From the sequence record NZ_CP090684.1: a stretch of DNA of 64,000 nucleotides; one strand, given 5' to 3'. The stretch is from a plasmid. Positions 1-64,000 of this stretch are shown piece by piece; position 1 is the stretch's first letter; each line of letters begins with the position of its first letter. A program made the translations under genes and the position numbers. The notes beneath the pieces are model-generated. The model made no database searches, was not told where the DNA came from, and worked only from the letters and a program-made list of their open reading frames with translations.

Positions 1-818
1 GCATCAAAGCTAGCTTCGCCCGGATCTATGCCATGCTTCAAAAGCGCCTCGCGGACCTGGACCGCGCGGGTACTGAATGTGTCGACGTGATCGCGTGAAA
101 AGCCCTTCAGCTCGAAATCGATGCCGTTCTCCGCATACACAAGTTGGTAACCAAGATGTCGCAGGGCAGCCGCGAGCTCCGCTTTGTAAATGATGTCGCC
201 GCGCGCCCGTAGCGTGTACAACAGGTCGTTGGTAAGGCTGCGCCACGAATGGCGTGCCCCATCGTAAACAGCGGATACGATCACGTTGTGGTTATGAAGC
301 TGCGGCTCGTTCTCCCGGTTAGTTTCGTGCAGCACCGTCGCATACAGCAAGTTGCCGGCCACTTCCGGCCGGTTTCTTCCCTTTTCGTCTTTCACGCGAA
401 TCAGAGAAGCATGCTTCTCAAACCATTCCATCGTCCGCGCATTCGCTGCAAGGTGCGCCGCGATCACACGGTCGTCCTTCCCAACCAATGCCGCGATCGA
501 CACGCTTTTCGGCGGCGCAATCGTGAAGTCGATACCCGCCCGGCGCTTGTCCCCCTTACTGTTGTTCGCCAGATTCTGGATCTTGCCAGTGTCCGGATGC
601 GGCATCCGCCCGCTTAGGAATTGAATGAACTCCTCTTTCGTAACTGCCTTCCCCCTGATACCGAGAAAATCGGCACCGCGTCCCTGCCAGTGAGCCGTCG
701 CTTTCTCGTTTACATAGTAGTTGTCAGCCTTCTTCCCCGCGTCTTTGTTAAAAGACTTGTCGTGATATCTCGCAGCATCGGCGACGCTACGAATCGGTTC
801 CTTCGAAATCACCCTCAC
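1..818 (-). CDS. Conjugative relaxase, MOBF family (TrwC/TraI-like), N-terminal part; gene continues past the window start
   Basis: The minus-strand frame ending at 818 is open to the window edge. Hand translation gives VRVISKEPIRSVADAARYHDKSFNKDAGKKADNYYVNEKATAHWQGRGADFLGI...GIDFTIAPPKSVS...LLYATVLHETNRENEPQLHNHNVIV...DGARHSWRSLTND. This matches the TrwC relaxase architecture: Tyr-containing N-terminus, W.G.GA..LG motif, APKSVS, and the HxTxRxxDPQLHxH histidine triad. A GTG at 816-818 overlaps the stop of the upstream gene (GTGA). Confidence 0.8.
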   Translation of the reverse strand, partial: MRVISKEPIRSVADAARYHDKSFNKDAGKKADNYYVNEKATAHWQGRGADFLGIRGKAVTKEEFIQFLSGRMPHPDTGKIQNLANNSKGDKRRAGIDFTIAPPKSVSIAALVGKDDRVIAAHLAANARTMEWFEKHASLIRVKDEKGRNRPEVAGNLLYATVLHETNRENEPQLHNHNVIVSAVYDGARHSWRSLTNDLLYTLRARGDIIYKAELAAALRHLGYQLVYAENGIDFELKGFSRDHVDTFSTRAVQVREALLKHGIDPGEASFD

Positions 819-1288
819 ACCCCACTGAAGTCGAAGAATGCTGTCGCAGTGAATCCCGTTTCCCCTGCTTGCAGCGGGATGACAAGGCGTACCGGTTCGC
901 TTTCAAGGCGGTCGCGATGTGCGTATTCTGTCGCTCGATAAAGCAGCGTGCGAACGGTGCGACTTCCTGATCGCAAGTACACGCGAATTGCTGGGTAGAG
1001 CATCGTGGGTTTGCTGCTCGCCAGTTGCAATTCGACGGTTGCTGTCTTCCCGTTATGCGCAAGCACGCGGAGATCCGATACCGTGACTGTGGTCACCTGG
1101 TGGTCCTCGGGTAGATAACGGATCGCTCGAATTTCAGCGATTTCCGCAGCTGATAGAACTCGCGTTGCGCCGTCCTGGCGCCCTATCCAATCCGCAGCGA
1201 TGCCCCACAGTTGAGAGGAAAACAACCAGCTTACGATGACGGCGCCCGCGGCTACCATCAGCAGCCATTTTCGAAATAGCGACTTCAT
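815..1288 (-). CDS. Hypothetical membrane-anchored protein (157 aa) between the coupling protein and the relaxase
   Basis: ORF with a hydrophobic N-terminus (MKSLFRKWLLMVAAGAVIVSWLF). ATGA overlap with the stop of the upstream TraD gene and GTGA overlap with the relaxase start, suggesting translational coupling in the transfer operon. Confidence 0.5.
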   Translation of the reverse strand: MKSLFRKWLLMVAAGAVIVSWLFSSQLWGIAADWIGRQDGATRVLSAAEIAEIRAIRYLPEDHQVTTVTVSDLRVLAHNGKTATVELQLASSKPTMLYPAIRVYLRSGSRTVRTLLYRATEYAHRDRLESEPVRLVIPLQAGETGFTATAFFDFSGV

Positions 1289-3315
1289 CAGAACAACCCC
1301 TCATTTTCTTGCGAGACCGGCTCTCGACCGTCGCTATGTTCATCGCCACGCCCGACGTCGGCTGTCGGAAGCATCACTTCGCCAGTGTCTAGATCGGTGA
1401 CGATCCACTTTCCCTGCGTCGTTACGGCCGCCGTCGGACTGGTTGCCGCTGCCGCTGCCGCTGCAGCAGCTTGGGCCTTCATTGCTTCCGCCTCGGCCCG
1501 GACGCTTTCTATCGCATCTTGACCATCCGCGGCGGATATCTTGAACCGCGGATCGCGTGGCGGGTCCGGCTGCCTCTCGCGGAATCGCAAGGTTCGTGGC
1601 CACGGTCGATACCATCGAGGTAGCCAGTGGCGGTAGTTCACCAATGCCGGCGGAAAGTCACCGGCAACCTGAACGTATGCCATGCAGTTTTTCAGCAACC
1701 CAATCTTCGATGGCATGACCACCCACTTTTCGCGCTCGTCCTGGCTAAGCTGCCCCCCGTCACGCCAATCGGTCACGGCGATCGCCTGTCCCGCCCTGAC
1801 TACGGCTGTCTCACTCTTCCCCAAGCGCCGCGCCATTCGCTCCTGCATGTTCGGTTCATTGAGACGGAGCGTAACAGTGGTGTTGAAGCAGTTCATTAGC
1901 GTTTCGGCGCGGTCCGCACCCATGGACGTATTGAACTGCTTGTCTGCTTGAATGCCAGCGGCGACGCAAACCCCGTACTTCCGCAACTCCGCTTGCCGGG
2001 CGTCCAGCTTGATGTCACCAAGGACATGCGTTTCATCAAGAAAAAACCAATAGCGGTCCTCGTGACGAATTTCCCGGCGCGCGGCAATCGTCTGAAATGC
2101 CATCGTGATCAAGAGGCGAAATAGCGGTGCGAACATCGCATACGTGTCCTCGGTGCCGATGAGGAAAAGTCGCGTGTCGTCGTCCTTTTCGTAGAACTCG
2201 CGGAGCGTCCAAGTGCCGTCCTGAACCGCGGCGATTCCGTTCAAGTAGATGGCGATTGAACTGATCACCCCTTGACGCTGCCCCTTGGAGTCGCCGCCGA
2301 CTGCCGAGCTCGCAACAGAATTCTTGATCAAGAGCTCAAGCTCGTCCTCCGGCATGGAAAGGATGGCCTCGGAAATCAGGCGGGTATAGACCGCCCCGCG
2401 TTGACGCAAGCGTAAGGCCATCACCGAAAATAGCACTCGCGCTGCGTCCTCAAAGAATGCGCTCGCACCATGCACGACCCCCGCCTTAGGCGGCAAGAAT
2501 GCGTGTGCAAGCGTGTCCGAATCGTAGGTGTTCTCCATCTCCATGAACATCGACCAAGGGACCGAGCCAAGCAGGGCGGGATTAAAGAACAGGTCTTTTC
2601 CGGGACGGTAGTACGCTCGAAAGTATTCGCCGGCATGATCGTAAATTACCGACTTTCGGCCGCGCGCGAACACCTGGCCCATAAGATCGTGAATACCCAA
2701 CGATTTGCCTGTTCCTTGCGCCCCGACAAACATAATGCCCTGCATCGGCGCAGATCGAGGAAGGGCCACGTCAAGGACGGTATACGGCCCCGCCTCCTCG
2801 CGGCGTACAGCTTTCGACAGCTCTTCAGCCGAGACGACGTCCAACGCTCCGTCGACGCGCTTGTTCTCACGAGCCCGCCGACCGAGCCGCGCAAGGGACC
2901 GCCAAACCGCGTAATAGCCGGCCGCACCAAGTCCGACGCTGACCCACGCGACATATCGGAATGCCGTGACTGGCCGAGCAAGGTCGGGTACAACGTTCCT
3001 AAACTGAGGGGGAGTTAACCACTGGGCGAGCTCGCCGTCGGATTTGACGACGGTGAGGATCTTTTTCTCCCCAACACCATCGCGAATCCGCCAGCGTCGC
3101 GGTACCTCCTGATCGACGACGTGGGACAAGATATTGGCCTTAACGAGGTCGACATCATGAGCAGTAAGCGTGTTCATCCACCAGACGCTCGGCAGAACCA
3201 TCGCCGGCAACGCCCCGACAAAAAATGCCATCGAGGCAGCATGGACAGTCAGCTTGACCCGAGTCATGAAAAGCGCGCGTCCCGCGCCGGCATCGGAGAT
3301 TACCTTTTCGGTCAT
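1288..3315 (-). CDS. traD: Type IV coupling protein (TraD/TrwB/VirD4 family ATPase)
   Basis: 675 aa. N-terminal TM segments, Walker A (GAQGTGKS) and Walker B (WFFLDETH). Ala-rich C-terminal tail. GGAGG RBS 5 nt upstream of the ATG at 3315. Lies next to the relaxase. Confidence 0.85.
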   Translation of the reverse strand: MTEKVISDAGAGRALFMTRVKLTVHAASMAFFVGALPAMVLPSVWWMNTLTAHDVDLVKANILSHVVDQEVPRRWRIRDGVGEKKILTVVKSDGELAQWLTPPQFRNVVPDLARPVTAFRYVAWVSVGLGAAGYYAVWRSLARLGRRARENKRVDGALDVVSAEELSKAVRREEAGPYTVLDVALPRSAPMQGIMFVGAQGTGKSLGIHDLMGQVFARGRKSVIYDHAGEYFRAYYRPGKDLFFNPALLGSVPWSMFMEMENTYDSDTLAHAFLPPKAGVVHGASAFFEDAARVLFSVMALRLRQRGAVYTRLISEAILSMPEDELELLIKNSVASSAVGGDSKGQRQGVISSIAIYLNGIAAVQDGTWTLREFYEKDDDTRLFLIGTEDTYAMFAPLFRLLITMAFQTIAARREIRHEDRYWFFLDETHVLGDIKLDARQAELRKYGVCVAAGIQADKQFNTSMGADRAETLMNCFNTTVTLRLNEPNMQERMARRLGKSETAVVRAGQAIAVTDWRDGGQLSQDEREKWVVMPSKIGLLKNCMAYVQVAGDFPPALVNYRHWLPRWYRPWPRTLRFRERQPDPPRDPRFKISAADGQDAIESVRAEAEAMKAQAAAAAAAAATSPTAAVTTQGKWIVTDLDTGEVMLPTADVGRGDEHSDGREPVSQENEGLF

Positions 3316-3662
3316 GCCGCCTCCGCTATGACCTGAACGCCGCAGTCGTCAACGCGGACAAGTTGAAAATCGAGTACTTCCGTCGGCAACAGCATGGCCA
3401 GCTCCTCAGACCGCGCACCGAAATTGTCGCGCCATCTCCTATCAGGCATTCTCAGAAAATCGGCCGCTCGGATAGCTCCGTCACGTCCCACAAAAATCAT
3501 GTCGATCGCAGTAACGGTTGGCCCCCCCGCGAGTTGGTATTCGAACTGAAACGCACACTCGCTACGGGACGGACTCACGTAGGTCGAACACGTGACGCGG
3601 TATTTGCCTGGCCGCAAATGCACCGGCTCGTTTATAGAGGCAAACTTAATCGGCAGCAGCAT
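3312..3662 (-). CDS. Hypothetical protein (116 aa)
   Basis: ORF that overlaps the traD start by 4 nt. No recognisable motif. Confidence 0.4.
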   Translation of the reverse strand: MLLPIKFASINEPVHLRPGKYRVTCSTYVSPSRSECAFQFEYQLAGGPTVTAIDMIFVGRDGAIRAADFLRMPDRRWRDNFGARSEELAMLLPTEVLDFQLVRVDDCGVQVIAEAA

Positions 3663-4107
3663 CGGGGCCCCCTACCCTGAAGACACCTTCATCAAACGCG
3701 CGACTGATCCGCTCGCCTTCCCTCACCGAAGCGGTGATATGGCCTTTCACCTGTTCCCTCATTGGCGCCGGTATAGACGTCGCCATACCGGGTGGAATTG
3801 AAGCCGCGGCAACGGCCCCGGCCGAGAGGGCTGCCGTCTTTACCAACAGCGTATGCAGCTCCGCGTACTGGCCCCGGAGGGCCTCAAGTTGATCCAGCAA
3901 CACTTCATGCCGTCTGTCGTAGTTCGCTAAAGCGTCACGATGAAGAAGCTTCGCGTACGCGTTAGGGGTTAGCTTTCTCTTCCTGGCCTCTTCCTCCAGC
4001 ATCTCGAATTCCTTCCAGTCCACGCGGAAGTGGACAGATTTCAGAGTCACGGTTTGGTCTCTCCGCAAAAACTTGGTTTTGATATCGGGTGGTGCAATCT
4101 GCACCAC
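3646..4107 (-). CDS. Relaxosome accessory protein, MobC/TrwA-like (ribbon-helix-helix)
   Basis: 153 aa. The segment HFRVDWKEFEMLEEEARKRKLTPNAYAKLL resembles the MobC-family RHH region. It is the first gene of the transfer operon, reading away from the putative oriT gap. The start appears to be GTG. Confidence 0.55.
   Translation of the reverse strand: MVQIAPPDIKTKFLRRDQTVTLKSVHFRVDWKEFEMLEEEARKRKLTPNAYAKLLHRDALANYDRRHEVLLDQLEALRGQYAELHTLLVKTAALSAGAVAAASIPPGMATSIPAPMREQVKGHITASVREGERISRAFDEGVFRVGGPDAAAD
4089..4107. repeat. Inverted repeat GTGGTGCA-atc-TGCACCAC at the edge of the candidate oriT/promoter gap
   Basis: Perfect 8-bp arms with a 3-nt spacer, overlapping the mobC-like start codon. 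Followed by an AT-rich stretch (4110-4200). The GGTGGTGC core recurs in the 23.7-24.2 kb iterons. Confidence 0.35.
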
Positions 4108-4428
4108 TTACTAACCCAATGATTCTGTTGCTGATTCTAGACAGAAATTTACATCAGTGGAAGTAGTGATTATAATTGTGGTGCGCAAAAAAGCGCGATA
4201 AATCATCTGCTTGCGATGGTTTTGACGTCTGCACGGTACGTGCGTCATGTCTGTGCTTTTGTGGAGGGGCGGCTTTGACTTTCCCGCGATCGGATAGATG
4301 GCGGACAACGGCATGCGCCACGACAACAGGACGATGCCGGGAATTGCTTTTGAGGCGTGAGAAAGCGGGGATTCTCGGGCGCACGCAGCCGGCATCGTCC
4401 GGTCCATCATCACTATTCGAGGAGTCCA

Positions 4429-4743
4429 ATGAACCAGGAAAAATCAGGAACTCACAAGCCGCGCGGCCGCCGACCGGCAGCGTCTCTTGAGGAGAGGATC
4501 GCCGAGGCCGAAAGGCTCGTGGCGAGTCTGAAAGAGCAGAAGAAGCTTGAAGAGCGTCAGAACTTGGAGAGGAACCGTAAGGCGATTCTCGACCTGTTCA
4601 AAAGCGAAGGCGTCGATACGATTCCGATCGAAAAGTGGAAGGCGGCGATGCCGGAGCTGAAGACGGTCCTCGGCGTTGGTCGCGGTGCGACCGACGTCGG
4701 GAGCGGTGTAAGCGAAGCCAAAGGCGCGGAACAGGCGGCATAG
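4429..4743 (+). CDS. Hypothetical basic coiled-coil protein (104 aa), divergent from the transfer operon across the oriT gap
   Basis: ATG at 4429 with an upstream GAGGAG RBS. The product is basic at the N-terminus (KPRGRRP) with a heptad-like central region. Possibly an oriT-binding accessory protein; there is no H-NS C-terminal motif. Confidence 0.45.
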   Translation: MNQEKSGTHKPRGRRPAASLEERIAEAERLVASLKEQKKLEERQNLERNRKAILDLFKSEGVDTIPIEKWKAAMPELKTVLGVGRGATDVGSGVSEAKGAEQAA

Positions 4744-5408
4744 CGTTTTCCACAAATCCACGGCAGCGAACGGACGGCAGCGATTCGTTTGGATCGCAAG
4801 AGCCGTCCGCCGCGCGAGATATCCACAACGTCGTTTGTTGTGGGTATCTCATTCGGCGCGGGCTGCGGTGGGGCTTGTTGGGAAACGCGCTGCACTGGGC
4901 CACGGGCGGCTGCGGTGCGACCGGCGGTCGAAAGCGATCGCGGCGCGGATGCGCCGCGAGAGCGCCGGCCGACGTCGTCAATCCGACGTCAGGGAGTGTA
5001 GGCGGCGCAGCCGTCGAAACTCACTCAAAAATCACCTTATCCCGATCGGAGACGAGCGGGATCTGGATAGCAGCTTCCGACAACCGCGCTGTCCCCGAGA
5101 ATCGTTGATTTTTCGTGATCGGTACTCTCGCGAAAGGCTGGGGCTTCTCGCGAGCGGGTCACAGGGTGACCGGCTCGCGACGGCGCGAGCATGTGCATTG
5201 CGCAGCAATGCAATGCGGAGCGGATACCCGTACGGTAGATCTGACGAGTGGCGCGCTAGCGCCAGGAGACGGATCGGACGATTCAATTTGGAGCAAGGAA
5301 TTGCGCCAAATCTGGATAGCAGCGCTAGGGGCCCGAAACTGCCCACCCTAGCTCGCCGAGGTGCGACTTTCGCAGGCGAAAGTCGAGATTTCAATTCGGT
5401 GCGCCCTG

Positions 5409-5519
5409 CTACCCGCAAGCCTTCGATTCGAAGCATTCGCAACGCACGGCGAGCCGTCCATCGTCAAATTTCTTCACTTCGGCGGGCGTCGGCGCGCCGG
5501 GTGTTTCTACCTTGGTCAT
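5409..5519 (-). CDS. Small Cys-containing peptide (36 aa)
   Basis: ATG at 5519 with a GGAG RBS 8 nt upstream. Sequence MTKVETPGAPTPAEVKKFDDGRLAVRCECFESKACG. Confidence 0.3.
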   Translation of the reverse strand: MTKVETPGAPTPAEVKKFDDGRLAVRCECFESKACG

Positions 5520-5568
5520 AGTAACTCCGGGCTGTTGTGGCCCGCCGCAGCGGGCCGGATTGGCACAC

Positions 5569-5850
5569 TCAGCCGTGCACCGGGCAGGGGTTGCCGCTAT
5601 CGTTCTGGCAGTCGGGGCACTGCGAAACCGCGTCGCATTCTTCGGCCATCTGCTGCCCCCACTCCCACTCGGCGACCAGTTCCGGCACGTCCGCAAACAT
5701 CGTCGGCACGCTGTAGACCCCTGCCTGATAGTCGTAATACCCCTCGGCCTGCGCGTCGTACAGCGAGGCGATCACCAAATCCGATTGAGGGTCGACAATC
5801 GCTTTGATCTTTGCAAGCGCGTAGTTCACTCGAACATCCAAGCCACGCAT
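5569..5850 (-). CDS. Hypothetical protein (93 aa), acidic with a C-terminal CPDC..C motif
   Basis: ATG at 5850 preceded by an AGGAGA RBS. The GTG at 5868 is an alternative start. Confidence 0.45.
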   Translation of the reverse strand: MRGLDVRVNYALAKIKAIVDPQSDLVIASLYDAQAEGYYDYQAGVYSVPTMFADVPELVAEWEWGQQMAEECDAVSQCPDCQNDSGNPCPVHG

Positions 5851-5931
5851 TTTTATCTCCTGTATCACGTGTGGGTTCCGTCTCTTAAGTGATCGATAGC
5901 CCGGGCTGACCGGGGCGAACCTTCCGGGGCG

Positions 5932-6132
5932 TTACAGTGGCATCGGCGACCAAGCGCCGGGGGCGTGGCGGTACAGCGTGACGCGCTTGCGCTGGCCGTT
6001 CACCACCGTCTCCACGCGGACCGCGCGAACATCGTCTTCCTCGCGGCGCCACCGGTGCAGTACACGGATTTCCGCGTTCAGGTCACAGCCCAGAAAGAAA
6101 GCGGCGATGCGGCGAAGAAGATTCGATTTCAT
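5932..6132 (-). CDS. Small basic protein (66 aa), copy 1 of a duplicated gene
   Basis: GGAG RBS 7 nt upstream. The protein is identical to the product of 8738..8938. Confidence 0.5.
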   Translation of the reverse strand: MKSNLLRRIAAFFLGCDLNAEIRVLHRWRREEDDVRAVRVETVVNGQRKRVTLYRHAPGAWSPMPL

Positions 6133-6232
6133 GGTTGCTCCGTGCGGTTTAAGGGTTTCAGGCTGACCGGGACCCTAGATTCCGAGTCCCTTCGTAGGGT
6201 TTGTTTTAGCCCGACCGGCAGCTGCTTCTGTG

Positions 6233-6405
6233 CTGCCGCCAGTCCCCTGAGTTCGTCGTCCCGGCGACAAAGGAGCCCGTAGCCGCGCCCGGACAAGGGC
6301 GTGCCCGGAGGCCGCATGCGGAGCGCAGCCGCAGGCGAGCACCGAACGGGCGAGGACACGGCGAAGCGAACCCTTGGCCGGGCGCGGCGAAGGGCTACTG
6401 TCGCG
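6233..6405 (+). promoter_or_regulatory. Frpo/ssi-like structured element, copy A; candidate single-stranded-DNA promoter
   Basis: Conserved block ctgccgcc...cccctgagttcgtcgtccc.gcgac. Hairpin arms gcgcccggacaaggg (6285-6299) and cccttggccgggcgc (6371-6385). -35-like TTGGCC at 6374-6379, a 16-nt spacer, then -10-like TACTGT at 6396-6401, followed by gtcgcg. The promoter points away from the downstream minus-strand gene. Confidence 0.5.
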
Positions 6406-6655
6406 AAAAGGGACGGCGGACTCAGGGGACTGGCGACGGCGTGTCCGCGCGAGAGGGCAAAAACGCCGCGCGGCGAGCGCCCTTCATGCGGCCGCAGGCC
6501 GCATCACTTCAGGGGTGAATGTCCGAAAGGGCCGAAGGCCCTTTTCGGCTCCCGCGCAAGCGGGCATATCGCTAATCATGCCGCTTGGCGGCACTAGATG
6601 GCGGCGCTGCTTCGTCTACAGCGAAGCGAAGAAAAAGGCCCTTTCGGGCCTTACG

Positions 6656-6847
6656 TCAGAAACCGGTCTGCTCCCAATGCGCGCGTATTAGAAGGTACTC
6701 CCGCAGCCCGGTGCAACGTCCGTCAACGATGCCTCCACGGCGCACTCTCACCCACCCGTGTCCCATGATCGAAAGCAGCCCTCCGGTGCACTGGTGGATG
6801 GCGACAATGCAGAGTTCGACGGTATTTGCGCTGTCCGCTGTCTTCAT
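6656..6847 (-). CDS. Hypothetical small protein (64 aa)
   Basis: ORF directly downstream of 6844..7113. It ends where repeat copy A begins. Confidence 0.3.
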   Translation of the reverse strand: MKTADSANTVELCIVAIHQCTGGLLSIMGHGWVRVRRGGIVDGRCTGLREYLLIRAHWEQTGF

Positions 6848-7113
6848 ACCTCGGTGCCTCCGATCCACTCCTTACCGATAAAGACATCTGCGCCGAAGGC
6901 GTCGATCACACACTCGCACGCACGCGGACTGCCGAGCAGACCGACAAGCCGCTCTATCGTCCACGCACCGTCTGCGGGCACTTCGAGCAATACTGAGCCT
7001 CCGAGGTCGCGGAGAATTAGCGGCGGGACCGCATCCGTGCTTTCGGCGCTCACGGTCAGCAGACTGTCCTTGGCGGGAACGATTTTTACACCGCAGCGAG
7101 TCGGATAAATCAC
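6844..7113 (-). CDS. Hypothetical protein (89 aa)
   Basis: ORF in a co-oriented minus-strand operon. Confidence 0.4.
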   Translation of the reverse strand: MIYPTRCGVKIVPAKDSLLTVSAESTDAVPPLILRDLGGSVLLEVPADGAWTIERLVGLLGSPRACECVIDAFGADVFIGKEWIGGTEV

Positions 7114-7122
7114 CTGATTCTC

Positions 7123-7305
7123 CTAGTAACCTAGCCAGTCGAGCACTTCCTTACCCTCATACTCCGGGCGATCGCCAACCTCGGCGAGAAAGGCAGAAAA
7201 GCCGCCTTCGACATCGTGGCGTCCAATTTCGGCCTCGGCTTCAGCACGCGTTACTGTCATATCGCATGCGTCTTCGTAGGTGTATGCGGTCATTCCAATC
7301 TCCAT
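7123..7305 (-). CDS. Hypothetical acidic protein (about 60-85 aa)
   Basis: ORF 7123..7380. The internal ATG at 7305 avoids overlap with the upstream gene. Confidence 0.35.
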   Translation of the reverse strand: MEIGMTAYTYEDACDMTVTRAEAEAEIGRHDVEGGFSAFLAEVGDRPEYEGKEVLDWLGY

Positions 7306-7868
7306 CAGTAAAGCTGCTGGGTCGTTCGCCTGATCCAGTTCCTCGCGACAGCTCCATATGCGTTCAGAGCGAGTCGCCATGCAGGCGCATTCAGGGCGAA
7401 CAGCAGATAGCGGTGCGCAGTCGGGTCGATGCCTCCAGTACGTCCGATATTCATAAGCGCGTGCGCAGCGACGAGCGGCGGAACGTCGCTTTCAGCATAT
7501 TCGGCGTCGAACTGCTCCTGTGTCATCCACTGTGTTACGACGCGTCCACGTTCGACCGCAAGTACCTGCGTCGTGGCGCGCGTCTGGTGGCTGTAGCCGA
7601 AGGACAAGCGGATCGCCGGGTTCTCGTTAGCGTCCAGGTACACCGAGCTGCGCGTAGTCGGACGCGCCGGGTCGGTTCCGGTGAGCTGGCATTCGGGCGC
7701 GTCCGGTTCACGGTTGAAGGGCTCAACGGTTGGAATGATATGCGCCTTTGTCCGGACACGGTTACCCGTTTCGGCGTGTGCATAGTGGACGAATTCCAGC
7801 GTATAGGAACGTCCGGCGCGGTCGATGTCGGCGTAGTGCTCGCGGGTGATGGTGCATGGAATTTGCAT
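7305..7868 (-). CDS. Hypothetical protein (187 aa)
   Basis: ORF. No recognisable motif. Confidence 0.45.
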   Translation of the reverse strand: MQIPCTITREHYADIDRAGRSYTLEFVHYAHAETGNRVRTKAHIIPTVEPFNREPDAPECQLTGTDPARPTTRSSVYLDANENPAIRLSFGYSHQTRATTQVLAVERGRVVTQWMTQEQFDAEYAESDVPPLVAAHALMNIGRTGGIDPTAHRYLLFALNAPAWRLALNAYGAVARNWIRRTTQQLY

Positions 7869-7877
7869 GATGGTCTC

Positions 7878-8078
7878 TCAATTCTCGCGGGCGTCGAGCG
7901 CGCCCTGCAGCGCGACGGCCTGGAATGCGTTCAGGCCGGCGGCGTCGATGAACGTTTCGCGGTTGAAAATCATCACCGCGTAAACGTTGGCAAGCTCGCG
8001 CGCCTCGGCGCAAAGCGTGGGGCATTCGTTCGTGCCTTCCGGGGCCGGTGACGTGCGCGCCAGATATTGATTGCGCAC
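7878..8078 (-). CDS. Hypothetical protein (66 aa)
   Basis: ORF in the operon. Confidence 0.35.
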   Translation of the reverse strand: MRNQYLARTSPAPEGTNECPTLCAEARELANVYAVMIFNRETFIDAAGLNAFQAVALQGALDAREN

Positions 8079-8161
8079 TCGATCTGCTCAATAGTGGTTA
8101 GCGACATGGCTCAGCCCCTTTCTTCCGAATTTTTGATATCCAGTGGTTTCACGTCGCGCCT

Positions 8162-8671
8162 TCAAAATCCGATCTGGCTCCAGTGAGTCACCATCTGCTT
8201 GTATTCACCGCGCTTCGCCCGAAGCCAACGAAGCATTCGCGCGACTGCGGCTCGCCTCCGCGCGACTTGTCGGAGCGCATGCGGACCGCCGCAACAGAGA
8301 TCCTCCTCTTCATCGCGTTGACTGGTTGCCTCATTAAGATAGCCTGCTGCGATCGCTCGAAGCGCCGCGTTTCCCCGTGCATGAATCGCAACCAAGTCGA
8401 ACTCTTTCCAAGGATCCTCCACCTGAAAGGCACGGGCGTACTCCGCTAGGAGCGCCCCGACGAAACTCCACTTACCTCTACGCAAGTACTTGCAAGCCAA
8501 GTCGTATGCAGACGGTCGATGGCTGGCTATGCCAATCGCTTGCTCGAGCTCGAGGTACAGCATGTGCAATCCAGGATATTGAAATCGATCTGGAACGGCC
8601 CTTTTCCTGCCATACGGTTTGAACTGGAAGCTGAGGGCATCCACCGCGTCGTGGTTCTCGATATGCGTCAT
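8162..8671 (-). CDS. Hypothetical protein (169 aa)
   Basis: ORF. First large gene after the duplicated 66-aa gene, copy 2. Confidence 0.45.
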   Translation of the reverse strand: MTHIENHDAVDALSFQFKPYGRKRAVPDRFQYPGLHMLYLELEQAIGIASHRPSAYDLACKYLRRGKWSFVGALLAEYARAFQVEDPWKEFDLVAIHARGNAALRAIAAGYLNEATSQRDEEEDLCCGGPHALRQVARRRAAVARMLRWLRAKRGEYKQMVTHWSQIGF

Positions 8672-8737
8672 GGGCGACTCCTATTCATCGTTAGGTTGGA
8701 CGGCCCCGATCGCTCAGGGCACGCTTCGAGTTACCTT

Positions 8738-8938
8738 TTAGAGTGGCATCGGCGACCAAGCGCCGGGGGCGTGGCGGTACAGCGTGACGCGCTTGCGCTG
8801 GCCGTTCACCACCGTCTCCACGCGGACCGCGCGAACATCGTCTTCCTCGCGGCGCCACCGGTGCAGTACACGGATTTCCGCGTTCAGGTCACAGCCCAGA
8901 AAGAAAGCGGCGATGCGGCGAAGAAGATTCGATTTCAT
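8738..8938 (-). CDS. Small basic protein (66 aa), copy 2 of the duplicated gene
   Basis: Identical protein to 5932..6132. Sits inside a near-identical block of about 560 bp (8733-9290 versus 5925-6480). Confidence 0.5.
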   Translation of the reverse strand: MKSNLLRRIAAFFLGCDLNAEIRVLHRWRREEDDVRAVRVETVVNGQRKRVTLYRHAPGAWSPMPL

Positions 8939-9038
8939 GGTTGCTCCGTGCGGTTTAAGGGTTTCAGGCTGACCGGGACCCTAGATTCCGAGTCCCCTCG
9001 TAGGGTTTGTTTCTGCCCGACCGGCAGCTGCTTCTGTG

Positions 9039-9211
9039 CTGCCGCCAGTCCCCTGAGTTCGTCGTCCCGGCGACAAAGGAGCCCGTAGCCGCGGCCGGAC
9101 AAGGGCGTGCCCGGAGGCCGCATGCGGAGCGCAGCCGCAGGCGAGCACCGAACGGGCGAGGACACGGCGAAGCGAACCCTTGGCCGGGCGCGGCGAAGGG
9201 CTACTGTCGCG
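9039..9211 (+). promoter_or_regulatory. Frpo/ssi-like structured element, copy B
   Basis: Near-identical to copy A. -35-like TTGGCC at 9180-9185, a 16-nt spacer, then TACTGT at 9202-9207. Confidence 0.5.
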
Positions 9212-9498
9212 GAAAGGGACGGCGAACTCAGGGGGCTGGCGAAGGGCGCTGCACACCGCGCGAGGGCAGAAACGCCGCGCGGCGAGCGCCCACAAGCGGC
9301 CGTAGGCCGCTTCACTTCAGGCGTTCGGGAGAAAGGGGCTCAGCCCCTTTCGTCCGGCGAAGCCGGGCCACGGACACGTGTGGTCCGACCACATGAGATC
9401 AGGGGCGATTTCGCCTTGGGTCCATTGCAGCGCTACGGTGCGAATTGCCGCGTTTCCACCGCAGGCGCCTCGAGATCGCTTGGCGAGCTGGAGTGCAC

Positions 9499-10110
9499 CT
9501 AGCGCACTTGATCGAGCGGTCGGCATTGCGCCAGCCTTGACCGAAAGTGCTGCTCGAAGGCTTCCGCCAATACCGGGTCATTCCATGCGATCACCACGTT
9601 CTCGCTGTTCGATTTTGCGCCCGCCGCGGTGTAGTTGATGCTTCCAGTCTGGACGCTCCGGTGGTCCAGTATCATTGCCTTGTCGTGCATTAAGCGATAT
9701 CGGTCCACGACGCATATGGCAGCACCGGCGCGCGCGAGATAGTCGAGCCCGCGGCGGATGTAGCCATCTCGATCGTTCGCGATGCTTTCGCCATAGTCAA
9801 CGGCGATTGCAACGGGGACCCCCGCTCGTGCCTTCGCTGCCAGCGCCTCGATTAGCGGCCGATACGTCATTACGTACGCCAGGACGTGAATGGAACGATG
9901 CGCCGAACCCACGCCGTACAAGACGAGATCCATCCCCTTACCGTCCGGAGAAAAAGCATATGAGGTCACACGACCCTCGGGGGCTGCGGTCGTGAGCACC
10001 GTTGCGACGCTCGCGACTGGCGAGGCAAATGCCGCCAACGCGATCGCAAGCTCGGCAATACATCCGGCGATCACTGCGGGGGCTGTCCATGACAGCAGCT
10101 TTAGTGTCAT
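9499..10110 (-). CDS. Phospholipase-D-family endonuclease (Nuc-like, HKD motif) with an N-terminal signal/TM segment
   Basis: The run HDKAMILD followed by ...GSINYT fits the HxK..D..GSxN signature of PLD/Nuc nucleases such as pKM101 Nuc. Start MTLKLL at 10110 overlaps the upstream stop. Confidence 0.7.
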   Translation of the reverse strand: MTLKLLSWTAPAVIAGCIAELAIALAAFASPVASVATVLTTAAPEGRVTSYAFSPDGKGMDLVLYGVGSAHRSIHVLAYVMTYRPLIEALAAKARAGVPVAIAVDYGESIANDRDGYIRRGLDYLARAGAAICVVDRYRLMHDKAMILDHRSVQTGSINYTAAGAKSNSENVVIAWNDPVLAEAFEQHFRSRLAQCRPLDQVR

Positions 10111-10580
10111 GTCCGCGCGCTCCCCGAAGTAACCGGCCGGAGCCGTGCGACCGGGGGAAACTGATTCGCCGGGATGACGCGTCCAACGCTCACGTGTGTC
10201 TGGCAGCGATCGGCCTGCGTCGTCACGTAAACCCACGTCGCCGGATCGAGCGAAAACCGCGAGGTGACGATGCCCCCCTCGGCGATCGCCAGTTGATTCG
10301 CAAGATGCTCAGTCGACGGGAGCTCCGACCAATCTCCGATCGCGTGCCGAATGACGAACTCCATCTCACGGCGATCAAGTGACGCGAGCACCGCTCGAGC
10401 GGCTGTCGACATTTTGATGCTACCGGTCTCAACGATTGGGTGAAGAGGAAGCGCCTGCGCCACCTCACCGCGACCACTGACTAGATAACAATGCCATTCC
10501 GGCAGGAGGTCTCCAACGAGGGCGCGGGCTTGCAGCTGCTGACTGCTATCGAGCTCGAAAAAATAACGGATTGTGGGCAT
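10107..10580 (-). CDS. Hypothetical protein (157 aa)
   Basis: ORF sitting between the primase and the nuclease in the same operon. Confidence 0.45.
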   Translation of the reverse strand: MPTIRYFFELDSSQQLQARALVGDLLPEWHCYLVSGRGEVAQALPLHPIVETGSIKMSTAARAVLASLDRREMEFVIRHAIGDWSELPSTEHLANQLAIAEGGIVTSRFSLDPATWVYVTTQADRCQTHVSVGRVIPANQFPPVARLRPVTSGSART

Positions 10581-10583
10581 AGG

Positions 10584-12155
10584 TCACCGTTCAGTGGCGT
10601 TGGTCGATACAAGTTCCCTTGGCAGCATCACCCTGACCTGCTCCCGCACGGCCGCCAAACCTTCGGCGCTTGCGAGGTCATTGAAATCGGTCGGACGCCC
10701 GACGAGGGAGTTGAATACAGGCACGATCGCCTGGCATCTGAGGATCCGTGCTGCTTCGGCGGCTGAGTCGACACCTCTGTTGGACGTCGTGGACCGGACA
10801 TGCTTTCCGTCGCTCCCCGTGATCACATCAACGGTCACAGAACGAGCAACCCCGCAGCGGCATTCCACCGCAAGCCGGTACTTTCCGTGTGCGCTCGCAT
10901 GCCATTGCCCGTCCGCGATCGCATCGACGATTCTCACGGTTCGAGTCGCGTCCCGGGGTCCCGCGTTGACCTTGAAAGAGCATTCGGTCTCAGGCGCCAC
11001 GCTACCTAGTTCGGCAATCCGCGTGACGGCTGTCTCAAGAAAAAACTGGTCGTTGTCGGCGCAAACGAGCTTCGGTTGCCGCCGCGGCAGGACGTGCACG
11101 AGGTCTTTCGCAACCGCAACGAGGTTGCCTGCGTCGAAGCACACAACCACCGGTAGGCCCGTCGCTTCGTAAATCGACGCTCCCGTTGCGTACCCTTCCG
11201 AGAGCAGCACCGCCGGCGCGCTTACGAGGTCAGCGACACGTCGCGCGCCGATCAGGTGAAAGGCACCGGTCTTTCGCGCTCCCTTCGTGAATAGCTTGCT
11301 TCCGTCGGGACCGAGCGCCTGGACAGTTCGCAGCCGGTCTTGAATATCCCGTCCGGGAGCGATCAAGTATTCGTCGGATGTCGACTTGAAGTGCTCCAGG
11401 TTCAGCAGGGTAATCATGTCCATACCCCGGCCGCTCGCAATCCGGAGACCGTGCGCGGCTACCCCTTTGCGGGCCAAATACGGGTGCGCGTCACATTCGA
11501 CTTCCGGCAGGGTCACGAGCACCTTTAATGCCCTCGCCGCTATCTCGCGCTGCTCCTCGATCACCTTTGCAGCGCGCGCCGCACGGCGATCGCTATCGGC
11601 CGCCTCGAGTGCGGCGCGTTGCTCGCGTGTCAGGCGTCCCTTCTGAAAGCGCCACGGGCCAGATGCCCCCTTAAAATTTCGGATGTAACCCCGCCACTCC
11701 CCACCAACACGCTCGAGCTTGTAGCTTCCGCTGTTGCGTGGTCCGGCCGGCGTTTCGACTTTGGCCGTATGCCAGGCTCCATCCGCACGTACGGTGTCGG
11801 GGATAAGCCCAAAGGTACGCATCGCGAGGCTGAAGTCCGCGATCGCTTCCTCTGGGTCAATGCCGGCATTCGCAAGCACGGTCTCATCGACGATCCACTC
11901 GGCAAAAGGCGTCCGATCCATCGACGCGTCGATCCAGCAAAGGCGCCGATCGTAATCGAGATGCGCCCCGAGAGACCGAGCCTTCGGAATGTCTCTGGGG
12001 GGTACCGCAAGGTAAATTCGCTGCGCTTGCGATGCGTTGGACTTGATGTTTCCTTGCTGCCGTGACGATTTTCCCTGCGGAACTGAGGCGAGAAAGCGCT
12101 CAACGGCCCTGGCCTGCCCACTAGTCGAACGTTTTGCCATGGTTGTGCTGTACAT
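10584..12155 (-). CDS. DNA primase, Toprim-domain (conjugative TraC-type)
   Basis: 523 aa. The segment LSEGYATGASIYEATGLPVVVCFDAGNL is a Toprim acidic motif. N-terminal domain resembles the DUF5710 found in ICE/plasmid primases. Strong AAAGGAGGTG RBS 6 nt upstream of the ATG at 12155. Confidence 0.7.
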   Translation of the reverse strand: MYSTTMAKRSTSGQARAVERFLASVPQGKSSRQQGNIKSNASQAQRIYLAVPPRDIPKARSLGAHLDYDRRLCWIDASMDRTPFAEWIVDETVLANAGIDPEEAIADFSLAMRTFGLIPDTVRADGAWHTAKVETPAGPRNSGSYKLERVGGEWRGYIRNFKGASGPWRFQKGRLTREQRAALEAADSDRRAARAAKVIEEQREIAARALKVLVTLPEVECDAHPYLARKGVAAHGLRIASGRGMDMITLLNLEHFKSTSDEYLIAPGRDIQDRLRTVQALGPDGSKLFTKGARKTGAFHLIGARRVADLVSAPAVLLSEGYATGASIYEATGLPVVVCFDAGNLVAVAKDLVHVLPRRQPKLVCADNDQFFLETAVTRIAELGSVAPETECSFKVNAGPRDATRTVRIVDAIADGQWHASAHGKYRLAVECRCGVARSVTVDVITGSDGKHVRSTTSNRGVDSAAEAARILRCQAIVPVFNSLVGRPTDFNDLASAEGLAAVREQVRVMLPRELVSTNATER

Positions 12156-12367
12156 GAGACACCTCCTTTCTCAGAGGCGGATCGCGTCGAGCGGCAGGCA
12201 GCCGACCACAACGGTCAGCGCCGCTGCATGAAATTCTTTGCTTATCCCCTGCCCCGAAACCTTCCCGTTGCGTACCATCGCGTTCTCCGTTGGTTTTGAG
12301 CCGACCGGAACCCAAGATTCTGAGTCCCGGCGTACCGGCCGAGTCGACGCAGCGCTACCCGCAGCTG

Positions 12368-12523
12368 CTGCCGCCGTTCCCCTGAGTTCCTCGTCCCGCG
12401 AACTAGTCAGGTGAGGTGACCCGTCGGTCAAGGGGGCAAGCGAGGGGATAGGGGCGGGCAGTCGCGTAGCGACAACACGGCCCCGAGCGCCTTGACCGAC
12501 GGGCCGCCGAACCTACGGTCGCG
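12368..12523 (+). promoter_or_regulatory. Frpo/ssi-like structured element, copy C
   Basis: Perfect 14-bp stem: cccgtcggtcaagg (12420-12433) with ccttgaccgacggg (12490-12503). -35-like TTGACC at 12492-12497, a 16-nt spacer, then TACGGT at 12514-12519, then gtcgcg. Confidence 0.5.
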
Positions 12524-12652
12524 CGCAAGGACGAGGACAAAGGGGGGGACGGAGCTGCAGGGCAGGAATACCGGAGGCTCGGCGCCGCGCGGCGAGCGCC
12601 CATCGCGCGAAGCGCGACGCGACAGCGCGTCCGGATGGACGAAGAGCGAAGC

Positions 12653-12679
12653 GAAAAAAAAGCCCCGCTGGTGCGGGGC
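12653..12679 (-). terminator. Rho-independent terminator (minus strand) downstream of the 188-aa gene
   Basis: On the minus strand: hairpin gccccgc-accagc-ggggc followed by TTTTTTTT. Confidence 0.55.
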
Positions 12680-12957
12680 AAAACATGCTGCTTCCGAGGG
12701 CACGGCACGAGCAAACCGCAGCATGCTAAGAGCAGGAAAGAGCGAAGGTGAGCCTTTCCGGGAGCGCAGCGAGCGGCCGGCGAGGCGCTGGCAGCCCCGC
12801 CCGAAGGGCGCGGGGCGAGACTCCGCAGGAGGCTCGACGCTTAGGCCGCGCATCGCGCGGACGTAGCGCAACATAGCCGGTCTTTGCGGAGCAAAGACGC
12901 CCCAAGTGAATTCTTCGCATACCTCCTCAATTCGGTTACGTAAGCCAAGAGTGGCGT

Positions 12958-13524
12958 TCAATTTGCAACTCGCCGCTTCCGTTTCAAAATAAGAAACCGT
13001 ACACCTAGGCACACGAACAGGCCGCCCAGCAACAGCACACACATCGCCGCGTATCCAACTAGCACCCTTTTGACGAGATACCAATCGCGAGCTGCAGCGG
13101 TACAGCCCACAACCTCGCGGAAATCCGTCAGATCCTCCAGTGAGGGCACCACCCAACCAACTAAAGAAGCAAAGTGCGGAGCGAGTATCCATAGCAGTGC
13201 ACCAGCAGTCGCGATTGCGACGATATACGCGAAGAATGCGATCGCCCGACGCCGAAAAGACCACGATGTATCTGGCTGCTCGAGAGCCAGTTGGATGTGG
13301 TATCGGTCGGCGAGCTTAACGCTCGCGAATTCTTCCTCTATCGAACGACGCACGTCCGGCACCACCACACCATCCGATTCTGAGGAACGACTCGATGAAT
13401 CCCAGGCTCGCGATGGATATATGGTCGCCCCGGTCGCCGTGCGTAGTGCGTCGCGAAGGCGACCGGCACTGCGCACGGCGACGTGTTCCGGGGTGACGTG
13501 CTCATTCTGATTGGTCTCTCTCAC
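12958..13524 (-). CDS. Hypothetical membrane protein (188 aa)
   Basis: ORF with two C-terminal hydrophobic segments. It has its own sigma70-like promoter at about 13555-13590. Confidence 0.5.
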   Translation of the reverse strand: MRETNQNEHVTPEHVAVRSAGRLRDALRTATGATIYPSRAWDSSSRSSESDGVVVPDVRRSIEEEFASVKLADRYHIQLALEQPDTSWSFRRRAIAFFAYIVAIATAGALLWILAPHFASLVGWVVPSLEDLTDFREVVGCTAAARDWYLVKRVLVGYAAMCVLLLGGLFVCLGVRFLILKRKRRVAN

Positions 13525-13554
13525 GCATTAATTTCGTCCCGCTGGCGGGACGGT

Positions 13555-13590
13555 GGATAAATTTTAATCACCTTTGCACATGATTGCAAT
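13555..13590 (-). promoter_or_regulatory. Conventional sigma70-like promoter for the 12958..13524 gene
   Basis: On the minus strand: TTGCAA, a 17-nt spacer, then TAAAAT, followed by the palindrome gtcccgc-cag-cgggac ahead of the ATG. Confidence 0.4.
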
Positions 13591-13629
13591 TGATATGTAT
13601 GGAGCGGTTCACGCCCGAGGGAGGGGGAT

Positions 13630-13662
13630 CCAAGGGGGAACCGGGTCGGGGTTCCCCCTTGG
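13630..13662. repeat. Perfect 13-bp inverted repeat ccaagggggaacc / ggttcccccttgg with a 7-nt loop
   Basis: Seen directly in the gap between the ParB-like gene and the 188-aa gene. Confidence 0.5.
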
Positions 13663-13768
13663 TCGGCGTCCGCCGATATCCCGCTCGGCGCACGGCCCGG
13701 ACGATTTAGCGCCGCCAGGCGCGTTGAGGAAGGCGCCGTGCGACGCTGGATGGCGCGAGGTAGTGCAC

Positions 13769-13794
13769 AAAAAAAAACCCCGTCACCGACGGGG
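13769..13794 (-). terminator. Rho-independent terminator after the ParB-like gene
   Basis: On the minus strand: hairpin ccccgtcggtgacgggg followed by TTTTTTTTT. Confidence 0.6.
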
Positions 13795-13826
13795 CAAATT
13801 TGCGACTGCTCAGAGATATCGTTGAA

Positions 13827-16082
13827 TTAAGCCGCCGGCCGGCTTCCAGCGAGCACGTTCGGCGTCGGCGTCGCAAACGGCCACGGGAATCGCGCCGATT
13901 GAGTGACTCGGCCTCCCGCAAATTCCGTCGGCGCGACGTCGGCTGGCTTCACGCCGGTCTCAGCACCGTCCGGACTATCCGAGACCGTGTCAGGTTGCGC
14001 CGGTTCATCACCCAGCACTTCCTCGTGGGCTCCGAGATTGTCCGCCGTCGCGAGCTCGCCGTCCGCATCCTCCTGCTCATTACCGTCATCGCCGAAATAG
14101 GTTCGCGCGGTACGGACTTCGGCAGCAGCCATGAATTCGGGAAGCCAGTTCTTGTCGGCAAGCAGTTTTTCCGCTTCCTGCGCCGCCTCTGCCTTCTTCA
14201 TTTTCCCCAACCTCGCCCCATGCTCCTTCGAAATGACGTCACTCACGATCGCAACGATTCGATCCTTCGAGACATGATTAAGGTACGACTCGCAGGTGGG
14301 CTTCCAGTACTTCGTGAGGTCAAGTTCCAGAGCGCCGGCGAGCGCATTGATAGCATTCGGTTCTTCCGTGCGGCTCACACCATTCAGACTCAGAGCCGTG
14401 CAAACGGCGAGAATGTTCAGGACTACCGCTTGCGGCTGTTCGAGCAACCATCCGAACAGTTCGTTCGGGTTTTTCGGAATCATGCGAGTGACCGCCAGCA
14501 CCGACCGTGCAAGCTGGTCGTACTGGGGCAACTCCTTGATGCCGGGCACAGCTCGATCCGCGCTGTACATCGGCTGCTGTTCCTTGATCTGCACAGCACT
14601 GAGGTCGCTATAGTGCTCATAGACGAACTCCAGCAACAGTCGGTGTGCGACAGCGACGAGCGCAACGCCGGGGTTCGCAACAAGCGCGGTTTGAACCGCT
14701 GCCGTGCGGTGCGACGTCAGATTGAGCAGCAGTTTCTCCGAATGCAGCCCCTTAACCTTCTTGGTCAGGCTACGCGGGACCGACTGACCTGCCTCTTCCA
14801 TCATCGCACGCGCTTGCGCCCGATTCTCGCGACGCACCAAGCCGCGCACGATTTCAAGTGCTCCGTCGTAGCCGACCGTGACGATCGCCCCGCTCACTTT
14901 CATCTGCTCCGAGGTGAACTCTCCGTCGCGGTCGTCCATTTCCTGCATGATCGCGTAAAGCTGATTGCACTCGCCGTCCAGCTTTTCCCGGTCCTCGTCG
15001 CTGAGGTACGCAGCATCGCCCACTTCGGCATCGTAGCTTGCCTCGATTTTCTCGCTGAGTTCGTCGGCCCGCATTTGAGCTTCTTCGTATTTTGCCTTTT
15101 CGTCGCTAGTGAGCGGAACCGGAGTGGAATAAAGTTGCGTAAACTGGTTGCGGTCGTCATAGTCGAAGGTCGGTCGGGCTTCAACCCAATTCCAGCCTTC
15201 GGCCTTGATCGATTCGACCGTGCAGGCGATTTTCTCATCGAACAATCGAGCCAGCAGCTCACGATTGACGATGAAACCGTCATCTTGCTCCGCGAACAGG
15301 TCGCGCTCCACCTCTCCCCCGGCTGCTTCGTATGCGGCGACAGTCACGAATCGCACCATCCGGTCCCCGAACGACAGTTTCTCGCCTTTCAGCACATTGC
15401 GCAGTGCGTTAGGGCTCTGGTTCCAGTGTCCCTTTGCACCGAACCACGCCGCTTCCTGTCGCTCGTGGTTGTCGGTGATGGCAAGCGCCTTGATCTGTTC
15501 GAGGCTGATGACGTCCGCAGCAAACAGTTCAAAGAGCTTCGGGGAAACGTTCGCGAGCTTCAATCGACCGGCGACGACCTTCGGACTGACATTGAAGACT
15601 GCCGCAATGAACTCAGGGCTTCGGCCCTCGTCTGCAAGCGCCTTGTAGGCAGCGAATTGGTCTGCAGGGTGCGGGGGTACGTGCAAGTCATTTTCTGACG
15701 CACTAGCAAGGATCGCCTGCGCCTCCGAAATCTCGATGCAACGCACTTCATCGTCCATCGACATGTAGCCGCGCTCGACGTTGAACAGGAACGCTTGACG
15801 GCGCGTTTCCCCCGCGTCGACGCCCCACTCCTGCGCCTTCTTCGCCCTCTGCGGCATTTTATGCACAACGAGGTTCTGTAGTTGACCGACAGCAAGCATG
15901 TTGTCTGCGATTGCCACAATGGTCGCTTGATCGCGCTTCTTCTTACGCTGGTTATACGGCGAAGCGACCAGCCGTTTCAACGGAATCATCACTTCCCGTT
16001 GCCCTGCGCGAAGCATGTTCGGCATGTCGGCGGGCAGTGCATCGGCGTTCACGTTGGCGTCTTGTGCAATCACGGTTTTCAT
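13827..16082 (-). CDS. ParB/Srx-like nuclease-domain protein (751 aa)
   Basis: N-terminal segment VASPYNQRKKKRDQATIVAIADNMLAVGQLQNLVVHKMPQ is typical of the ParB N-terminal/sulfiredoxin fold. Long acidic C-terminal region. ATG at 16082 with a GAGGAA RBS. The longer ORF to 16298 runs into the repeat and is rejected. Confidence 0.7.
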   Translation of the reverse strand: MKTVIAQDANVNADALPADMPNMLRAGQREVMIPLKRLVASPYNQRKKKRDQATIVAIADNMLAVGQLQNLVVHKMPQRAKKAQEWGVDAGETRRQAFLFNVERGYMSMDDEVRCIEISEAQAILASASENDLHVPPHPADQFAAYKALADEGRSPEFIAAVFNVSPKVVAGRLKLANVSPKLFELFAADVISLEQIKALAITDNHERQEAAWFGAKGHWNQSPNALRNVLKGEKLSFGDRMVRFVTVAAYEAAGGEVERDLFAEQDDGFIVNRELLARLFDEKIACTVESIKAEGWNWVEARPTFDYDDRNQFTQLYSTPVPLTSDEKAKYEEAQMRADELSEKIEASYDAEVGDAAYLSDEDREKLDGECNQLYAIMQEMDDRDGEFTSEQMKVSGAIVTVGYDGALEIVRGLVRRENRAQARAMMEEAGQSVPRSLTKKVKGLHSEKLLLNLTSHRTAAVQTALVANPGVALVAVAHRLLLEFVYEHYSDLSAVQIKEQQPMYSADRAVPGIKELPQYDQLARSVLAVTRMIPKNPNELFGWLLEQPQAVVLNILAVCTALSLNGVSRTEEPNAINALAGALELDLTKYWKPTCESYLNHVSKDRIVAIVSDVISKEHGARLGKMKKAEAAQEAEKLLADKNWLPEFMAAAEVRTARTYFGDDGNEQEDADGELATADNLGAHEEVLGDEPAQPDTVSDSPDGAETGVKPADVAPTEFAGGRVTQSARFPWPFATPTPNVLAGSRPAA

Positions 16083-16188
16083 AGCATTCCTCAAAATTAA
16101 CATTGAAGTTGTGACGGGACCGCCGGGCCCCAAGATTCTGAGTCCCGGCGTAAGCCGTTCTGTCGAGTCGGCGGGCCGCGCTCCGCAG

Positions 16189-16344
16189 CTGCCGCCGTTC
16201 CCCTGAGTTCGTCGTCCCGCGACGATCGGAGCGAGGACCAGTGCATCGTCAAGGGGTGACGCGCGGGTCGGTGCGGGAGGGAGCGCAGCGACTGACACGG
16301 TCCCGCGCGCCCTTGACGTTGCGCTGGCCGCAGCTACAGTCGCG
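16189..16344 (+). promoter_or_regulatory. Frpo/ssi-like structured element, copy D
   Basis: Stem cgtcaagggg (about 16245) pairs with cccttgacg (about 16309). -35-like TTGACG at 16313-16318, a 16-nt spacer, then TACAGT at 16335-16340, followed by gtcgcgg pairing with the upstream ccgcgac. Confidence 0.5.
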
Positions 16345-16731
16345 GAGGTGGACGGCGAACGAGGGGGACGGAGATGAAGGCAGCACCCGTACCACGACGA
16401 GCCAGAACGCCCCGCGCGGCGAGCGCGCTATCCGAGCGGCGCGACGTCAGGAGCGCCGAGAGGCTGGAGGGATGGCCCGCGCCGGGGCAAGTCCGCGGGA
16501 CGCGGCGCAGCCCCAAGAGCGGAAGTGTTTGGTCTCCGGGCCGCCGCGTGCGCGGCTTGCGTGTCGGCCGGTAGTGCCGGCCGGCGCGCAAGGTGCGGCG
16601 GCCCGGCTGGCTTCCGGGCCCAGGTCCACCGTCAGTGCAGCGTCGGTAGGTCCGCGCCTTCTTCCGTTCCCACGCCCCACGAGAATTCGGCCAATACGTA
16701 TGGGGCGAGCGTCGCGCTCGCCCAACGATAG

Positions 16732-16923
16732 TTACGCGCTTTGCTCAGTGCGATCTCGGTTCTGCACGTGTTTCGTGATCGCGCGTCGCGCGCTAACTAA
16801 TGTCCTGCGGCGCTCTAGATCGAAACCTCCATCATTCCGCATGATCTGTGTTTGGACTGTCTCAACTCCCCGCTCGATCGAGACATGGATGAAATGCCCC
16901 TTGTAGCCAATGGTGTGAAACAT
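16732..16923 (-). CDS. Hypothetical small protein (63 aa)
   Basis: ORF whose start is adjacent to the stop of the 117-aa gene. Confidence 0.3.
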   Translation of the reverse strand: MFHTIGYKGHFIHVSIERGVETVQTQIMRNDGGFDLERRRTLVSARRAITKHVQNRDRTEQSA

Positions 16924-16924
16924 A

Positions 16925-17278
16925 TCAGACCACCTCAGAGACAGGGAAACCGGCTTCAGTGAGCTCACGGCGCGCATCGTCATCCCAGGTCGTCGGCGAC
17001 TCGGACTCACAGCGATACGCGTAGGCGATTGCCGCTTCGCGTGCGTCGGCCGACAGACCGCCGGTTACTTTGACCACGACCTCCCAGTATGTCCCGAAGT
17101 CGTGGGCGCTGCTCTTGATGAACAGGCTGGCACCGTCGGGGGGTTCGCCCAAGGTGCGCCTGATTTGGTTGATGAAGGCCGTGCATTCGGCTCGGCTACG
17201 CTCCAGGTAGCGCATGTCGCCCACTTGCGCACATGCCTCATCACATGGCGCTGGTCCAATCTCAATCGTTTCCACCAT
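16925..17278 (-). CDS. Hypothetical acidic protein (117 aa)
   Basis: AGGAGAG RBS 8 nt upstream of the ATG at 17278. Acidic composition. Confidence 0.5.
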   Translation of the reverse strand: MVETIEIGPAPCDEACAQVGDMRYLERSRAECTAFINQIRRTLGEPPDGASLFIKSSAHDFGTYWEVVVKVTGGLSADAREAAIAYAYRCESESPTTWDDDARRELTEAGFPVSEVV

Positions 17279-17374
17279 CGTACAGCTCTCCTAAAAAATA
17301 TAGACTGACCGGGCCCCAAGATTCTGAGTCCCGGCGTGAAAGGTTCTGGCGAGTCGGCGGGCCGCGCTTCGCAG

Positions 17375-17532
17375 CTGCCGCCGTTCCCCTGAGTTCGTCG
17401 TCCCGCGACGCCTCGAGCGACGAGCCGGCGACGCGTCAAGGAGTCAAGCGCGGGGTGGGCGCGGGAGGGAGCGCAGTGACCGACACGGACCCCGCGCGCC
17501 TTGACGCGGCAGAGGCCGACGCTACGGTCGCG
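17375..17532 (+). promoter_or_regulatory. Frpo/ssi-like structured element, copy E
   Basis: Stem cgcgtcaagg (17433-17442) pairs with ccttgacgcg (17499-17508). -35-like TTGACG at 17501-17506, a 16-nt spacer, then TACGGT at 17523-17528. Outer stem cccgcgac pairs with gtcgcggg. Confidence 0.5.
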
Positions 17533-17911
17533 GGGAATGGACGACGAACGAGGGGGACGGGGGTGCGGACAGTGCTTGCTCCGTGACGAGCCGGAACGCC
17601 CGCGCGGCGAGCGCGCTATCCGAGCCGGCGCGACGCGAGGAGCGCCGCGAGGCTGGAGGGATGGCCCGCGCCGGGGCAAGTCCGCGGCACGCGGCGCAGC
17701 CCCAAGAGCGGAAGTGTCCGGATTCCGGGCCGCCGCGTGCGCAGCTTACGTGCCGGCCGGCAGCGCCGGCCGGCGCGGAAGGCGCTGCCCGGCGGCCCGC
17801 ATGTCACCGGCGATCCCGGTCGAGGACTCGGATCGCCGTCCCTGCCAATTGCGGTCCGATGGCGGTCCCATGGAGTGCGGTCGAGCGAGTTGAAGCTCAT
17901 GAAGATGACGG

Positions 17912-18325
17912 CTACCCGTCCCCCTGCTGCCCGCTTCGGCGGGCCTGGGTAGTGCGCGCAGGAGTTCGACACACGCGGTGGGCATCCATAGATCCATCGA
18001 ACGCCGCGGGTGGATCGCTCACTCGGCGTCCGAAGTCAACAATGGCGCGGTCAACGTTCGACACGAAGAATTCAACAGCAATTGCCTGAACAGTCGGAGC
18101 AAGCACGCCCGCGTTCGGGTAAAGCCGGTCGAGCGTCGCCATTTGGCGGAGGACCAGTCTGCTAATGTCTTTCCACGTTCTGTGGGGAGCACGTTGCCAC
18201 GCGTATAAGGCGTCAGTAACGATCGTGTTGAGGATGATGCGAATTTGTGCGTTCCGAACGCGGTTCGATGTGGCAAGCGGCCACTCTCGCGGCAACGTCA
18301 CGGAATACAAGTTGGATTCCTTCAT
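17912..18325 (-). CDS. Hypothetical protein (137 aa)
   Basis: ORF. Confidence 0.4.
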   Translation of the reverse strand: MKESNLYSVTLPREWPLATSNRVRNAQIRIILNTIVTDALYAWQRAPHRTWKDISRLVLRQMATLDRLYPNAGVLAPTVQAIAVEFFVSNVDRAIVDFGRRVSDPPAAFDGSMDAHRVCRTPARTTQARRSGQQGDG

Positions 18326-18384
18326 GATGGATTGCGTGACGCGGACACCGGATTGAGTGCCCGCGTCCGATCAGTTTTTTCAGT

Positions 18385-18918
18385 TTAGAGGTCCGCCCAT
18401 GCAACGTCGGCTTTCGTTTCCACTTCGCCGCCGAACATATGCTCGACCTGATACCGCACGCGCGCACGTGCACCGTCGATCACAAGCGTTCCGCGACCAA
18501 AGTAGCGGCCCAGCAGAGCTCGTTGTTCTTCCGCCCGGAGCTTGCCGCGCCACTTACCGTTGCAGTTCCCGATGCGATTTACGAGGAATAGGCGCAGTTT
18601 CGCTGCCTGTTCGTGCTGGTTCGGCGGCGGCGTCAGCACAAGCACGCCGTCCCGGTCAATCGGCGCGAGGTTTGTGTCTCGGTAGGTGCGCTTGTATTGG
18701 GTTGGGCCGATAGCCAGCCCCCAATCGACCGTATGCTGAATCCGTTGCCGTGCCTCTGATGAAGAGCGGGCAACCACCGAATCGTATGCGCGGCCGGCGC
18801 GCGACTTCCGGATATTGAAGAACGGGACACCCGGTCGCGATTCGAATCGTTCGACGTCGATTTGATAGTGGCCATGCTTGCCACCACCCTCCCATCGCTC
18901 AACTAGTTGCGCAGTCAT
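18385..18918 (-). CDS. Hypothetical protein (177 aa)
   Basis: ORF. Confidence 0.45.
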   Translation of the reverse strand: MTAQLVERWEGGGKHGHYQIDVERFESRPGVPFFNIRKSRAGRAYDSVVARSSSEARQRIQHTVDWGLAIGPTQYKRTYRDTNLAPIDRDGVLVLTPPPNQHEQAAKLRLFLVNRIGNCNGKWRGKLRAEEQRALLGRYFGRGTLVIDGARARVRYQVEHMFGGEVETKADVAWADL

Positions 18919-19418
18919 GCTGCCTCCACACGACGGCCGAACAGCATCAGTGCGACTGCTTCGAGGCGTGCTGCTGTATCGATAAGGACGCCATCGTCGT
19001 CGGCAAGCACGGTGATGTAGCTGGATTCGCCGCGTGGACGACCAGCCGCATCTCGCGCAACGTGTACTACACTGACGCCGGCCGCCTGCAGCCCGCGCCG
19101 GGCATATTCCGCAAAGGTGTCTGCCTCGCCGTGCTCCCTTTCAACCCTTCGCATACGCTGCTGAATGCGTTCGATCTTGCGGACGGCAGCGCGCAATTCG
19201 CCCAATTCCGGGGTGAGACTGTTCAACACGACGCGATGGCCGAATGCCACTGCATGGTCGCGACTGACGAAGGCGCGAAGCTCAATCGTCCCCGAATACT
19301 CGTACCCCACCGCACTGACCACCGCGCGTTGAATCTCAACGACGAGTTCAGTAACGTTGTGGTCCCGTTCGACGTACAGCATGGCATGCAGTTGGGGTTT
19401 CGTTGCGCGTCGTGTCAT
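18915..19418 (-). CDS. Hypothetical protein (168 aa)
   Basis: Start MTRRATKPQLHAM at 19418. The longer ORF that runs into the repeat is rejected. Confidence 0.45.
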   Translation of the reverse strand: MTRRATKPQLHAMLYVERDHNVTELVVEIQRAVVSAVGYEYSGTIELRAFVSRDHAVAFGHRVVLNSLTPELGELRAAVRKIERIQQRMRRVEREHGEADTFAEYARRGLQAAGVSVVHVARDAAGRPRGESSYITVLADDDGVLIDTAARLEAVALMLFGRRVEAA

Positions 19419-19511
19419 TGCATAGCTCCGTGGATGTTTGCTGACCGGGCCCCAAGATTCGGAGCCCTTCGTAGGGGTTTCCTTTCGGCGGACGCTGATT
19501 GGGTCGCAGCG

Positions 19512-19667
19512 TTGCCGCCGTTCCCCTGAGTTCATCGCCCTGCGACTCCGGAAGTTCGAGGAGGCGTCGCGTCAAGGAGGCAAGGGCGGGGGCGGTGCGG
19601 GACGAAGCGCAGCGAAGGACACGGCCCCGCACGCCTTGACGCGAGGCTGACGAGGACTACGGTCGCA
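19512..19667 (+). promoter_or_regulatory. Frpo/ssi-like structured element, copy F
   Basis: Stem gcgtcaagg pairs with ccttgacgc. -35-like TTGACG at 19636-19641, a 16-nt spacer, then TACGGT at 19658-19663. The outer stem here is ctgcgac with gtcgcag, a compensatory change relative to ccgcgac/gtcgcgg in copies D, E and G. Confidence 0.5.
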
Positions 19668-20196
19668 GAACTGGGCGATGACGGGGAACGGTGCGTAACG
19701 CGTGACCTGCGATCGCGCGAAAGGCCCGCGCGGGTAGCGCCTGTTCGCGCAGCGAAGCGGAGCGACTGGAATGGGCGGCAAGCGCCGGGCGAAGCCCTGG
19801 AGCGTTCAGTTTGTTTCCCGGTCCGTGGCGAGTTTCCTCGCCACGGATCCGGCTCGATGCCGACAGCTTTACCGCTGAAAGGCCTGATATTGGGCAGCAA
19901 CGACCACTTAGGTCGCGCGTGTGGCGCTATGGTCGCCCCCGATCCCCCGACGCGTACTCCGAAATCGAGGGGGCGACCGCGCAAACCGCCCTCCTCTCGC
20001 GCTTTCGACGCTATTGGCGCCTGGTCCCGCATCGGCCCGATGCGACGAGCCGCAGCGAGTGCGAGTACCCTGCAATGGCAAAAAACCCCACAGCTCCGAC
20101 CGCGCGCACTTACGGGCGACCGTCGCTGCCGCCATCTCGGTGTTGTTTGACTGAAGGTGCTGGGCACGGACCTTGAGAATTCCAGCACTCGTTTGC

Positions 20197-21990
20197 TCAA
20201 AGCACGAACGGCAGGTCTGCTTGCGCACTGGAGGTCGTTGCCTTGTGTGCCCATGCAGTGCGCGCCGGCGACGGCAACGCCGCAAAACGCACCGCGCGGC
20301 GAAGCAGATCAGCAACGGCATAGTCGAGCGTTAGTCCAAGCCGATCTTTGAAATCTGTACGACGCGCGATCTCGTCGTGTTCTCGTTGCTGTGCTCGTGA
20401 CAATGTCAGCGTGCCATAGTTTAGGTACCAACGGTACCCAGCCGTGATGCCTCCAGGGAAGAATCCGGCATCATGCATTTCGACCAGGCGCTCGAATTCG
20501 AAGTCCAGGATCATCTCGGCCGATTCCTCGTCGACTTCGAACCGCTTACCGGTCGGCACCTCCCAAGTGGTTCGCCCGCCCTTGAGATGGTGAACTTTCC
20601 GAGCACATGGAGAGTCTTCAGTCAAAGCCTCGAACAGCGGATCTCGGAACCCTGTCCACTGATCCGCGGTGTCGTCCCAGTGCTCTCCGACATGCAGAAA
20701 CATAGGCTCCGGCATTGGCTGCGGCGCGACCGGCATAACGTCCGGAACATCGTATCGAACGCCGTTGCAGTAGATGTCACGATAGTCAGCCCATATCGCG
20801 AAGGGTGGTGCCAGGCCTTGAAGCGATTGCATAGCATCGACGGCAATCATCATCGTCAAGGGCAACGTTTGAAATTTGGGCCGCGATCCAGTGCGCTTTG
20901 CGCGGACCAGCTCGTCTCGGTCGATCGTCATCATGTACCGCACAAGCTCTCGCACAGTGGCCGCGTTGAATGTGTCCGGCTCTATGCAGATGTAGCCTTC
21001 TTTAATGGTACGACCGACCCAATTTCGGCGGGACCAGTCATACCGAATCGCACGGATGAACTTGTTGAGGCGGTTCAGTCCACTCGCATACGCGTAGCGA
21101 TCCTCATCAAATTTGATCATCTCTTCGAGCGATCGGTCTTCCGCCTGTTGGCACGTCCAACATCCTGTCCGCGCGTCGCAGTGCCCCCTGCGCTTCCGTT
21201 TTCCGGCCGACGCCTCTTCGAATGAGAGGTCTGAGACGATCGCGCAGCTGCTGTTGCCTGCGTGCGCATAGATTCGCGAGGTTTCTCGGAAGTCCGTGTA
21301 GGTAGACCGAAGACCTGACGTTACTTCGCCGATGTACTCCCAGACGTCCTCAGTCTCCCAGTCAGCGATCACACACAGCGTGAGGTCACCCTCGTCGTTG
21401 CGCACGGGTGTATCGGCACGATCGCCACGGGCTTGCATGCCGGCCTTCCGCTTCGCGCTTTCGGCAAACCTCGATCCGAGGCATACGACCGGCTCAGCAT
21501 ACCCCTGCTGCTTCGCAGCGCGCGCGAGTTGATTTCGGAACACTCTGGAAGGCTCGATCTTCAAGCTCACTGAGCAGTCCGAGTTCGTACCTGCATAGCT
21601 TGGGAGCGCTCGACCGCTGAGAATCGTGACCTGCCAAGAGGTGGCCAGTGACGGCGCGACCGTTTGCACGTGGACCCTGACGTTGTGCCGCTTTCCGTAC
21701 GCGTGCATTTTCGCCAACTCCCGCTGGGCGTGCGCTACGATCTCAGGCGACTCGACCCCGGTGTCAGCGGTAACGACGTAGACGACCGCCTCGCCTCCTT
21801 CTGCCGCGTGTCGACGGGCGGCTTCGAGAGTCAGCGCCGCTACGACGCCACTGTCCTTACCGGCGCTGAACTGGCAGATCGCGATACGGCGCTCGTGAAA
21901 TAGCCGCCGCAAGGCCGCGACGGCACGCTCTACTCGCTGATCAAGCGTCGGCCGTTGTTGAAGATGAGGAAACAAATCGATCGTTTGCAT
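20197..21990 (-). CDS. PAPS-reductase-like / PP-loop ATP-pyrophosphatase family protein (597 aa) with a CxxC segment
   Basis: The PP-loop SAGKDSGVVAAL is an SGGKDS-type motif. A later CWTC motif resembles DndC/IbrA-like enzymes that partner with ParB-like proteins. Confidence 0.65.
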   Translation of the reverse strand: MQTIDLFPHLQQRPTLDQRVERAVAALRRLFHERRIAICQFSAGKDSGVVAALTLEAARRHAAEGGEAVVYVVTADTGVESPEIVAHAQRELAKMHAYGKRHNVRVHVQTVAPSLATSWQVTILSGRALPSYAGTNSDCSVSLKIEPSRVFRNQLARAAKQQGYAEPVVCLGSRFAESAKRKAGMQARGDRADTPVRNDEGDLTLCVIADWETEDVWEYIGEVTSGLRSTYTDFRETSRIYAHAGNSSCAIVSDLSFEEASAGKRKRRGHCDARTGCWTCQQAEDRSLEEMIKFDEDRYAYASGLNRLNKFIRAIRYDWSRRNWVGRTIKEGYICIEPDTFNAATVRELVRYMMTIDRDELVRAKRTGSRPKFQTLPLTMMIAVDAMQSLQGLAPPFAIWADYRDIYCNGVRYDVPDVMPVAPQPMPEPMFLHVGEHWDDTADQWTGFRDPLFEALTEDSPCARKVHHLKGGRTTWEVPTGKRFEVDEESAEMILDFEFERLVEMHDAGFFPGGITAGYRWYLNYGTLTLSRAQQREHDEIARRTDFKDRLGLTLDYAVADLLRRAVRFAALPSPARTAWAHKATTSSAQADLPFVL

Positions 21991-22084
21991 GGCTGCTCTA
22001 TCCGCATGTTGGGTGGCGCCGGGCCCATAGATTCCGAGTCCCGGCGTAAGCCGTTCTGTCGAGTCGGCGGGGCCGCTGCTGCGC

Positions 22085-22238
22085 CTGCCGCCGTTCCCCT
22101 GAGTTCGTCGTCCCGCGACGATCGGAGCGAGGACCGGAGCAACGTCAAGGGCGACGCGCGGGGCGGTGCGGGATGGAGCGCAGCGACTGACACGGCCCCG
22201 CGCGCCTTGATGGTGCGCAGGCCGCAGCTACAGTCGCG
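22085..22238 (+). promoter_or_regulatory. Frpo/ssi-like structured element, copy G
   Basis: -35-like TTGATG at 22207-22212, a 16-nt spacer, then TACAGT at 22229-22234, then gtcgcgg. Stem caagg...gcgcgggg pairs with ccccgcgc...ccttg. Confidence 0.5.
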
Positions 22239-22404
22239 GAGATGGACGACGAATGAGGGGGAAGAAGGAGTCAGGGCGTGACGTCGCGCGAGACAGAACG
22301 CCGCGCGGCGAGCGCCCTTTCACGCGGCAAGCGCCAGCGGCGCCGCGTGACACAATTTCGGCCTTTTAGTGCGCAGGACGGTAGAACAGCGCACTCGTCA
22401 GATA

Positions 22405-22459
22405 CCGTCGCGCGGTACGGGTGGGGCTGGCGCACCGGTCCACCCGTACCGCGCGACGG
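22405..22459. repeat. Perfect 20-bp inverted repeat (ccgtcgcgcggtacgggtgg ... ccacccgtaccgcgcgacgg) with a 15-nt spacer
   Basis: Seen directly. It lies downstream of the 22484..22774 gene, at the distal end of repeat copy G. Confidence 0.6.
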
Positions 22460-22483
22460 CTGGTTCCTAACGCGGATCCGCGG

Positions 22484-22774
22484 CTAGAAGCGTCCGGCGA
22501 TCTTCGGTTCAATTACGGCGAAGAGCGCTGCCGACTGCTCGGCGTCGAGTCCGCTGGTAAGCGCGTAGTCGATGCAACGCAAAGCGACACGCTTCGCTTC
22601 CGCTTCGAGCGCACAAACGTCAAAGAGGCTGCAGATCATGTCGGGGTGCACGATAGACGCGAGTACGTCGAGTAGCGACTCATTGCGACTATCAATGCTG
22701 GCGTCTAGGACAGCCAAGGCGTCAACGAAGGGTTGTGGAAGCGTTCGGATCATGGCTGAAAAAAAGCCGGACAA
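22484..22774 (-). CDS. Hypothetical protein (96 aa)
   Basis: ORF. The last co-oriented gene before the AT-rich, G-tract and iteron region. Confidence 0.4.
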   Translation of the reverse strand: MSGFFSAMIRTLPQPFVDALAVLDASIDSRNESLLDVLASIVHPDMICSLFDVCALEAEAKRVALRCIDYALTSGLDAEQSAALFAVIEPKIAGRF

Positions 22775-23755
22775 GCCGCGGCCGCGTACATCAAACCACC
22801 GCGCGTGGTGGTTCTTGACCGACAGAAAATATTAATTCTTATCACTTAATGAAATGACGATACTTTTAAACGTATATTGCAAACGGAGCCATTGTACGGT
22901 TAAATTAACCGGCCCTGACGATCAGGGCGTCTCTAGCAGTTCTCTTTCCCAAAGGCAGTCAAAGGCCCGCGCAAGCGGGCCTTTGGCTTTGTGCAGCGGG
23001 CATGGCCAAAAGTTAAGCACGTCGGGCGGCCCTTGTTGCCCGCGTCCGCGCCGCACGTTAGATCCGACGCGTTCGTCGGGACCGCTTCCACTAAACCGCT
23101 ATCGATCGCTGGGCGCCCCGCACGCTCATAGGTGCGCCTTGCCGGGGCGTTGCGCCCTGTTGGTATGGTCAGTTTCGCGAGCGAACGCTTATCCGCGCGC
23201 TGACCGGTTGCCCAGCGCCCTCGGCGCCTCAACCCCTTTCGGACTCTTCCGGACCGCGCCAAGAGCCTCTACGCGCTTCCATGGGAGCCTTTTTCAGACC
23301 GCGAGCCCCCTCCTTGCAGAGCATGGGGTAGACGGTGGTTGCGCGAGGGCGCGTCTCGGCAATGGGCGAGCACACGAGCGCGTTGATCACCGGGGTGGCG
23401 GGCCACCCCGGTGATCTTTTACGCGCACTTGGGGGCCGGCGTGCCATAGGCACGTCGGCGCCTTAGTGCCTGCCGCGCGAAAGGGGTGACTTGAGGGGGG
23501 TGTTTCGTATCCATGCCCCGTAGGGGCCACGATATTGCAGTTCGGGGGGGGGGGCCGGGTGGGTGGGGCCGGCTTTAGCCGGCGAACCCGGCCGGGGGGG
23601 CTCTTTGGAGCCCCCCCTCACTGAGGGTGGCGCCGTTCCATTCCGGAGTTAAAACCAAGTTAAAAAATTCGGTTAACCGCGCGCGCGTTTACGCATTTGC
23701 TGAACGCCGGTGCACAAGGGACATGGGCTGATGAGGTGGTCCGTTCGACGCGCGA

Positions 23756-24145
23756 CCGGTGGTGCGAAAGACGATCTCTGCGGGACTGATAGACGCGCAC
23801 GGTGGCGCCATAGACGCACAGCATCCGGACTTATCCACAGATTCGGTTCCGGTGGTCCAATAGACGCCCGCAAAAAATACAGCGAACACATGGCACTCGC
23901 CTGCCGCGCCGGCTGGTCCTACTGCAGAAACCCTTACTGCGTAAGCTATTGAAAGAACATGACCTTCAACTCCGGTGGTGCGATAGACGTCCCGAACGGT
24001 GGTGCGATCGACACTTCAGGAGCGACAAAGCCTCGCGACAGAGTGGTGCAATAGACGCCGGATTATGGTGGCGTGATAGACACGACGCCTCGTCACCTCG
24101 CCGGGAACGTGTCGGTTAGCGTGAGGTGGCGCGATAGACGTATCA
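23756..24145 (+). repeat. Iteron array: at least 8 direct repeats of about 17 bp, consensus GGTGGYGCRATAGACRY
   Basis: Copies at about 23756, 23798, 23849, 23972, 23995, 24041, 24065 and 24123, with a degenerate copy near 24307. Irregular 20-120 bp spacing. No rep, parA or parB gene sits directly beside the array. Confidence 0.6.
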
Positions 24146-24405
24146 GCCGACGCAACAATCGATCGGTACAGTATCCATGCGAGCCGTATGAATTCTCCCG
24201 CCGGATACTCGGTCTCGATGCTGATACACGAGCGCGGTTTGGCAGTGGCGGCCTGCCCGTTGGAGTCCGGTTGATTAAGTTGCCGCACGCGTTGCGATCT
24301 CAATTACGGTCGCGATGGAGACGCTAGCCAGGCCGAACGCGCCGGTCCCTTCACTCAGATCCGAACCCTACGGAAGCTGGAAAAAAGCGGGTGGAGGTTC
24401 TCGTA

Positions 24406-24630
24406 TCAGTGAGGGTTCTGTGCGTCGAAGCAGTCCTCAACCCAAGCCCACCGACCGTTAGCAAGCCCGCACCATTCTTGCCCTTCTCCGGTCCATCGGT
24501 TGATTCGAACCGTACCTTCACGATCGTATTGGTACCGAAGCATGATGGCAGCAATCAGCACCGCGAAGGCAATCGCGAATGCAAGCCAGCTAAGTCCTTT
24601 GTCTGCGTTCATCTTCGCGACCTCGTTCAT
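24406..24630 (-). CDS. Hypothetical small membrane protein
   Basis: ORF with one hydrophobic helix (LSWLAFAIAFAVLIAAIML). Confidence 0.35.
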   Translation of the reverse strand: MNEVAKMNADKGLSWLAFAIAFAVLIAAIMLRYQYDREGTVRINRWTGEGQEWCGLANGRWAWVEDCFDAQNPH

Positions 24631-24646
24631 GGACCGCTTTCCGTTG

Positions 24647-24859
24647 TTATAGACCAAGAGCGCGACAGGCGTCTGCCCACGCCCACGATTCGCGTTGGCC
24701 ATAACCGACAGGCTTGCGCGAGTTAGGCTTCAGTTTGACGACATATCGCACGCGCCCTCCGGCGAACGTGCCGACTTCGCGCACTACCACTGCGTCCGGA
24801 TGTTTCGCTCTCAGGCGCTGTTTTGCCGTCATCGCTTTTCCTATCGCACTTCGCGGCAC
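24647..24859 (-). CDS. Hypothetical basic protein (70 aa)
   Basis: ORF. Confidence 0.25.
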   Translation of the reverse strand: MPRSAIGKAMTAKQRLRAKHPDAVVVREVGTFAGGRVRYVVKLKPNSRKPVGYGQRESWAWADACRALGL

Positions 24860-24889
24860 ATCGCGTGCCCCCTCGATCTGGCCGACCCG

Positions 24890-25210
24890 TTACTTCGGTG
24901 AGTGCGCCAGCACGACCGACCCAGCCGCGTATCCCGGCTCAGCGTTGAGGTTCCGCAACGGCACGATGAGGGAGACGCGTGAAACGACAGCATCCTCGCA
25001 TGTCTTTTCCGTGATGGTGATTTGCCAACCAATCGACGGCTGAAGTGTACCAACGTACTTGCAATGCGCAGCGTCACTCAGGCGGATTATCCGAGGATTT
25101 GCGTCTTGCAAGCTCGTCTCCAGCATCAAAGGAACTTGCTGGCCCGCTGCCGCGCTTGTTGCAAGCGTCGCCAGTGTCACAGTCAGCGACAGCTTCTTCA
25201 TCGCGTTCAC
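24890..25210 (-). CDS. Hypothetical secreted protein (106 aa) with a signal peptide
   Basis: N-terminus MNAMKKLSLTVTLATLATSAAAG looks like a signal peptide. Confidence 0.45.
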   Translation of the reverse strand: MNAMKKLSLTVTLATLATSAAAGQQVPLMLETSLQDANPRIIRLSDAAHCKYVGTLQPSIGWQITITEKTCEDAVVSRVSLIVPLRNLNAEPGYAAGSVVLAHSPK

Positions 25211-25212
25211 CG

Positions 25213-25398
25213 TTACAGGTCGTATTTCGCGCGCAATTCAACAATCCGCTCTAAGCGCGCGTGATGCGCCGCGCGAGCTTCTGCCGAAACGTCCGCGAGA
25301 TTCACCTTTCCGCAGGCGACCGACGTTTCCCATTGAGTCGTTTCCTCAACAAGGTTGACGAGCTCCCGCATTTCGCGCTTCATCATGTCGAACACCAT
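25213..25398 (-). CDS. Hypothetical protein (61 aa)
   Basis: ORF tightly packed with its neighbours. Confidence 0.3.
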   Translation of the reverse strand: MVFDMMKREMRELVNLVEETTQWETSVACGKVNLADVSAEARAAHHARLERIVELRAKYDL

Positions 25399-25413
25399 CC
25401 CTTTCCCCTGTTC

Positions 25414-25656
25414 CTAGCCGTTAGTGAGGCCGTGAGCACCCACGCCGCGCATGAGCCGTTGCGCAATAAGACGCACGATCGCGATCGCCTCTCCGTCGTC
25501 GGACGCGAGTTCACCAAGAAGCATGGCCCGCGCAACAGCATCGCACTGCGCCGGGACTGACGCTTGGGTGAGAACAACCGCGCTCTCGTAGCCCTCAGTG
25601 CCGAGCAGCTTCTGAACTGCTCGGTCAAAATCACTTCGCTTGACGTCCATCATCAC
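25414..25656 (-). CDS. Hypothetical protein (80 aa)
   Basis: ORF. Confidence 0.35.
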   Translation of the reverse strand: MMMDVKRSDFDRAVQKLLGTEGYESAVVLTQASVPAQCDAVARAMLLGELASDDGEAIAIVRLIAQRLMRGVGAHGLTNG

Positions 25657-25671
25657 GCCTTTTCTCAGTTC

Positions 25672-25863
25672 TCAGCCGCTCTGTTTTTGATGTGCCTGAG
25701 CTGCTTCGAGGCTGTCGAAGTTACCGCGGTGATCGCGACCTTGCCAAAGCATGAAACGAGACACACCGGAAACGACGTATCTTCCGATCGTCCACCCGCT
25801 AGCGTGTGACCAGCCGTAGGGCGATTCTTGCTTCCACTCTGCTTCTGCGACTACCTCGGACAT
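25672..25863 (-). CDS. Hypothetical protein (63 aa)
   Basis: ORF. Confidence 0.3.
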   Translation of the reverse strand: MSEVVAEAEWKQESPYGWSHASGWTIGRYVVSGVSRFMLWQGRDHRGNFDSLEAAQAHQKQSG

Positions 25864-26035
25864 CGTTCTGTTTTCCTACAGTTCGTGATTCGCGGGGCAC
25901 ATCAGCGCGGAGTCGCGCTCGCTGCTCGCGATAGCCTTCCATGTGAGCAATTGTTCAATCGAGTTGCTCGATCTCTGCCTTTTCCGACCCGCGCATTCCT
26001 GTATCAGCGCTTCGGTCATTTTGTTTTCTGCTAGG

Positions 26036-26293
26036 TCAGTGGCCGAGCGGCGCGACGATTTCAATTGCCGCTGCGATCGCGAGGTAGAAGCCGACGAGAC
26101 CGAATGCGATGATCCCGATCCGCCGACTGGGACCTGGCTGAATCTGGAAAAGGTGAGCCAACACCGTTCCAGTTTTCCGCCAACTGTCCATATACGCCGC
26201 ACTCAGCGACGTCTCCGACGACCAGATGAGCATCGCCATCTGGAAACTGACGATCAACATTACGGCTACCCCAAGCGCTTGCAGTACCAACAA
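26036..26293 (-). CDS. Hypothetical membrane protein (85 aa, two TM helices)
   Basis: Hydrophobic ORF. Confidence 0.4.
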   Translation of the reverse strand: MLVLQALGVAVMLIVSFQMAMLIWSSETSLSAAYMDSWRKTGTVLAHLFQIQPGPSRRIGIIAFGLVGFYLAIAAAIEIVAPLGH

Positions 26294-27013
26294 AATTTGC
26301 CTCTCTTCTTCGATGCCGGCGTGCCGGCGTTTTCTAGGTGCCGGCTGCTCCGGCCGTTCGCGCGCTCAACGACAGGACCAAGCCAGCGGCTCCGGGCCTT
26401 CCCGTTCAGTGTTCCGAGGAGTTGTCGCTGGGCGCGTTGCATAATCGATCACCCCAGGTGCTCGATCTGCCACCGGTAGGTATCCAACTCTGTATCTAAT
26501 TTCTGCGCCATCTCAATCTTTTCCTTGTGACCTTCGAGCCAGCATTGACTAGTTTCCGCACTCCTATCGGCTCGACGCGCTGACGGCGACTCATCAGTGG
26601 CGGGTAGCCACTAGCAACAGGATCACAACGGTGCCGGACGCGATCGCCGCGAAGGTGCTGGCCGGATGGGGGAGGTGCTGTGCAATCTCAAGGCCGAAAG
26701 ACAGACAGCCCATACCGAGAGTAGCCAGGGCCACCAAAGTTGCGAGCATTCGCATTTTTTGTTTCCTCTTTGTCAGCCTGAGCGCTACGCTTCGAACGAA
26801 ATCAGTTACGCGTGTGTGCCCGTTCCACCGTTTTCCTTCATGTCGGCAGCGCCGGCTTTTGCCGGTCAATCGTAGCGTCTGATCGGAGCAAGACCGCGTT
26901 GCTCGCGAAGCGCATCTTCTGCCCGCTCCATCGACGCCAAGCGGTACTGTGCTGACGAACAGTCCGGAGGGTCCAGCGCCCATACGTGCGGCTCCCGCGT
27001 ACGTGCCAGAGAC

Positions 27014-27676
27014 TCAATCTCGGCCTTCCTCGGCTCGTCGTTTTCGGATTTCATCATCGCGATTTTCACGTTGTCTGTCCCTCGGATCAATCACGTCGGC
27101 GAAAGCCGGCCGCAAGCGATCCGGGTCATAGAGTCCAAGTACCCGACCCAGACGCATCCCTACTGTCGGGCAGCCGAGCTTTTCCAGGTAGATCATCGCG
27201 CCCGCACACATGCTCTCCTGGCCGCTGGCCACATAGTTGCCATCGCCATCCCACTCCCCGCCAGTTCGCTCGTTATGCACGGTCTTGTGGCAGTGAAACG
27301 TGCCTCGATCGTCCTTCACCAAGGCGTCCACGATACCGTCGAGGCGGCCAGGCGCGAGCTCGATAGCCCCGACCTTGAGAAACGGGCAGTTCTCACATGG
27401 GCGACGCAGCTTGAAGTGCGAGTCATTTCCAGACGCCATTACGTTTTCCGTTGCGTAGATGCTGCGCGCGTTCGCGCCGTTACCGTCGGTAATACATGGG
27501 TCGCAGGCCTGCCTCCAAAGCTCCAAATTCCACTGCGAAACCGTGCGACCGTCCAAAGCTTTTCGTTCATTGCGTTTTCCGGTGCGGTATCCGCTGAACG
27601 TCGAAGTGGGCTGCTGCGTAACGCGCGTTGCAGTTCCAAACTTCCGCGCCGTCGCGGGTGAATGTCGCGCAACCAT
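27014..27676 (-). CDS. Hypothetical Cys-rich protein (220 aa)
   Basis: Motifs PCENCPF and FHCHKTVHN suggest a metal-binding site. Confidence 0.4.
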   Translation of the reverse strand: MVARHSPATARKFGTATRVTQQPTSTFSGYRTGKRNERKALDGRTVSQWNLELWRQACDPCITDGNGANARSIYATENVMASGNDSHFKLRRPCENCPFLKVGAIELAPGRLDGIVDALVKDDRGTFHCHKTVHNERTGGEWDGDGNYVASGQESMCAGAMIYLEKLGCPTVGMRLGRVLGLYDPDRLRPAFADVIDPRDRQRENRDDEIRKRRAEEGRD

Positions 27677-27840
27677 TCTTCACGACCATCCTTGCGCGCG
27701 GAAACACAGCACTGTGGCCATTCGCGGCTGCCGAGAATATTGTGCGCTCGCGGCACGTTGCCTCGTATTCACCGTCGGCAAGCATTCGGTTGGCTCGTTT
27801 GCTGTTCATCATGTTGACCTTGCTCAGTATTTTTCCTTGC

Positions 27841-28134
27841 TCAGTTTTCGAGCGTCTGACTCAATGCACAAACAGCATCGCTAAAAAGCCTAACCTGCCA
27901 ACCGAGCCCCTTATACACATCTTCGGCGGCGTCTCGCGCTCGTCGTACCTTCGCCACTCCCAAGGTGTAACCTCGTGCCTTCGTGCAGACCGTCACCGAG
28001 CCTGCCGGTCGTCCGCGTGCGTCGATTGCGGTGATTACGGTCCCTCGGGAATCGTCTTCTGCAATCCATCCTGCAGGTAGCTCGATCGGCAATCTTTCAG
28101 TTCCCACCATAGTTTCTCCGGTTTTCCGGCTCAC
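27841..28134 (-). CDS. Hypothetical protein (97 aa)
   Basis: ORF. Confidence 0.35.
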   Translation of the reverse strand: MSRKTGETMVGTERLPIELPAGWIAEDDSRGTVITAIDARGRPAGSVTVCTKARGYTLGVAKVRRARDAAEDVYKGLGWQVRLFSDAVCALSQTLEN

Positions 28135-28258
28135 AAATTTTCACTTTGCGTTGTCGTGCGGACACTGCTTCTGATTGTGGTCAGCCGGTTTCCCCCGAAC
28201 GGTCGCTGCGCACAATGTGGTGCACGACTCGTCTGGTCAACTTTTCGCTTCCCGTCCT

Positions 28259-28480
28259 CTATCGCGCCGTTGCCTTCAGCGGCATTCCTGTGCGCCTACG
28301 ACGCAATACGGTTTCGCCGACGGCGCTTGCTAGTGCAATCGCTAGGCTGGCGCACGTCGCCGCGAACCACGCGGGCACATCGAGCGGAAACGACCAAAGC
28401 ACGCCGACGCAGAAGACCGATCCGCCAAGAGCGAGGATCGTTGTGTATTTCAGGACTGAGATCGCGCGGTCGAGGTTCAT
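28259..28480 (-). CDS. Hypothetical membrane protein (73 aa)
   Basis: Hydrophobic ORF. Confidence 0.3.
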   Translation of the reverse strand: MNLDRAISVLKYTTILALGGSVFCVGVLWSFPLDVPAWFAATCASLAIALASAVGETVLRRRRTGMPLKATAR

Positions 28481-28526
28481 TGTCTTCCTTCCCGGGTTAT
28501 CGGTAAGCGTGCGTCGATCATGAAGG

Positions 28527-28781
28527 TCAATATAGCCTCTTTTTTCGTTGCGCGCAACGCTTACTAAGATCGATCAATGCTGCTTCGATCGCGGCTCTGT
28601 CCGTCCCAAAATGCCCGGACAGCGCAGCCAGCGCGGCTGTTGCCTCGGGCGACAGGCGGGTGCGATTCAAGATCCGCCCCCCCGACGCCTTTAGTGCCTC
28701 ATCTAAGGCGTTGACGCGCTGAGTAGCAGTCTTCGCTTCGCGGGTCGGCGGACGGCCTCTGGGGCGCTTTGCTTCAGTCAT
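28527..28781 (-). CDS. Small basic putative DNA-binding protein (84 aa) with an AT-hook-like RPRGRPP
   Basis: Internal start MTEAKRPRGRPP. The longer ORF was rejected. Confidence 0.35.
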   Translation of the reverse strand: MTEAKRPRGRPPTREAKTATQRVNALDEALKASGGRILNRTRLSPEATAALAALSGHFGTDRAAIEAALIDLSKRCAQRKKRLY

Positions 28782-29111
28782 TGGTCCCACCAAAATAGAA
28801 TGAGAGCGGCCTCGTGTGCGGCATGAGGCATGTCTTGGTGCAATATAACATTGCGCGCAACGGTTGCATCGATAGATGAACGCAGCGTTGTTTCTGCTGC
28901 GCATCTATGCTCGTAATGCCTCCACTTCGAAGACTGTTACGAGGAAGTCCGTCTGACGCCCGGTATGGGCGTTCGTACCCCGGAAATACGCGATTCCTCG
29001 GAAAACCGGCGCAGCGATCCGGTCGACGCTTGCCAACTGCATCGCGCGATATTCGCCGCCGTTTCAGTGCCCGCTGTTCTCGGCTACCATCCTGCGGTTT
29101 TCCAACAGACG

Positions 29112-29444
29112 ATGAACGACATGTTGACGGATATCGAGGCTCTTCAGGCCCAATTGCGTGAAGTGAACGCCCGACTCGCGGAGGTGAAGCGCGACGAGAA
29201 GCGTGCCGCACTGGACGCCATTCGCGAGCAGGTCGCGCTATACGGCATCTCCGAGGAGGAGCTTTTGCTGGCTGCAGGCTTTCGTAAGCCGCGTAAGCGC
29301 CGCACTTCGGCGAAATACTACGACCCGTCGACGGGTAAGGAATGGTCCGGATTCGGCCCTCGTCCGAAATGGCTGGTCGGGAAGAACCTCGACGACTATC
29401 GGATAGATCGCGCCCCGAAGCCGTGGTGGCCCGGCGAGTCGTAA
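29112..29444 (+). CDS. H-NS-family nucleoid-associated protein (110 aa)
   Basis: N-terminal coiled coil. C-terminal segment KYYDPSTGKEWSGFGPRPKW is an H-NS DNA-binding motif variant. Confidence 0.7.
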   Translation: MNDMLTDIEALQAQLREVNARLAEVKRDEKRAALDAIREQVALYGISEEELLLAAGFRKPRKRRTSAKYYDPSTGKEWSGFGPRPKWLVGKNLDDYRIDRAPKPWWPGES

Positions 29445-29578
29445 TACGCGGCGCCACGTCAAACGTCACACTGTCCAGACCGATTCTCTCGTGCGGTGGG
29501 ACGCTCAGCGTCCGGTGTTTATCGTGATCCGCGACTTGCTGTAACCTGCCTTTATGCCGCAGCTGACTGGAGACGTCG

Positions 29579-30373
29579 ATGTGCTATTCCGCCAAGGTCG
29601 AAGCTAACTACCGCGAATACGTGCGCCGCTACGGCGCCGACATGGACATCGAGTCATTCAGGCGCCTGTATTTTGCGCGTGCAGCGTCCGGCGACATCAA
29701 GATCCCGAAAGCGGTCGACGCGGCGCTTGCAGCAGCTGGAGACGACGAGATTTCGGCCGCGATCTTCGCGTATCGCACTCACCGTGCCAGCGAGCTTGAA
29801 TCCGAGCTCTTTAAGCAGCGGACACGGCTTGCGGCCGCGGAGAAAAAGCTGGCGGCGAAGGTCACCAAGGCCGCCAGCGAGGACGTTCGAATCGCCACCG
29901 ACAAGATCGAAGCGGCGATGCGCGGCCTCGAGGATCTTCGTCGGACCGACCTGCAGGAGCGCGATTCCCGAATTTTCCCTGGTTGGTATGCGCCCGTGTT
30001 GATTGAGCTCGATGGGAAGCGCGTGATTGTTCCGATGCGCTATCGGTGCCGACTGCCTGGATGGACGGAGCGCGATGAGAGGCAAAAGCCCGGCACCTAC
30101 AATGCGCGCGTCGATTCGTTGTCGACGGCGTGGCGCAAGGTGTTCGGGTTCTCGCATGGGCTAATGCTGGTCGACGCATTCTTCGAGAACGTGAAGCGCG
30201 ACGAGCGGAACGTCGTGCTGCGCTTTGATCCGACGCCCCGGCAGCACATGCAGGTCGCTTGCTTGTGGACGCGCACCGAAATCCCTGGCTCGGACGATCT
30301 CTGGTCGTTTGCGGCGATCACTGACGATCCGCCGCCGGAAGTCGCCGCGGCCGGACACGACCGATGCATCTGA
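29579..30373 (+). CDS. SRAP/YedK-like (DUF159) abasic-site processing protein, divergent variant
   Basis: Starts MCYS, so Cys2 is conserved, and ends HDRCI where canonical SRAP has HDRMP. Length 264 aa. Confidence 0.55.
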   Translation: MCYSAKVEANYREYVRRYGADMDIESFRRLYFARAASGDIKIPKAVDAALAAAGDDEISAAIFAYRTHRASELESELFKQRTRLAAAEKKLAAKVTKAASEDVRIATDKIEAAMRGLEDLRRTDLQERDSRIFPGWYAPVLIELDGKRVIVPMRYRCRLPGWTERDERQKPGTYNARVDSLSTAWRKVFGFSHGLMLVDAFFENVKRDERNVVLRFDPTPRQHMQVACLWTRTEIPGSDDLWSFAAITDDPPPEVAAAGHDRCI

Positions 30374-30649
30374 ATACTATTAGCCGTTAGACGATCGTAA
30401 CTCGTTGATTGAATGTGGATTTTGACAACGAATAGTTTGCCGCGCGCCGGCCACGTTAATACGATTCAATAATCGTCAGCTATCCTCCGACTGAGTTTCC
30501 AGCCATTGTCAAATGCCACGATCCTGAAGTCCCTTCCGGGTATTCGATCCCTAATTCGCCGTTGGACGAGTTCGCTGCCGCTTCCGGCATGACGGAATCG
30601 TGTATCGCTACCTGGCTTCAGCCCTACCCGCCTGCCACACGCCAACCGC

Positions 30650-31384
30650 TTGGACTCCATGACACCGACTGCAAAGCTCGCCTTGCTCACGTTACCGCCC
30701 GTGCTGGCGGCCTGTTTCGGCGCCCTCGCGGCCGCTTGGCGAGCGCCGGGCCCGAAAACGTCGAGCGTGATCCAGCATTTCACGGGCGGCATCGTGTTCG
30801 CGGCCGCCGCGCTTGAACTGCTGCCCCAAGACCGTGCGCATGCGTTGATTCCGGTCGTCGTCGGTTTCGTGCTCGGGATCGCACTGATGCTCGCGATCAG
30901 CGAGCTATCCGGATCGATCGAAACGCGCTTCGAGACAGCGCGGCTGCCGGTGAGCCTGATCATCATCACCGCGATCGACCTCGTCGTTGACGGCCTGGTG
31001 CTCGGCATTGCCTTTTCCGCGAGCGACGAAAGCGGCATCATCCTGACCGTCGCACTGACGCTCGAGGTGTTGTTCCTCGCCCTTTCGGTCAGCGCGGCGC
31101 TGGCCGCGGCTGGCATCGGCCGCTTGCTGTCGATCGTCGTTCCGGTCGCGCTCGCGGCCCTGCTGAGCGTCGCGGCCGTTGTCGGCAATGCGGCGTTCGC
31201 CGGGCTGCCGGCGAATATCTATGCAGCGCTGCTGGGGCTGGGCACCGTCGCTCTGTTGTACCTCGTCACTGAGGAACTGCTGGTCGAAGCGCACGAAGTG
31301 CCCGAATCGCCGTTCGCGACGGCTTCGTTCTTCATCGGCTTCATCGTGTTCTTCCTGATCGAAGGATCGGTGAAAGTCGGATGA
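30650..31384 (+). CDS. zupT: ZIP-family metal (Zn/Fe) permease, ZupT-like
   Basis: Eight hydrophobic helices. HEVPE motif in a C-terminal helix. Confidence 0.7.
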   Translation: MDSMTPTAKLALLTLPPVLAACFGALAAAWRAPGPKTSSVIQHFTGGIVFAAAALELLPQDRAHALIPVVVGFVLGIALMLAISELSGSIETRFETARLPVSLIIITAIDLVVDGLVLGIAFSASDESGIILTVALTLEVLFLALSVSAALAAAGIGRLLSIVVPVALAALLSVAAVVGNAAFAGLPANIYAALLGLGTVALLYLVTEELLVEAHEVPESPFATASFFIGFIVFFLIEGSVKVG

Positions 31385-31406
31385 ACCGGGCGTAACGGCG
31401 CGGCGG

Positions 31407-31910
31407 TTACCAGGTCGTCGCGCCAGTCGGATAGGTATCGACGATCCGCGTGCCGTTGACCGGCGTGACACCCTCGTCGCGTAACGCGGTCCAGAGATCG
31501 ATTGCATGTTCGCGCGACTTGCGGCTGCCGTCGTCGGCCAGCACGTTCAGCGCGATCACTTCGTCGCGTGTGGTCAGCTGCAGTTGCTCCTTCAGCTTGC
31601 GTGACTGATGCGACGCGGTGCGAACGTCGCCGAGCATGATCCGCGTCTCCGCGACCGCCGAATCGTCTCCGGTATCGGCCGGCACGAACGTCAACCAGCC
31701 GTTGTCGACTTCGCATAGCCCGCGCGCAAACCTCGCGGTCCACGCGCCGGCTGGCACGACCGCGAATTCGCAAAGCATCCGCTCGTTCGCGCGGCTGCCG
31801 ACGTCGTGGGCCGGCGCGTGCGACAGCGCACGTTCCGGCCAGCCTGCCGCCGTCGCGGCCGTCGACATCAGGCACGCCGCCAGCACGATTCCTTTCACGA
31901 TATTTCGCAT
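31407..31910 (-). CDS. Hypothetical secreted protein (167 aa)
   Basis: Signal peptide MRNIVKGIVLAACLMSTAATAAG. Confidence 0.5.
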   Translation of the reverse strand: MRNIVKGIVLAACLMSTAATAAGWPERALSHAPAHDVGSRANERMLCEFAVVPAGAWTARFARGLCEVDNGWLTFVPADTGDDSAVAETRIMLGDVRTASHQSRKLKEQLQLTTRDEVIALNVLADDGSRKSREHAIDLWTALRDEGVTPVNGTRIVDTYPTGATTW

Positions 31911-31936
31911 CGCCCCTCCTTTTCTTGAATCAACGA

Positions 31937-32212
31937 TCAAAGCACCGCGAAGCGGTTGTCGTGCGCGTCGACCATCGGCATCTTCTCGCCTCGATGAACG
32001 GTCGAGCGATGAACCTCCTGATTTCGCGCGACGGCGGCCGGACTCGCCGGATAGTCGTGATTCGGGCTCGGGATCACGCCGTCGTGGCGCGCACGCACGA
32101 GTTCCTGAAACACTTCCTGGCGGCTCTTCGGCTGCGCGGCCACGGCCTGCGAGAAGGCGGCAATCGACAGCGCGACGGCGGCAATGCCGATCAGCGGACG
32201 CGGAATGTTCAT
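31937..32212 (-). CDS. DUF4148-family small secreted protein
   Basis: Signal peptide plus ...SRQEVFQELVRARHDGVIPSPNHDYP, the characteristic Burkholderia DUF4148 motif. Confidence 0.6.
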   Translation of the reverse strand: MNIPRPLIGIAAVALSIAAFSQAVAAQPKSRQEVFQELVRARHDGVIPSPNHDYPASPAAVARNQEVHRSTVHRGEKMPMVDAHDNRFAVL

Positions 32213-32528
32213 GGGGTGGGCTCCTTACTGGAATTCCGTGACAGGAGCCGTCACTTTGATCCCGCGGCGGTGCGGATGCGTGACCGCTTCATGACGCTTT
32301 CGTCACCGTCCGCGCATCTTGTACATCGCAGTACGAATCGAAATCACCGCATGTTTCCGCACGCATGACACCGCGATGACATTTTTCTCATTTGTCCATC
32401 ACCTCCACGATCCGAACGCTTTCCAGAATCGCCACCGCAATCGCGATATTCCGGCCCGTCGCGACACAAGTTCGGCGCCGGCATCGAACGATGCACGAAA
32501 CGATCACCTTCAACTTCAGGAACACACC

Positions 32529-33689
32529 ATGAATAATCCGGTTCGACTCGTCATGATGTCGGGAGCGCTGCTGACGACCGCGCATGCTGCGCATGCCACG
32601 GAAGTGATGCTCTACGGCTTGTTCGATACTTCGCTTACGTATGTGTGGAATGCCGATGCGCAAGGCAAGAACCTCGTCGGCCTCGGTAACGGCAACCTGC
32701 TCGGCAACCGCTTCGGCGTGAAAGGCGCGGAGGATCTCGGCGGCGGGCTGAAGGCGATCTTCACGCTGGAAAACGGCTTCAACCCAAACACCGGCGCGCT
32801 CGGGCAAGGCAACCGGATGTTCGGCCGGCAGGCGTTCGTCGGGCTGGAAAGCGCGCGCTGGGGGACGCTGACGATCGGCCGCCAGTACGATGCGCTCGCC
32901 GATGTCGCATGGCCGATCACCGGCGATTTCTACTTCGGCAGCGTGTACGCGACGCCCGGCGACGTCGACAACTACGACACGTCGTCGCGCACCGACAACG
33001 CGGTGAAGTACACGTCACCCGTGGTCGGCGGCTTCCAGTTCGTCGGCATGTACGCGCTTGGCGGCGTAGCCGGCAAGAGCGGCGCCGGGCAAACCTGGTC
33101 GGCCGGCCTGTCGTACAGCAACGGCCCGTTCGACGCGGCAGGCGGCTACTACTACGCGGCCAACCGTTCATCGCTCGCCAATGGCATCCGGACCGGGTGG
33201 AACGGCACATCGGACGGCACATTCGACGGGTCGCTCGTCAACGGTGGCTATATCTCCGCGAAATCGATCGGCATCGCGCGCGGTGCGTTGCGCTACACCT
33301 TCGCGCCGTTCACGGTCGGCATCGACTACAGCAATGCGCAGTACAAGGCCGATGCGACGTCGGCCTTTCGCGGCACGCAGAAGTACGACACCGCGCGCGG
33401 ATTCTTCAACTATCAGACAACAGCCAGCCTGCTCGTCGGCGTCGGTTACAGCTACACGAAGGCGCGCGGCGATACGAGCGCGACCTACCATCAGGTGTCC
33501 GCCGGCGCCGACTACGTGCTGTCAAAGCGCACCGATCTCTATGCAGTCGGCGCGTGGCAGCGCGCGAATGGCGAACAGCGCACGCTCGACGGCGGCACGC
33601 AGCCAGCGCAAGCGTCGATCGGTTCCTACGGCTACGGTGGTACGCGCACGCAGGGCATCATCAATCTCGGATTGCGCCACCGGTTCTGA
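32529..33689 (+). CDS. Outer-membrane porin (Omp38/OpcP-like general porin)
   Basis: Signal peptide. Gly/Tyr-rich beta-strand periodicity. C-terminal ...GLRHRF ending in Phe. Confidence 0.8.
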   Translation: MNNPVRLVMMSGALLTTAHAAHATEVMLYGLFDTSLTYVWNADAQGKNLVGLGNGNLLGNRFGVKGAEDLGGGLKAIFTLENGFNPNTGALGQGNRMFGRQAFVGLESARWGTLTIGRQYDALADVAWPITGDFYFGSVYATPGDVDNYDTSSRTDNAVKYTSPVVGGFQFVGMYALGGVAGKSGAGQTWSAGLSYSNGPFDAAGGYYYAANRSSLANGIRTGWNGTSDGTFDGSLVNGGYISAKSIGIARGALRYTFAPFTVGIDYSNAQYKADATSAFRGTQKYDTARGFFNYQTTASLLVGVGYSYTKARGDTSATYHQVSAGADYVLSKRTDLYAVGAWQRANGEQRTLDGGTQPAQASIGSYGYGGTRTQGIINLGLRHRF

Positions 33690-34411
33690 ATCACGGCGAT
33701 CAACCATGCGGGCCGTGTGACGAAAATTTCATGTTCCGATCAACTTCGCGATGTGTCGTGGCGCTACGATCGGAACGGTGGCGGGCCCTGCCCGCTCCCA
33801 TCCACGCAGCGGGTCGCTGCCACACGGCACGATCACGCATTGGGCCCGGACTCATCGAGTACCGGGCTTTTTTTTGGGCGTTCGACGATCACGGCCTGGA
33901 ATTAGACTGCGGGAACAGGCATGGATGCGTCTTAACATGCATGTTCGGATTACCGCAGCGATGCCCGGCGTAGTCTACCTGCTCGCCCGGCATCAGATTG
34001 GCCGGTGCCGCCTTGCGGGCGGCGGCAGTGGTATCGGAACGAGTCGATACGCAGCCCGCGTACAACGGGACGGTCAGGGCTGCGATCAAGGCGAGGCGAA
34101 TGGCGGGACGAGGCAATTTCCGGTCCGGAATGAAGGTCTGAACGACGCCGCCCGCGATCGATGCGGCTGTCGCGATCGGCACGAATGCCGCCGGCGCATC
34201 GGCCAACGGCGGGCTTCATGTTCCGCTTCCCGCTCATCGCATCCGTGACGCGAACATGACGATTGCGTCATATCGACCGAGTCCGTCCAGTACATCCCGC
34301 ACCTCGCAATCTGACGCATTTTTCATCTCGCTATCACGATCACGCACGGCTGCTTTCGCATACTGGGTCCATGGTTCGCCACCCGGCGGCCCTGATCAAG
34401 GAGAGCACTCG

Positions 34412-34696
34412 ATGAAAACGGCAAAACTCGCAGCACTGTTCGTCACCGCCACGCTGTCGCTCGGCATGGCCACGCAGGCCGCGTTCGCCCAAACGCAAAC
34501 GCAGGGCAAGTCCCGCACGCAGGTGATCAACGAACTGAAGCAGGCGCAGCACGACGGCATCGTGCCGATCAACAAGACGCAGTACCCGCCGACCGCCGAG
34601 GTCGTCGCGCGCAACAAGGAACTGCACGGGATTTCGGTCCATGGCGGCGAGAAGAAGCCGCAGACCGACAACCACGACGCCCTCGCCGCGAAGTAA
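34412..34696 (+). CDS. DUF4148-family small secreted protein
   Basis: Contains KSRTQVINELKQAQHDGIVPINKTQYPP. Confidence 0.6.
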   Translation: MKTAKLAALFVTATLSLGMATQAAFAQTQTQGKSRTQVINELKQAQHDGIVPINKTQYPPTAEVVARNKELHGISVHGGEKKPQTDNHDALAAK

Positions 34697-34778
34697 TGAA
34701 CCGCAGCCACACGGCCGCCGGCGACGCGCCGCGCGAGGCCGCCTTGCGGCGAACGCGCGGGAGTGTCCGCCCGCGCTG

Positions 34779-36181
34779 TCAGGTGCTGATGGCGGCCGGC
34801 CGTCGCGGAAAGCGCAGCCAGAAGGTCGTGCGGCGGCCCGGCTCGCTGTCGACGCCGCATTCGCCGCCGTGATTGTCCATGATAGACCGGACGATCGCGA
34901 GGCCGAGCCCCGTGCCCGACGCCGAATTGTGGCGCGACGGATCGACGCGATAAAAACGCTCGAAAATCCGCCCGACGTGCTCCGCCGCGATGCCGGGCCC
35001 CGTATCCGACACGGCGATCGTCGTCGCACCGCCCTGCTCGACGCAATCGATCGTCACGACGCTGCCGCGCGGCGCATAGGTCAGCGCATTCGACAGCAGG
35101 TTGCTCAACGCGCGCTGGTACAGCGTCAGGTCCGCATCGACCCACGCATGGCCGTCGACCTTCACCGTCACGCCCGCGTCTTCCGCAAGCGGCTCGTAGT
35201 AGCCGGCCACCCGCTCCGCCTCCTCCGCCGCGTTCAGGCGCCGCACATCGATCGACGTGCCGGCCTGCTCCGAACGCGCGAGAAACAGCATGTCCTCGAT
35301 CATTCGCGACAGCCGCTGGTATTCGTCGATGCTCGACTCGATCACGCTCCGGTATTCGTCCGCGCTGCGCGGTTGCGACAGCACGACCTGCGCGGCCGCC
35401 TGCAGGTTCGTCAGCGGCGTGCGCATGTCGTGCGCAAGATTCGACGAGAACTGGCTCAGCCGCGTGAACGATTCGTTCAGCCGCGCGAGCATCCCGTTGA
35501 ACGCATGCTCGAGCTCCTTCAGCTCGCCGGACGTATCGAGTTCCGGCAGCGGATGCGCGAGCCGGCTCGACGACATCTGCTCCGCGCGCGCCGCGAACCG
35601 CCGCAGCGGGCTCAGCCCGAGCGCGGCGATGCCGTATGCGATCGCGGCCGCAAGCACCACGCCGAACACCTCGATCACGACGATCGTATAGGCATGCGTG
35701 CGCAGCAGCAGCACGTCGGCGCTGCGATCGTACTGCACGGCGACGCGCACCACCGGCGCACCCGCGCCGGCGAGCGGCACGGTCGTCAGCAGATACTGGT
35801 GTCTTGCGCCGGGCGGGGCGATGCCGACCGGCACGCGCCCGGCGTTCGTCAACATCAGCGGCGCGTACGGACGGAAGCCGGGCGTGCCGACGAGGCGCGT
35901 ACCGGCGGCATCGAAGATCGCGAGATCCATGTTCGGATGACCGTGCAACTGGTCGATCCAGATATCGGTGTTGCGCGCGACGTCGGCCGTCGTGCGCGCC
36001 TCGGCCAGGTGTGCGCCCAATGCGGCGGAAATACCGGCCATCTGCTCGGCTGCCGTCGTTTCGACACGGTTGCTCAGCGCTTCGTACAATGCGACGCCGC
36101 TCGACGCGAGGATCACCGACGTCGACAGGATGATCAGCGCGGTCAGCCGGCCGCGCAGCGTCCGCGGCAGCAGGCGCGCGA

Positions 36182-36185
<4 letters not shown>
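34779..36185 (-). CDS. czcS: Heavy-metal sensor histidine kinase
   Basis: Two TM segments. H-box [12 protein letters not shown]. HATPase motifs. ATGA overlap with czcR. Confidence 0.8.
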
Positions 36186-40110
<3,925 letters not shown>

Positions 40111-40205
40111 TCACCGGACGGGCCGCGCGGCCGGTCACCCGGCCGACCGGAAAGCAGGCCGCATAGCGGGCCGCCAGTCGCGCCACGGCGCACGCGTATT
40201 GCTGC

Positions 40206-41681
40206 TCATTCATGTTCCGCGCTCCCCTTGCCGAGCTCCGCCTTCAGCACGAAGCTGTTCGACGCCGCGTATTCCTGGCCGGGCTGGAGCCCCTTCAGCA
40301 CTTCCGTCGCGCGTTCGTCGCGCCGCCCCGTTTCGACGGCCTGCGCGACGAAGCCCTTCGGCGAGCGCACGAACACCGACGGCGCACCGTCGACGTCCTG
40401 CAGCGCGTCGCTCGCGACCGCGATCGGCACGCCCTGCCTGCCCGCGTCGACCGACACGTTCACGAACATTCCCGGGCGCCACACGCGATCCGGGTTCGGC
40501 AGCACGACACGCGCCGGCGCGGTGCGCGTCTGCTCGCCGAGCAGCGACCCCACGTAAGCGATCGGGCCGCTCGAACGCGATTCGAACGCGGTCGCGCTCA
40601 CCGTGGCATCGCGACCGACGCGCACGTCGTTGAGCCGCTGCGCGGGCACCGCCATCTCGGCCCACACGGTCGACAGGTCGGAGATCACGAACATGCTCGC
40701 GTCGGCGGCAATCGCCTCGCCGGGTGTCGCATGCTTCTCGACGATCGTGCCCGCGAACGGCGCGCGCAGTTCATAACGGTTCAGCGCACCCGCGCCGACC
40801 GGCGCATTCAGCGCGGCGAGCTTCTGCCGCGCGTTCTGCACGGCGATCTCGGCCTCGCGCAACTGCACCTGCGCCTGCTGGTAATCCTGCTCGGCAGAAA
40901 TACGCTCCTGCCACAGCGTGCGTTCGCGTTCGTAGGTTGCGCGCGCCCCCGCCAGACGGCGCTCGGCCGTCAGCAGCTCGCTGCGGCGGTCGGCCAGATC
41001 GGTGCTCGCGATCACCGCGAGCACCTGCCCTTTCGCGACGTTCTGGCCGAGCGACACCGACACCTGCTCGACGATGCCGGCCACGCGCGGCACCACGTGC
41101 GCGGTGCGATCCTCGTTGAACTTGATCTCGCCCGGCAACTGGAACGGCGTCGCGATCTGCGCGGGGCCGGCTTTCGCGAGCGCGATCCTCGACGTCGCCA
41201 GTTGTGCGTCGGTCAGCGCGATCGCACCGTCGGCGCGCGCGAACGGGAACGACGCGGCGTCGTTGCCGGACTTCACGTCGATCGTCGCATCGAACACGTG
41301 TGGTTTCGCGATCGACTGCGCGGACACGAACTTTTGGCCGGCCGCGTCGAATCGCAACGGTTCGTGCGTGCGATCGTAGCGCACCAGCGTGCCGGACACG
41401 GTCACGCCCTGGGTCGCCGGCTTGTCGTCGACGAACGGATAGACGACGAGCCGCGCGTCGCCGGGCTTTTCCGTCATCACGATCTCGACCGACAGCTTGC
41501 CGCGCTTGAGCACGACACCGCCGCGCGCGCCGACGCCGGCGGCGTCGGTCGGCTGCGCGGTTTCGGCGGCGGTCGGCGCCGACGCGCCGCTGCCGCCCCG
41601 CGTGACGGCGAGCGCGCCAATCACGATCCCTGCGCCGCCGAGCACGGCCGCCGCAATAACGAAGATTCTGCTGCGTGACAT
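40206..41681 (-). CDS. czcB: Membrane fusion protein of the czc efflux system
   Basis: ATG at 41681 with a GGAGGA RBS. Single TM helix followed by periplasmic MFP domains. Confidence 0.8.
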   Translation of the reverse strand: MSRSRIFVIAAAVLGGAGIVIGALAVTRGGSGASAPTAAETAQPTDAAGVGARGGVVLKRGKLSVEIVMTEKPGDARLVVYPFVDDKPATQGVTVSGTLVRYDRTHEPLRFDAAGQKFVSAQSIAKPHVFDATIDVKSGNDAASFPFARADGAIALTDAQLATSRIALAKAGPAQIATPFQLPGEIKFNEDRTAHVVPRVAGIVEQVSVSLGQNVAKGQVLAVIASTDLADRRSELLTAERRLAGARATYERERTLWQERISAEQDYQQAQVQLREAEIAVQNARQKLAALNAPVGAGALNRYELRAPFAGTIVEKHATPGEAIAADASMFVISDLSTVWAEMAVPAQRLNDVRVGRDATVSATAFESRSSGPIAYVGSLLGEQTRTAPARVVLPNPDRVWRPGMFVNVSVDAGRQGVPIAVASDALQDVDGAPSVFVRSPKGFVAQAVETGRRDERATEVLKGLQPGQEYAASNSFVLKAELGKGSAEHE

Positions 41682-41706
41682 GATGATCCTCCAGTAAGAG
41701 GCGCGC

Positions 41707-43014
41707 TTATTGCGCGACGGCCGCGAGCGGCGTGCCGACGAGCCGGCCGATATCGGCGCGGGCCGCATGGGCGCCGGCGAGCGCACGGACGTATTGCGAC
41801 TGGCCCTGGAACAGCGTGCGCTGCGCGTCGAGCACGTCGAGGAAGCTGAACTTCCCGAGTTCGTAGCCACGCCACATCGCGTCGAGCGCGAGGCGCGCGG
41901 CCGGCAGGATGTCGGACTTCAGCCGCTGCGCTTCCTGCTCGGCCGCCTCGAAATTCGCGTATGCCTGCGTCAACTCCAGCCGCAGGCGGGTGCGTTCGCG
42001 ATCGAGATCGGCGTTCGCGCGCTCGGCCTTGTGCGTCGCCTCGAGCAGCGCGCCCTTGTTCGTGTTGAACAGCGGAATCGGGATCGACACGCCGACCACC
42101 GCCTGGTTGTTCGGCACGCCGCCGGTGGTCACGCGCTTCACGCCGGCGCTGACCGTCACGTCCGGAATGCGCCGCGCGCGTTCGAGCGATATGGCCGCGT
42201 TCGAGCGCAGCATCTCGGCGCGCGCGACCCGCGCGAGCGGCGCATCGTCGAGTTGCGCGGTCAGCGCGGACAACGGCTCGACCGGCGGCACGGTTTCCAG
42301 GTCGCCGAGCACCGCAAGCCGGTCGTTGCGCGCCTCGCCCATCACCGCGTTCAGTTTCTCGCGCGCGACCTCGACACGGCCGCGCGCGGTCACGACTTCG
42401 ATCTGCACGCCGGCCGCCGCGACCTGCGCCTTGGTCGCCTCGACCGGCGACACCTTGCCGGCCTGCGCGCGACGCCCCGCGAGATCCGCCGAACGCGCGG
42501 CGATCGCGGCCGATTCTTCGGTCACCTGAAGCTGGCGCTGCGCGGCGAGCAGCCCGTAGAACGCGGCGATCACGTCGGCGCGCACGGCGGCGCCCTGCTC
42601 GTCGAGCGACGCGCTGGCCGCCTCCCGGCCGTACGACGCGACGTCGAGCCGTGCGCGGCGCTTGCCGCCCAACTCGATGGTCTGGTTGATCAGCGCGGTG
42701 GACGTGCGTTCGGCGCGACTGAAGCCTTCCTGCAGGAACGACACTTCGGGGTTCGGCCGCGCGCCGGCCTGCATCAGCACGCCGGCCGATGCATCGACAT
42801 CCGCGCGTGCGCCGCGCAGCGCCGGATTGTTCCGGGCCGCGACCGCGAGCGCGTCGGACAACGTCAACGACGACGCAGGAAGCGCATCGGACGGCGGTGC
42901 GCCGATCGGCGCGGCGGCGGCACCCGGGGCCGGCCCCGGCGACAGCGATGGCTGCGCATGAGCCGTCGCGGCCATCGCGAACACGATGGCCAGGGCGAGG
43001 TTGGGTTTGAGCAT
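41707..43014 (-). CDS. czcC: Outer-membrane factor of the czc efflux system
   Basis: Signal peptide MLKPNLALAIVFAMAATAHA. Repeats typical of the outer-membrane efflux protein family. Confidence 0.8.
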   Translation of the reverse strand: MLKPNLALAIVFAMAATAHAQPSLSPGPAPGAAAAPIGAPPSDALPASSLTLSDALAVAARNNPALRGARADVDASAGVLMQAGARPNPEVSFLQEGFSRAERTSTALINQTIELGGKRRARLDVASYGREAASASLDEQGAAVRADVIAAFYGLLAAQRQLQVTEESAAIAARSADLAGRRAQAGKVSPVEATKAQVAAAGVQIEVVTARGRVEVAREKLNAVMGEARNDRLAVLGDLETVPPVEPLSALTAQLDDAPLARVARAEMLRSNAAISLERARRIPDVTVSAGVKRVTTGGVPNNQAVVGVSIPIPLFNTNKGALLEATHKAERANADLDRERTRLRLELTQAYANFEAAEQEAQRLKSDILPAARLALDAMWRGYELGKFSFLDVLDAQRTLFQGQSQYVRALAGAHAARADIGRLVGTPLAAVAQ

Positions 43015-43189
43015 GTTGGTCCTGCGGTAACGGTTTGTGACCGATGCTACGATCACGCCGCAGCGCGAACATGACACGGTGATGACGTTTCCGTCATCTT
43101 GGGAGAGTCAAGAAAGCACTTCGGAAACCCACGGCTGGGGTAAAGGTTGTGTGAAAGTCTCGCTGCCCATCGATCATCAGATCTTTCTC

Positions 43190-43950
43190 TGGTACGCGCG
43201 CGGCGCCAGTTCCTCGGCCCTTTCCTAGCGCTCGCTGTATCGGTCGACCAGATTTGGGCCGTCGTCTCGGGTAGAGTGAACTTGACTGGCTCCTCCATAA
43301 CGTCAACGAGCCGATCGTAATGGGCCGACGGCTTCGTCCGCCCTGCTTCGTCGAATTCCGCGAACGCCTTGGCCGACGACGACTGGTTCGGGATCATCAG
43401 CATGCGCATCCAGCCTCAGAGCATGCGCATCCGGTTTACAGCGTTGAACGACTGAGATCCGCCGCCCACCTGCATCACCGCGAGCGTCTTGCCCTGCTTC
43501 GGCCGCACCGCGCCGACCGACGAAGGAATCCAGTCGATCCGTGATTTCATGATGCCGGTCATTGCGCCGTGCCGTTCCGGCGAGCACTACACTATGCCTT
43601 CCGCTCACGTCACCACCCCGCGCAACCCGGCCACCTTCGGGTGGCTCTCGGGTGCAAAATCGGACGAAGGCCGCCCACTTGGATTGAACACGCGTACCCG
43701 GCACCAATCGCTGTGAACGGCGGCGCAGCTTCCTCGACCGGCAAGCAGCTGAACAAGCGTTCATGCAGGGAGCCGTGCAGAAGCACGAGCCGGGGCGGAT
43801 GGGTCGACGGTGGCGTCGGCCGCGCCTTCCGGCACGAGGATCAGCGTGGTGTCGAACTGAGGCGGGTCGTCCAATTGTTCAGACGCGCTTGCCCTCCGCA
43901 TCGGTTACGACTCCGCCGCCTTCCTTGGTGCACGGACCTCTCTGCGGGTA
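43190..43950 (-). pseudogene. Degenerate remnant of the 3' end of a Grx-type arsC plus arsH (frameshifted)
   Basis: Minus-strand ORF 43053..43409 encodes [46 protein letters not shown]. This matches the ArsH C-terminus of the intact gene at 51835..52572 ([46 protein letters not shown]). Several other frames in 43300-43950 match arsC/arsH frames and their antisense, but in broken register. Confidence 0.55.
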
Positions 43951-44054
43951 GGCAATCGTCGGTCAGGTCACCGGTACCGTCCGCGGTCTGCATTAACTAC
44001 CCTGGCTCACTGTCTTCGGAAGGCATGGCGGTCCCCCCTCCCATTGTTTTAACG

Positions 44055-46658
44055 TTACGTGGCAGGCTCAGCTGCCGTGGCACTCTTGTCGAAAGGCTTG
44101 TAGGCCAGCAACCGCAGCGCGTTGGCAACCACGAGCAAGGTAGACCCCTCATGGAAGATGACCGCCGTACCGATGTTCAGCCCTAGCACGGTTGCCGGAA
44201 TCAGCACCGCCACGACGCCAAGACTCATCCACAGGTTCTGCTTGATGACGCGGCTCGTACTTCTCGACAGGCCCACAGCGAACGGCAATTGCGCCAGATC
44301 GTCGGCCATCAGTGCCACGTCGGCGGTCTCCAACGCAACATCGGAGCCTGCGGCACCCATCGCGATGCCCACGGTCGCGTTAGCCATGGCGGGTCCATCA
44401 TTGACGCCGTCTCCCACCATCGCCACCTTGCCGTGCTCGGTGCGCAGTTTCTTGATCTCCTCGACCTTCTGCTCGGGCATAAGGTCTCCTTGGGCCTCGG
44501 TCAGGCCAACGGTTTGCGCAACGGCCTCGGCCACCTTCTGGCTGTCGCCGGAAATCATAATTAGCCGCTCGATGCCGAGTTTCCTGAGTTCGCCCATGAC
44601 TCGGCCAGCGACGGGGCGCGGCGTGTCCATGACGCCGATCACGCCCAGGAAGCGCGCTCCCTTGCGGATGATCATCGTCGTATGTCCGTCGGCGATGAGT
44701 TTCTTGTTGGCCTCGTCGATGTCATCAGGGACGGTTGAATCAGACAGCTCCCTGAACAGAATCGGCTTGCCGATGTGGACAGTCTCGCCCCCTAACTGAG
44801 CCCGGACACCGCGCCCGGTGATGCTTTTGACATCCACAGCCTGCGGCAGATCGGTCTTGTCTCGCAGCCGTTCCTTCGCCCCGTTGACAATCGCCGCGGC
44901 GAGCGGGTGGTCGCTGTGTTCTTCCACCGCCAGCGCCACTGCCAGCAGTTCGTGCTCAGGCACGCCTTGAGCTGGGACCACCTCGGTGAGCTTCGGCTTC
45001 CCCTCGGTCAGCGTGCCGGTCTTGTCAAAGGCAATTGAGGTTAGCGTGCCCAGGTTCTCCAAAGGCCCACCACCCTTGACCAGCACACCGCTCCGCGCGG
45101 CGCGCGCTACGCCGCTGAGAACTGCACTGGGCACTGAGATTGCGAGCGCGCAGGGGCTGGCAGCCACCAACACGGCCATCGCCCTGTAGAAGGTGTGGGA
45201 GAATGGCTCATCGATAACAACACCAGCGCACAGCAGCAGACCGACCAACACCAGCACTGATGGCACGAAGATGCGCTCGAACTTCTCGGTGAACTGCTGT
45301 GTCGGCGAGCGCTGGGCCTCCGCCTCAGTGACCATCTTGATGACGCGCGCCATCGTCGACTGATCGGCCTTTCGGGCGACCATGATATCCATGGCGCCCG
45401 CGCCGTTGATCGTGCCGGCGAAGACGCGGCTCTCAGCCGCTACGCCCTCGAAGCGCCCGATTGTGATTCGGCCATCCTCGACGGGGCGCTTGTCGACTGG
45501 AACACTCTCGCCCGTGACCGGTGCCTGATTGACGCTGGAAGTGCCAACGACCACAACACCGTCCGCAGGCAGCCGCTCGTTGGGCTTCACGACGACGACG
45601 TCGCCTACTTCCAGCTTCTCCAGTGGCACAACCTCCGTCCCGGAATCGCGCCGCACCGTGGCCGTGTCAGGTGCAAGCTTGGTTAAGGCCTCGATGGCAC
45701 GCCGGGCCCTACCCATGGCGTAGTGCTCGAGCGAATGCCCAAGGCTGAAGAGGAACAGCAACAAAGCGCCTTCTCCCCAGGAGCCCAGAGCCGCGGCACC
45801 CGCAGCCGCTACGAGCATGAGCGTGTCGATCTCGAAACGCTTGGCACGCAGGTTCTCGATGGCTTCTTGGATGGTGTAGTAGCCGCCGAAGAAGTACGAA
45901 ACCACGTAGCAGTGGGTGGACAGCCATTCAAGACCGGTGCCGCGTCGCCCCACGAGCCATCCAGCCATCAGGAAGACTCCGGACAAGCAAGCAAAGATCA
46001 GCTCGGTCTTTTCGCCGAACAACCCGCCGTGTCGATGGCTGTGCTCGCCGCCCTCGTCTTTCCCGCAAGTGTGGTTGGCTCGCTGCAGCGCACGGTGGTC
46101 ATTGGCAGCCGCCTTATGCCCTGCCGTGCCGGAATCTGCGGATGCCTTGCAAGAGCGGACCGCCGTGGTCGGCTGAACAGCCGGCGTTGCCCAATTCACA
46201 GAGATATCGAGTAAGGTCAGGCGCTGCGTGAGATCGGACTCGTCAGTGAGGGAACGGTCGTATTCGATGCGGACAACGCCGCTTGGCGATACGTCGGCCT
46301 CAATGATCCCACCGAGTGAGCGCAGCTGCTCAGCAACACGCCTGGTGGCACGCACATGCATCGGCGCATTCACTCGTCCCACAATGTGCGCGAAGCGGCC
46401 CGCCACAGCGAGCCCTTCAGACCGAATCAGCTCACGCAGCCTGCTTAGTGAGATCACGGCGGGGTCGTAGTGCACACACAACTGCGGCTCTCCTTCAGCC
46501 GCGCCAGTGATATGAGCCCCTTCAATGCCAGGCCTGTCCGCCAGCTTGTCTTGCAGGCGGCTCACGCAGCGGTCTTCGGCGCCATATATGTCCGGCAGAA
46601 CCAACGGCAGATCCAGCCGCAGCTTCTGGATGTCGCTCATGAACGGCTCCATTTTCAT
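44055..46658 (-). CDS. PIB-4-type heavy-metal P-type ATPase (CzcP/CoaT-like)
   Basis: DKTGTLT and GDGVNDGPA motifs. SPC rather than CPC in TM6. HEGST in TM8. His-rich stretch ahead of TM1. Start MKMEPF at 46658; the 1008-aa extension to 47081 was rejected. Confidence 0.8.
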   Translation of the reverse strand: MKMEPFMSDIQKLRLDLPLVLPDIYGAEDRCVSRLQDKLADRPGIEGAHITGAAEGEPQLCVHYDPAVISLSRLRELIRSEGLAVAGRFAHIVGRVNAPMHVRATRRVAEQLRSLGGIIEADVSPSGVVRIEYDRSLTDESDLTQRLTLLDISVNWATPAVQPTTAVRSCKASADSGTAGHKAAANDHRALQRANHTCGKDEGGEHSHRHGGLFGEKTELIFACLSGVFLMAGWLVGRRGTGLEWLSTHCYVVSYFFGGYYTIQEAIENLRAKRFEIDTLMLVAAAGAAALGSWGEGALLLFLFSLGHSLEHYAMGRARRAIEALTKLAPDTATVRRDSGTEVVPLEKLEVGDVVVVKPNERLPADGVVVVGTSSVNQAPVTGESVPVDKRPVEDGRITIGRFEGVAAESRVFAGTINGAGAMDIMVARKADQSTMARVIKMVTEAEAQRSPTQQFTEKFERIFVPSVLVLVGLLLCAGVVIDEPFSHTFYRAMAVLVAASPCALAISVPSAVLSGVARAARSGVLVKGGGPLENLGTLTSIAFDKTGTLTEGKPKLTEVVPAQGVPEHELLAVALAVEEHSDHPLAAAIVNGAKERLRDKTDLPQAVDVKSITGRGVRAQLGGETVHIGKPILFRELSDSTVPDDIDEANKKLIADGHTTMIIRKGARFLGVIGVMDTPRPVAGRVMGELRKLGIERLIMISGDSQKVAEAVAQTVGLTEAQGDLMPEQKVEEIKKLRTEHGKVAMVGDGVNDGPAMANATVGIAMGAAGSDVALETADVALMADDLAQLPFAVGLSRSTSRVIKQNLWMSLGVVAVLIPATVLGLNIGTAVIFHEGSTLLVVANALRLLAYKPFDKSATAAEPAT

Positions 46659-46854
46659 ACAAATGGCCAGCCGGCCCGGAAGGTTCACCGGCCACCAGGG
46701 TGCTCCATCAGCAAGAGAGTCTATCAGTCCGTTCCAATCGCCGGCAAATAGCGCCGGCTGCGCTGCCCGAAGCAGATGCTCCGAGCTGAGATCAGGATAC
46801 CAATCAATCAGATAGGGGCCGACGTCGCGCGGGTCAGGACGTGAAATTCGCCAA

Positions 46855-46941
46855 CTTCCATTACGTCCAGTCTCTTCCGGTCCGTGACCCGAACGGGTTA
46901 TGGCGCCCCCCGCGTCTCGTCTAATCCCTCGCTGACAGGTT
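46855..46941 (+). repeat. 87-bp direct repeat, copy 1 (partner at 63164..63250)
   Basis: cttccattacgtccagtctcttccggtccgtgacccgaacgggttatggcgcc...cgcgtctcgtctaatccctcgctgacaggtt. One mismatch in 87 bp between the two copies. Confidence 0.9.
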
Positions 46942-47183
46942 GAAGGTCGGCCGGGATAAGCACTTATGCGAAGGTTCGCATATTCACGAATCCCGGCGGA
47001 CCCTCTACTAACTGTTACACGATGGTAAGTCGTTGTTTTGGTATGCACTTCCACTACGAACAGTTTGCCGCTCGCCAACATCGGAGCGCTCTAATTTTTG
47101 CCGTAGGTGCCCGCATCGCTCGAGTTTGCGCCCGACAAGGGGCCGCGGTTCGACACTATCAAATCCAGGCATTCCAATGCAGG

Positions 47184-47223
47184 GCCGAAATATCGACCGA
47201 TTTCTTTCCTGCTTTCGATATTT
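47184..47223. promoter_or_regulatory. 11-bp inverted repeat cgaaatatcga ... tcgatatttcg upstream of arsR; candidate ArsR operator
   Basis: Perfect 11-bp arms with an 18-nt spacer, ending 17 bp upstream of the arsR ATG. Confidence 0.45.
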
Positions 47224-47239
47224 CGACTACTATTGAAAC

Positions 47240-47575
47240 ATGGAAACAAACCAAACCATTGCCGCCCTCGCGGCACTCGCCCACGAATCCCGGCTCGCCG
47301 TCTTTCGTGCACTCGTGCAAGCGGGGCCGGAGGGCATGCCGGCCGGGCAGATCGCCACGCTGCTGGACGTGCCGCCGTCGTCGCTTTCCTTTCATCTGAA
47401 GGAACTGGCGCATGCACAACTCGTCACCAGCCGCCAGGAAGGCCGCTTCGTCTTCTACTGCGCGAACTTCGCCACGATGAACGGCCTGTTGGCTTACCTC
47501 ACGGAGAACTGCTGCGGCGGCAATCCCTGCTCGCCTGCGGGCGCGTGTTCCCCGGTCAAGGAGCAACACTCATGA
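47240..47575 (+). CDS. arsR: ArsR/SmtB-family metalloregulator
   Basis: HTH region plus a C-terminal Cys cluster (CCGGNPC...C). Confidence 0.8.
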   Translation: METNQTIAALAALAHESRLAVFRALVQAGPEGMPAGQIATLLDVPPSSLSFHLKELAHAQLVTSRQEGRFVFYCANFATMNGLLAYLTENCCGGNPCSPAGACSPVKEQHS

Positions 47576-48051
47576 AGCGCTTCCATGTGCACATCAGCGT
47601 GCCGGATCTCGTTGACAGCATCCGTTTCTATTCGGCGCTGTTCGCCGCTGAGCCGACCGTCGTCAAGAGCGACTACGCGAAATGGATGCTCGACGATCCT
47701 CGCGTCGACTTCGCGATCTCGCAGCGCGGCGCGGCGCCCGGTCTAGATCATCTTGGCGTGCAGGTCGAAAACGATGCCGAGCTGGCGGAGATGCATACGC
47801 GCTTGAACGGCGCCGCGCTGCCGGTCGACGAGCAAATCGGTACGGCGTGCTGCTACGCCCGCTCCGACAAGTACTGGACGGTCGACCCGCAAGGCATCGC
47901 ATGGGAAACGTACCAGACGCTCGGCGACGTCCCCACCTTCGGCGAATCCCGTAACGCGTCGGCGGCTGAATCGAATGCCGACGCTTCTGCTTGCTGTTCC
48001 CCTGCACGCGGCAAGCCGATCGGCGTGCCGGTGAAATCGTCCTGCTGCTGA
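47572..48051 (+). CDS. VOC/glyoxalase-family protein with a vicinal Cys pair, ArsI/CadI-like
   Basis: Glyoxalase fold (HVHISVPDL...HLGVQV). GTACCY carries the Cys-Cys pair. Cys-rich C-terminal tail. ATGA overlap with arsR. Confidence 0.55.
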   Translation: MKRFHVHISVPDLVDSIRFYSALFAAEPTVVKSDYAKWMLDDPRVDFAISQRGAAPGLDHLGVQVENDAELAEMHTRLNGAALPVDEQIGTACCYARSDKYWTVDPQGIAWETYQTLGDVPTFGESRNASAAESNADASACCSPARGKPIGVPVKSSCC

Positions 48052-48060
48052 GGTCCAACC

Positions 48061-48555
48061 ATGAGCGACAAGCCCTACAACGTGCTGTTCATCTGTACCG
48101 GCAATTCCGCCCGATCGATCCTGTCCGAGGGACTGATGAACCGCCTTGGCGAGGGCCGCTTCGTGGCGTACTCGGCGGGCAGTCATCCGAAAGGCGAGGT
48201 GAATCCGTTCGCGCTGCGCGAGCTGGCGCGTTGGCAATTGCCGACCGAAGGCTACCGGAGCAAGAGCTGGGACGAATTCGCGGCACCCGGCGCACCGGCG
48301 CTCGATTTCGTCTTCACCGTGTGCGACAAGGCCACCGGCGAGGTGTGCCCGATCTGGCCCGGTCAACCGATCACCGCACATTGGGGTGTGCCTGACCCGG
48401 CCGACGTCGAGGGCTCCGACGAACAGAAACAGCAGGCCATGCACGACGCCGCGCTGACGTTGAAGCGTCGTATCGACCTGCTGCTGTCATTGCCGCTCGC
48501 CAAACTCGACAACGTCGCACTGCAAAAGTCCCTGACCGAGATCGGGCAAAAGTAA
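48061..48555 (+). CDS. arsC: Arsenate reductase, LMW-PTPase family (thioredoxin-coupled)
   Basis: CTGNSARS P-loop (CX5R). Confidence 0.8.
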   Translation: MSDKPYNVLFICTGNSARSILSEGLMNRLGEGRFVAYSAGSHPKGEVNPFALRELARWQLPTEGYRSKSWDEFAAPGAPALDFVFTVCDKATGEVCPIWPGQPITAHWGVPDPADVEGSDEQKQQAMHDAALTLKRRIDLLLSLPLAKLDNVALQKSLTEIGQK

Positions 48556-48572
48556 CTTTGGATCGTCAACCC

Positions 48573-49067
48573 ATGACCACGAACGTACTGATCCTCTGCA
48601 CCCACAACTCGGCGCGCAGCGTGCTGTCCGAAGGGATGCTCAATCATTGGGCCGCGAAGCTCGGCAAGGACGTCCGCGCATACAGCGCCGGCAGTGCGCC
48701 GAGCGGTCGCCTCAATCCGTTCGCGCTGGAAGCGCTGACGACCGCTGGCGTCGACGTGAGCGGCTACCGCAGCAAGAGCTGGGACGAGTTCGTCGGCGAT
48801 GGTGCGCCGGAGATGCGCGTCGTCATTACGGTGTGCGACAGCGCGGCCGCCGAGACGTGCCCGTACTGGCCCGGCAGCCCCGTCAAAGTGCATTGGGGCT
48901 ACGCCGATCCGTCGAACGCGTTGGGCGGCGACGAAGGCAAGCGACTCGCCTTCGAACTCACGCGCCAGGCGATCGGCTATCGCATGCTGCAGTTGTTGGC
49001 GCTGCCGCTTGATCGCATGAGCAATGCCGAACTCCAGACGGCGTTGACCGAGATCTCGCAAAACTGA
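48573..49067 (+). CDS. arsC: Second LMW-PTPase-family arsenate reductase paralog
   Basis: CTHNSARS P-loop. A TTG at 48558 is an alternative start. Confidence 0.7.
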   Translation: MTTNVLILCTHNSARSVLSEGMLNHWAAKLGKDVRAYSAGSAPSGRLNPFALEALTTAGVDVSGYRSKSWDEFVGDGAPEMRVVITVCDSAAAETCPYWPGSPVKVHWGYADPSNALGGDEGKRLAFELTRQAIGYRMLQLLALPLDRMSNAELQTALTEISQN

Positions 49068-49130
49068 CCATTCGCATGGCGGTCCGCTGAACCGCGCGGC
49101 CGCCGACGACTTCAAGACTGAACCCTATCC

Positions 49131-50204
49131 ATGAACACGTCCAATGTCGCCCCGCCGGGCAAGGCCGTCGCAAAGCCTTCCATCAATTTCTTCGAACGCT
49201 ACCTCACCGTCTGGGTGGCGCTGTGCATCGTCGCCGGCATCACGCTCGGCCAGGTGCTGCCCGGCCTGTTCCAGCAGATCGGGCGGATGGAATATGCCCA
49301 GATCAATCTCCCGGTCGGGCTGCTGATTTGGGTGATGATCATCCCGATGCTGGTCAAGGTCGACTTTGGCGCGCTGCATGAAGTGCGTCAGCACGTCAAA
49401 GGCATCGGCGTCACGCTCGTCGTCAACTGGCTCGTCAAGCCATTTTCGATGGCGTTTCTCGGTTGGTTGTTCATCCGCCATCTGTTCGCGCCGATGCTGC
49501 CGACGGACCAGCTCGACAGCTACATCGCCGGCCTGATCCTGTTGGCCGCAGCACCGTGTACGGCGATGGTGTTCGTGTGGAGTCGACTGACGGGCGGCGA
49601 TCCGCTGTTCACGTTGTCGCAGGTCGCGCTGAACGACAGCATCATGGTGATCGCCTTCGCGCCACTGGTCGGCCTGCTGCTCGGCATGTCCGCAATCACG
49701 GTGCCGTGGGCGACGTTGCTTACGTCCGTCGTGCTCTACATCGTTATCCCGGTGATCATTGCGCAGATCCTGCGTAAGCGGCTGCTCGCGAATGGTCAGG
49801 CTGCATTCGATGCCGCGATGGCGAGGATCGGCCCTTGGTCGATCGCGGCGCTGCTGGCCACGCTTGTGCTGCTGTTCGCGTTCCAGGGCGAAGCGATCCT
49901 GAAGCAGCCTCTGGTGATCGCGCTGCTCGCGGTGCCGATCCTGATTCAAGTGTTCTTCAACTCGGCGCTCGCGTACTGGCTCAACCGCGCCGTAGGCGAG
50001 AAGCACAACATCGCGTGCCCGTCGGCGCTGATCGGCGCATCCAACTTCTTCGAGCTTGCCGTCGCGGCCGCGATCAGCCTGTTCGGTTTCCATTCCGGCG
50101 CGGCACTGGCTACCGTCGTCGGCGTGCTGATCGAGGTGCCGGTCATGCTGTTGGTGGTGCGCATCGTCAACCAGTCGAAGGGCTGGTACGAGTGCCGGAC
50201 CTGA
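49131..50204 (+). CDS. acr3: ACR3-family arsenite efflux permease
   Basis: Ten hydrophobic helices and an ACR3-like N-terminus (FFERYLTVWVALCI). Confidence 0.85.
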   Translation: MNTSNVAPPGKAVAKPSINFFERYLTVWVALCIVAGITLGQVLPGLFQQIGRMEYAQINLPVGLLIWVMIIPMLVKVDFGALHEVRQHVKGIGVTLVVNWLVKPFSMAFLGWLFIRHLFAPMLPTDQLDSYIAGLILLAAAPCTAMVFVWSRLTGGDPLFTLSQVALNDSIMVIAFAPLVGLLLGMSAITVPWATLLTSVVLYIVIPVIIAQILRKRLLANGQAAFDAAMARIGPWSIAALLATLVLLFAFQGEAILKQPLVIALLAVPILIQVFFNSALAYWLNRAVGEKHNIACPSALIGASNFFELAVAAAISLFGFHSGAALATVVGVLIEVPVMLLVVRIVNQSKGWYECRT

Positions 50205-50205
50205 C

Positions 50206-51438
50206 ATGTCCACGCATGCACCCCGCCCGCACGCATGGCTGACGCCGTCGCTCGGGCTGACGCAGATCGTCGGCTGGGGTTCCATGTTTTACGCGTACGG
50301 CGTCCTGATGCAACCGATGCAGGACGAGCTGGGTCTGTCGAAGCCAGTCGTCGTCGGCGCCTATTCGGTGGCGCTGCTGATCTCGGGGCTGTTGTCCACG
50401 TCGGCCGGCAGCATCATCGACCGCGTCGGCGGGCGCGCCCTGATGGCGGGCGGATCGTTGCTGGCGGCGCTGATGCTTGTCTGCTTGTCACGGGTGAATA
50501 ACGTGGTCGGGCTGTATCTCGTGTGGGCCGGCATCGGCGTTGCGATGAGCGCAACTCTCTACCAGCCTGCGTTCACCGTCATCACGCAGATATTCGGTAA
50601 CGACTACCGCCGCGCGATCACGCACCTGACCTTGTTCGGCGGTTTCGCCAGCACGGTGTTCTGGCCGCTGACGCAAACGCTGTTGCAGCACGTCGGATGG
50701 CGCGACACATGGCAGCTCTATGCCGGCGCGAATCTGGCGATCTGCGTGCCCGTGCATGTCGCGCTGCCAAGTCGTTCACACGCACCGCATGGCGTGACGC
50801 CAACGCAAACGGAACAGCCGGCCGCTAACCTTGGCGCTGTCCTGCGCGACCCGGCCTTCTATCTGGTGACCGCGGCGGTCACGCTCAATGCGCTGGTGTT
50901 CGCCGCGATGTCGCTGCACATGATCGCGGTCTTGCAGGCGCATGGCATTTCCGCCGCGAACGCGGCATGGGTGGGGGCGCTGGTTGGGCCGATGCAGGTT
51001 CTCGGCCGCGTGCTGGAAACGACGATCGGCAAACGCGCGAGCACGCGCCAGGTCGGCATGGCCGCGATGGCGTTGCTGCCGCTTTCGCTGGTCCTGCTCT
51101 TTGCGTCCGGGACGTGGCTGCCCGTGTACGTTGTTTTCGCGGCGCTGTATGGCATCGGCAACGGCGTCATGACGATTGTCCGCGGTGCATTGCCTGCGGA
51201 ACTGTACGGGCGAACCGCCTATGGCGCGATCAGCGGGGCGATGGCGACGCCCGTGCAGATTGCCATCGCCGCCGGTCCGTTCGTTGCATCACTCCTGTAT
51301 GTCGCCGGGAACGGCTATCCCGGCACGCTATTGGCCCTGGCCGGCATCGGCGCGACAGGTGCGATCCTGTTCCGCTACGCGATCTTGCATTTGCGCCATC
51401 ACGCTGTCCCTCTATCGAAGCAAGGAATCTCGACATGA
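50206..51438 (+). CDS. MFS transporter within the ars operon (ArsJ/ArsK-like)
   Basis: Twelve TM helices. Start abuts the acr3 stop and the end overlaps the downstream arsC. Confidence 0.65.
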   Translation: MSTHAPRPHAWLTPSLGLTQIVGWGSMFYAYGVLMQPMQDELGLSKPVVVGAYSVALLISGLLSTSAGSIIDRVGGRALMAGGSLLAALMLVCLSRVNNVVGLYLVWAGIGVAMSATLYQPAFTVITQIFGNDYRRAITHLTLFGGFASTVFWPLTQTLLQHVGWRDTWQLYAGANLAICVPVHVALPSRSHAPHGVTPTQTEQPAANLGAVLRDPAFYLVTAAVTLNALVFAAMSLHMIAVLQAHGISAANAAWVGALVGPMQVLGRVLETTIGKRASTRQVGMAAMALLPLSLVLLFASGTWLPVYVVFAALYGIGNGVMTIVRGALPAELYGRTAYGAISGAMATPVQIAIAAGPFVASLLYVAGNGYPGTLLALAGIGATGAILFRYAILHLRHHAVPLSKQGIST

Positions 51439-51857
51439 GCAACATCACGATCTATCACAACCCGGATTGCGGCACGTCGCGCAACGCGCTGGCCCTGATC
51501 CGCAACAGCGGCGAGGAGCCTGTCGTCATCGAGTATCTCAGGACGCCCCCGTCGCGGGAAACGCTGGTCAAGCTGCTGGCCGATGCCGGCCTGACCGTAC
51601 GCGAGTTACTGCGGGAGAAAGGCACGCCTTATGCGGAACTCGGTCTGGGCGATCCGAAGTGGACCGATGAGCAACTGCTCGACTTCATCGGGCAGCATCC
51701 GATCCTGATGAACCGGCCGATCGTGGTTACGCCGATCGGCACGAAGCTATGCCGGCCGTCCGAAGCCGTGCTGGATATCCTGCCGAACCCGCAGACGGGG
51801 CCTTTCACCAAGGAAGATGGCGAAGTCGTGATCGATGCGGAGGGCAAGCGTGTCTGA
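51435..51857 (+). CDS. arsC: Arsenate reductase, glutaredoxin-coupled ArsC/Spx family
   Basis: [19 protein letters not shown] carries the catalytic Cys in the CGTSR context. Confidence 0.8.
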
Positions 51858-52572
51858 GCAATTGAACGACATGCCGCAGCTCGACGCCACGCTGTTCCGC
51901 GTGCCGGACGCCGCTCAATTGCGGCCGGCGACACCGTCGACGCATCCGCCTCGACTCCTGCTTCTGTACGGCTCGCTGCGCGAGCGTTCGTTCAGCCGTC
52001 TGCTGGTCGAGGAAGCCGAGCATTTGCTCACGGCGATGGGGGCCGAAGTCCGTGTGTTCAATCCGAGCGGCTTGCCGCTGCCCGATGATGCGCCGGAAAG
52101 CCATCCGAAGGTGGTCGAGCTGCGCGAGCTGGTGATATGGTCGGAAGGCATGGTGTGGTGCTCGCCGGAACGACACGGCGCGATGACGGGGATCATGAAA
52201 TCGCAGATCGACTGGATTCCGTTGTCGGTCGGCGCAGTCCGGCCGACGCAGGGCAAGACGCTTGCGGTGATGCAAGTCAGCGGCGGTTCGCAGTCGTTCA
52301 ACGCCGTGAACCAGATGCGCGTGCTCGGACGCTGGATGCGCATGCTGACCATCCCGAACCAGTCGTCGGTGGCCAAGGCGTTCGCGGAATTCGACGAAGC
52401 GGGTCGGATGAAACCATCGCCCTACTACGATCGTGTTGTCGATGTCATGGAAGAGCTGGTCAAGTTCACTCTGCTGACCCGAGATATCGGCCCGTATCTG
52501 GTCGACCGGTACAGCGAGCGAAAGGAAAGCGCCGAGGAACTGTCGAAGCGCGTGAACCAGCGAAGTATCTAG
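51835..52572 (+). CDS. arsH: ArsH, NADPH-dependent FMN reductase
   Basis: Flavodoxin-like fold with [14 protein letters not shown]. The start is ambiguous: ATG at 51835 or GTG at 51850. Confidence 0.8.
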
Positions 52573-52593
52573 AATCCGGTCCAAGGAGTAAGG

Positions 52594-53022
52594 ATGGAGA
52601 TCCGCCCCGCCACTGTCGACGACCTAGCGTCGATCGAAACGCTGCTGCGTCAATGTGGCCTTCCCGTCGTTGGCGTCAGCGACCACTTGCGGAACTTCGT
52701 AGTCGCGACGGAAGGTTCAATGATGTGCGGATGCGGTGGCCTTGAGCACTATGGTGACGCCGCACTTGTGCGCTCTATTGCGGTAGCTGAACGTGCACGC
52801 GATTCTGGTCCGGGGCAACGTATCGTGTCGCGGCTCGTCGCCGAGTGTCATGCGCTACAAGTTCGGTCGCTTGTGCTGCTCACCACGACCGCGGAGCACT
52901 ATTTCACCCGTCTAGGGTTCGTGCGCGTTGCGCGTGGCGACGTAATGCCCTTGGTGTTGGCGTCGAGCCAATTCCAAGGCGTATGTCCGGGATCGGCCGT
53001 CTCGATGTTGCGAGTTCTGTAG
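52594..53022 (+). CDS. arsN: GNAT N-acetyltransferase, ars-associated (ArsN2-like)
   Basis: Acetyl-CoA-binding fold. It is the last gene of the ars operon. Confidence 0.6.
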   Translation: MEIRPATVDDLASIETLLRQCGLPVVGVSDHLRNFVVATEGSMMCGCGGLEHYGDAALVRSIAVAERARDSGPGQRIVSRLVAECHALQVRSLVLLTTTAEHYFTRLGFVRVARGDVMPLVLASSQFQGVCPGSAVSMLRVL

Positions 53023-53111
53023 CCATTGACGGGAGCACCAAGGGATCGGTCCGACAAGGGGGATCTGCTTGCCTTCGATGCGATTTACCGGTGGTCGCCC
53101 CCGGTCAAAGA

Positions 53112-53507
53112 TTATTGGCTGCCGTATTTCGCTTGCCAGCGCTTCATCTTCGTAATTTCTTCCTTTTGTGCTTTGACGATGCTTCGGGCAAGCCTTCTCA
53201 TCTCAGGATCCTTGCCGTACTTCAGTTCGGCTGCCGCCATATCGATTGCGCCTTGATGGTGCGGAATCATGTGGGAAACAAAATCTTTGTCAGCGTCGCC
53301 GGTGTAGGTCTGTCCTTGCATCCTTCGCATCATCCTCTGGTCTGCACCCTTGAAGGCTTGTACAGACGCCGAATTAGCTTTAGTCGACTGCCCCATATTC
53401 ATGTCTGGCATGGACGTGGCTTGCTGAGCACTCGTTGTACCGATCATCAGGCCGAGCGTTGCAATTACGTTGATGACGAACCACGGGATGGAAATTCGCG
53501 TTTGCAT
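53112..53507 (-). CDS. DUF305 periplasmic protein (copper-resistance associated)
   Basis: Signal peptide. HMIPHHQGAI motif. AGGAGG RBS ahead of the ATG at 53507. Confidence 0.65.
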   Translation of the reverse strand: MQTRISIPWFVINVIATLGLMIGTTSAQQATSMPDMNMGQSTKANSASVQAFKGADQRMMRRMQGQTYTGDADKDFVSHMIPHHQGAIDMAAAELKYGKDPEMRRLARSIVKAQKEEITKMKRWQAKYGSQ

Positions 53508-53658
53508 ATTTACCTCCTGATGCATAAAAATTATGCTTTCGGGAAACGAACAATTTTTGCTGGTCGAACTTTTTCCACTTTCGACACTGATTCGAGGCTT
53601 CATGACGGCGCAATCCACGCTCCTGTGCCGCGCACTAGTACCCCTTCGAGGAGAATCC

Positions 53659-55053
53659 TCATCGTTCCCGCGGGAATTGCAAGTGGAACGTCGTACTGAC
53701 GTCGTTACTCGAAACCTGGACTTGTCCCCGGTGCAGTTCCATGATCGATTTCACGATCGCGAGTCCCAGCCCGGCATTCTTCGAGGATCCATGACGTGAC
53801 GCGTCGACACGGTAGAAGCGCTCAAAGATTCGATCAAGATGTTCCGGCGCGATAGGCCGTCCGTGGTTGGTCACTTCAACGACGACGTATTGCAGCGAGC
53901 GAGACGAGGCGAGTTTGATTGCCGTGCCTGCGAACGCATGGTCCAAAGCGTTGGATATGAGGTTGCTCACCGCTCGTCGAAAAAGCGTTGCATCCGCGAC
54001 CACATGCGCGTCGCCGACGACGACAAAATTGACCCCCTTTTCGTCCGCAATGCTCTGATAATAGGACGCCAGTCGTTGCAGTTCCATCTCAGTATCAAGG
54101 TCCGATACCTTCAGGTGCAGGTGTGCATTCTCTGTACGTGCAAGGAACAGCATGTTCTCGATCATCCGTTGCAGACGTTCGCATTCTTCGATGTTCGAAT
54201 CGATCAACGCCTCATATTCGTCGCTCGTTCTCGGTCGCGACAACGTGACCTGCGACGAGCTGATCACGTTGGCAAGCGGGGTGCGCATATCGTGGGCGAG
54301 GTCGGAGGAGAACTGAGAAAGGCGCACAAACGCACGTTCAAGTCGATCCAGCATTCGATTGACCGACGACGCGAGTTCGCGGAGCTCCATCGGACCGCCG
54401 CGAATGTCGAGTCGCTCGCTCAAATTGTGCGCTTCGATAATTGACGTCTGGCGGCCCAGACTTTCCACTGGACGAAGGCCTCGACGTGCGATCGCATAGC
54501 CCAAGCCACCGAGCAATATCGCGCCGACGGCGACCGCCAGCCAGATGTCGACGCGATAGCTTTTCAGAAGCGACTGCCGGTCGGTCGCGGTCCGTACAAG
54601 GGCGATCCGTACATCTTCGCCTGACGGCAGCCTGTCGCGCGCGAAAACACAGCGTGATGGCCCGATTCCCGTCGGATCGCACGTGTATGGAATACGAGGC
54701 GGACGGTCGCTCGAGGCGATCGACTTCAACGTCACGCCCGGCGCGGCCGTGTGCTCGATCAGCGAATTGTTTTGCCCGTCGTAGATCCCAAGATACACAC
54801 CGGGATGCGAGAGCAGTACCTCGTGAAATACCGCAGGCGTTGCACGAATGGCCTGTACCGAACCGCTGGCGTGAGCCAACTGCAGAAACTGGCTCAGCTT
54901 GCCACCGATTTCGATGTCGTCGCGGCGCTGCAGTTCAATCGACAGGGACCGATACAGGTAAGCTCCAGTCAGCGCAAACGCTAGTCCTGCGACGACAGCG
55001 AAGGCGACGGTCAACCGAGTGAGCAGTGAGTAAGGTGCCGCCTTCCCCGTCAT
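53659..55053 (-). CDS. copS: Heavy-metal (Cu-type) sensor histidine kinase
   Basis: Two TM segments, H-box [12 protein letters not shown], HATPase domain. The symbol is assigned from context only. Confidence 0.75.
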   Translation of the reverse strand: MTGKAAPYSLLTRLTVAFAVVAGLAFALTGAYLYRSLSIELQRRDDIEIGGKLSQFLQLAHASGSVQAIRATPAVFHEVLLSHPGVYLGIYDGQNNSLIEHTAAPGVTLKSIASSDRPPRIPYTCDPTGIGPSRCVFARDRLPSGEDVRIALVRTATDRQSLLKSYRVDIWLAVAVGAILLGGLGYAIARRGLRPVESLGRQTSIIEAHNLSERLDIRGGPMELRELASSVNRMLDRLERAFVRLSQFSSDLAHDMRTPLANVISSSQVTLSRPRTSDEYEALIDSNIEECERLQRMIENMLFLARTENAHLHLKVSDLDTEMELQRLASYYQSIADEKGVNFVVVGDAHVVADATLFRRAVSNLISNALDHAFAGTAIKLASSRSLQYVVVEVTNHGRPIAPEHLDRIFERFYRVDASRHGSSKNAGLGLAIVKSIMELHRGQVQVSSNDVSTTFHLQFPRER

Positions 55054-55721
55054 GAACGGTCCTCGAGCACGTATCCCATGCCCCGGATGGTATGGATCAG
55101 TTTCTTATCGTACGCGTTGTCGACTTTGGCGCGCAGGCGCTTGATCGCGGCATCGACCACGTTCGTATCGCTATCGAAATTCATATCCCAGATCTGCGAG
55201 GTAATGAAAGTACGCGTCAAAACCTCGCCCTCTCGTTCAGCCAGGAGTTGCAACAATGCGAACTCCTGTGCGGTCAGGTCGATGCGATTGTCGCCGCGAC
55301 GCACTCGCCGCTTGAGGAGGTCAATCTCCATGTCCGCAACGAGCAGAATGTCCCGAATGCTCCGCGGTGCGCGCCGTAGCAACGAACGGATGCGTGCGAG
55401 AAATTCCGCGTAGGCGAACGGTTTGTGTAGATAGTCGTCTGCACCAAGTTCAAGCCCAGCGACCTTGTCCTCGATTGCTTCGCGGGCGGTCAGCATCAGC
55501 ACGGGTGTCTGCTTTTCCGCGCGGAGGCGCTTCAGCACCTCGAACCCGTCCAGCTCCGGGAGCATGACGTCGAGCACGACGAGGTCAAAATTTTCATGCA
55601 GCGCGAGAAACAATCCGATTTTGCCGTTCTCGGCAACATCGACGGTATAGCTCGCTTCCGTCAGTCCCTTTCGGAGATATGACGCCATTTTCGGTTCGTC
55701 TTCGACTATCAGTATCCGCAT
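55050..55721 (-). CDS. copR: Heavy-metal response regulator (OmpR family)
   Basis: Receiver domain plus winged helix. ATGA overlap with the kinase. Confidence 0.8.
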   Translation of the reverse strand: MRILIVEDEPKMASYLRKGLTEASYTVDVAENGKIGLFLALHENFDLVVLDVMLPELDGFEVLKRLRAEKQTPVLMLTAREAIEDKVAGLELGADDYLHKPFAYAEFLARIRSLLRRAPRSIRDILLVADMEIDLLKRRVRRGDNRIDLTAQEFALLQLLAEREGEVLTRTFITSQIWDMNFDSDTNVVDAAIKRLRAKVDNAYDKKLIHTIRGMGYVLEDRS

Positions 55722-56011
55722 GGGAGTGCAGTAGGACTGTCAACGGGTTCGACGCGGGGAGCGCTGCGCTCAGCATACGGCCGCGAAAGCGCGCAAAAAA
55801 TGACGGCCGGATGACAATTTTTTCATGAATCTCCGAGCGCCGGAACAGCGAGAGCCGTCCACCGCCGCTGGATGAAAAAATGGTCATCTTTCGACCACGC
55901 CGTCGTCACGCATCGGCCGTTAAGCTAAATACCGGCTATACCGCTTGTGGTTACACCCGGACACGTTCTCGATGTTATCGTTTCGAACTGCTCGTGCTAG
56001 ACTCCGCACCC

Positions 56012-56413
56012 ATGTCATATTGGCGCAAACTCTTCGTCGTCGTGCTGTTGGCACTGAGCCTGCCGGTTCAGTCGTTCGCGGCTATCTCGATGAATTGCGT
56101 CGCTTCGCATGCCGAAGCCAGCGAAACGCCGATCGTGCATGCCGGGCAGTCCATGTCCGGGCATCATCGCGACATGCATGGAGCGGCGCTCGCGGCCGAC
56201 GACCATCACACTTATCACCACGGCGGCGGTCATCACGCGCATTCATGTTCGACATGCGCAGCCTGCTGCTTCGGCACGGGATTACCCGCGGTTCCCTCCG
56301 TCGTCGTATCGTCGGACGTAACACGCGTCACCACCTCGATTCCGCCTTCTGCCGGTGTCGTGTCTTTCCTGACCGACGGCATCGAGCGACCTCCTCGCCA
56401 CACCCTCGTCTGA
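56012..56413 (+). CDS. His/Cys-rich secreted protein (DUF2946-like)
   Basis: Signal peptide. Motifs HHTYHHGGGHHAHSCSTCAACC. Confidence 0.5.
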   Translation: MSYWRKLFVVVLLALSLPVQSFAAISMNCVASHAEASETPIVHAGQSMSGHHRDMHGAALAADDHHTYHHGGGHHAHSCSTCAACCFGTGLPAVPSVVVSSDVTRVTTSIPPSAGVVSFLTDGIERPPRHTLV

Positions 56414-56500
56414 TTCTCCACCGCGGGTAATGCCCGCGATGTGCCATTCGTACTGACGGTCTTGCGTGGACCCGTCAGATGATTCACGACGAGAAAATTT

Positions 56501-56818
56501 ATGCGACTGATTTCTGCGGCGCTGCTCGGCGCGGCGGCTTCATTGCCGACGCTCGTGCACGCCACCACAACGATTCCCGACCCGACGGATGCCGCGGCCT
56601 CGGTCCCGGCGATTTCGGCGCCGTCGGCCTTCAACGGCTATCGCCCCTACAACGACGCCGACAACCCGACCTGGCAACAACTCAATCAAGCGGTCCAGGA
56701 GAAGCCGGCCAAGGGCGGCATGACGCACGGCGGCGCAATGGGCCACGGCGGCGCCATGAACAAGCCCGCTGGCGACCATCAGTCGAATCATTCGCAGCAT
56801 GGGGAGCCCGCCAAATGA
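56501..56818 (+). CDS. Small periplasmic His/Met-rich protein; putative metal-binding
   Basis: Signal peptide. Motif GGMTHGGAMGHGGAMNKPAGDHQSNHSQHG. Confidence 0.5.
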   Translation: MRLISAALLGAAASLPTLVHATTTIPDPTDAAASVPAISAPSAFNGYRPYNDADNPTWQQLNQAVQEKPAKGGMTHGGAMGHGGAMNKPAGDHQSNHSQHGEPAK

Positions 56819-58311
56819 TGAAGCGACTCGTTTCAACGCGCATGGGTGCGGGCGTTTCCATCATGGTGTTTCTGGCTGGCTGCACCACCTTCTCGAAGGA
56901 CGGTGGATTCGGTACGGTGTCGTCGACGGCTACGGAGCGGCTCGGTAAGGACGCGGTTATCGTCAAAACCGATGCCGATCGGGATGCAGTGGCGAAGCGA
57001 ACGCAGGAATTGCTCGCCAAGCCGCTGTCGATGGACGATGCCGTACAGGTCGCCCTGCTGAACAACCGAGGACTGCAGGCCTCGTATGCGGAATTGGGGC
57101 TGTCGGAAGCCGATTTGGTCCAGGCCGGGCGACTGCCGAATCCAGGCTTCACCTTCAGCCGCACGCGAGCGGGCAACGGCGACCTGAGCATCGGCCGCAC
57201 ATTCTCCGCGAACGTACTCAGTATTCTGACGCTGCCTTTCGCTGCCCACATCGAGGGCCGACGCTTCGAACAGACGAAGCTCGAGACTGCCGATACGATG
57301 CTGAAGCTCGCCGCCGAGGCGCGGCGGGCGTACGTCAACGCGGTGGCCGCGGAGCAGGCTGCCAAGTACGCGGAACAGGTAAAAGATTCGGCCGACGCAG
57401 GCGCCGAACTCGCTTCACGCATGCGGCAGGCCGGAAACTTCAGCAAACTCGATTATGCGCGAGAGCAAGCCTTCTACGCGGACTCGGTCGCCCAGGCCGC
57501 CAAGGCCCGGCAGCAAGCCGTATCGGCCAGGGAGAAACTCACGCGCACGATGGGCGTATGGGGCACTGGTACGCAGTACACCTTGCCTGAGCGTTTACCG
57601 GACTTGCCAAAGGACCGCCCGGAACTGAAAGATCTTGAGCGGTTTGCGATGCAGAACCGGCTCGACATCCAGGCAGCGAAGCTGCAGACGCAAGGCGTCG
57701 CATCGTCGTTGGGCCTCAGCAAGGCAACGCGGTTCATCAACGCAATCGATGTTGGTTACCAAAACAACTACGAAACCGACAAGGGTCACGAGCACGGCTA
57801 CGAAATCAGTATCGAGATTCCCATTTTCGATTTCGGCAGCGCCAAGGTCGCCCGCGCGGAAGCCATCTACATGCAGTCGGCGAACCGCCTTGCCCAAACG
57901 GCGATTGATGCACGATCGGAGGTCCGCGAGGCGTATTCCGCGTACGTGAACAGCTACGACGTCGCGAAACACTATCGCGACGAGGTTGTGCCGATTCGCA
58001 AGACGATTTCTGACGAACTTCTGCTCCGCTACAACGGCATGCTCGCCAGTGTCTTCGAACTGCTCGCCGACTCGCGCGAGCAAGTCGGCGCGGTGAACAG
58101 CTACATCGACGCGCTGAAGGACTACTGGCTCGCCGAAACGGATCTCCAGCAAGCGCTGGGCGGACGTTTACCGAGGGCTGGGGCCGAGCAAACCGAGCAG
58201 ACGCCTCCGGGGCCGAATTCCGCACCGCAGTCCGCCCCGAGACCGGCAGCCCGGCCGGAGCCTGCCTCGACCGCGCAACCGGCGCATGAAACGCATTCGG
58301 AAGGTAAATAA
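56815..58311 (+). CDS. Outer-membrane efflux factor (TolC/CusC family) lipoprotein
   Basis: Lipobox FLAGC. Two OEP repeats. Pro-rich C-terminus. Confidence 0.75.
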   Translation: MMKRLVSTRMGAGVSIMVFLAGCTTFSKDGGFGTVSSTATERLGKDAVIVKTDADRDAVAKRTQELLAKPLSMDDAVQVALLNNRGLQASYAELGLSEADLVQAGRLPNPGFTFSRTRAGNGDLSIGRTFSANVLSILTLPFAAHIEGRRFEQTKLETADTMLKLAAEARRAYVNAVAAEQAAKYAEQVKDSADAGAELASRMRQAGNFSKLDYAREQAFYADSVAQAAKARQQAVSAREKLTRTMGVWGTGTQYTLPERLPDLPKDRPELKDLERFAMQNRLDIQAAKLQTQGVASSLGLSKATRFINAIDVGYQNNYETDKGHEHGYEISIEIPIFDFGSAKVARAEAIYMQSANRLAQTAIDARSEVREAYSAYVNSYDVAKHYRDEVVPIRKTISDELLLRYNGMLASVFELLADSREQVGAVNSYIDALKDYWLAETDLQQALGGRLPRAGAEQTEQTPPGPNSAPQSAPRPAARPEPASTAQPAHETHSEGK

Positions 58312-58312
58312 C

Positions 58313-59608
58313 ATGGTGTCCCGTCGACAATTTCTCAGCGGCTCGGGGGCCGCAATCCTCGGCGCCGCGATGGTCAGCAAGGCCGGCGCGGCTTCGTTGC
58401 CGGAAGCACCGACCATGGCAAAGGCGACGATGCAGCCGCCGCTCGTGCCACCCAACGGTCGGCCATACACACCGGTCGCGACGTTGAACGGCTGGACGCT
58501 GCCGTGGCGCATGAAGAACGGCTGGAAGGAGTTTCACCTGACAGCCGAGCCCGTCGTGCGCGAAATGGCTCCCGGGATGAAGGCCAATCTGTGGGGTTAT
58601 AACGGTCAGTCGCCTGGCCCGACGATCGAGGCCGTCGAAGGCGACAAGGTCCGCATCTTCGTCACCAACAAGCTGCCGGAGCACACCACGATCCACTGGC
58701 ACGGGATGCTGCTACCGAACGGCATGGACGGCGTCGGCGGCTTGACGCAGCCGCACATCCCGCCCGGCAAGACGTTCGTCTACGAGTTTCAGCTCGAGAA
58801 GCATGGCACGTTCATGTATCACCCGCACGCGGACGAGATGGTTCAGATGGCGATGGGCATGATGGGCATGTTTATCGTGCACCCGAAGGACCGCAGCGTG
58901 ATGCCGGTCGACCGCGATTTCGTGTTCCTGCTGTCCGCCTATGATATCGACCCGGGCAGCTTCACGCCGCGTGTGAACGAGATGACCGACTTCAACATGT
59001 GGACGTTCAACTCACGCGTATTCCCTGGCATCGATCCGTTGCCAATTCGGGCCGGCGACCGCGTGCGCATCCGGTTCGGCAATCTGACGATGACGAATCA
59101 CCCGATTCACCTGCATGGCTACCACTTCGAAGTGGCGGGTACGGACGGCGGCTGGATCCCGCCGGCCGCTCGTTGGCCGGAGGTGACGGCCGACGTCGCC
59201 GTCGGCCAGATGCGCGCAATCGAGTTCACCGCCGATCGTCCTGGCGACTGGGCGTTCCATTGCCACAAGTCGCACCACACGATGAACGCAATGGGCCATA
59301 GCGTTCCGAACATGATCGGCGTGCCGCAGAAGGACTTGGCCAAACGCATCAACAAGCTCGTTCCCGACTACATGGCCATGGGCAGCACCGGTGGCGCAAT
59401 GGGCGAGATGGAGATGCCGCTACCCGACAACACACTGCCGATGATGACCGGTACGGGCCCATTCGGGCCGTTGGAGATGGGCGGCATGTTCACAGTCGCC
59501 AAGGTCCGGCAAGGGCTCGGGCGGAACGACTATCGCGACCCGGGCTGGTTCAAGCATCCCAAAGGCACCGTCGCATACGAATACACCGGTGAACTGCCGG
59601 ACAGTTGA
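58313..59608 (+). CDS. Multicopper oxidase (short CopA/CueO-like), Tat-exported
   Basis: Tat motif SRRQFL. Copper-site motifs HWHG, HPH, HLHGY, HCH..H. Confidence 0.8.
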   Translation: MVSRRQFLSGSGAAILGAAMVSKAGAASLPEAPTMAKATMQPPLVPPNGRPYTPVATLNGWTLPWRMKNGWKEFHLTAEPVVREMAPGMKANLWGYNGQSPGPTIEAVEGDKVRIFVTNKLPEHTTIHWHGMLLPNGMDGVGGLTQPHIPPGKTFVYEFQLEKHGTFMYHPHADEMVQMAMGMMGMFIVHPKDRSVMPVDRDFVFLLSAYDIDPGSFTPRVNEMTDFNMWTFNSRVFPGIDPLPIRAGDRVRIRFGNLTMTNHPIHLHGYHFEVAGTDGGWIPPAARWPEVTADVAVGQMRAIEFTADRPGDWAFHCHKSHHTMNAMGHSVPNMIGVPQKDLAKRINKLVPDYMAMGSTGGAMGEMEMPLPDNTLPMMTGTGPFGPLEMGGMFTVAKVRQGLGRNDYRDPGWFKHPKGTVAYEYTGELPDS

Positions 59609-59673
59609 TTTACACAACAAGGTCGGGGCACGCCCGACCGTCGGTTTCATCACCTCAACTCTGGAGAAGCACG

Positions 59674-60021
59674 ATGAAGAAAGCACTGTTCTCGATTGCA
59701 ATAGGCTGCGCCCTGGCGTTCTCTGCGTCGACGTACGCGGCAGGCGACATGGGCAACATGGACATGAGCGGTGGCACAAAGCAAAGTACCGACGCGAAGA
59801 GCAGCATGTCGCACGGCGAGATCAAGAAAGTCGACACGACTGCAGGCAAGCTGACCATCAAGCACGGTCCCCTCGAAAACCTTGGCATGGAAGCGATGAC
59901 GATGGTGTTCAAGGCCAAGGATCCGGCGATGCTGTCGCAGGTGAAGGTCGGCGACAAGATCGATTTCGTCGCCGAGGAAGTCAACGGCGCACTGACGGTC
60001 GTCAAGCTGCAGAAGCAGTGA
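59674..60021 (+). CDS. cusF: CusF-like periplasmic Cu(I)/Ag(I)-binding protein
   Basis: Signal peptide. Met-rich N-terminus. OB-fold segment KKVDTTAGKLTIKHGPLENLGMEAMTMVFK with the conserved H/M/M/W-type metal site. Confidence 0.7.
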   Translation: MKKALFSIAIGCALAFSASTYAAGDMGNMDMSGGTKQSTDAKSSMSHGEIKKVDTTAGKLTIKHGPLENLGMEAMTMVFKAKDPAMLSQVKVGDKIDFVAEEVNGALTVVKLQKQ

Positions 60022-60082
60022 CGACAATCGACGGGGACGCGCAGCCGCGGTCCCTGTCTCATTCTTCGAGACGAGCAACAAT

Positions 60083-60457
60083 ATGAAGATTTTGACCCTC
60101 AGACATTTTGCCGGCCTCGCCGTCGCTAGTGCTGTTGCGTTCGCGCCCATCGCCGCGCTCGCACACGGCAAACTGGAAAGCGCAACGCCGGCGTCGGGCA
60201 GTACCGTCGACGTCGCGCCGGACGCATTGCGCCTGACCTTCAATGAAGACCTCGAGTCGACCTTCAGCTCGGTGAAAATCGCCGATGCTACGGGTGCGCC
60301 GGTGACGAAAGAAAAGGCGAAGATCGATGCGTCGAATCCGCGCGTCATGACGCTCGTCGTACCGAAGCTCGCGTCGGGAGCGTATACGGTTCAGTGGGCC
60401 GTCATGACTTCGGACGCGCACAAGACCAAGGGTACGTACACGTTCAAGGTGAAGTAA
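60083..60457 (+). CDS. copC: CopC periplasmic copper-binding protein
   Basis: Signal peptide. HGKLESATPA carries the His1 Cu(II) site. Length 124 aa. Confidence 0.8.
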   Translation: MKILTLRHFAGLAVASAVAFAPIAALAHGKLESATPASGSTVDVAPDALRLTFNEDLESTFSSVKIADATGAPVTKEKAKIDASNPRVMTLVVPKLASGAYTVQWAVMTSDAHKTKGTYTFKVK

Positions 60458-61398
60458 TGAACGACGGGTTCCTGGGCATCCTGCGTCTGATCGCCGTAGC
60501 GATCCAGAACGTTGGCTTCGCCGTCATCGTAGGCGCGTTGCTCAGCAGTCAATGGCTCGCGCGCGGTGACTCCACGTGGCAAGCCGACGTGGGCCGACGG
60601 CTCGTCCTGACAGTCCGGATGGCGTCCACGCTTGCTCTGCTCGCGAGCGTGTTGTCGTTCTGGGCACATTGCGCGCTGATGAGTGAGTCAACGTTGCTTG
60701 AGGCCGGGCCCGCGGTGTGGTCGATGCTCGTGGGAACCGGCTTTGGACACGCGTGGCTGGTCGCTGCAGTTTTCATGGTTTGCGTGGTCGTGCTGGCATT
60801 GCTGCGATCGGGTAGCGATGGGAGTTTCCCGACCGGAATCTGGCTTGCTTTGGCCGCCGTAGCATTGGCACGCAGCAATGGCGGACATCCAGTCGATTCC
60901 GGACTCTTCAGCCTTCCGGTGTGGGTCGATTGGTTGCATTTGCTAGCCATCAGCGCGTGGGTCGGGCTCGTTCTCGTGACGACCTACGTCGTCATGCCGC
61001 GGCTGCTCGATGCCCCTGGAAGCGAACGGCAGACCAGTGCATCATTCGTGCAATCGCTGTCCGACACCTCGACGTACGCGTTGGTGATTTTGTTCAGCAC
61101 TGGCGCATACAACGGCTGGCGAGGCGTCAGTACGCCGGCGAATTTGTGGACATCGACGTATGGACAGATCCTACTGCTGAAGTTCGTGCTCGTGCTGGTC
61201 GCCGCCGCGCTGGGCGGACACAATCGCTTCTTTGAAATGCCGACGCTAATGTCGACGCTGAAGAACCCTGCTCAAGAAGTCCCGACCGTGCCGCTTCGAC
61301 GATTCAGTACGGTGCTTCACGTCGAGTCACTGATTTTGCTTGGTGTCTTGATGGTAGCGGCCGTGCTCGTATCGAGCCCGTTGCCGGGAACCACATAA
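60457..61398 (+). CDS. copD: CopD inner-membrane copper-resistance protein
   Basis: Eight TM helices. One-nucleotide overlap with copC. Confidence 0.8.
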   Translation: MNDGFLGILRLIAVAIQNVGFAVIVGALLSSQWLARGDSTWQADVGRRLVLTVRMASTLALLASVLSFWAHCALMSESTLLEAGPAVWSMLVGTGFGHAWLVAAVFMVCVVVLALLRSGSDGSFPTGIWLALAAVALARSNGGHPVDSGLFSLPVWVDWLHLLAISAWVGLVLVTTYVVMPRLLDAPGSERQTSASFVQSLSDTSTYALVILFSTGAYNGWRGVSTPANLWTSTYGQILLLKFVLVLVAAALGGHNRFFEMPTLMSTLKNPAQEVPTVPLRRFSTVLHVESLILLGVLMVAAVLVSSPLPGTT

Positions 61399-61474
61399 AT
61401 TCGTCGGTCCCTCCGTCCACGCAGGTGGTCTGTCACTCATGTGCGAGTTGCGCGTGAGCGGGCCATCTCTTTGC

Positions 61475-61504
61475 AGCCCGGCCCTCCAGCCGGGCTCTTT
61501 TTTC
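61475..61504 (+). terminator. Rho-independent terminator after copD
   Basis: Hairpin agcccggc-cctcca-gccgggct followed by CTTTTTTC. Confidence 0.6.
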
Positions 61505-61654
61505 ATTCCGCATTGCGTTTGGTCGACGATTCCAGATGAAGGACGCGTGACCAAAAGATCATATTCATGTCACGGCTCGATCAGTGGCTGCTCTCCACAA
61601 TGACTTTCAATGGAGTCGCATGTGCGGTTCCATGCCTCGCAATGGAGAGAAAAC

Positions 61655-61987
61655 ATGAAACTTCAAATCGTCGCCGCCCTCATAGTGGTCGCCTGTGCCG
61701 CCACGTCCGCGTCTGCATTCGCTGATAGCGGGCACGGTTATCCCGACGTTACGCGAAACGGCAGCGTGGTATCGAACGAAAGCGTTGCTGCACCGGCAAC
61801 GGCGCAAATTGAAAACACGGTATCGCGCGGCAAGACCCGAGAGCAGGTTCAACAGGAACTTATTCAGGCTTATCACGATGGTTTGCTGCCAACGAGCAAG
61901 CATGACTATCCGCCCAGCGAAGCGACTATCGCGCGCAACAAGGAACTCCATCAGTTAAGTGAGCCGAAGTGGGCCGCACAGCATTGA
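61655..61987 (+). CDS. DUF4148-family small secreted protein (third paralog)
   Basis: Contains KTREQVQQELIQAYHDGLLPTSKHDYPP. Confidence 0.55.
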   Translation: MKLQIVAALIVVACAATSASAFADSGHGYPDVTRNGSVVSNESVAAPATAQIENTVSRGKTREQVQQELIQAYHDGLLPTSKHDYPPSEATIARNKELHQLSEPKWAAQH

Positions 61988-62097
61988 GGCACGCACCGTT
62001 GCGGAAAGCCAGGCGTTGCTCAGCCTGAACGTACACGACTCCGGCCATATTCCATGTGGAACGTAGGCTCGCCAGACCAGATAGAGGAGTTCACGCG

Positions 62098-62295
62098 ATG
62101 AGACCGATACCCGGCATATGGATTTATGTGACGGCGATTACTACGGTCCTGGCTCTTGATGGATGTGCGAGCGCGACGGGCAATACGGATGGGAAGACGC
62201 GGATGCCGGACTCCCGTTCCGCAACGACCCGATTACCGAAGTCCTATCCGTGTCAAAATCTGCACGTGCGTTCGGCGAATTGCCCGCCGCGCTGA
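62098..62295 (+). CDS. Putative small lipoprotein (65 aa)
   Basis: Lipobox LALDGC. Confidence 0.3.
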   Translation: MRPIPGIWIYVTAITTVLALDGCASATGNTDGKTRMPDSRSATTRLPKSYPCQNLHVRSANCPPR

Positions 62296-62364
62296 CGGCA
62301 ACGTGTGCCACGCCTCTTGCGTGCGCGATATCACCGACGCCGGGCGTGGCACGGAGCTGACCGT

Positions 62365-62694
62365 CTACTGAGCCATCGTCCGGCATTCCTGAGCGCAGCG
62401 TCGACAAACTTGTGCGCATTCTTTGCAATGCGCATGTTGATGTTTCTCGCATTCGGTTGCGCACGCGTCGCACAAAGTCGCGCAACTCGAGCAAACTGCC
62501 TTGACTTGCTTGCTGCCTCGCGCCATCGCTGCGGAAGCGAGGCGGCACAGCGTGGCGCAATCCAGGTCGAGTTTGATGCAGTCAATAAGCTGGCCGACTT
62601 GGGTCTCTTCAAGACACGCGGCCGCGCAATGATCGCAAGCGGTCGCGCAAGCGTCGCAGGCCGAGATGCATGTCTGGTATTGTTGATGTGCCAT
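62365..62694 (-). CDS. Cys-rich four-helix-bundle copper-binding protein (DUF326 family)
   Basis: Repeated CxxxC motifs (CISACDACATACDHCAAAC ... CSSCATLCDACATECEKH). Start MAHQQYQ at 62694. Confidence 0.65.
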   Translation of the reverse strand: MAHQQYQTCISACDACATACDHCAAACLEETQVGQLIDCIKLDLDCATLCRLASAAMARGSKQVKAVCSSCATLCDACATECEKHQHAHCKECAQVCRRCAQECRTMAQ

Positions 62695-62855
62695 TTTGAC
62701 TCTCCTATCGTGGACTGCCCGGATCGGGCCCGACTCGTCGCGCAAGCGTTGTACCCACATTCCGGATTAGCCCCACGCGGCTCCAGTGGCGGGGACGTTT
62801 CAGCGTTGAAACGTCAGTACAATTCCGATGTAATCACCGGCATCGGCGGACTATA

Positions 62856-63233
62856 ATGCTGGCTATGAAATTGCTCCGGACCTTCATCCTGTCGCTGCTC
62901 TGCGCGGTGCTGCCCATCAGCGGGCTGGCAGCCAGTGGCTTGACCGGTGAATGTCCGATGCAGCAAACCATGTCCATGGGCGCGGATGCCAGCATGTCCG
63001 GCGATATGCCGGGCTGCGATTTGATGAAGTCCTCGTCCGTCGATAAAGCCAAGGCCAAGAGCGTGTTCTGCAAAGTGACCGCCCAGTGTCAGTTCGGCAG
63101 CCTCTATCATCCAGCCGCCAAGACCGACATCAGCCGTCCCGCTGCGGTCGGTACGCCCGTCATCTTCCATTACGTCCAGTCTCTTCCGGTCCGTGACCCG
63201 AACGGGTTATGGCGCCCTCCGCGTCTCGTCTAA
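62856..63233 (+). CDS. Met/Cys-rich periplasmic protein, putative metal-binding
   Basis: Signal peptide. Motif GECPMQQTMSMGADASMSGDMPGCDLMK. The last 23 codons lie inside the 87-bp repeat. Confidence 0.45.
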   Translation: MLAMKLLRTFILSLLCAVLPISGLAASGLTGECPMQQTMSMGADASMSGDMPGCDLMKSSSVDKAKAKSVFCKVTAQCQFGSLYHPAAKTDISRPAAVGTPVIFHYVQSLPVRDPNGLWRPPRLV

Positions 63234-63250
63234 TCCCTCGCTGACAGGTT
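63164..63250 (+). repeat. 87-bp direct repeat, copy 2 (partner at 46855..46941)
   Basis: See copy 1. Confidence 0.9.
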
Positions 63251-63323
63251 CACCGCAGTTGCGGTGAGGTTCGTCCTATGCCGGACGTGGAATCCCTATG
63301 GGATTTCGCATTGGGGTTAGAAC

Positions 63324-64000
63324 ATGCTATTCATTTTCGGCACGCCGCTGCGTCGGCGTGTTCCTTGGCGTGCGCACGCGCTTGTTTCTGCGCTATTCCT
63401 CGCGGGTGTCGTTCATGCCCAGCAGGCACCGATGACGCTTGATGCTGCGCTACAGTCGGCGACCGATCGCTCCGCATCGATGCAGGCTGCGCAGGCGTCC
63501 GTCCGCGCCAGTTCCGAGGCGGCAGTCAAAGCCGGCCAACTTCCGGACCCGATGCTCAAGGCGGGTATCGACAACCTGCCGATCAACGGTCCTCAGCGCT
63601 TCACCGTCGGCCAGGACTTCATGACGATGCGGCGCATCGGCATCGAGCAGGAATGGGTCTCCGGCGACAAGCGGCGGCTGCGCTCGGCGCTCGCCGACCG
63701 AATGGTCGGGCGCGAGCGCGCCGGCTACCTCGTGCAACTCGCGAACGTGCGGCAGCAAACCGCCACGGCCTGGCTGAACGCCGTGTACGCGAAACAGGCG
63801 CTCGCCCTGCAACAGGCGCTGCTCGACCACATGCATCACGAGCTGGCTGCGACGAAGGCGTCATATCGCGGCGCCAAGGCCGGCGCGTCTGATGTGGTGC
63901 AAGCGCAGGCGATGCTTGCGCAGACTCAGGATCAGGTGCTCAAGGCGCAACAGACTTATCAAACAGCGCTCATTGGGCTGTCGCGCTGGACGGCCGCTCC
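63324..64000 (+). CDS. Outer-membrane efflux factor (CzcC/CusC family), N-terminal part; continues past the window end
   Basis: Hand translation from the ATG at 63324 gives MLFIFGTPLRRRVPWRAHALVSALFLAGVVHAQQAPMTLDAALQSA...LKAGIDNLPINGPQRF. The frame is open to the window edge. Confidence 0.7.
   Translation, partial: MLFIFGTPLRRRVPWRAHALVSALFLAGVVHAQQAPMTLDAALQSATDRSASMQAAQASVRASSEAAVKAGQLPDPMLKAGIDNLPINGPQRFTVGQDFMTMRRIGIEQEWVSGDKRRLRSALADRMVGRERAGYLVQLANVRQQTATAWLNAVYAKQALALQQALLDHMHHELAATKASYRGAKAGASDVVQAQAMLAQTQDQVLKAQQTYQTALIGLSRWTAA

Follow-up and report, generated by a model that had tools for sequence, protein, structure and literature searches.

The oriV of the IncP-1 plasmids RK2/RP4 is built of 17-bp iterons arranged in separate clusters, together with one or more DnaA boxes and AT-rich and GC-rich stretches. 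The gene for the RK2 initiator, TrfA, lies kilobases from oriV and the protein acts in trans. Single-strand initiation (ssi) signals are also known near plasmid origins, for example the G-site of R1, ssiA and ssiB in the oriV of RSF1010, and the primosome assembly sites of ColE1 and pAMbeta1.

The locus described here lies in a 64-kb stretch of a Burkholderia conjugative plasmid (the window, i.e. all the DNA that was analysed). In composition it resembles RK2/RP4, with 17-bp iterons in separate clusters, a DnaA box, and AT-rich and GC-rich stretches. We consider it very probable that this array is the oriV of an iteron-type theta replicon whose initiator would be a RepA of the RPA family (PF10134). 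The pairing of the array with an RPA-type RepA is predicted from relatives that are 94-98 % identical in DNA and not from this molecule. RPA replicons are common among the conjugative plasmids of Burkholderia, Paraburkholderia and Caballeronia. The literature searched on pBPSE01, pBMUL01/pTGL1, PF10134 and Burkholderia iterons with oriV did not describe this origin, and none of the related PLSDB records examined has a feature annotated under the array, which would otherwise remain unannotated.

Iteron array

Searching the window for GGTGGYGCRATAGACRY with up to two mismatches resulted in eight matches, all on the + strand between 23758 and 24141. The number expected from shuffled sequence was 0.13, and none of 100 shuffles reached eight. 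The family consensus GGTGGTGCGATAGACGC revealed a ninth copy at 23735, and a tenth, degenerate one at 23781-23797 was recognised through its register with relatives. The initial annotation's count of at least eight copies was therefore real, and the array comprises ten positions on the + strand throughout. It spans only 23735-24141; the originally proposed interval, 22793-24330, takes in four or more distinct features.

The units are direct repeats without internal dyad, and their successive starts lie 23, 23, 20, 50, 123, 24, 44, 25 and 58 bp apart. Cluster 1 (23735-23817) holds four copies at 23735-23751 (three mismatches), 23758-23774, 23781-23797 (the degenerate copy, GCGGGACTGATAGACGC) and 23801-23817, spaced by 23/23/20 bp. 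Iteron 5 (23851-23867) follows 50 bp after iteron 4. It is separated from cluster 2 by a spacer (23868-23973; 123 bp from start to start) which is conserved in length, not in sequence, and is AT-rich in some relatives only. Cluster 2 (23974-24141) has copies starting at 23974, 23998, 24042, 24067 and 24125, i.e. at 24/44/25/58 bp. Within clusters the spacing is 20-25 bp or twice that (~44 bp), so the array shows the one-strand direct repeats of ~17-22 bp, phased at about two helical turns, that are typical of an oriV.

Between iterons 4 and 5 (23831-23839, + strand) there is a perfect match to the DnaA box consensus, TTATCCACA, the only one in the 64-kb window, where 0.10 would be expected. 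A host DnaA box in or beside the iterons is a further property of an oriV. The box occupies the same place in the related loci L001, L003, L006, L015, L016, L027, L028, L029, L031 and L035, and L007 reads CTATCCACA at this position. It had been overlooked in the initial annotation.

To the left of the array lies a conserved AT-rich element (23647-23692, + strand), AGTTAAAAccaAGTTAAAAAA followed by GTTAACCGCGCGCGCGTTTAC, which is nearly invariant across all type A loci and recognisable in a diverged version in pBPHYT01. Its AT-rich stretch proper (23647-23677) is short, ~30 bp, contains two AGTTAAAA repeats and is located 60-90 bp from the first iteron. This element is the best candidate for a DNA unwinding element with a GC clamp.

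Related loci and the probable location of the initiator gene

The spacing had been regarded as irregular and thus unlike an origin, but eight related Burkholderiaceae plasmid loci show the same pattern almost to the base, and in them it forms a conserved, helically phased oriV architecture. The pattern 23/23/21/50/122-124/24/44/25 was found in six of these loci (L001, L022, L003, L006, L015 and L007) and partly in L016, and the RepA proteins of these seven share 54-100 % mutual identity. The window agrees with all seven in the register and spacing of the RPA replicon layout (four GGTGGTGCGATAGACGC iterons, a DnaA box and one more iteron, then a gap and four to five iterons), as do five metagenomic loci; the layout is repeated in nine metagenomic or genomic loci. 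Cluster 1 consists of four copies at 23/23(22)/21 bp in L003, L006, L007, L015 and L016, in the same register as in the window. The offset of 50 bp between iterons 4 and 5 is found in all relatives keeping iteron 5 (the six loci above), and in these the gap to cluster 2 is 122-124 bp. Cluster 2 of the relatives is spaced by 24/44/25-26 bp, with 58-88 bp before the last copy. Iteron 5 of L016 fell under the search threshold, and in L002 (pBPSE01) the site is deleted along with all other parts beyond the fourth iteron, including the DnaA box, which shows that such origins can decay.

As the initial annotation stated, the array has no rep or par gene beside it; none was found elsewhere in the 64-kb window, nor was any RepA homologue. 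This had been counted against an origin. In the relatives, however, repA lies on the same side of the array, 0.44 to ~15 kb away, wherever there is sufficient flanking DNA: the distance is 0.44 kb in L003, ~1.1 kb in L016, 1.8 kb in L007, 2.9 kb in L006, 11 kb in L001/L005 and ~15 kb in L022. Their RepA proteins belong to Pfam RPA (PF10134, E = 2e-56) and matched no other Pfam family. The gene is accompanied by those for a KorA/TrfB-like protein (PF16509), a ParB_N protein and ParA, in the order parA-parB-korA-like-repA, and in compact relatives the end of repA is 0.44 kb from the last iteron.

In this plasmid lineage, the place of the genes that lead to repA in close relatives is taken by small ORFs, H-NS, a truncated SRAP gene and a metal-resistance island no shorter than 43 kb. 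The SRAP gene is interrupted at 30370, where the island starts, and extension from the ORF at 62856-63233 recovered nothing except metal-resistance cargo over 10 kb or more beyond the window. No plasmid match in PLSDB spans both the origin and the metal island. Because cargo fills this interval, we would expect repA to lie to the right of the window; the array only looks orphaned since cargo DNA lies between it and the gene for its initiator. The case shows how the build-up of cargo between oriV and initiator gene, here metal and arsenic resistance, can make a plasmid origin seem orphaned.

On the basis of the features above, a RepA supplied in trans, as in RK2, would bind the ten 17-bp iterons (GGTGGTGCGATAGAC repeats, family consensus GGTGGTGCGATAGACGC) in the two clusters, while host DnaA would occupy the single TTATCCACA box. 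The duplex could then open within 23647-23667, where the conserved AT-rich AGTTAAAA repeats lie, and cluster 2 would probably take part in copy-number control by handcuffing. The combination of iteron consensus, DnaA box and fixed spacing provides a signature for finding such Burkholderiaceae plasmid origins and could be of use in typing replicons and designing vectors for the B. cepacia complex. As an origin the array is ordinary, apart from an adjoining conserved hairpin module which unrelated plasmid origins also carry.

Structured hairpin block

The block to the left of the iterons (23354-23640, + strand) consists of two modules. Module 1 (23354-23482) is formed by a closing stem, P1, and two long hairpins, H1 and H2. 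In an alignment of 17 sequences (A1), compensatory changes occur at 15 of the 38 predicted pairs. Paired cells make up 96.4 %, whereas shuffles gave 86.8 % and slid controls 28-45 %; none of 500 shuffles reached the observed values. The fold is better on the + strand in 16 of the 17 sequences, and G-T pairs occupy 40 cells of the alignment versus three for A-C. The perfect triloop hairpins (n = 63) show a similar strand bias, with 32 C(GNA)G cases on the + strand and one on the - strand.

Module 2 (23483-23640) includes the G11 homopolymer and nested GC palindromes reported in the initial annotation, which we could place precisely. On the + strand it contains hairpin 3 (GCCCC-GTA-GGGGC, 23515-23527), the G11 run (23544-23554), a nested GC hairpin (23553-23593) and a further hairpin, GGGGGGGCTC-TTTG-GAGCCCCCCC (23594-23617). 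The sequence of the module is strongly conserved in type A loci, with compensatory change in only two of 46 pairs. The G11 run itself is specific to the window, and relatives have GGGGGGTGGGG instead.

Module 1 also flanks Rep_3 and RepA_C origins, which makes three initiator families in all including RPA. A metagenome scan for module 1 recovered only RPA-type, Rep_3-type and traA-linked loci, plus three chance matches. An AT-rich repeat is always found at a distance of 150-300 bp from the hairpin block, and a DnaA box, or a site resembling one, also lies close by. The plasmids with at least three unrelated initiator families may each have placed the module in this position.

The region 23354-23640 has the strand-specific stable structure kept by selection that characterises ssi signals. 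Its structured strand is also the one inferred to be conjugatively transferred in the window's plasmid, so it could act in vegetative initiation as well as in synthesis of the complementary strand in the recipient. The interpretation that we tentatively prefer for the block is a single-strand initiation (priming) signal, acting after origin unwinding or after entry of the + strand into a recipient. Somewhat more speculatively, the 125-nt two-hairpin module and the triloop hairpins that follow it could represent an undescribed portable origin accessory, i.e. a strand-specific ssDNA element that a Burkholderiaceae host factor would read, probably as a signal for priming or primosome loading. If the block is a priming signal, it would be a host-adapted origin part that moves between replicons.

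A scan for promoter and terminator consensus sequences gave counts no higher than in shuffles, and detected neither a conserved promoter upstream of the block nor a terminator after it. Unlike the leading-region repeats, stems H1 and H2 of module 1 were found to contain no -35/-10 pair, and a Frpo-type promoter in the block was rejected for this reason. A putative sigma-54 promoter at the 5′ edge of module 1 (GGCA-N8-GCA) was also discarded, as its spacing differs by 1 nt between locus types.

Alternative explanations

The functions suggested initially for the array were an origin, a centromere and a regulator-titration site. The origin is strongly supported by the comparisons above, and the other two could be considered improbable to different degrees. 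In the titration scenario the array would be a decaying or silent origin copy that titrates RepA for incompatibility or copy control, while the plasmid replicates from another replicon. None of the window iterons matches the family consensus perfectly and two cluster 1 copies are degenerate, which would suit a decaying copy, as would the truncated pBPSE01 version without a DnaA box. Moreover, the closest relative, NZ_CP090706.1, has a second parA-parB-repA replicon, of RepA_C type, so the array need not be the sole origin in use. However, register is kept throughout, from the hairpin block and the AT-rich element to the DnaA box and the ten iteron positions with their spacing, and the region is 94-98 % identical to two plasmids retaining the whole repA operon; we thus regard a silent copy as rather improbable. 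The likelihood of a partition centromere, at which the ParB-family protein encoded in the parA-parB-korA-like-repA operon would bind the repeats, seems lower still, to the point of being slight. In compact relatives the array does adjoin this operon, which also encodes ParA and ParB, and some centromeres, such as R1 parC, have two clusters of direct repeats. On the other hand, ParB proteins that contain ParB_N usually bind to inverted repeats, and a parS would consist of inverted-repeat ParB boxes near parAB; what we found are direct, not inverted, repeats with a perfect DnaA box conserved among them and no parAB in the window. The repeat sequence also shifts along with RepA divergence in pBPHYT01, and no parS candidate could be defined for comparison. 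A separate parS upstream of the parA operon of the relatives was considered as well, but the one palindrome noted, GGTACGCGGCGCGTACC, is confined to a single occurrence in L005 and was therefore uninformative.

For the hairpin block only, the competing explanation is a structured small RNA gene transcribed on the + strand instead of a DNA element. The compensatory changes and the bias towards G-T (G-U) pairs on the + strand suit an RNA equally well as ssDNA, and GGCGCTTTTT, with which the block closes in Rep_3-type and traA-type loci, could be a terminator tail. Against this, there is no conserved upstream promoter and RPA-type loci have no T-run. Scanning 22400-24800 with Rfam 15 at E <= 10 gave nothing near any gathering score; the best match, isrB, reached 21.1 bits against a gathering score of 35 (E = 0.75). 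The strand distribution of the C(GNA)G triloops (32 of 63 versus one) is likewise unfavourable, as C(GNA)G is known chiefly from DNA, where it forms a mini-hairpin of very high stability, and so is the consistent location of the block 150-300 bp from an AT-rich repeat, near a DnaA box or similar site. A small RNA therefore appears unlikely, though less so than either alternative for the array, and we retain the priming signal as our preferred, tentative reading of the block.

Boundary with the leading region

The AT-rich block noticed earlier at 22820-22900 is present, with a GC content of 0.39 at 22800-22899 versus ~0.6-0.7 nearby. Some 0.9 kb separates it from the iterons. It is situated next to the point where the leading-region genes begin, just upstream of the first of them (ATG 22753, minus strand), and is unlikely to be the unwinding element of the origin. 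The palindrome AACCACCGCGCGTGGTGGTT (22794-22813) is located upstream of the same gene and was not seen in pBPSE01 (L002) or P. dioscoreae pI (L003). From its position, the interval 22794-22900 is probably a promoter and operator region. Further on, at 22957-22995 (+ strand), there is a conserved hairpin with a T-rich tail, AAAGGCCCGC-GCAA-GCGGGCCTTTGGCTTTG, whose stem stays paired despite sequence changes in L003 and L006. This hairpin, which is absent from the list of the simple promoter/terminator scan, looks like an intrinsic terminator and lies outside the origin proper; TTGCAA-N17-TTAAAT is found upstream of it, at 22869-22898.

It had also been proposed that a GGTGGTGC core is common to the iterons, the inverted repeat of the candidate oriT and the palindrome given as 22793-22812, and that a single protein recognises all three. 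The core does occur at 4088-4095, but the link to the oriT repeat is weak: this repeat and one iteron variant have only 11 nt in common. Outside the array the 8-mer has seven occurrences versus 2.46 ± 1.58 expected for the whole window, with a shuffle maximum of seven. The idea of a shared core was abandoned due to this marginal enrichment and to the palindrome, which holds no exact copy. The proposal of one protein for all three is likewise not supported, as the palindrome is without the motif and missing from the two plasmids named above.

Comparison with known systems

Four ~330-nt repeats of the leading region, and not the iterons, are comparable to Frpo/ssi, the single-stranded-DNA promoters in the leading regions of F and ColIb-P9 (for Frpo see PMC7736820). 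Each is located directly upstream of a minus-strand gene and forms a long + strand hairpin with TTGAYG-N16/17-TACRGT in its 3′ arm. The hairpin block beside the iterons differs from Frpo in having no -35/-10 pair in its stems. The ~330-nt repeats are not part of the origin.

Like the ssi precedents, the block is a group of stable, strand-specific hairpins situated a few hundred bp away from where the origin would open. It has no detectable sequence similarity to them, and, unlike them, its module is common to origins with RPA, Rep_3 and RepA_C initiators.

In addition to the overall composition, the array would resemble RK2/RP4 in being served in trans by an initiator gene that is kilobases distant, and its relatives have a KorA/TrfB-like repressor (PF16509), ParB-like and ParA proteins in the repA operon. 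The differences are nevertheless clear. The initiator of the relatives is Pfam RPA (PF10134) and not TrfA, the iteron sequence is presumably unrelated to that of RK2, and neither a Pfam TrfA initiator nor TrfA-type iterons, the features of an IncP-1 (RK2-type) oriV, were found. The array has a single DnaA box, inside the iteron cluster, and in its family the separation of oriV and repA is variable, from cargo insertion, rather than fixed.

The RPA replicon of pBPHYT01 (NC_010679.1, Paraburkholderia phytofirmans PsJN), with a RepA 39.5 % identical, shares the layout of the window as a mirror image, with the parts in the same order and spacing: repA, an iteron cluster, a 123-bp gap, an iteron and TTATCCACA, then four iterons at 22-23 bp, TTTTAAC repeats with a CGCGCGCG clamp, and GC-rich hairpins. 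In contrast to the window, the iteron of pBPHYT01 is TCGGGTTTCGCGGATGTTTT and its hairpin block has diverged past easy alignment. As the layout is kept and the iteron is different, the repeat sequence changes with the initiator, while the parts recognised by host factors stay.

Genomic context of the non-coding stretch

ORF calling and Pfam searches placed a TrwB/TraD-type coupling protein (1288-3315) and leading-region-like genes for a PLD nuclease, a Toprim/DUF5710 protein, a large ParB-like protein and a PAPS-reductase-like protein (4111-22774) on the minus strand. The non-coding stretch under study (22775-24405) is followed by small ORFs on both strands (24406-28480), H-NS (28965-29444) and SRAP (29579-30373) genes on the plus strand, and heavy-metal and arsenic resistance cargo on both strands (30650-64000). 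The region is 97.8 % identical to NZ_CP090706.1 and 94.0 % to NZ_CP048444.1, both B. multivorans plasmids, and the 0.5 kb at its centre matches plasmids from B. pseudomallei, B. thailandensis and two species of Paraburkholderia at 67-80 % identity. As the initial annotation stated, ORF calling and Pfam found no rep or par gene in the window, and tblastn with the relatives' four RepA, KorA-like protein, ParB and ParA gave no match there.

Repeat array and DnaA box

The array of at least eight repeats described initially was recovered. With up to two mismatches, GGTGGYGCRATAGACRY matched eight times in the window, always on the plus strand (23758-24141), against 0.13 matches in shuffled sequence, and eight or more were reached in 0 of 100 shuffles. 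The relatives' consensus GGTGGTGCGATAGACGC revealed a ninth copy at 23735, and a degenerate tenth (23781-23797) was placed by its register with the relatives. The spacing had been called irregular and unlike that of origin iterons. However, the start-to-start distances of 23, 23, 20, 50, 123, 24, 44, 25 and 58 bp match those of eight related loci (23, 23 or 22, 21, 50, 122-124, 24, 44, 25-26 and 58-88 bp), so we consider the spacing a conserved, helically phased architecture. The single perfect DnaA box TTATCCACA in the 64 kb (0.10 expected) is located at 23831-23839 and had been overlooked before; in the eight related loci the box sits between copies 4 and 5. Five metagenomic contigs carry matching repeat and DnaA-box architecture.

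Among the functions suggested initially, the origin is strongly favoured by the array architecture, the DnaA box and the repA context in the relatives, and the centromere and regulator titration are not needed given this reading. From sequence comparison, the array is a predicted replication origin, an uncharacterised example of a well-known kind of element.

A lone additional iteron is found 592-594 bp upstream of cluster 1 in P. dioscoreae pI (7795), P. phytofirmans OLGA172 (5785) and B. thailandensis (5779), with the hairpin block lying between the two; neither the window nor the B. multivorans plasmids have it. The origin copy of pBPSE01 (NZ_KF418775.1, 8755-8840) retains the hairpin block and four iterons and lacks the DnaA box, iteron 5 and the entire cluster 2; it is probably a dead origin. 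We also noticed an iteron-like 17-mer with four mismatches, GGGTGCACGATAGACGC (22644-22660), within the first leading-region gene (89 aa). This 17-mer is kept at the equivalent place in NZ_CP090706.1, NZ_CP048444.1 and pBPSE01, which may simply be coding conservation.

The missing initiator gene

In the relatives, replication initiator protein A is annotated to the right of the array, on the opposite strand. Its gene is the last of an operon that also codes for ParA, a protein with ParB_N and a KorA/TrfB-like repressor. Its product matches the Pfam family RPA (PF10134, E = 2e-56), which has been placed among winged-helix initiators (preprint, 10.1101/2024.09.03.610885); 865 plasmid records match RPA initiators at E ≤ 1e-20. 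The distance between array and repA is 0.44 kb in P. dioscoreae pI, about 1.1 kb in Caballeronia zhejiangensis, 1.8 kb in B. thailandensis, 2.9 kb in P. phytofirmans OLGA172, 11 kb in NZ_CP090706.1 and about 15 kb in NZ_CP048444.1. This variable gap, filled with nucleases, an HNH protein, H-NS, SRAP, imuA-imuB-dnaE2 and IS elements, is a cargo insertion zone.

Homology between the window and its relatives ends at 30370, within SRAP and at the start of the metal island, which cuts the protein to 264 aa versus 304 aa in the relatives. The island encodes czc/cus RND pumps, a P-type ATPase, ars genes, a multicopper oxidase and copCD, and continues for 10 kb or more past the window end (locus L037). 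An island that interrupts the homology to the relatives and runs past the window end would account for the missing repA, and cargo insertion is the predicted explanation. Near-identical copies of the island are present in other Burkholderia plasmids of differing backbones. Besides its RPA replicon, NZ_CP090706.1, the nearest relative with a sequence, carries a second one (16442-20054) with parA, parB and a RepA_C-type repA, and plasmids of this kind may be multi-replicon cointegrates.

AT-rich elements and palindromes

The AT-rich block noted initially at 22820-22900 is present (GC 0.39 at 22800-22899). Separated from the first iteron by 0.9 kb, it sits directly upstream of the first leading-region gene (ATG at 22753, minus strand; pBPSE01 homologue annotated as 89 aa); a promoter region is the simplest reading. 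The conserved AGTTAAAAccaAGTTAAAAAA (23647-23667), followed by GTTAACCGCGCGCGCGTTTAC, is a better candidate for the unwinding element.

Regarding the idea of one protein reading the iterons, an oriT-side repeat and a palindrome, we found no support. The near-perfect palindrome AACCACCGCGCGTGGTGGTT (22794-22813), located between the AT-rich block and the ATG at 22753, does not contain the supposedly shared core GGTGGTGC. It occurs once in the window, turned up in neither pBPSE01 nor P. dioscoreae pI, and may be a lineage-specific operator. The oriT-side repeat GGTGGTGCAatcTGCACCAC (4088-4107) does share 11 nt with one iteron variant, but the GGTGGTGC 8-mer occurs seven times outside the array, where chance would give 2.46 ± 1.58 over the entire window. 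The oriT-side repeat is palindromic (GGTGGTGCA-atc-TGCACCAC); it borders the putative, AT-rich oriT region and adjoins the gene at 3646-4107.

A conserved hairpin ending in a T-rich tail (22957-22995) is preceded by TTGCAA-N17-TTAAAT (22869-22898). Its pairing is kept despite sequence changes in P. dioscoreae pI and P. phytofirmans OLGA172, and it matched no Rfam family. The segment 22869-22995 may yield a ~90-nt plus-strand transcript that diverges from the leading-region genes; alternatively, it could be a bidirectional terminator.

The hairpin block

The previously noted G11 tract (23544-23554) and GC hairpins (23553-23593 and 23594-23617) are both present. The G11 run is specific to the window, one T-to-G change from the relatives' GGGGGGTGGGG; the conserved G-rich string around this position (in the relatives G6-T-G4-CC-G3-T-G3-T-G4) could form a plus-strand G-quadruplex, and it overlaps the nested hairpin's outer stem. 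The whole block (23354-23640) folds at -88.4 kcal/mol on the plus strand (z = -5.7 vs shuffles) and -78.4 kcal/mol on the minus strand (z = -5.6), and matched no Rfam family.

For module 1 (23354-23482), RNAalifold on the plus strand of 17 aligned loci predicted a closing stem and two long hairpins, with compensatory changes in 15 of 38 pairs. Paired cells reached 96.4 %, versus 86.8 % in shuffled alignments and 28-45 % with slid partners; no observed measure was reached in any of 500 shuffles. The plus strand was more stable in 16 of the 17 sequences, and non-Watson-Crick cells were G-T (40) and A-C (3), with the caveat that the plus strand had been used for the structure prediction. Among 63 perfect triloop hairpins, C(GNA)G was found on the plus strand in 32 and on the minus strand in one, with N differing at one and the same hairpin position. 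Module 2 (23483-23640) is strongly conserved in sequence and has only two compensatory pairs.

Module 1 also occurs beyond RPA origins. It lies ~300 bp ahead of iterons of another kind (CTGACGTTTTCCCACTG) and of a Rep_3 gene in six loci (L009, L011, L013, L017, L033, L034), 1 kb beyond a RepA_C-type parA-parB-repA operon in B. plantarii (L018), and downstream of a Ti-type traA in five (L008, L010, L014, L026, L032); B. aenigmatica and B. contaminans plasmids (L019, L020) carry it as well. At all these loci, further triloop hairpins come next and AT-rich repeats after them. The repeats read GGTTTGTA in the Rep_3 loci and mostly CGACAnTTAA or AGTTAAAA elsewhere. The TTATCCACA box then follows in all locus types except the Rep_3 loci, which instead have the near-match TTGTCCACA among their own iterons. 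All identified carriers are Burkholderiaceae, and we read the block as a putative portable, host-adapted origin accessory.

As to how it might act, a single-strand priming signal ranks first, as a tentative reading by analogy: the R1 G-site, RSF1010 ssiA/ssiB and primosome assembly sites are precedents for such signals. A small RNA seems unlikely; the block might also act as double-stranded DNA, as a protein-binding site or structurally. A link to conjugation was also weighed. The leading region holds four dispersed repeats of ~330 nt (12285-12614, 16120-16612, 17302-17788 and 22007-22339; 77 % mean column identity), each directly upstream of a minus-strand gene. All four share self-complementary arms, with TTGAYG-N16/17-TACRGT in the 3' arm; one, folded as single-stranded DNA (22015-22345), forms a long plus-strand hairpin (z = -5.05). 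Copies also exist in pBPSE01 and P. dioscoreae pI. Their arrangement is that of the Frpo/ssi single-stranded-DNA promoters (PMC7736820). The minus-strand location of the leading-region genes and the plus-strand orientation of these Frpo-like elements imply that the plus strand is transferred in this plasmid, so the hairpin structure could also act in establishment in the recipient. However, we did not adopt this link, because at the traA loci the usual relaxase-last polarity of transfer would place the structure on the non-transferred strand.

Comparison with known systems

The oriV of RK2 (IncP-1) is served by the trans-acting TrfA, and the window origin would likewise work with an initiator acting in trans. 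Membership in IncP-1 was rejected, as the initiator belongs to another family and the iterons have another sequence than in RK2. In pBPHYT01, with an RPA RepA 39.5 % identical, the same layout is kept as a mirror image. Starting from repA, iterons spaced at 22-23 bp come first, then a gap of 123 bp, a single iteron and TTATCCACA; next are four iterons, TTTTAAC repeats clamped by CGCGCGCG, and GC hairpins. Its own iteron, TCGGGTTTCGCGGATGTTTT, is unlike that of the window. Thus the repeat sequence varies with the initiator whereas the DnaA box and AT-rich element are constant, a pattern to be expected when RepA recognises the repeats and host proteins recognise the other parts. By this comparison, the repeats are predicted RepA sites, and the DnaA box and AT-rich element are expected to be sites for host proteins.
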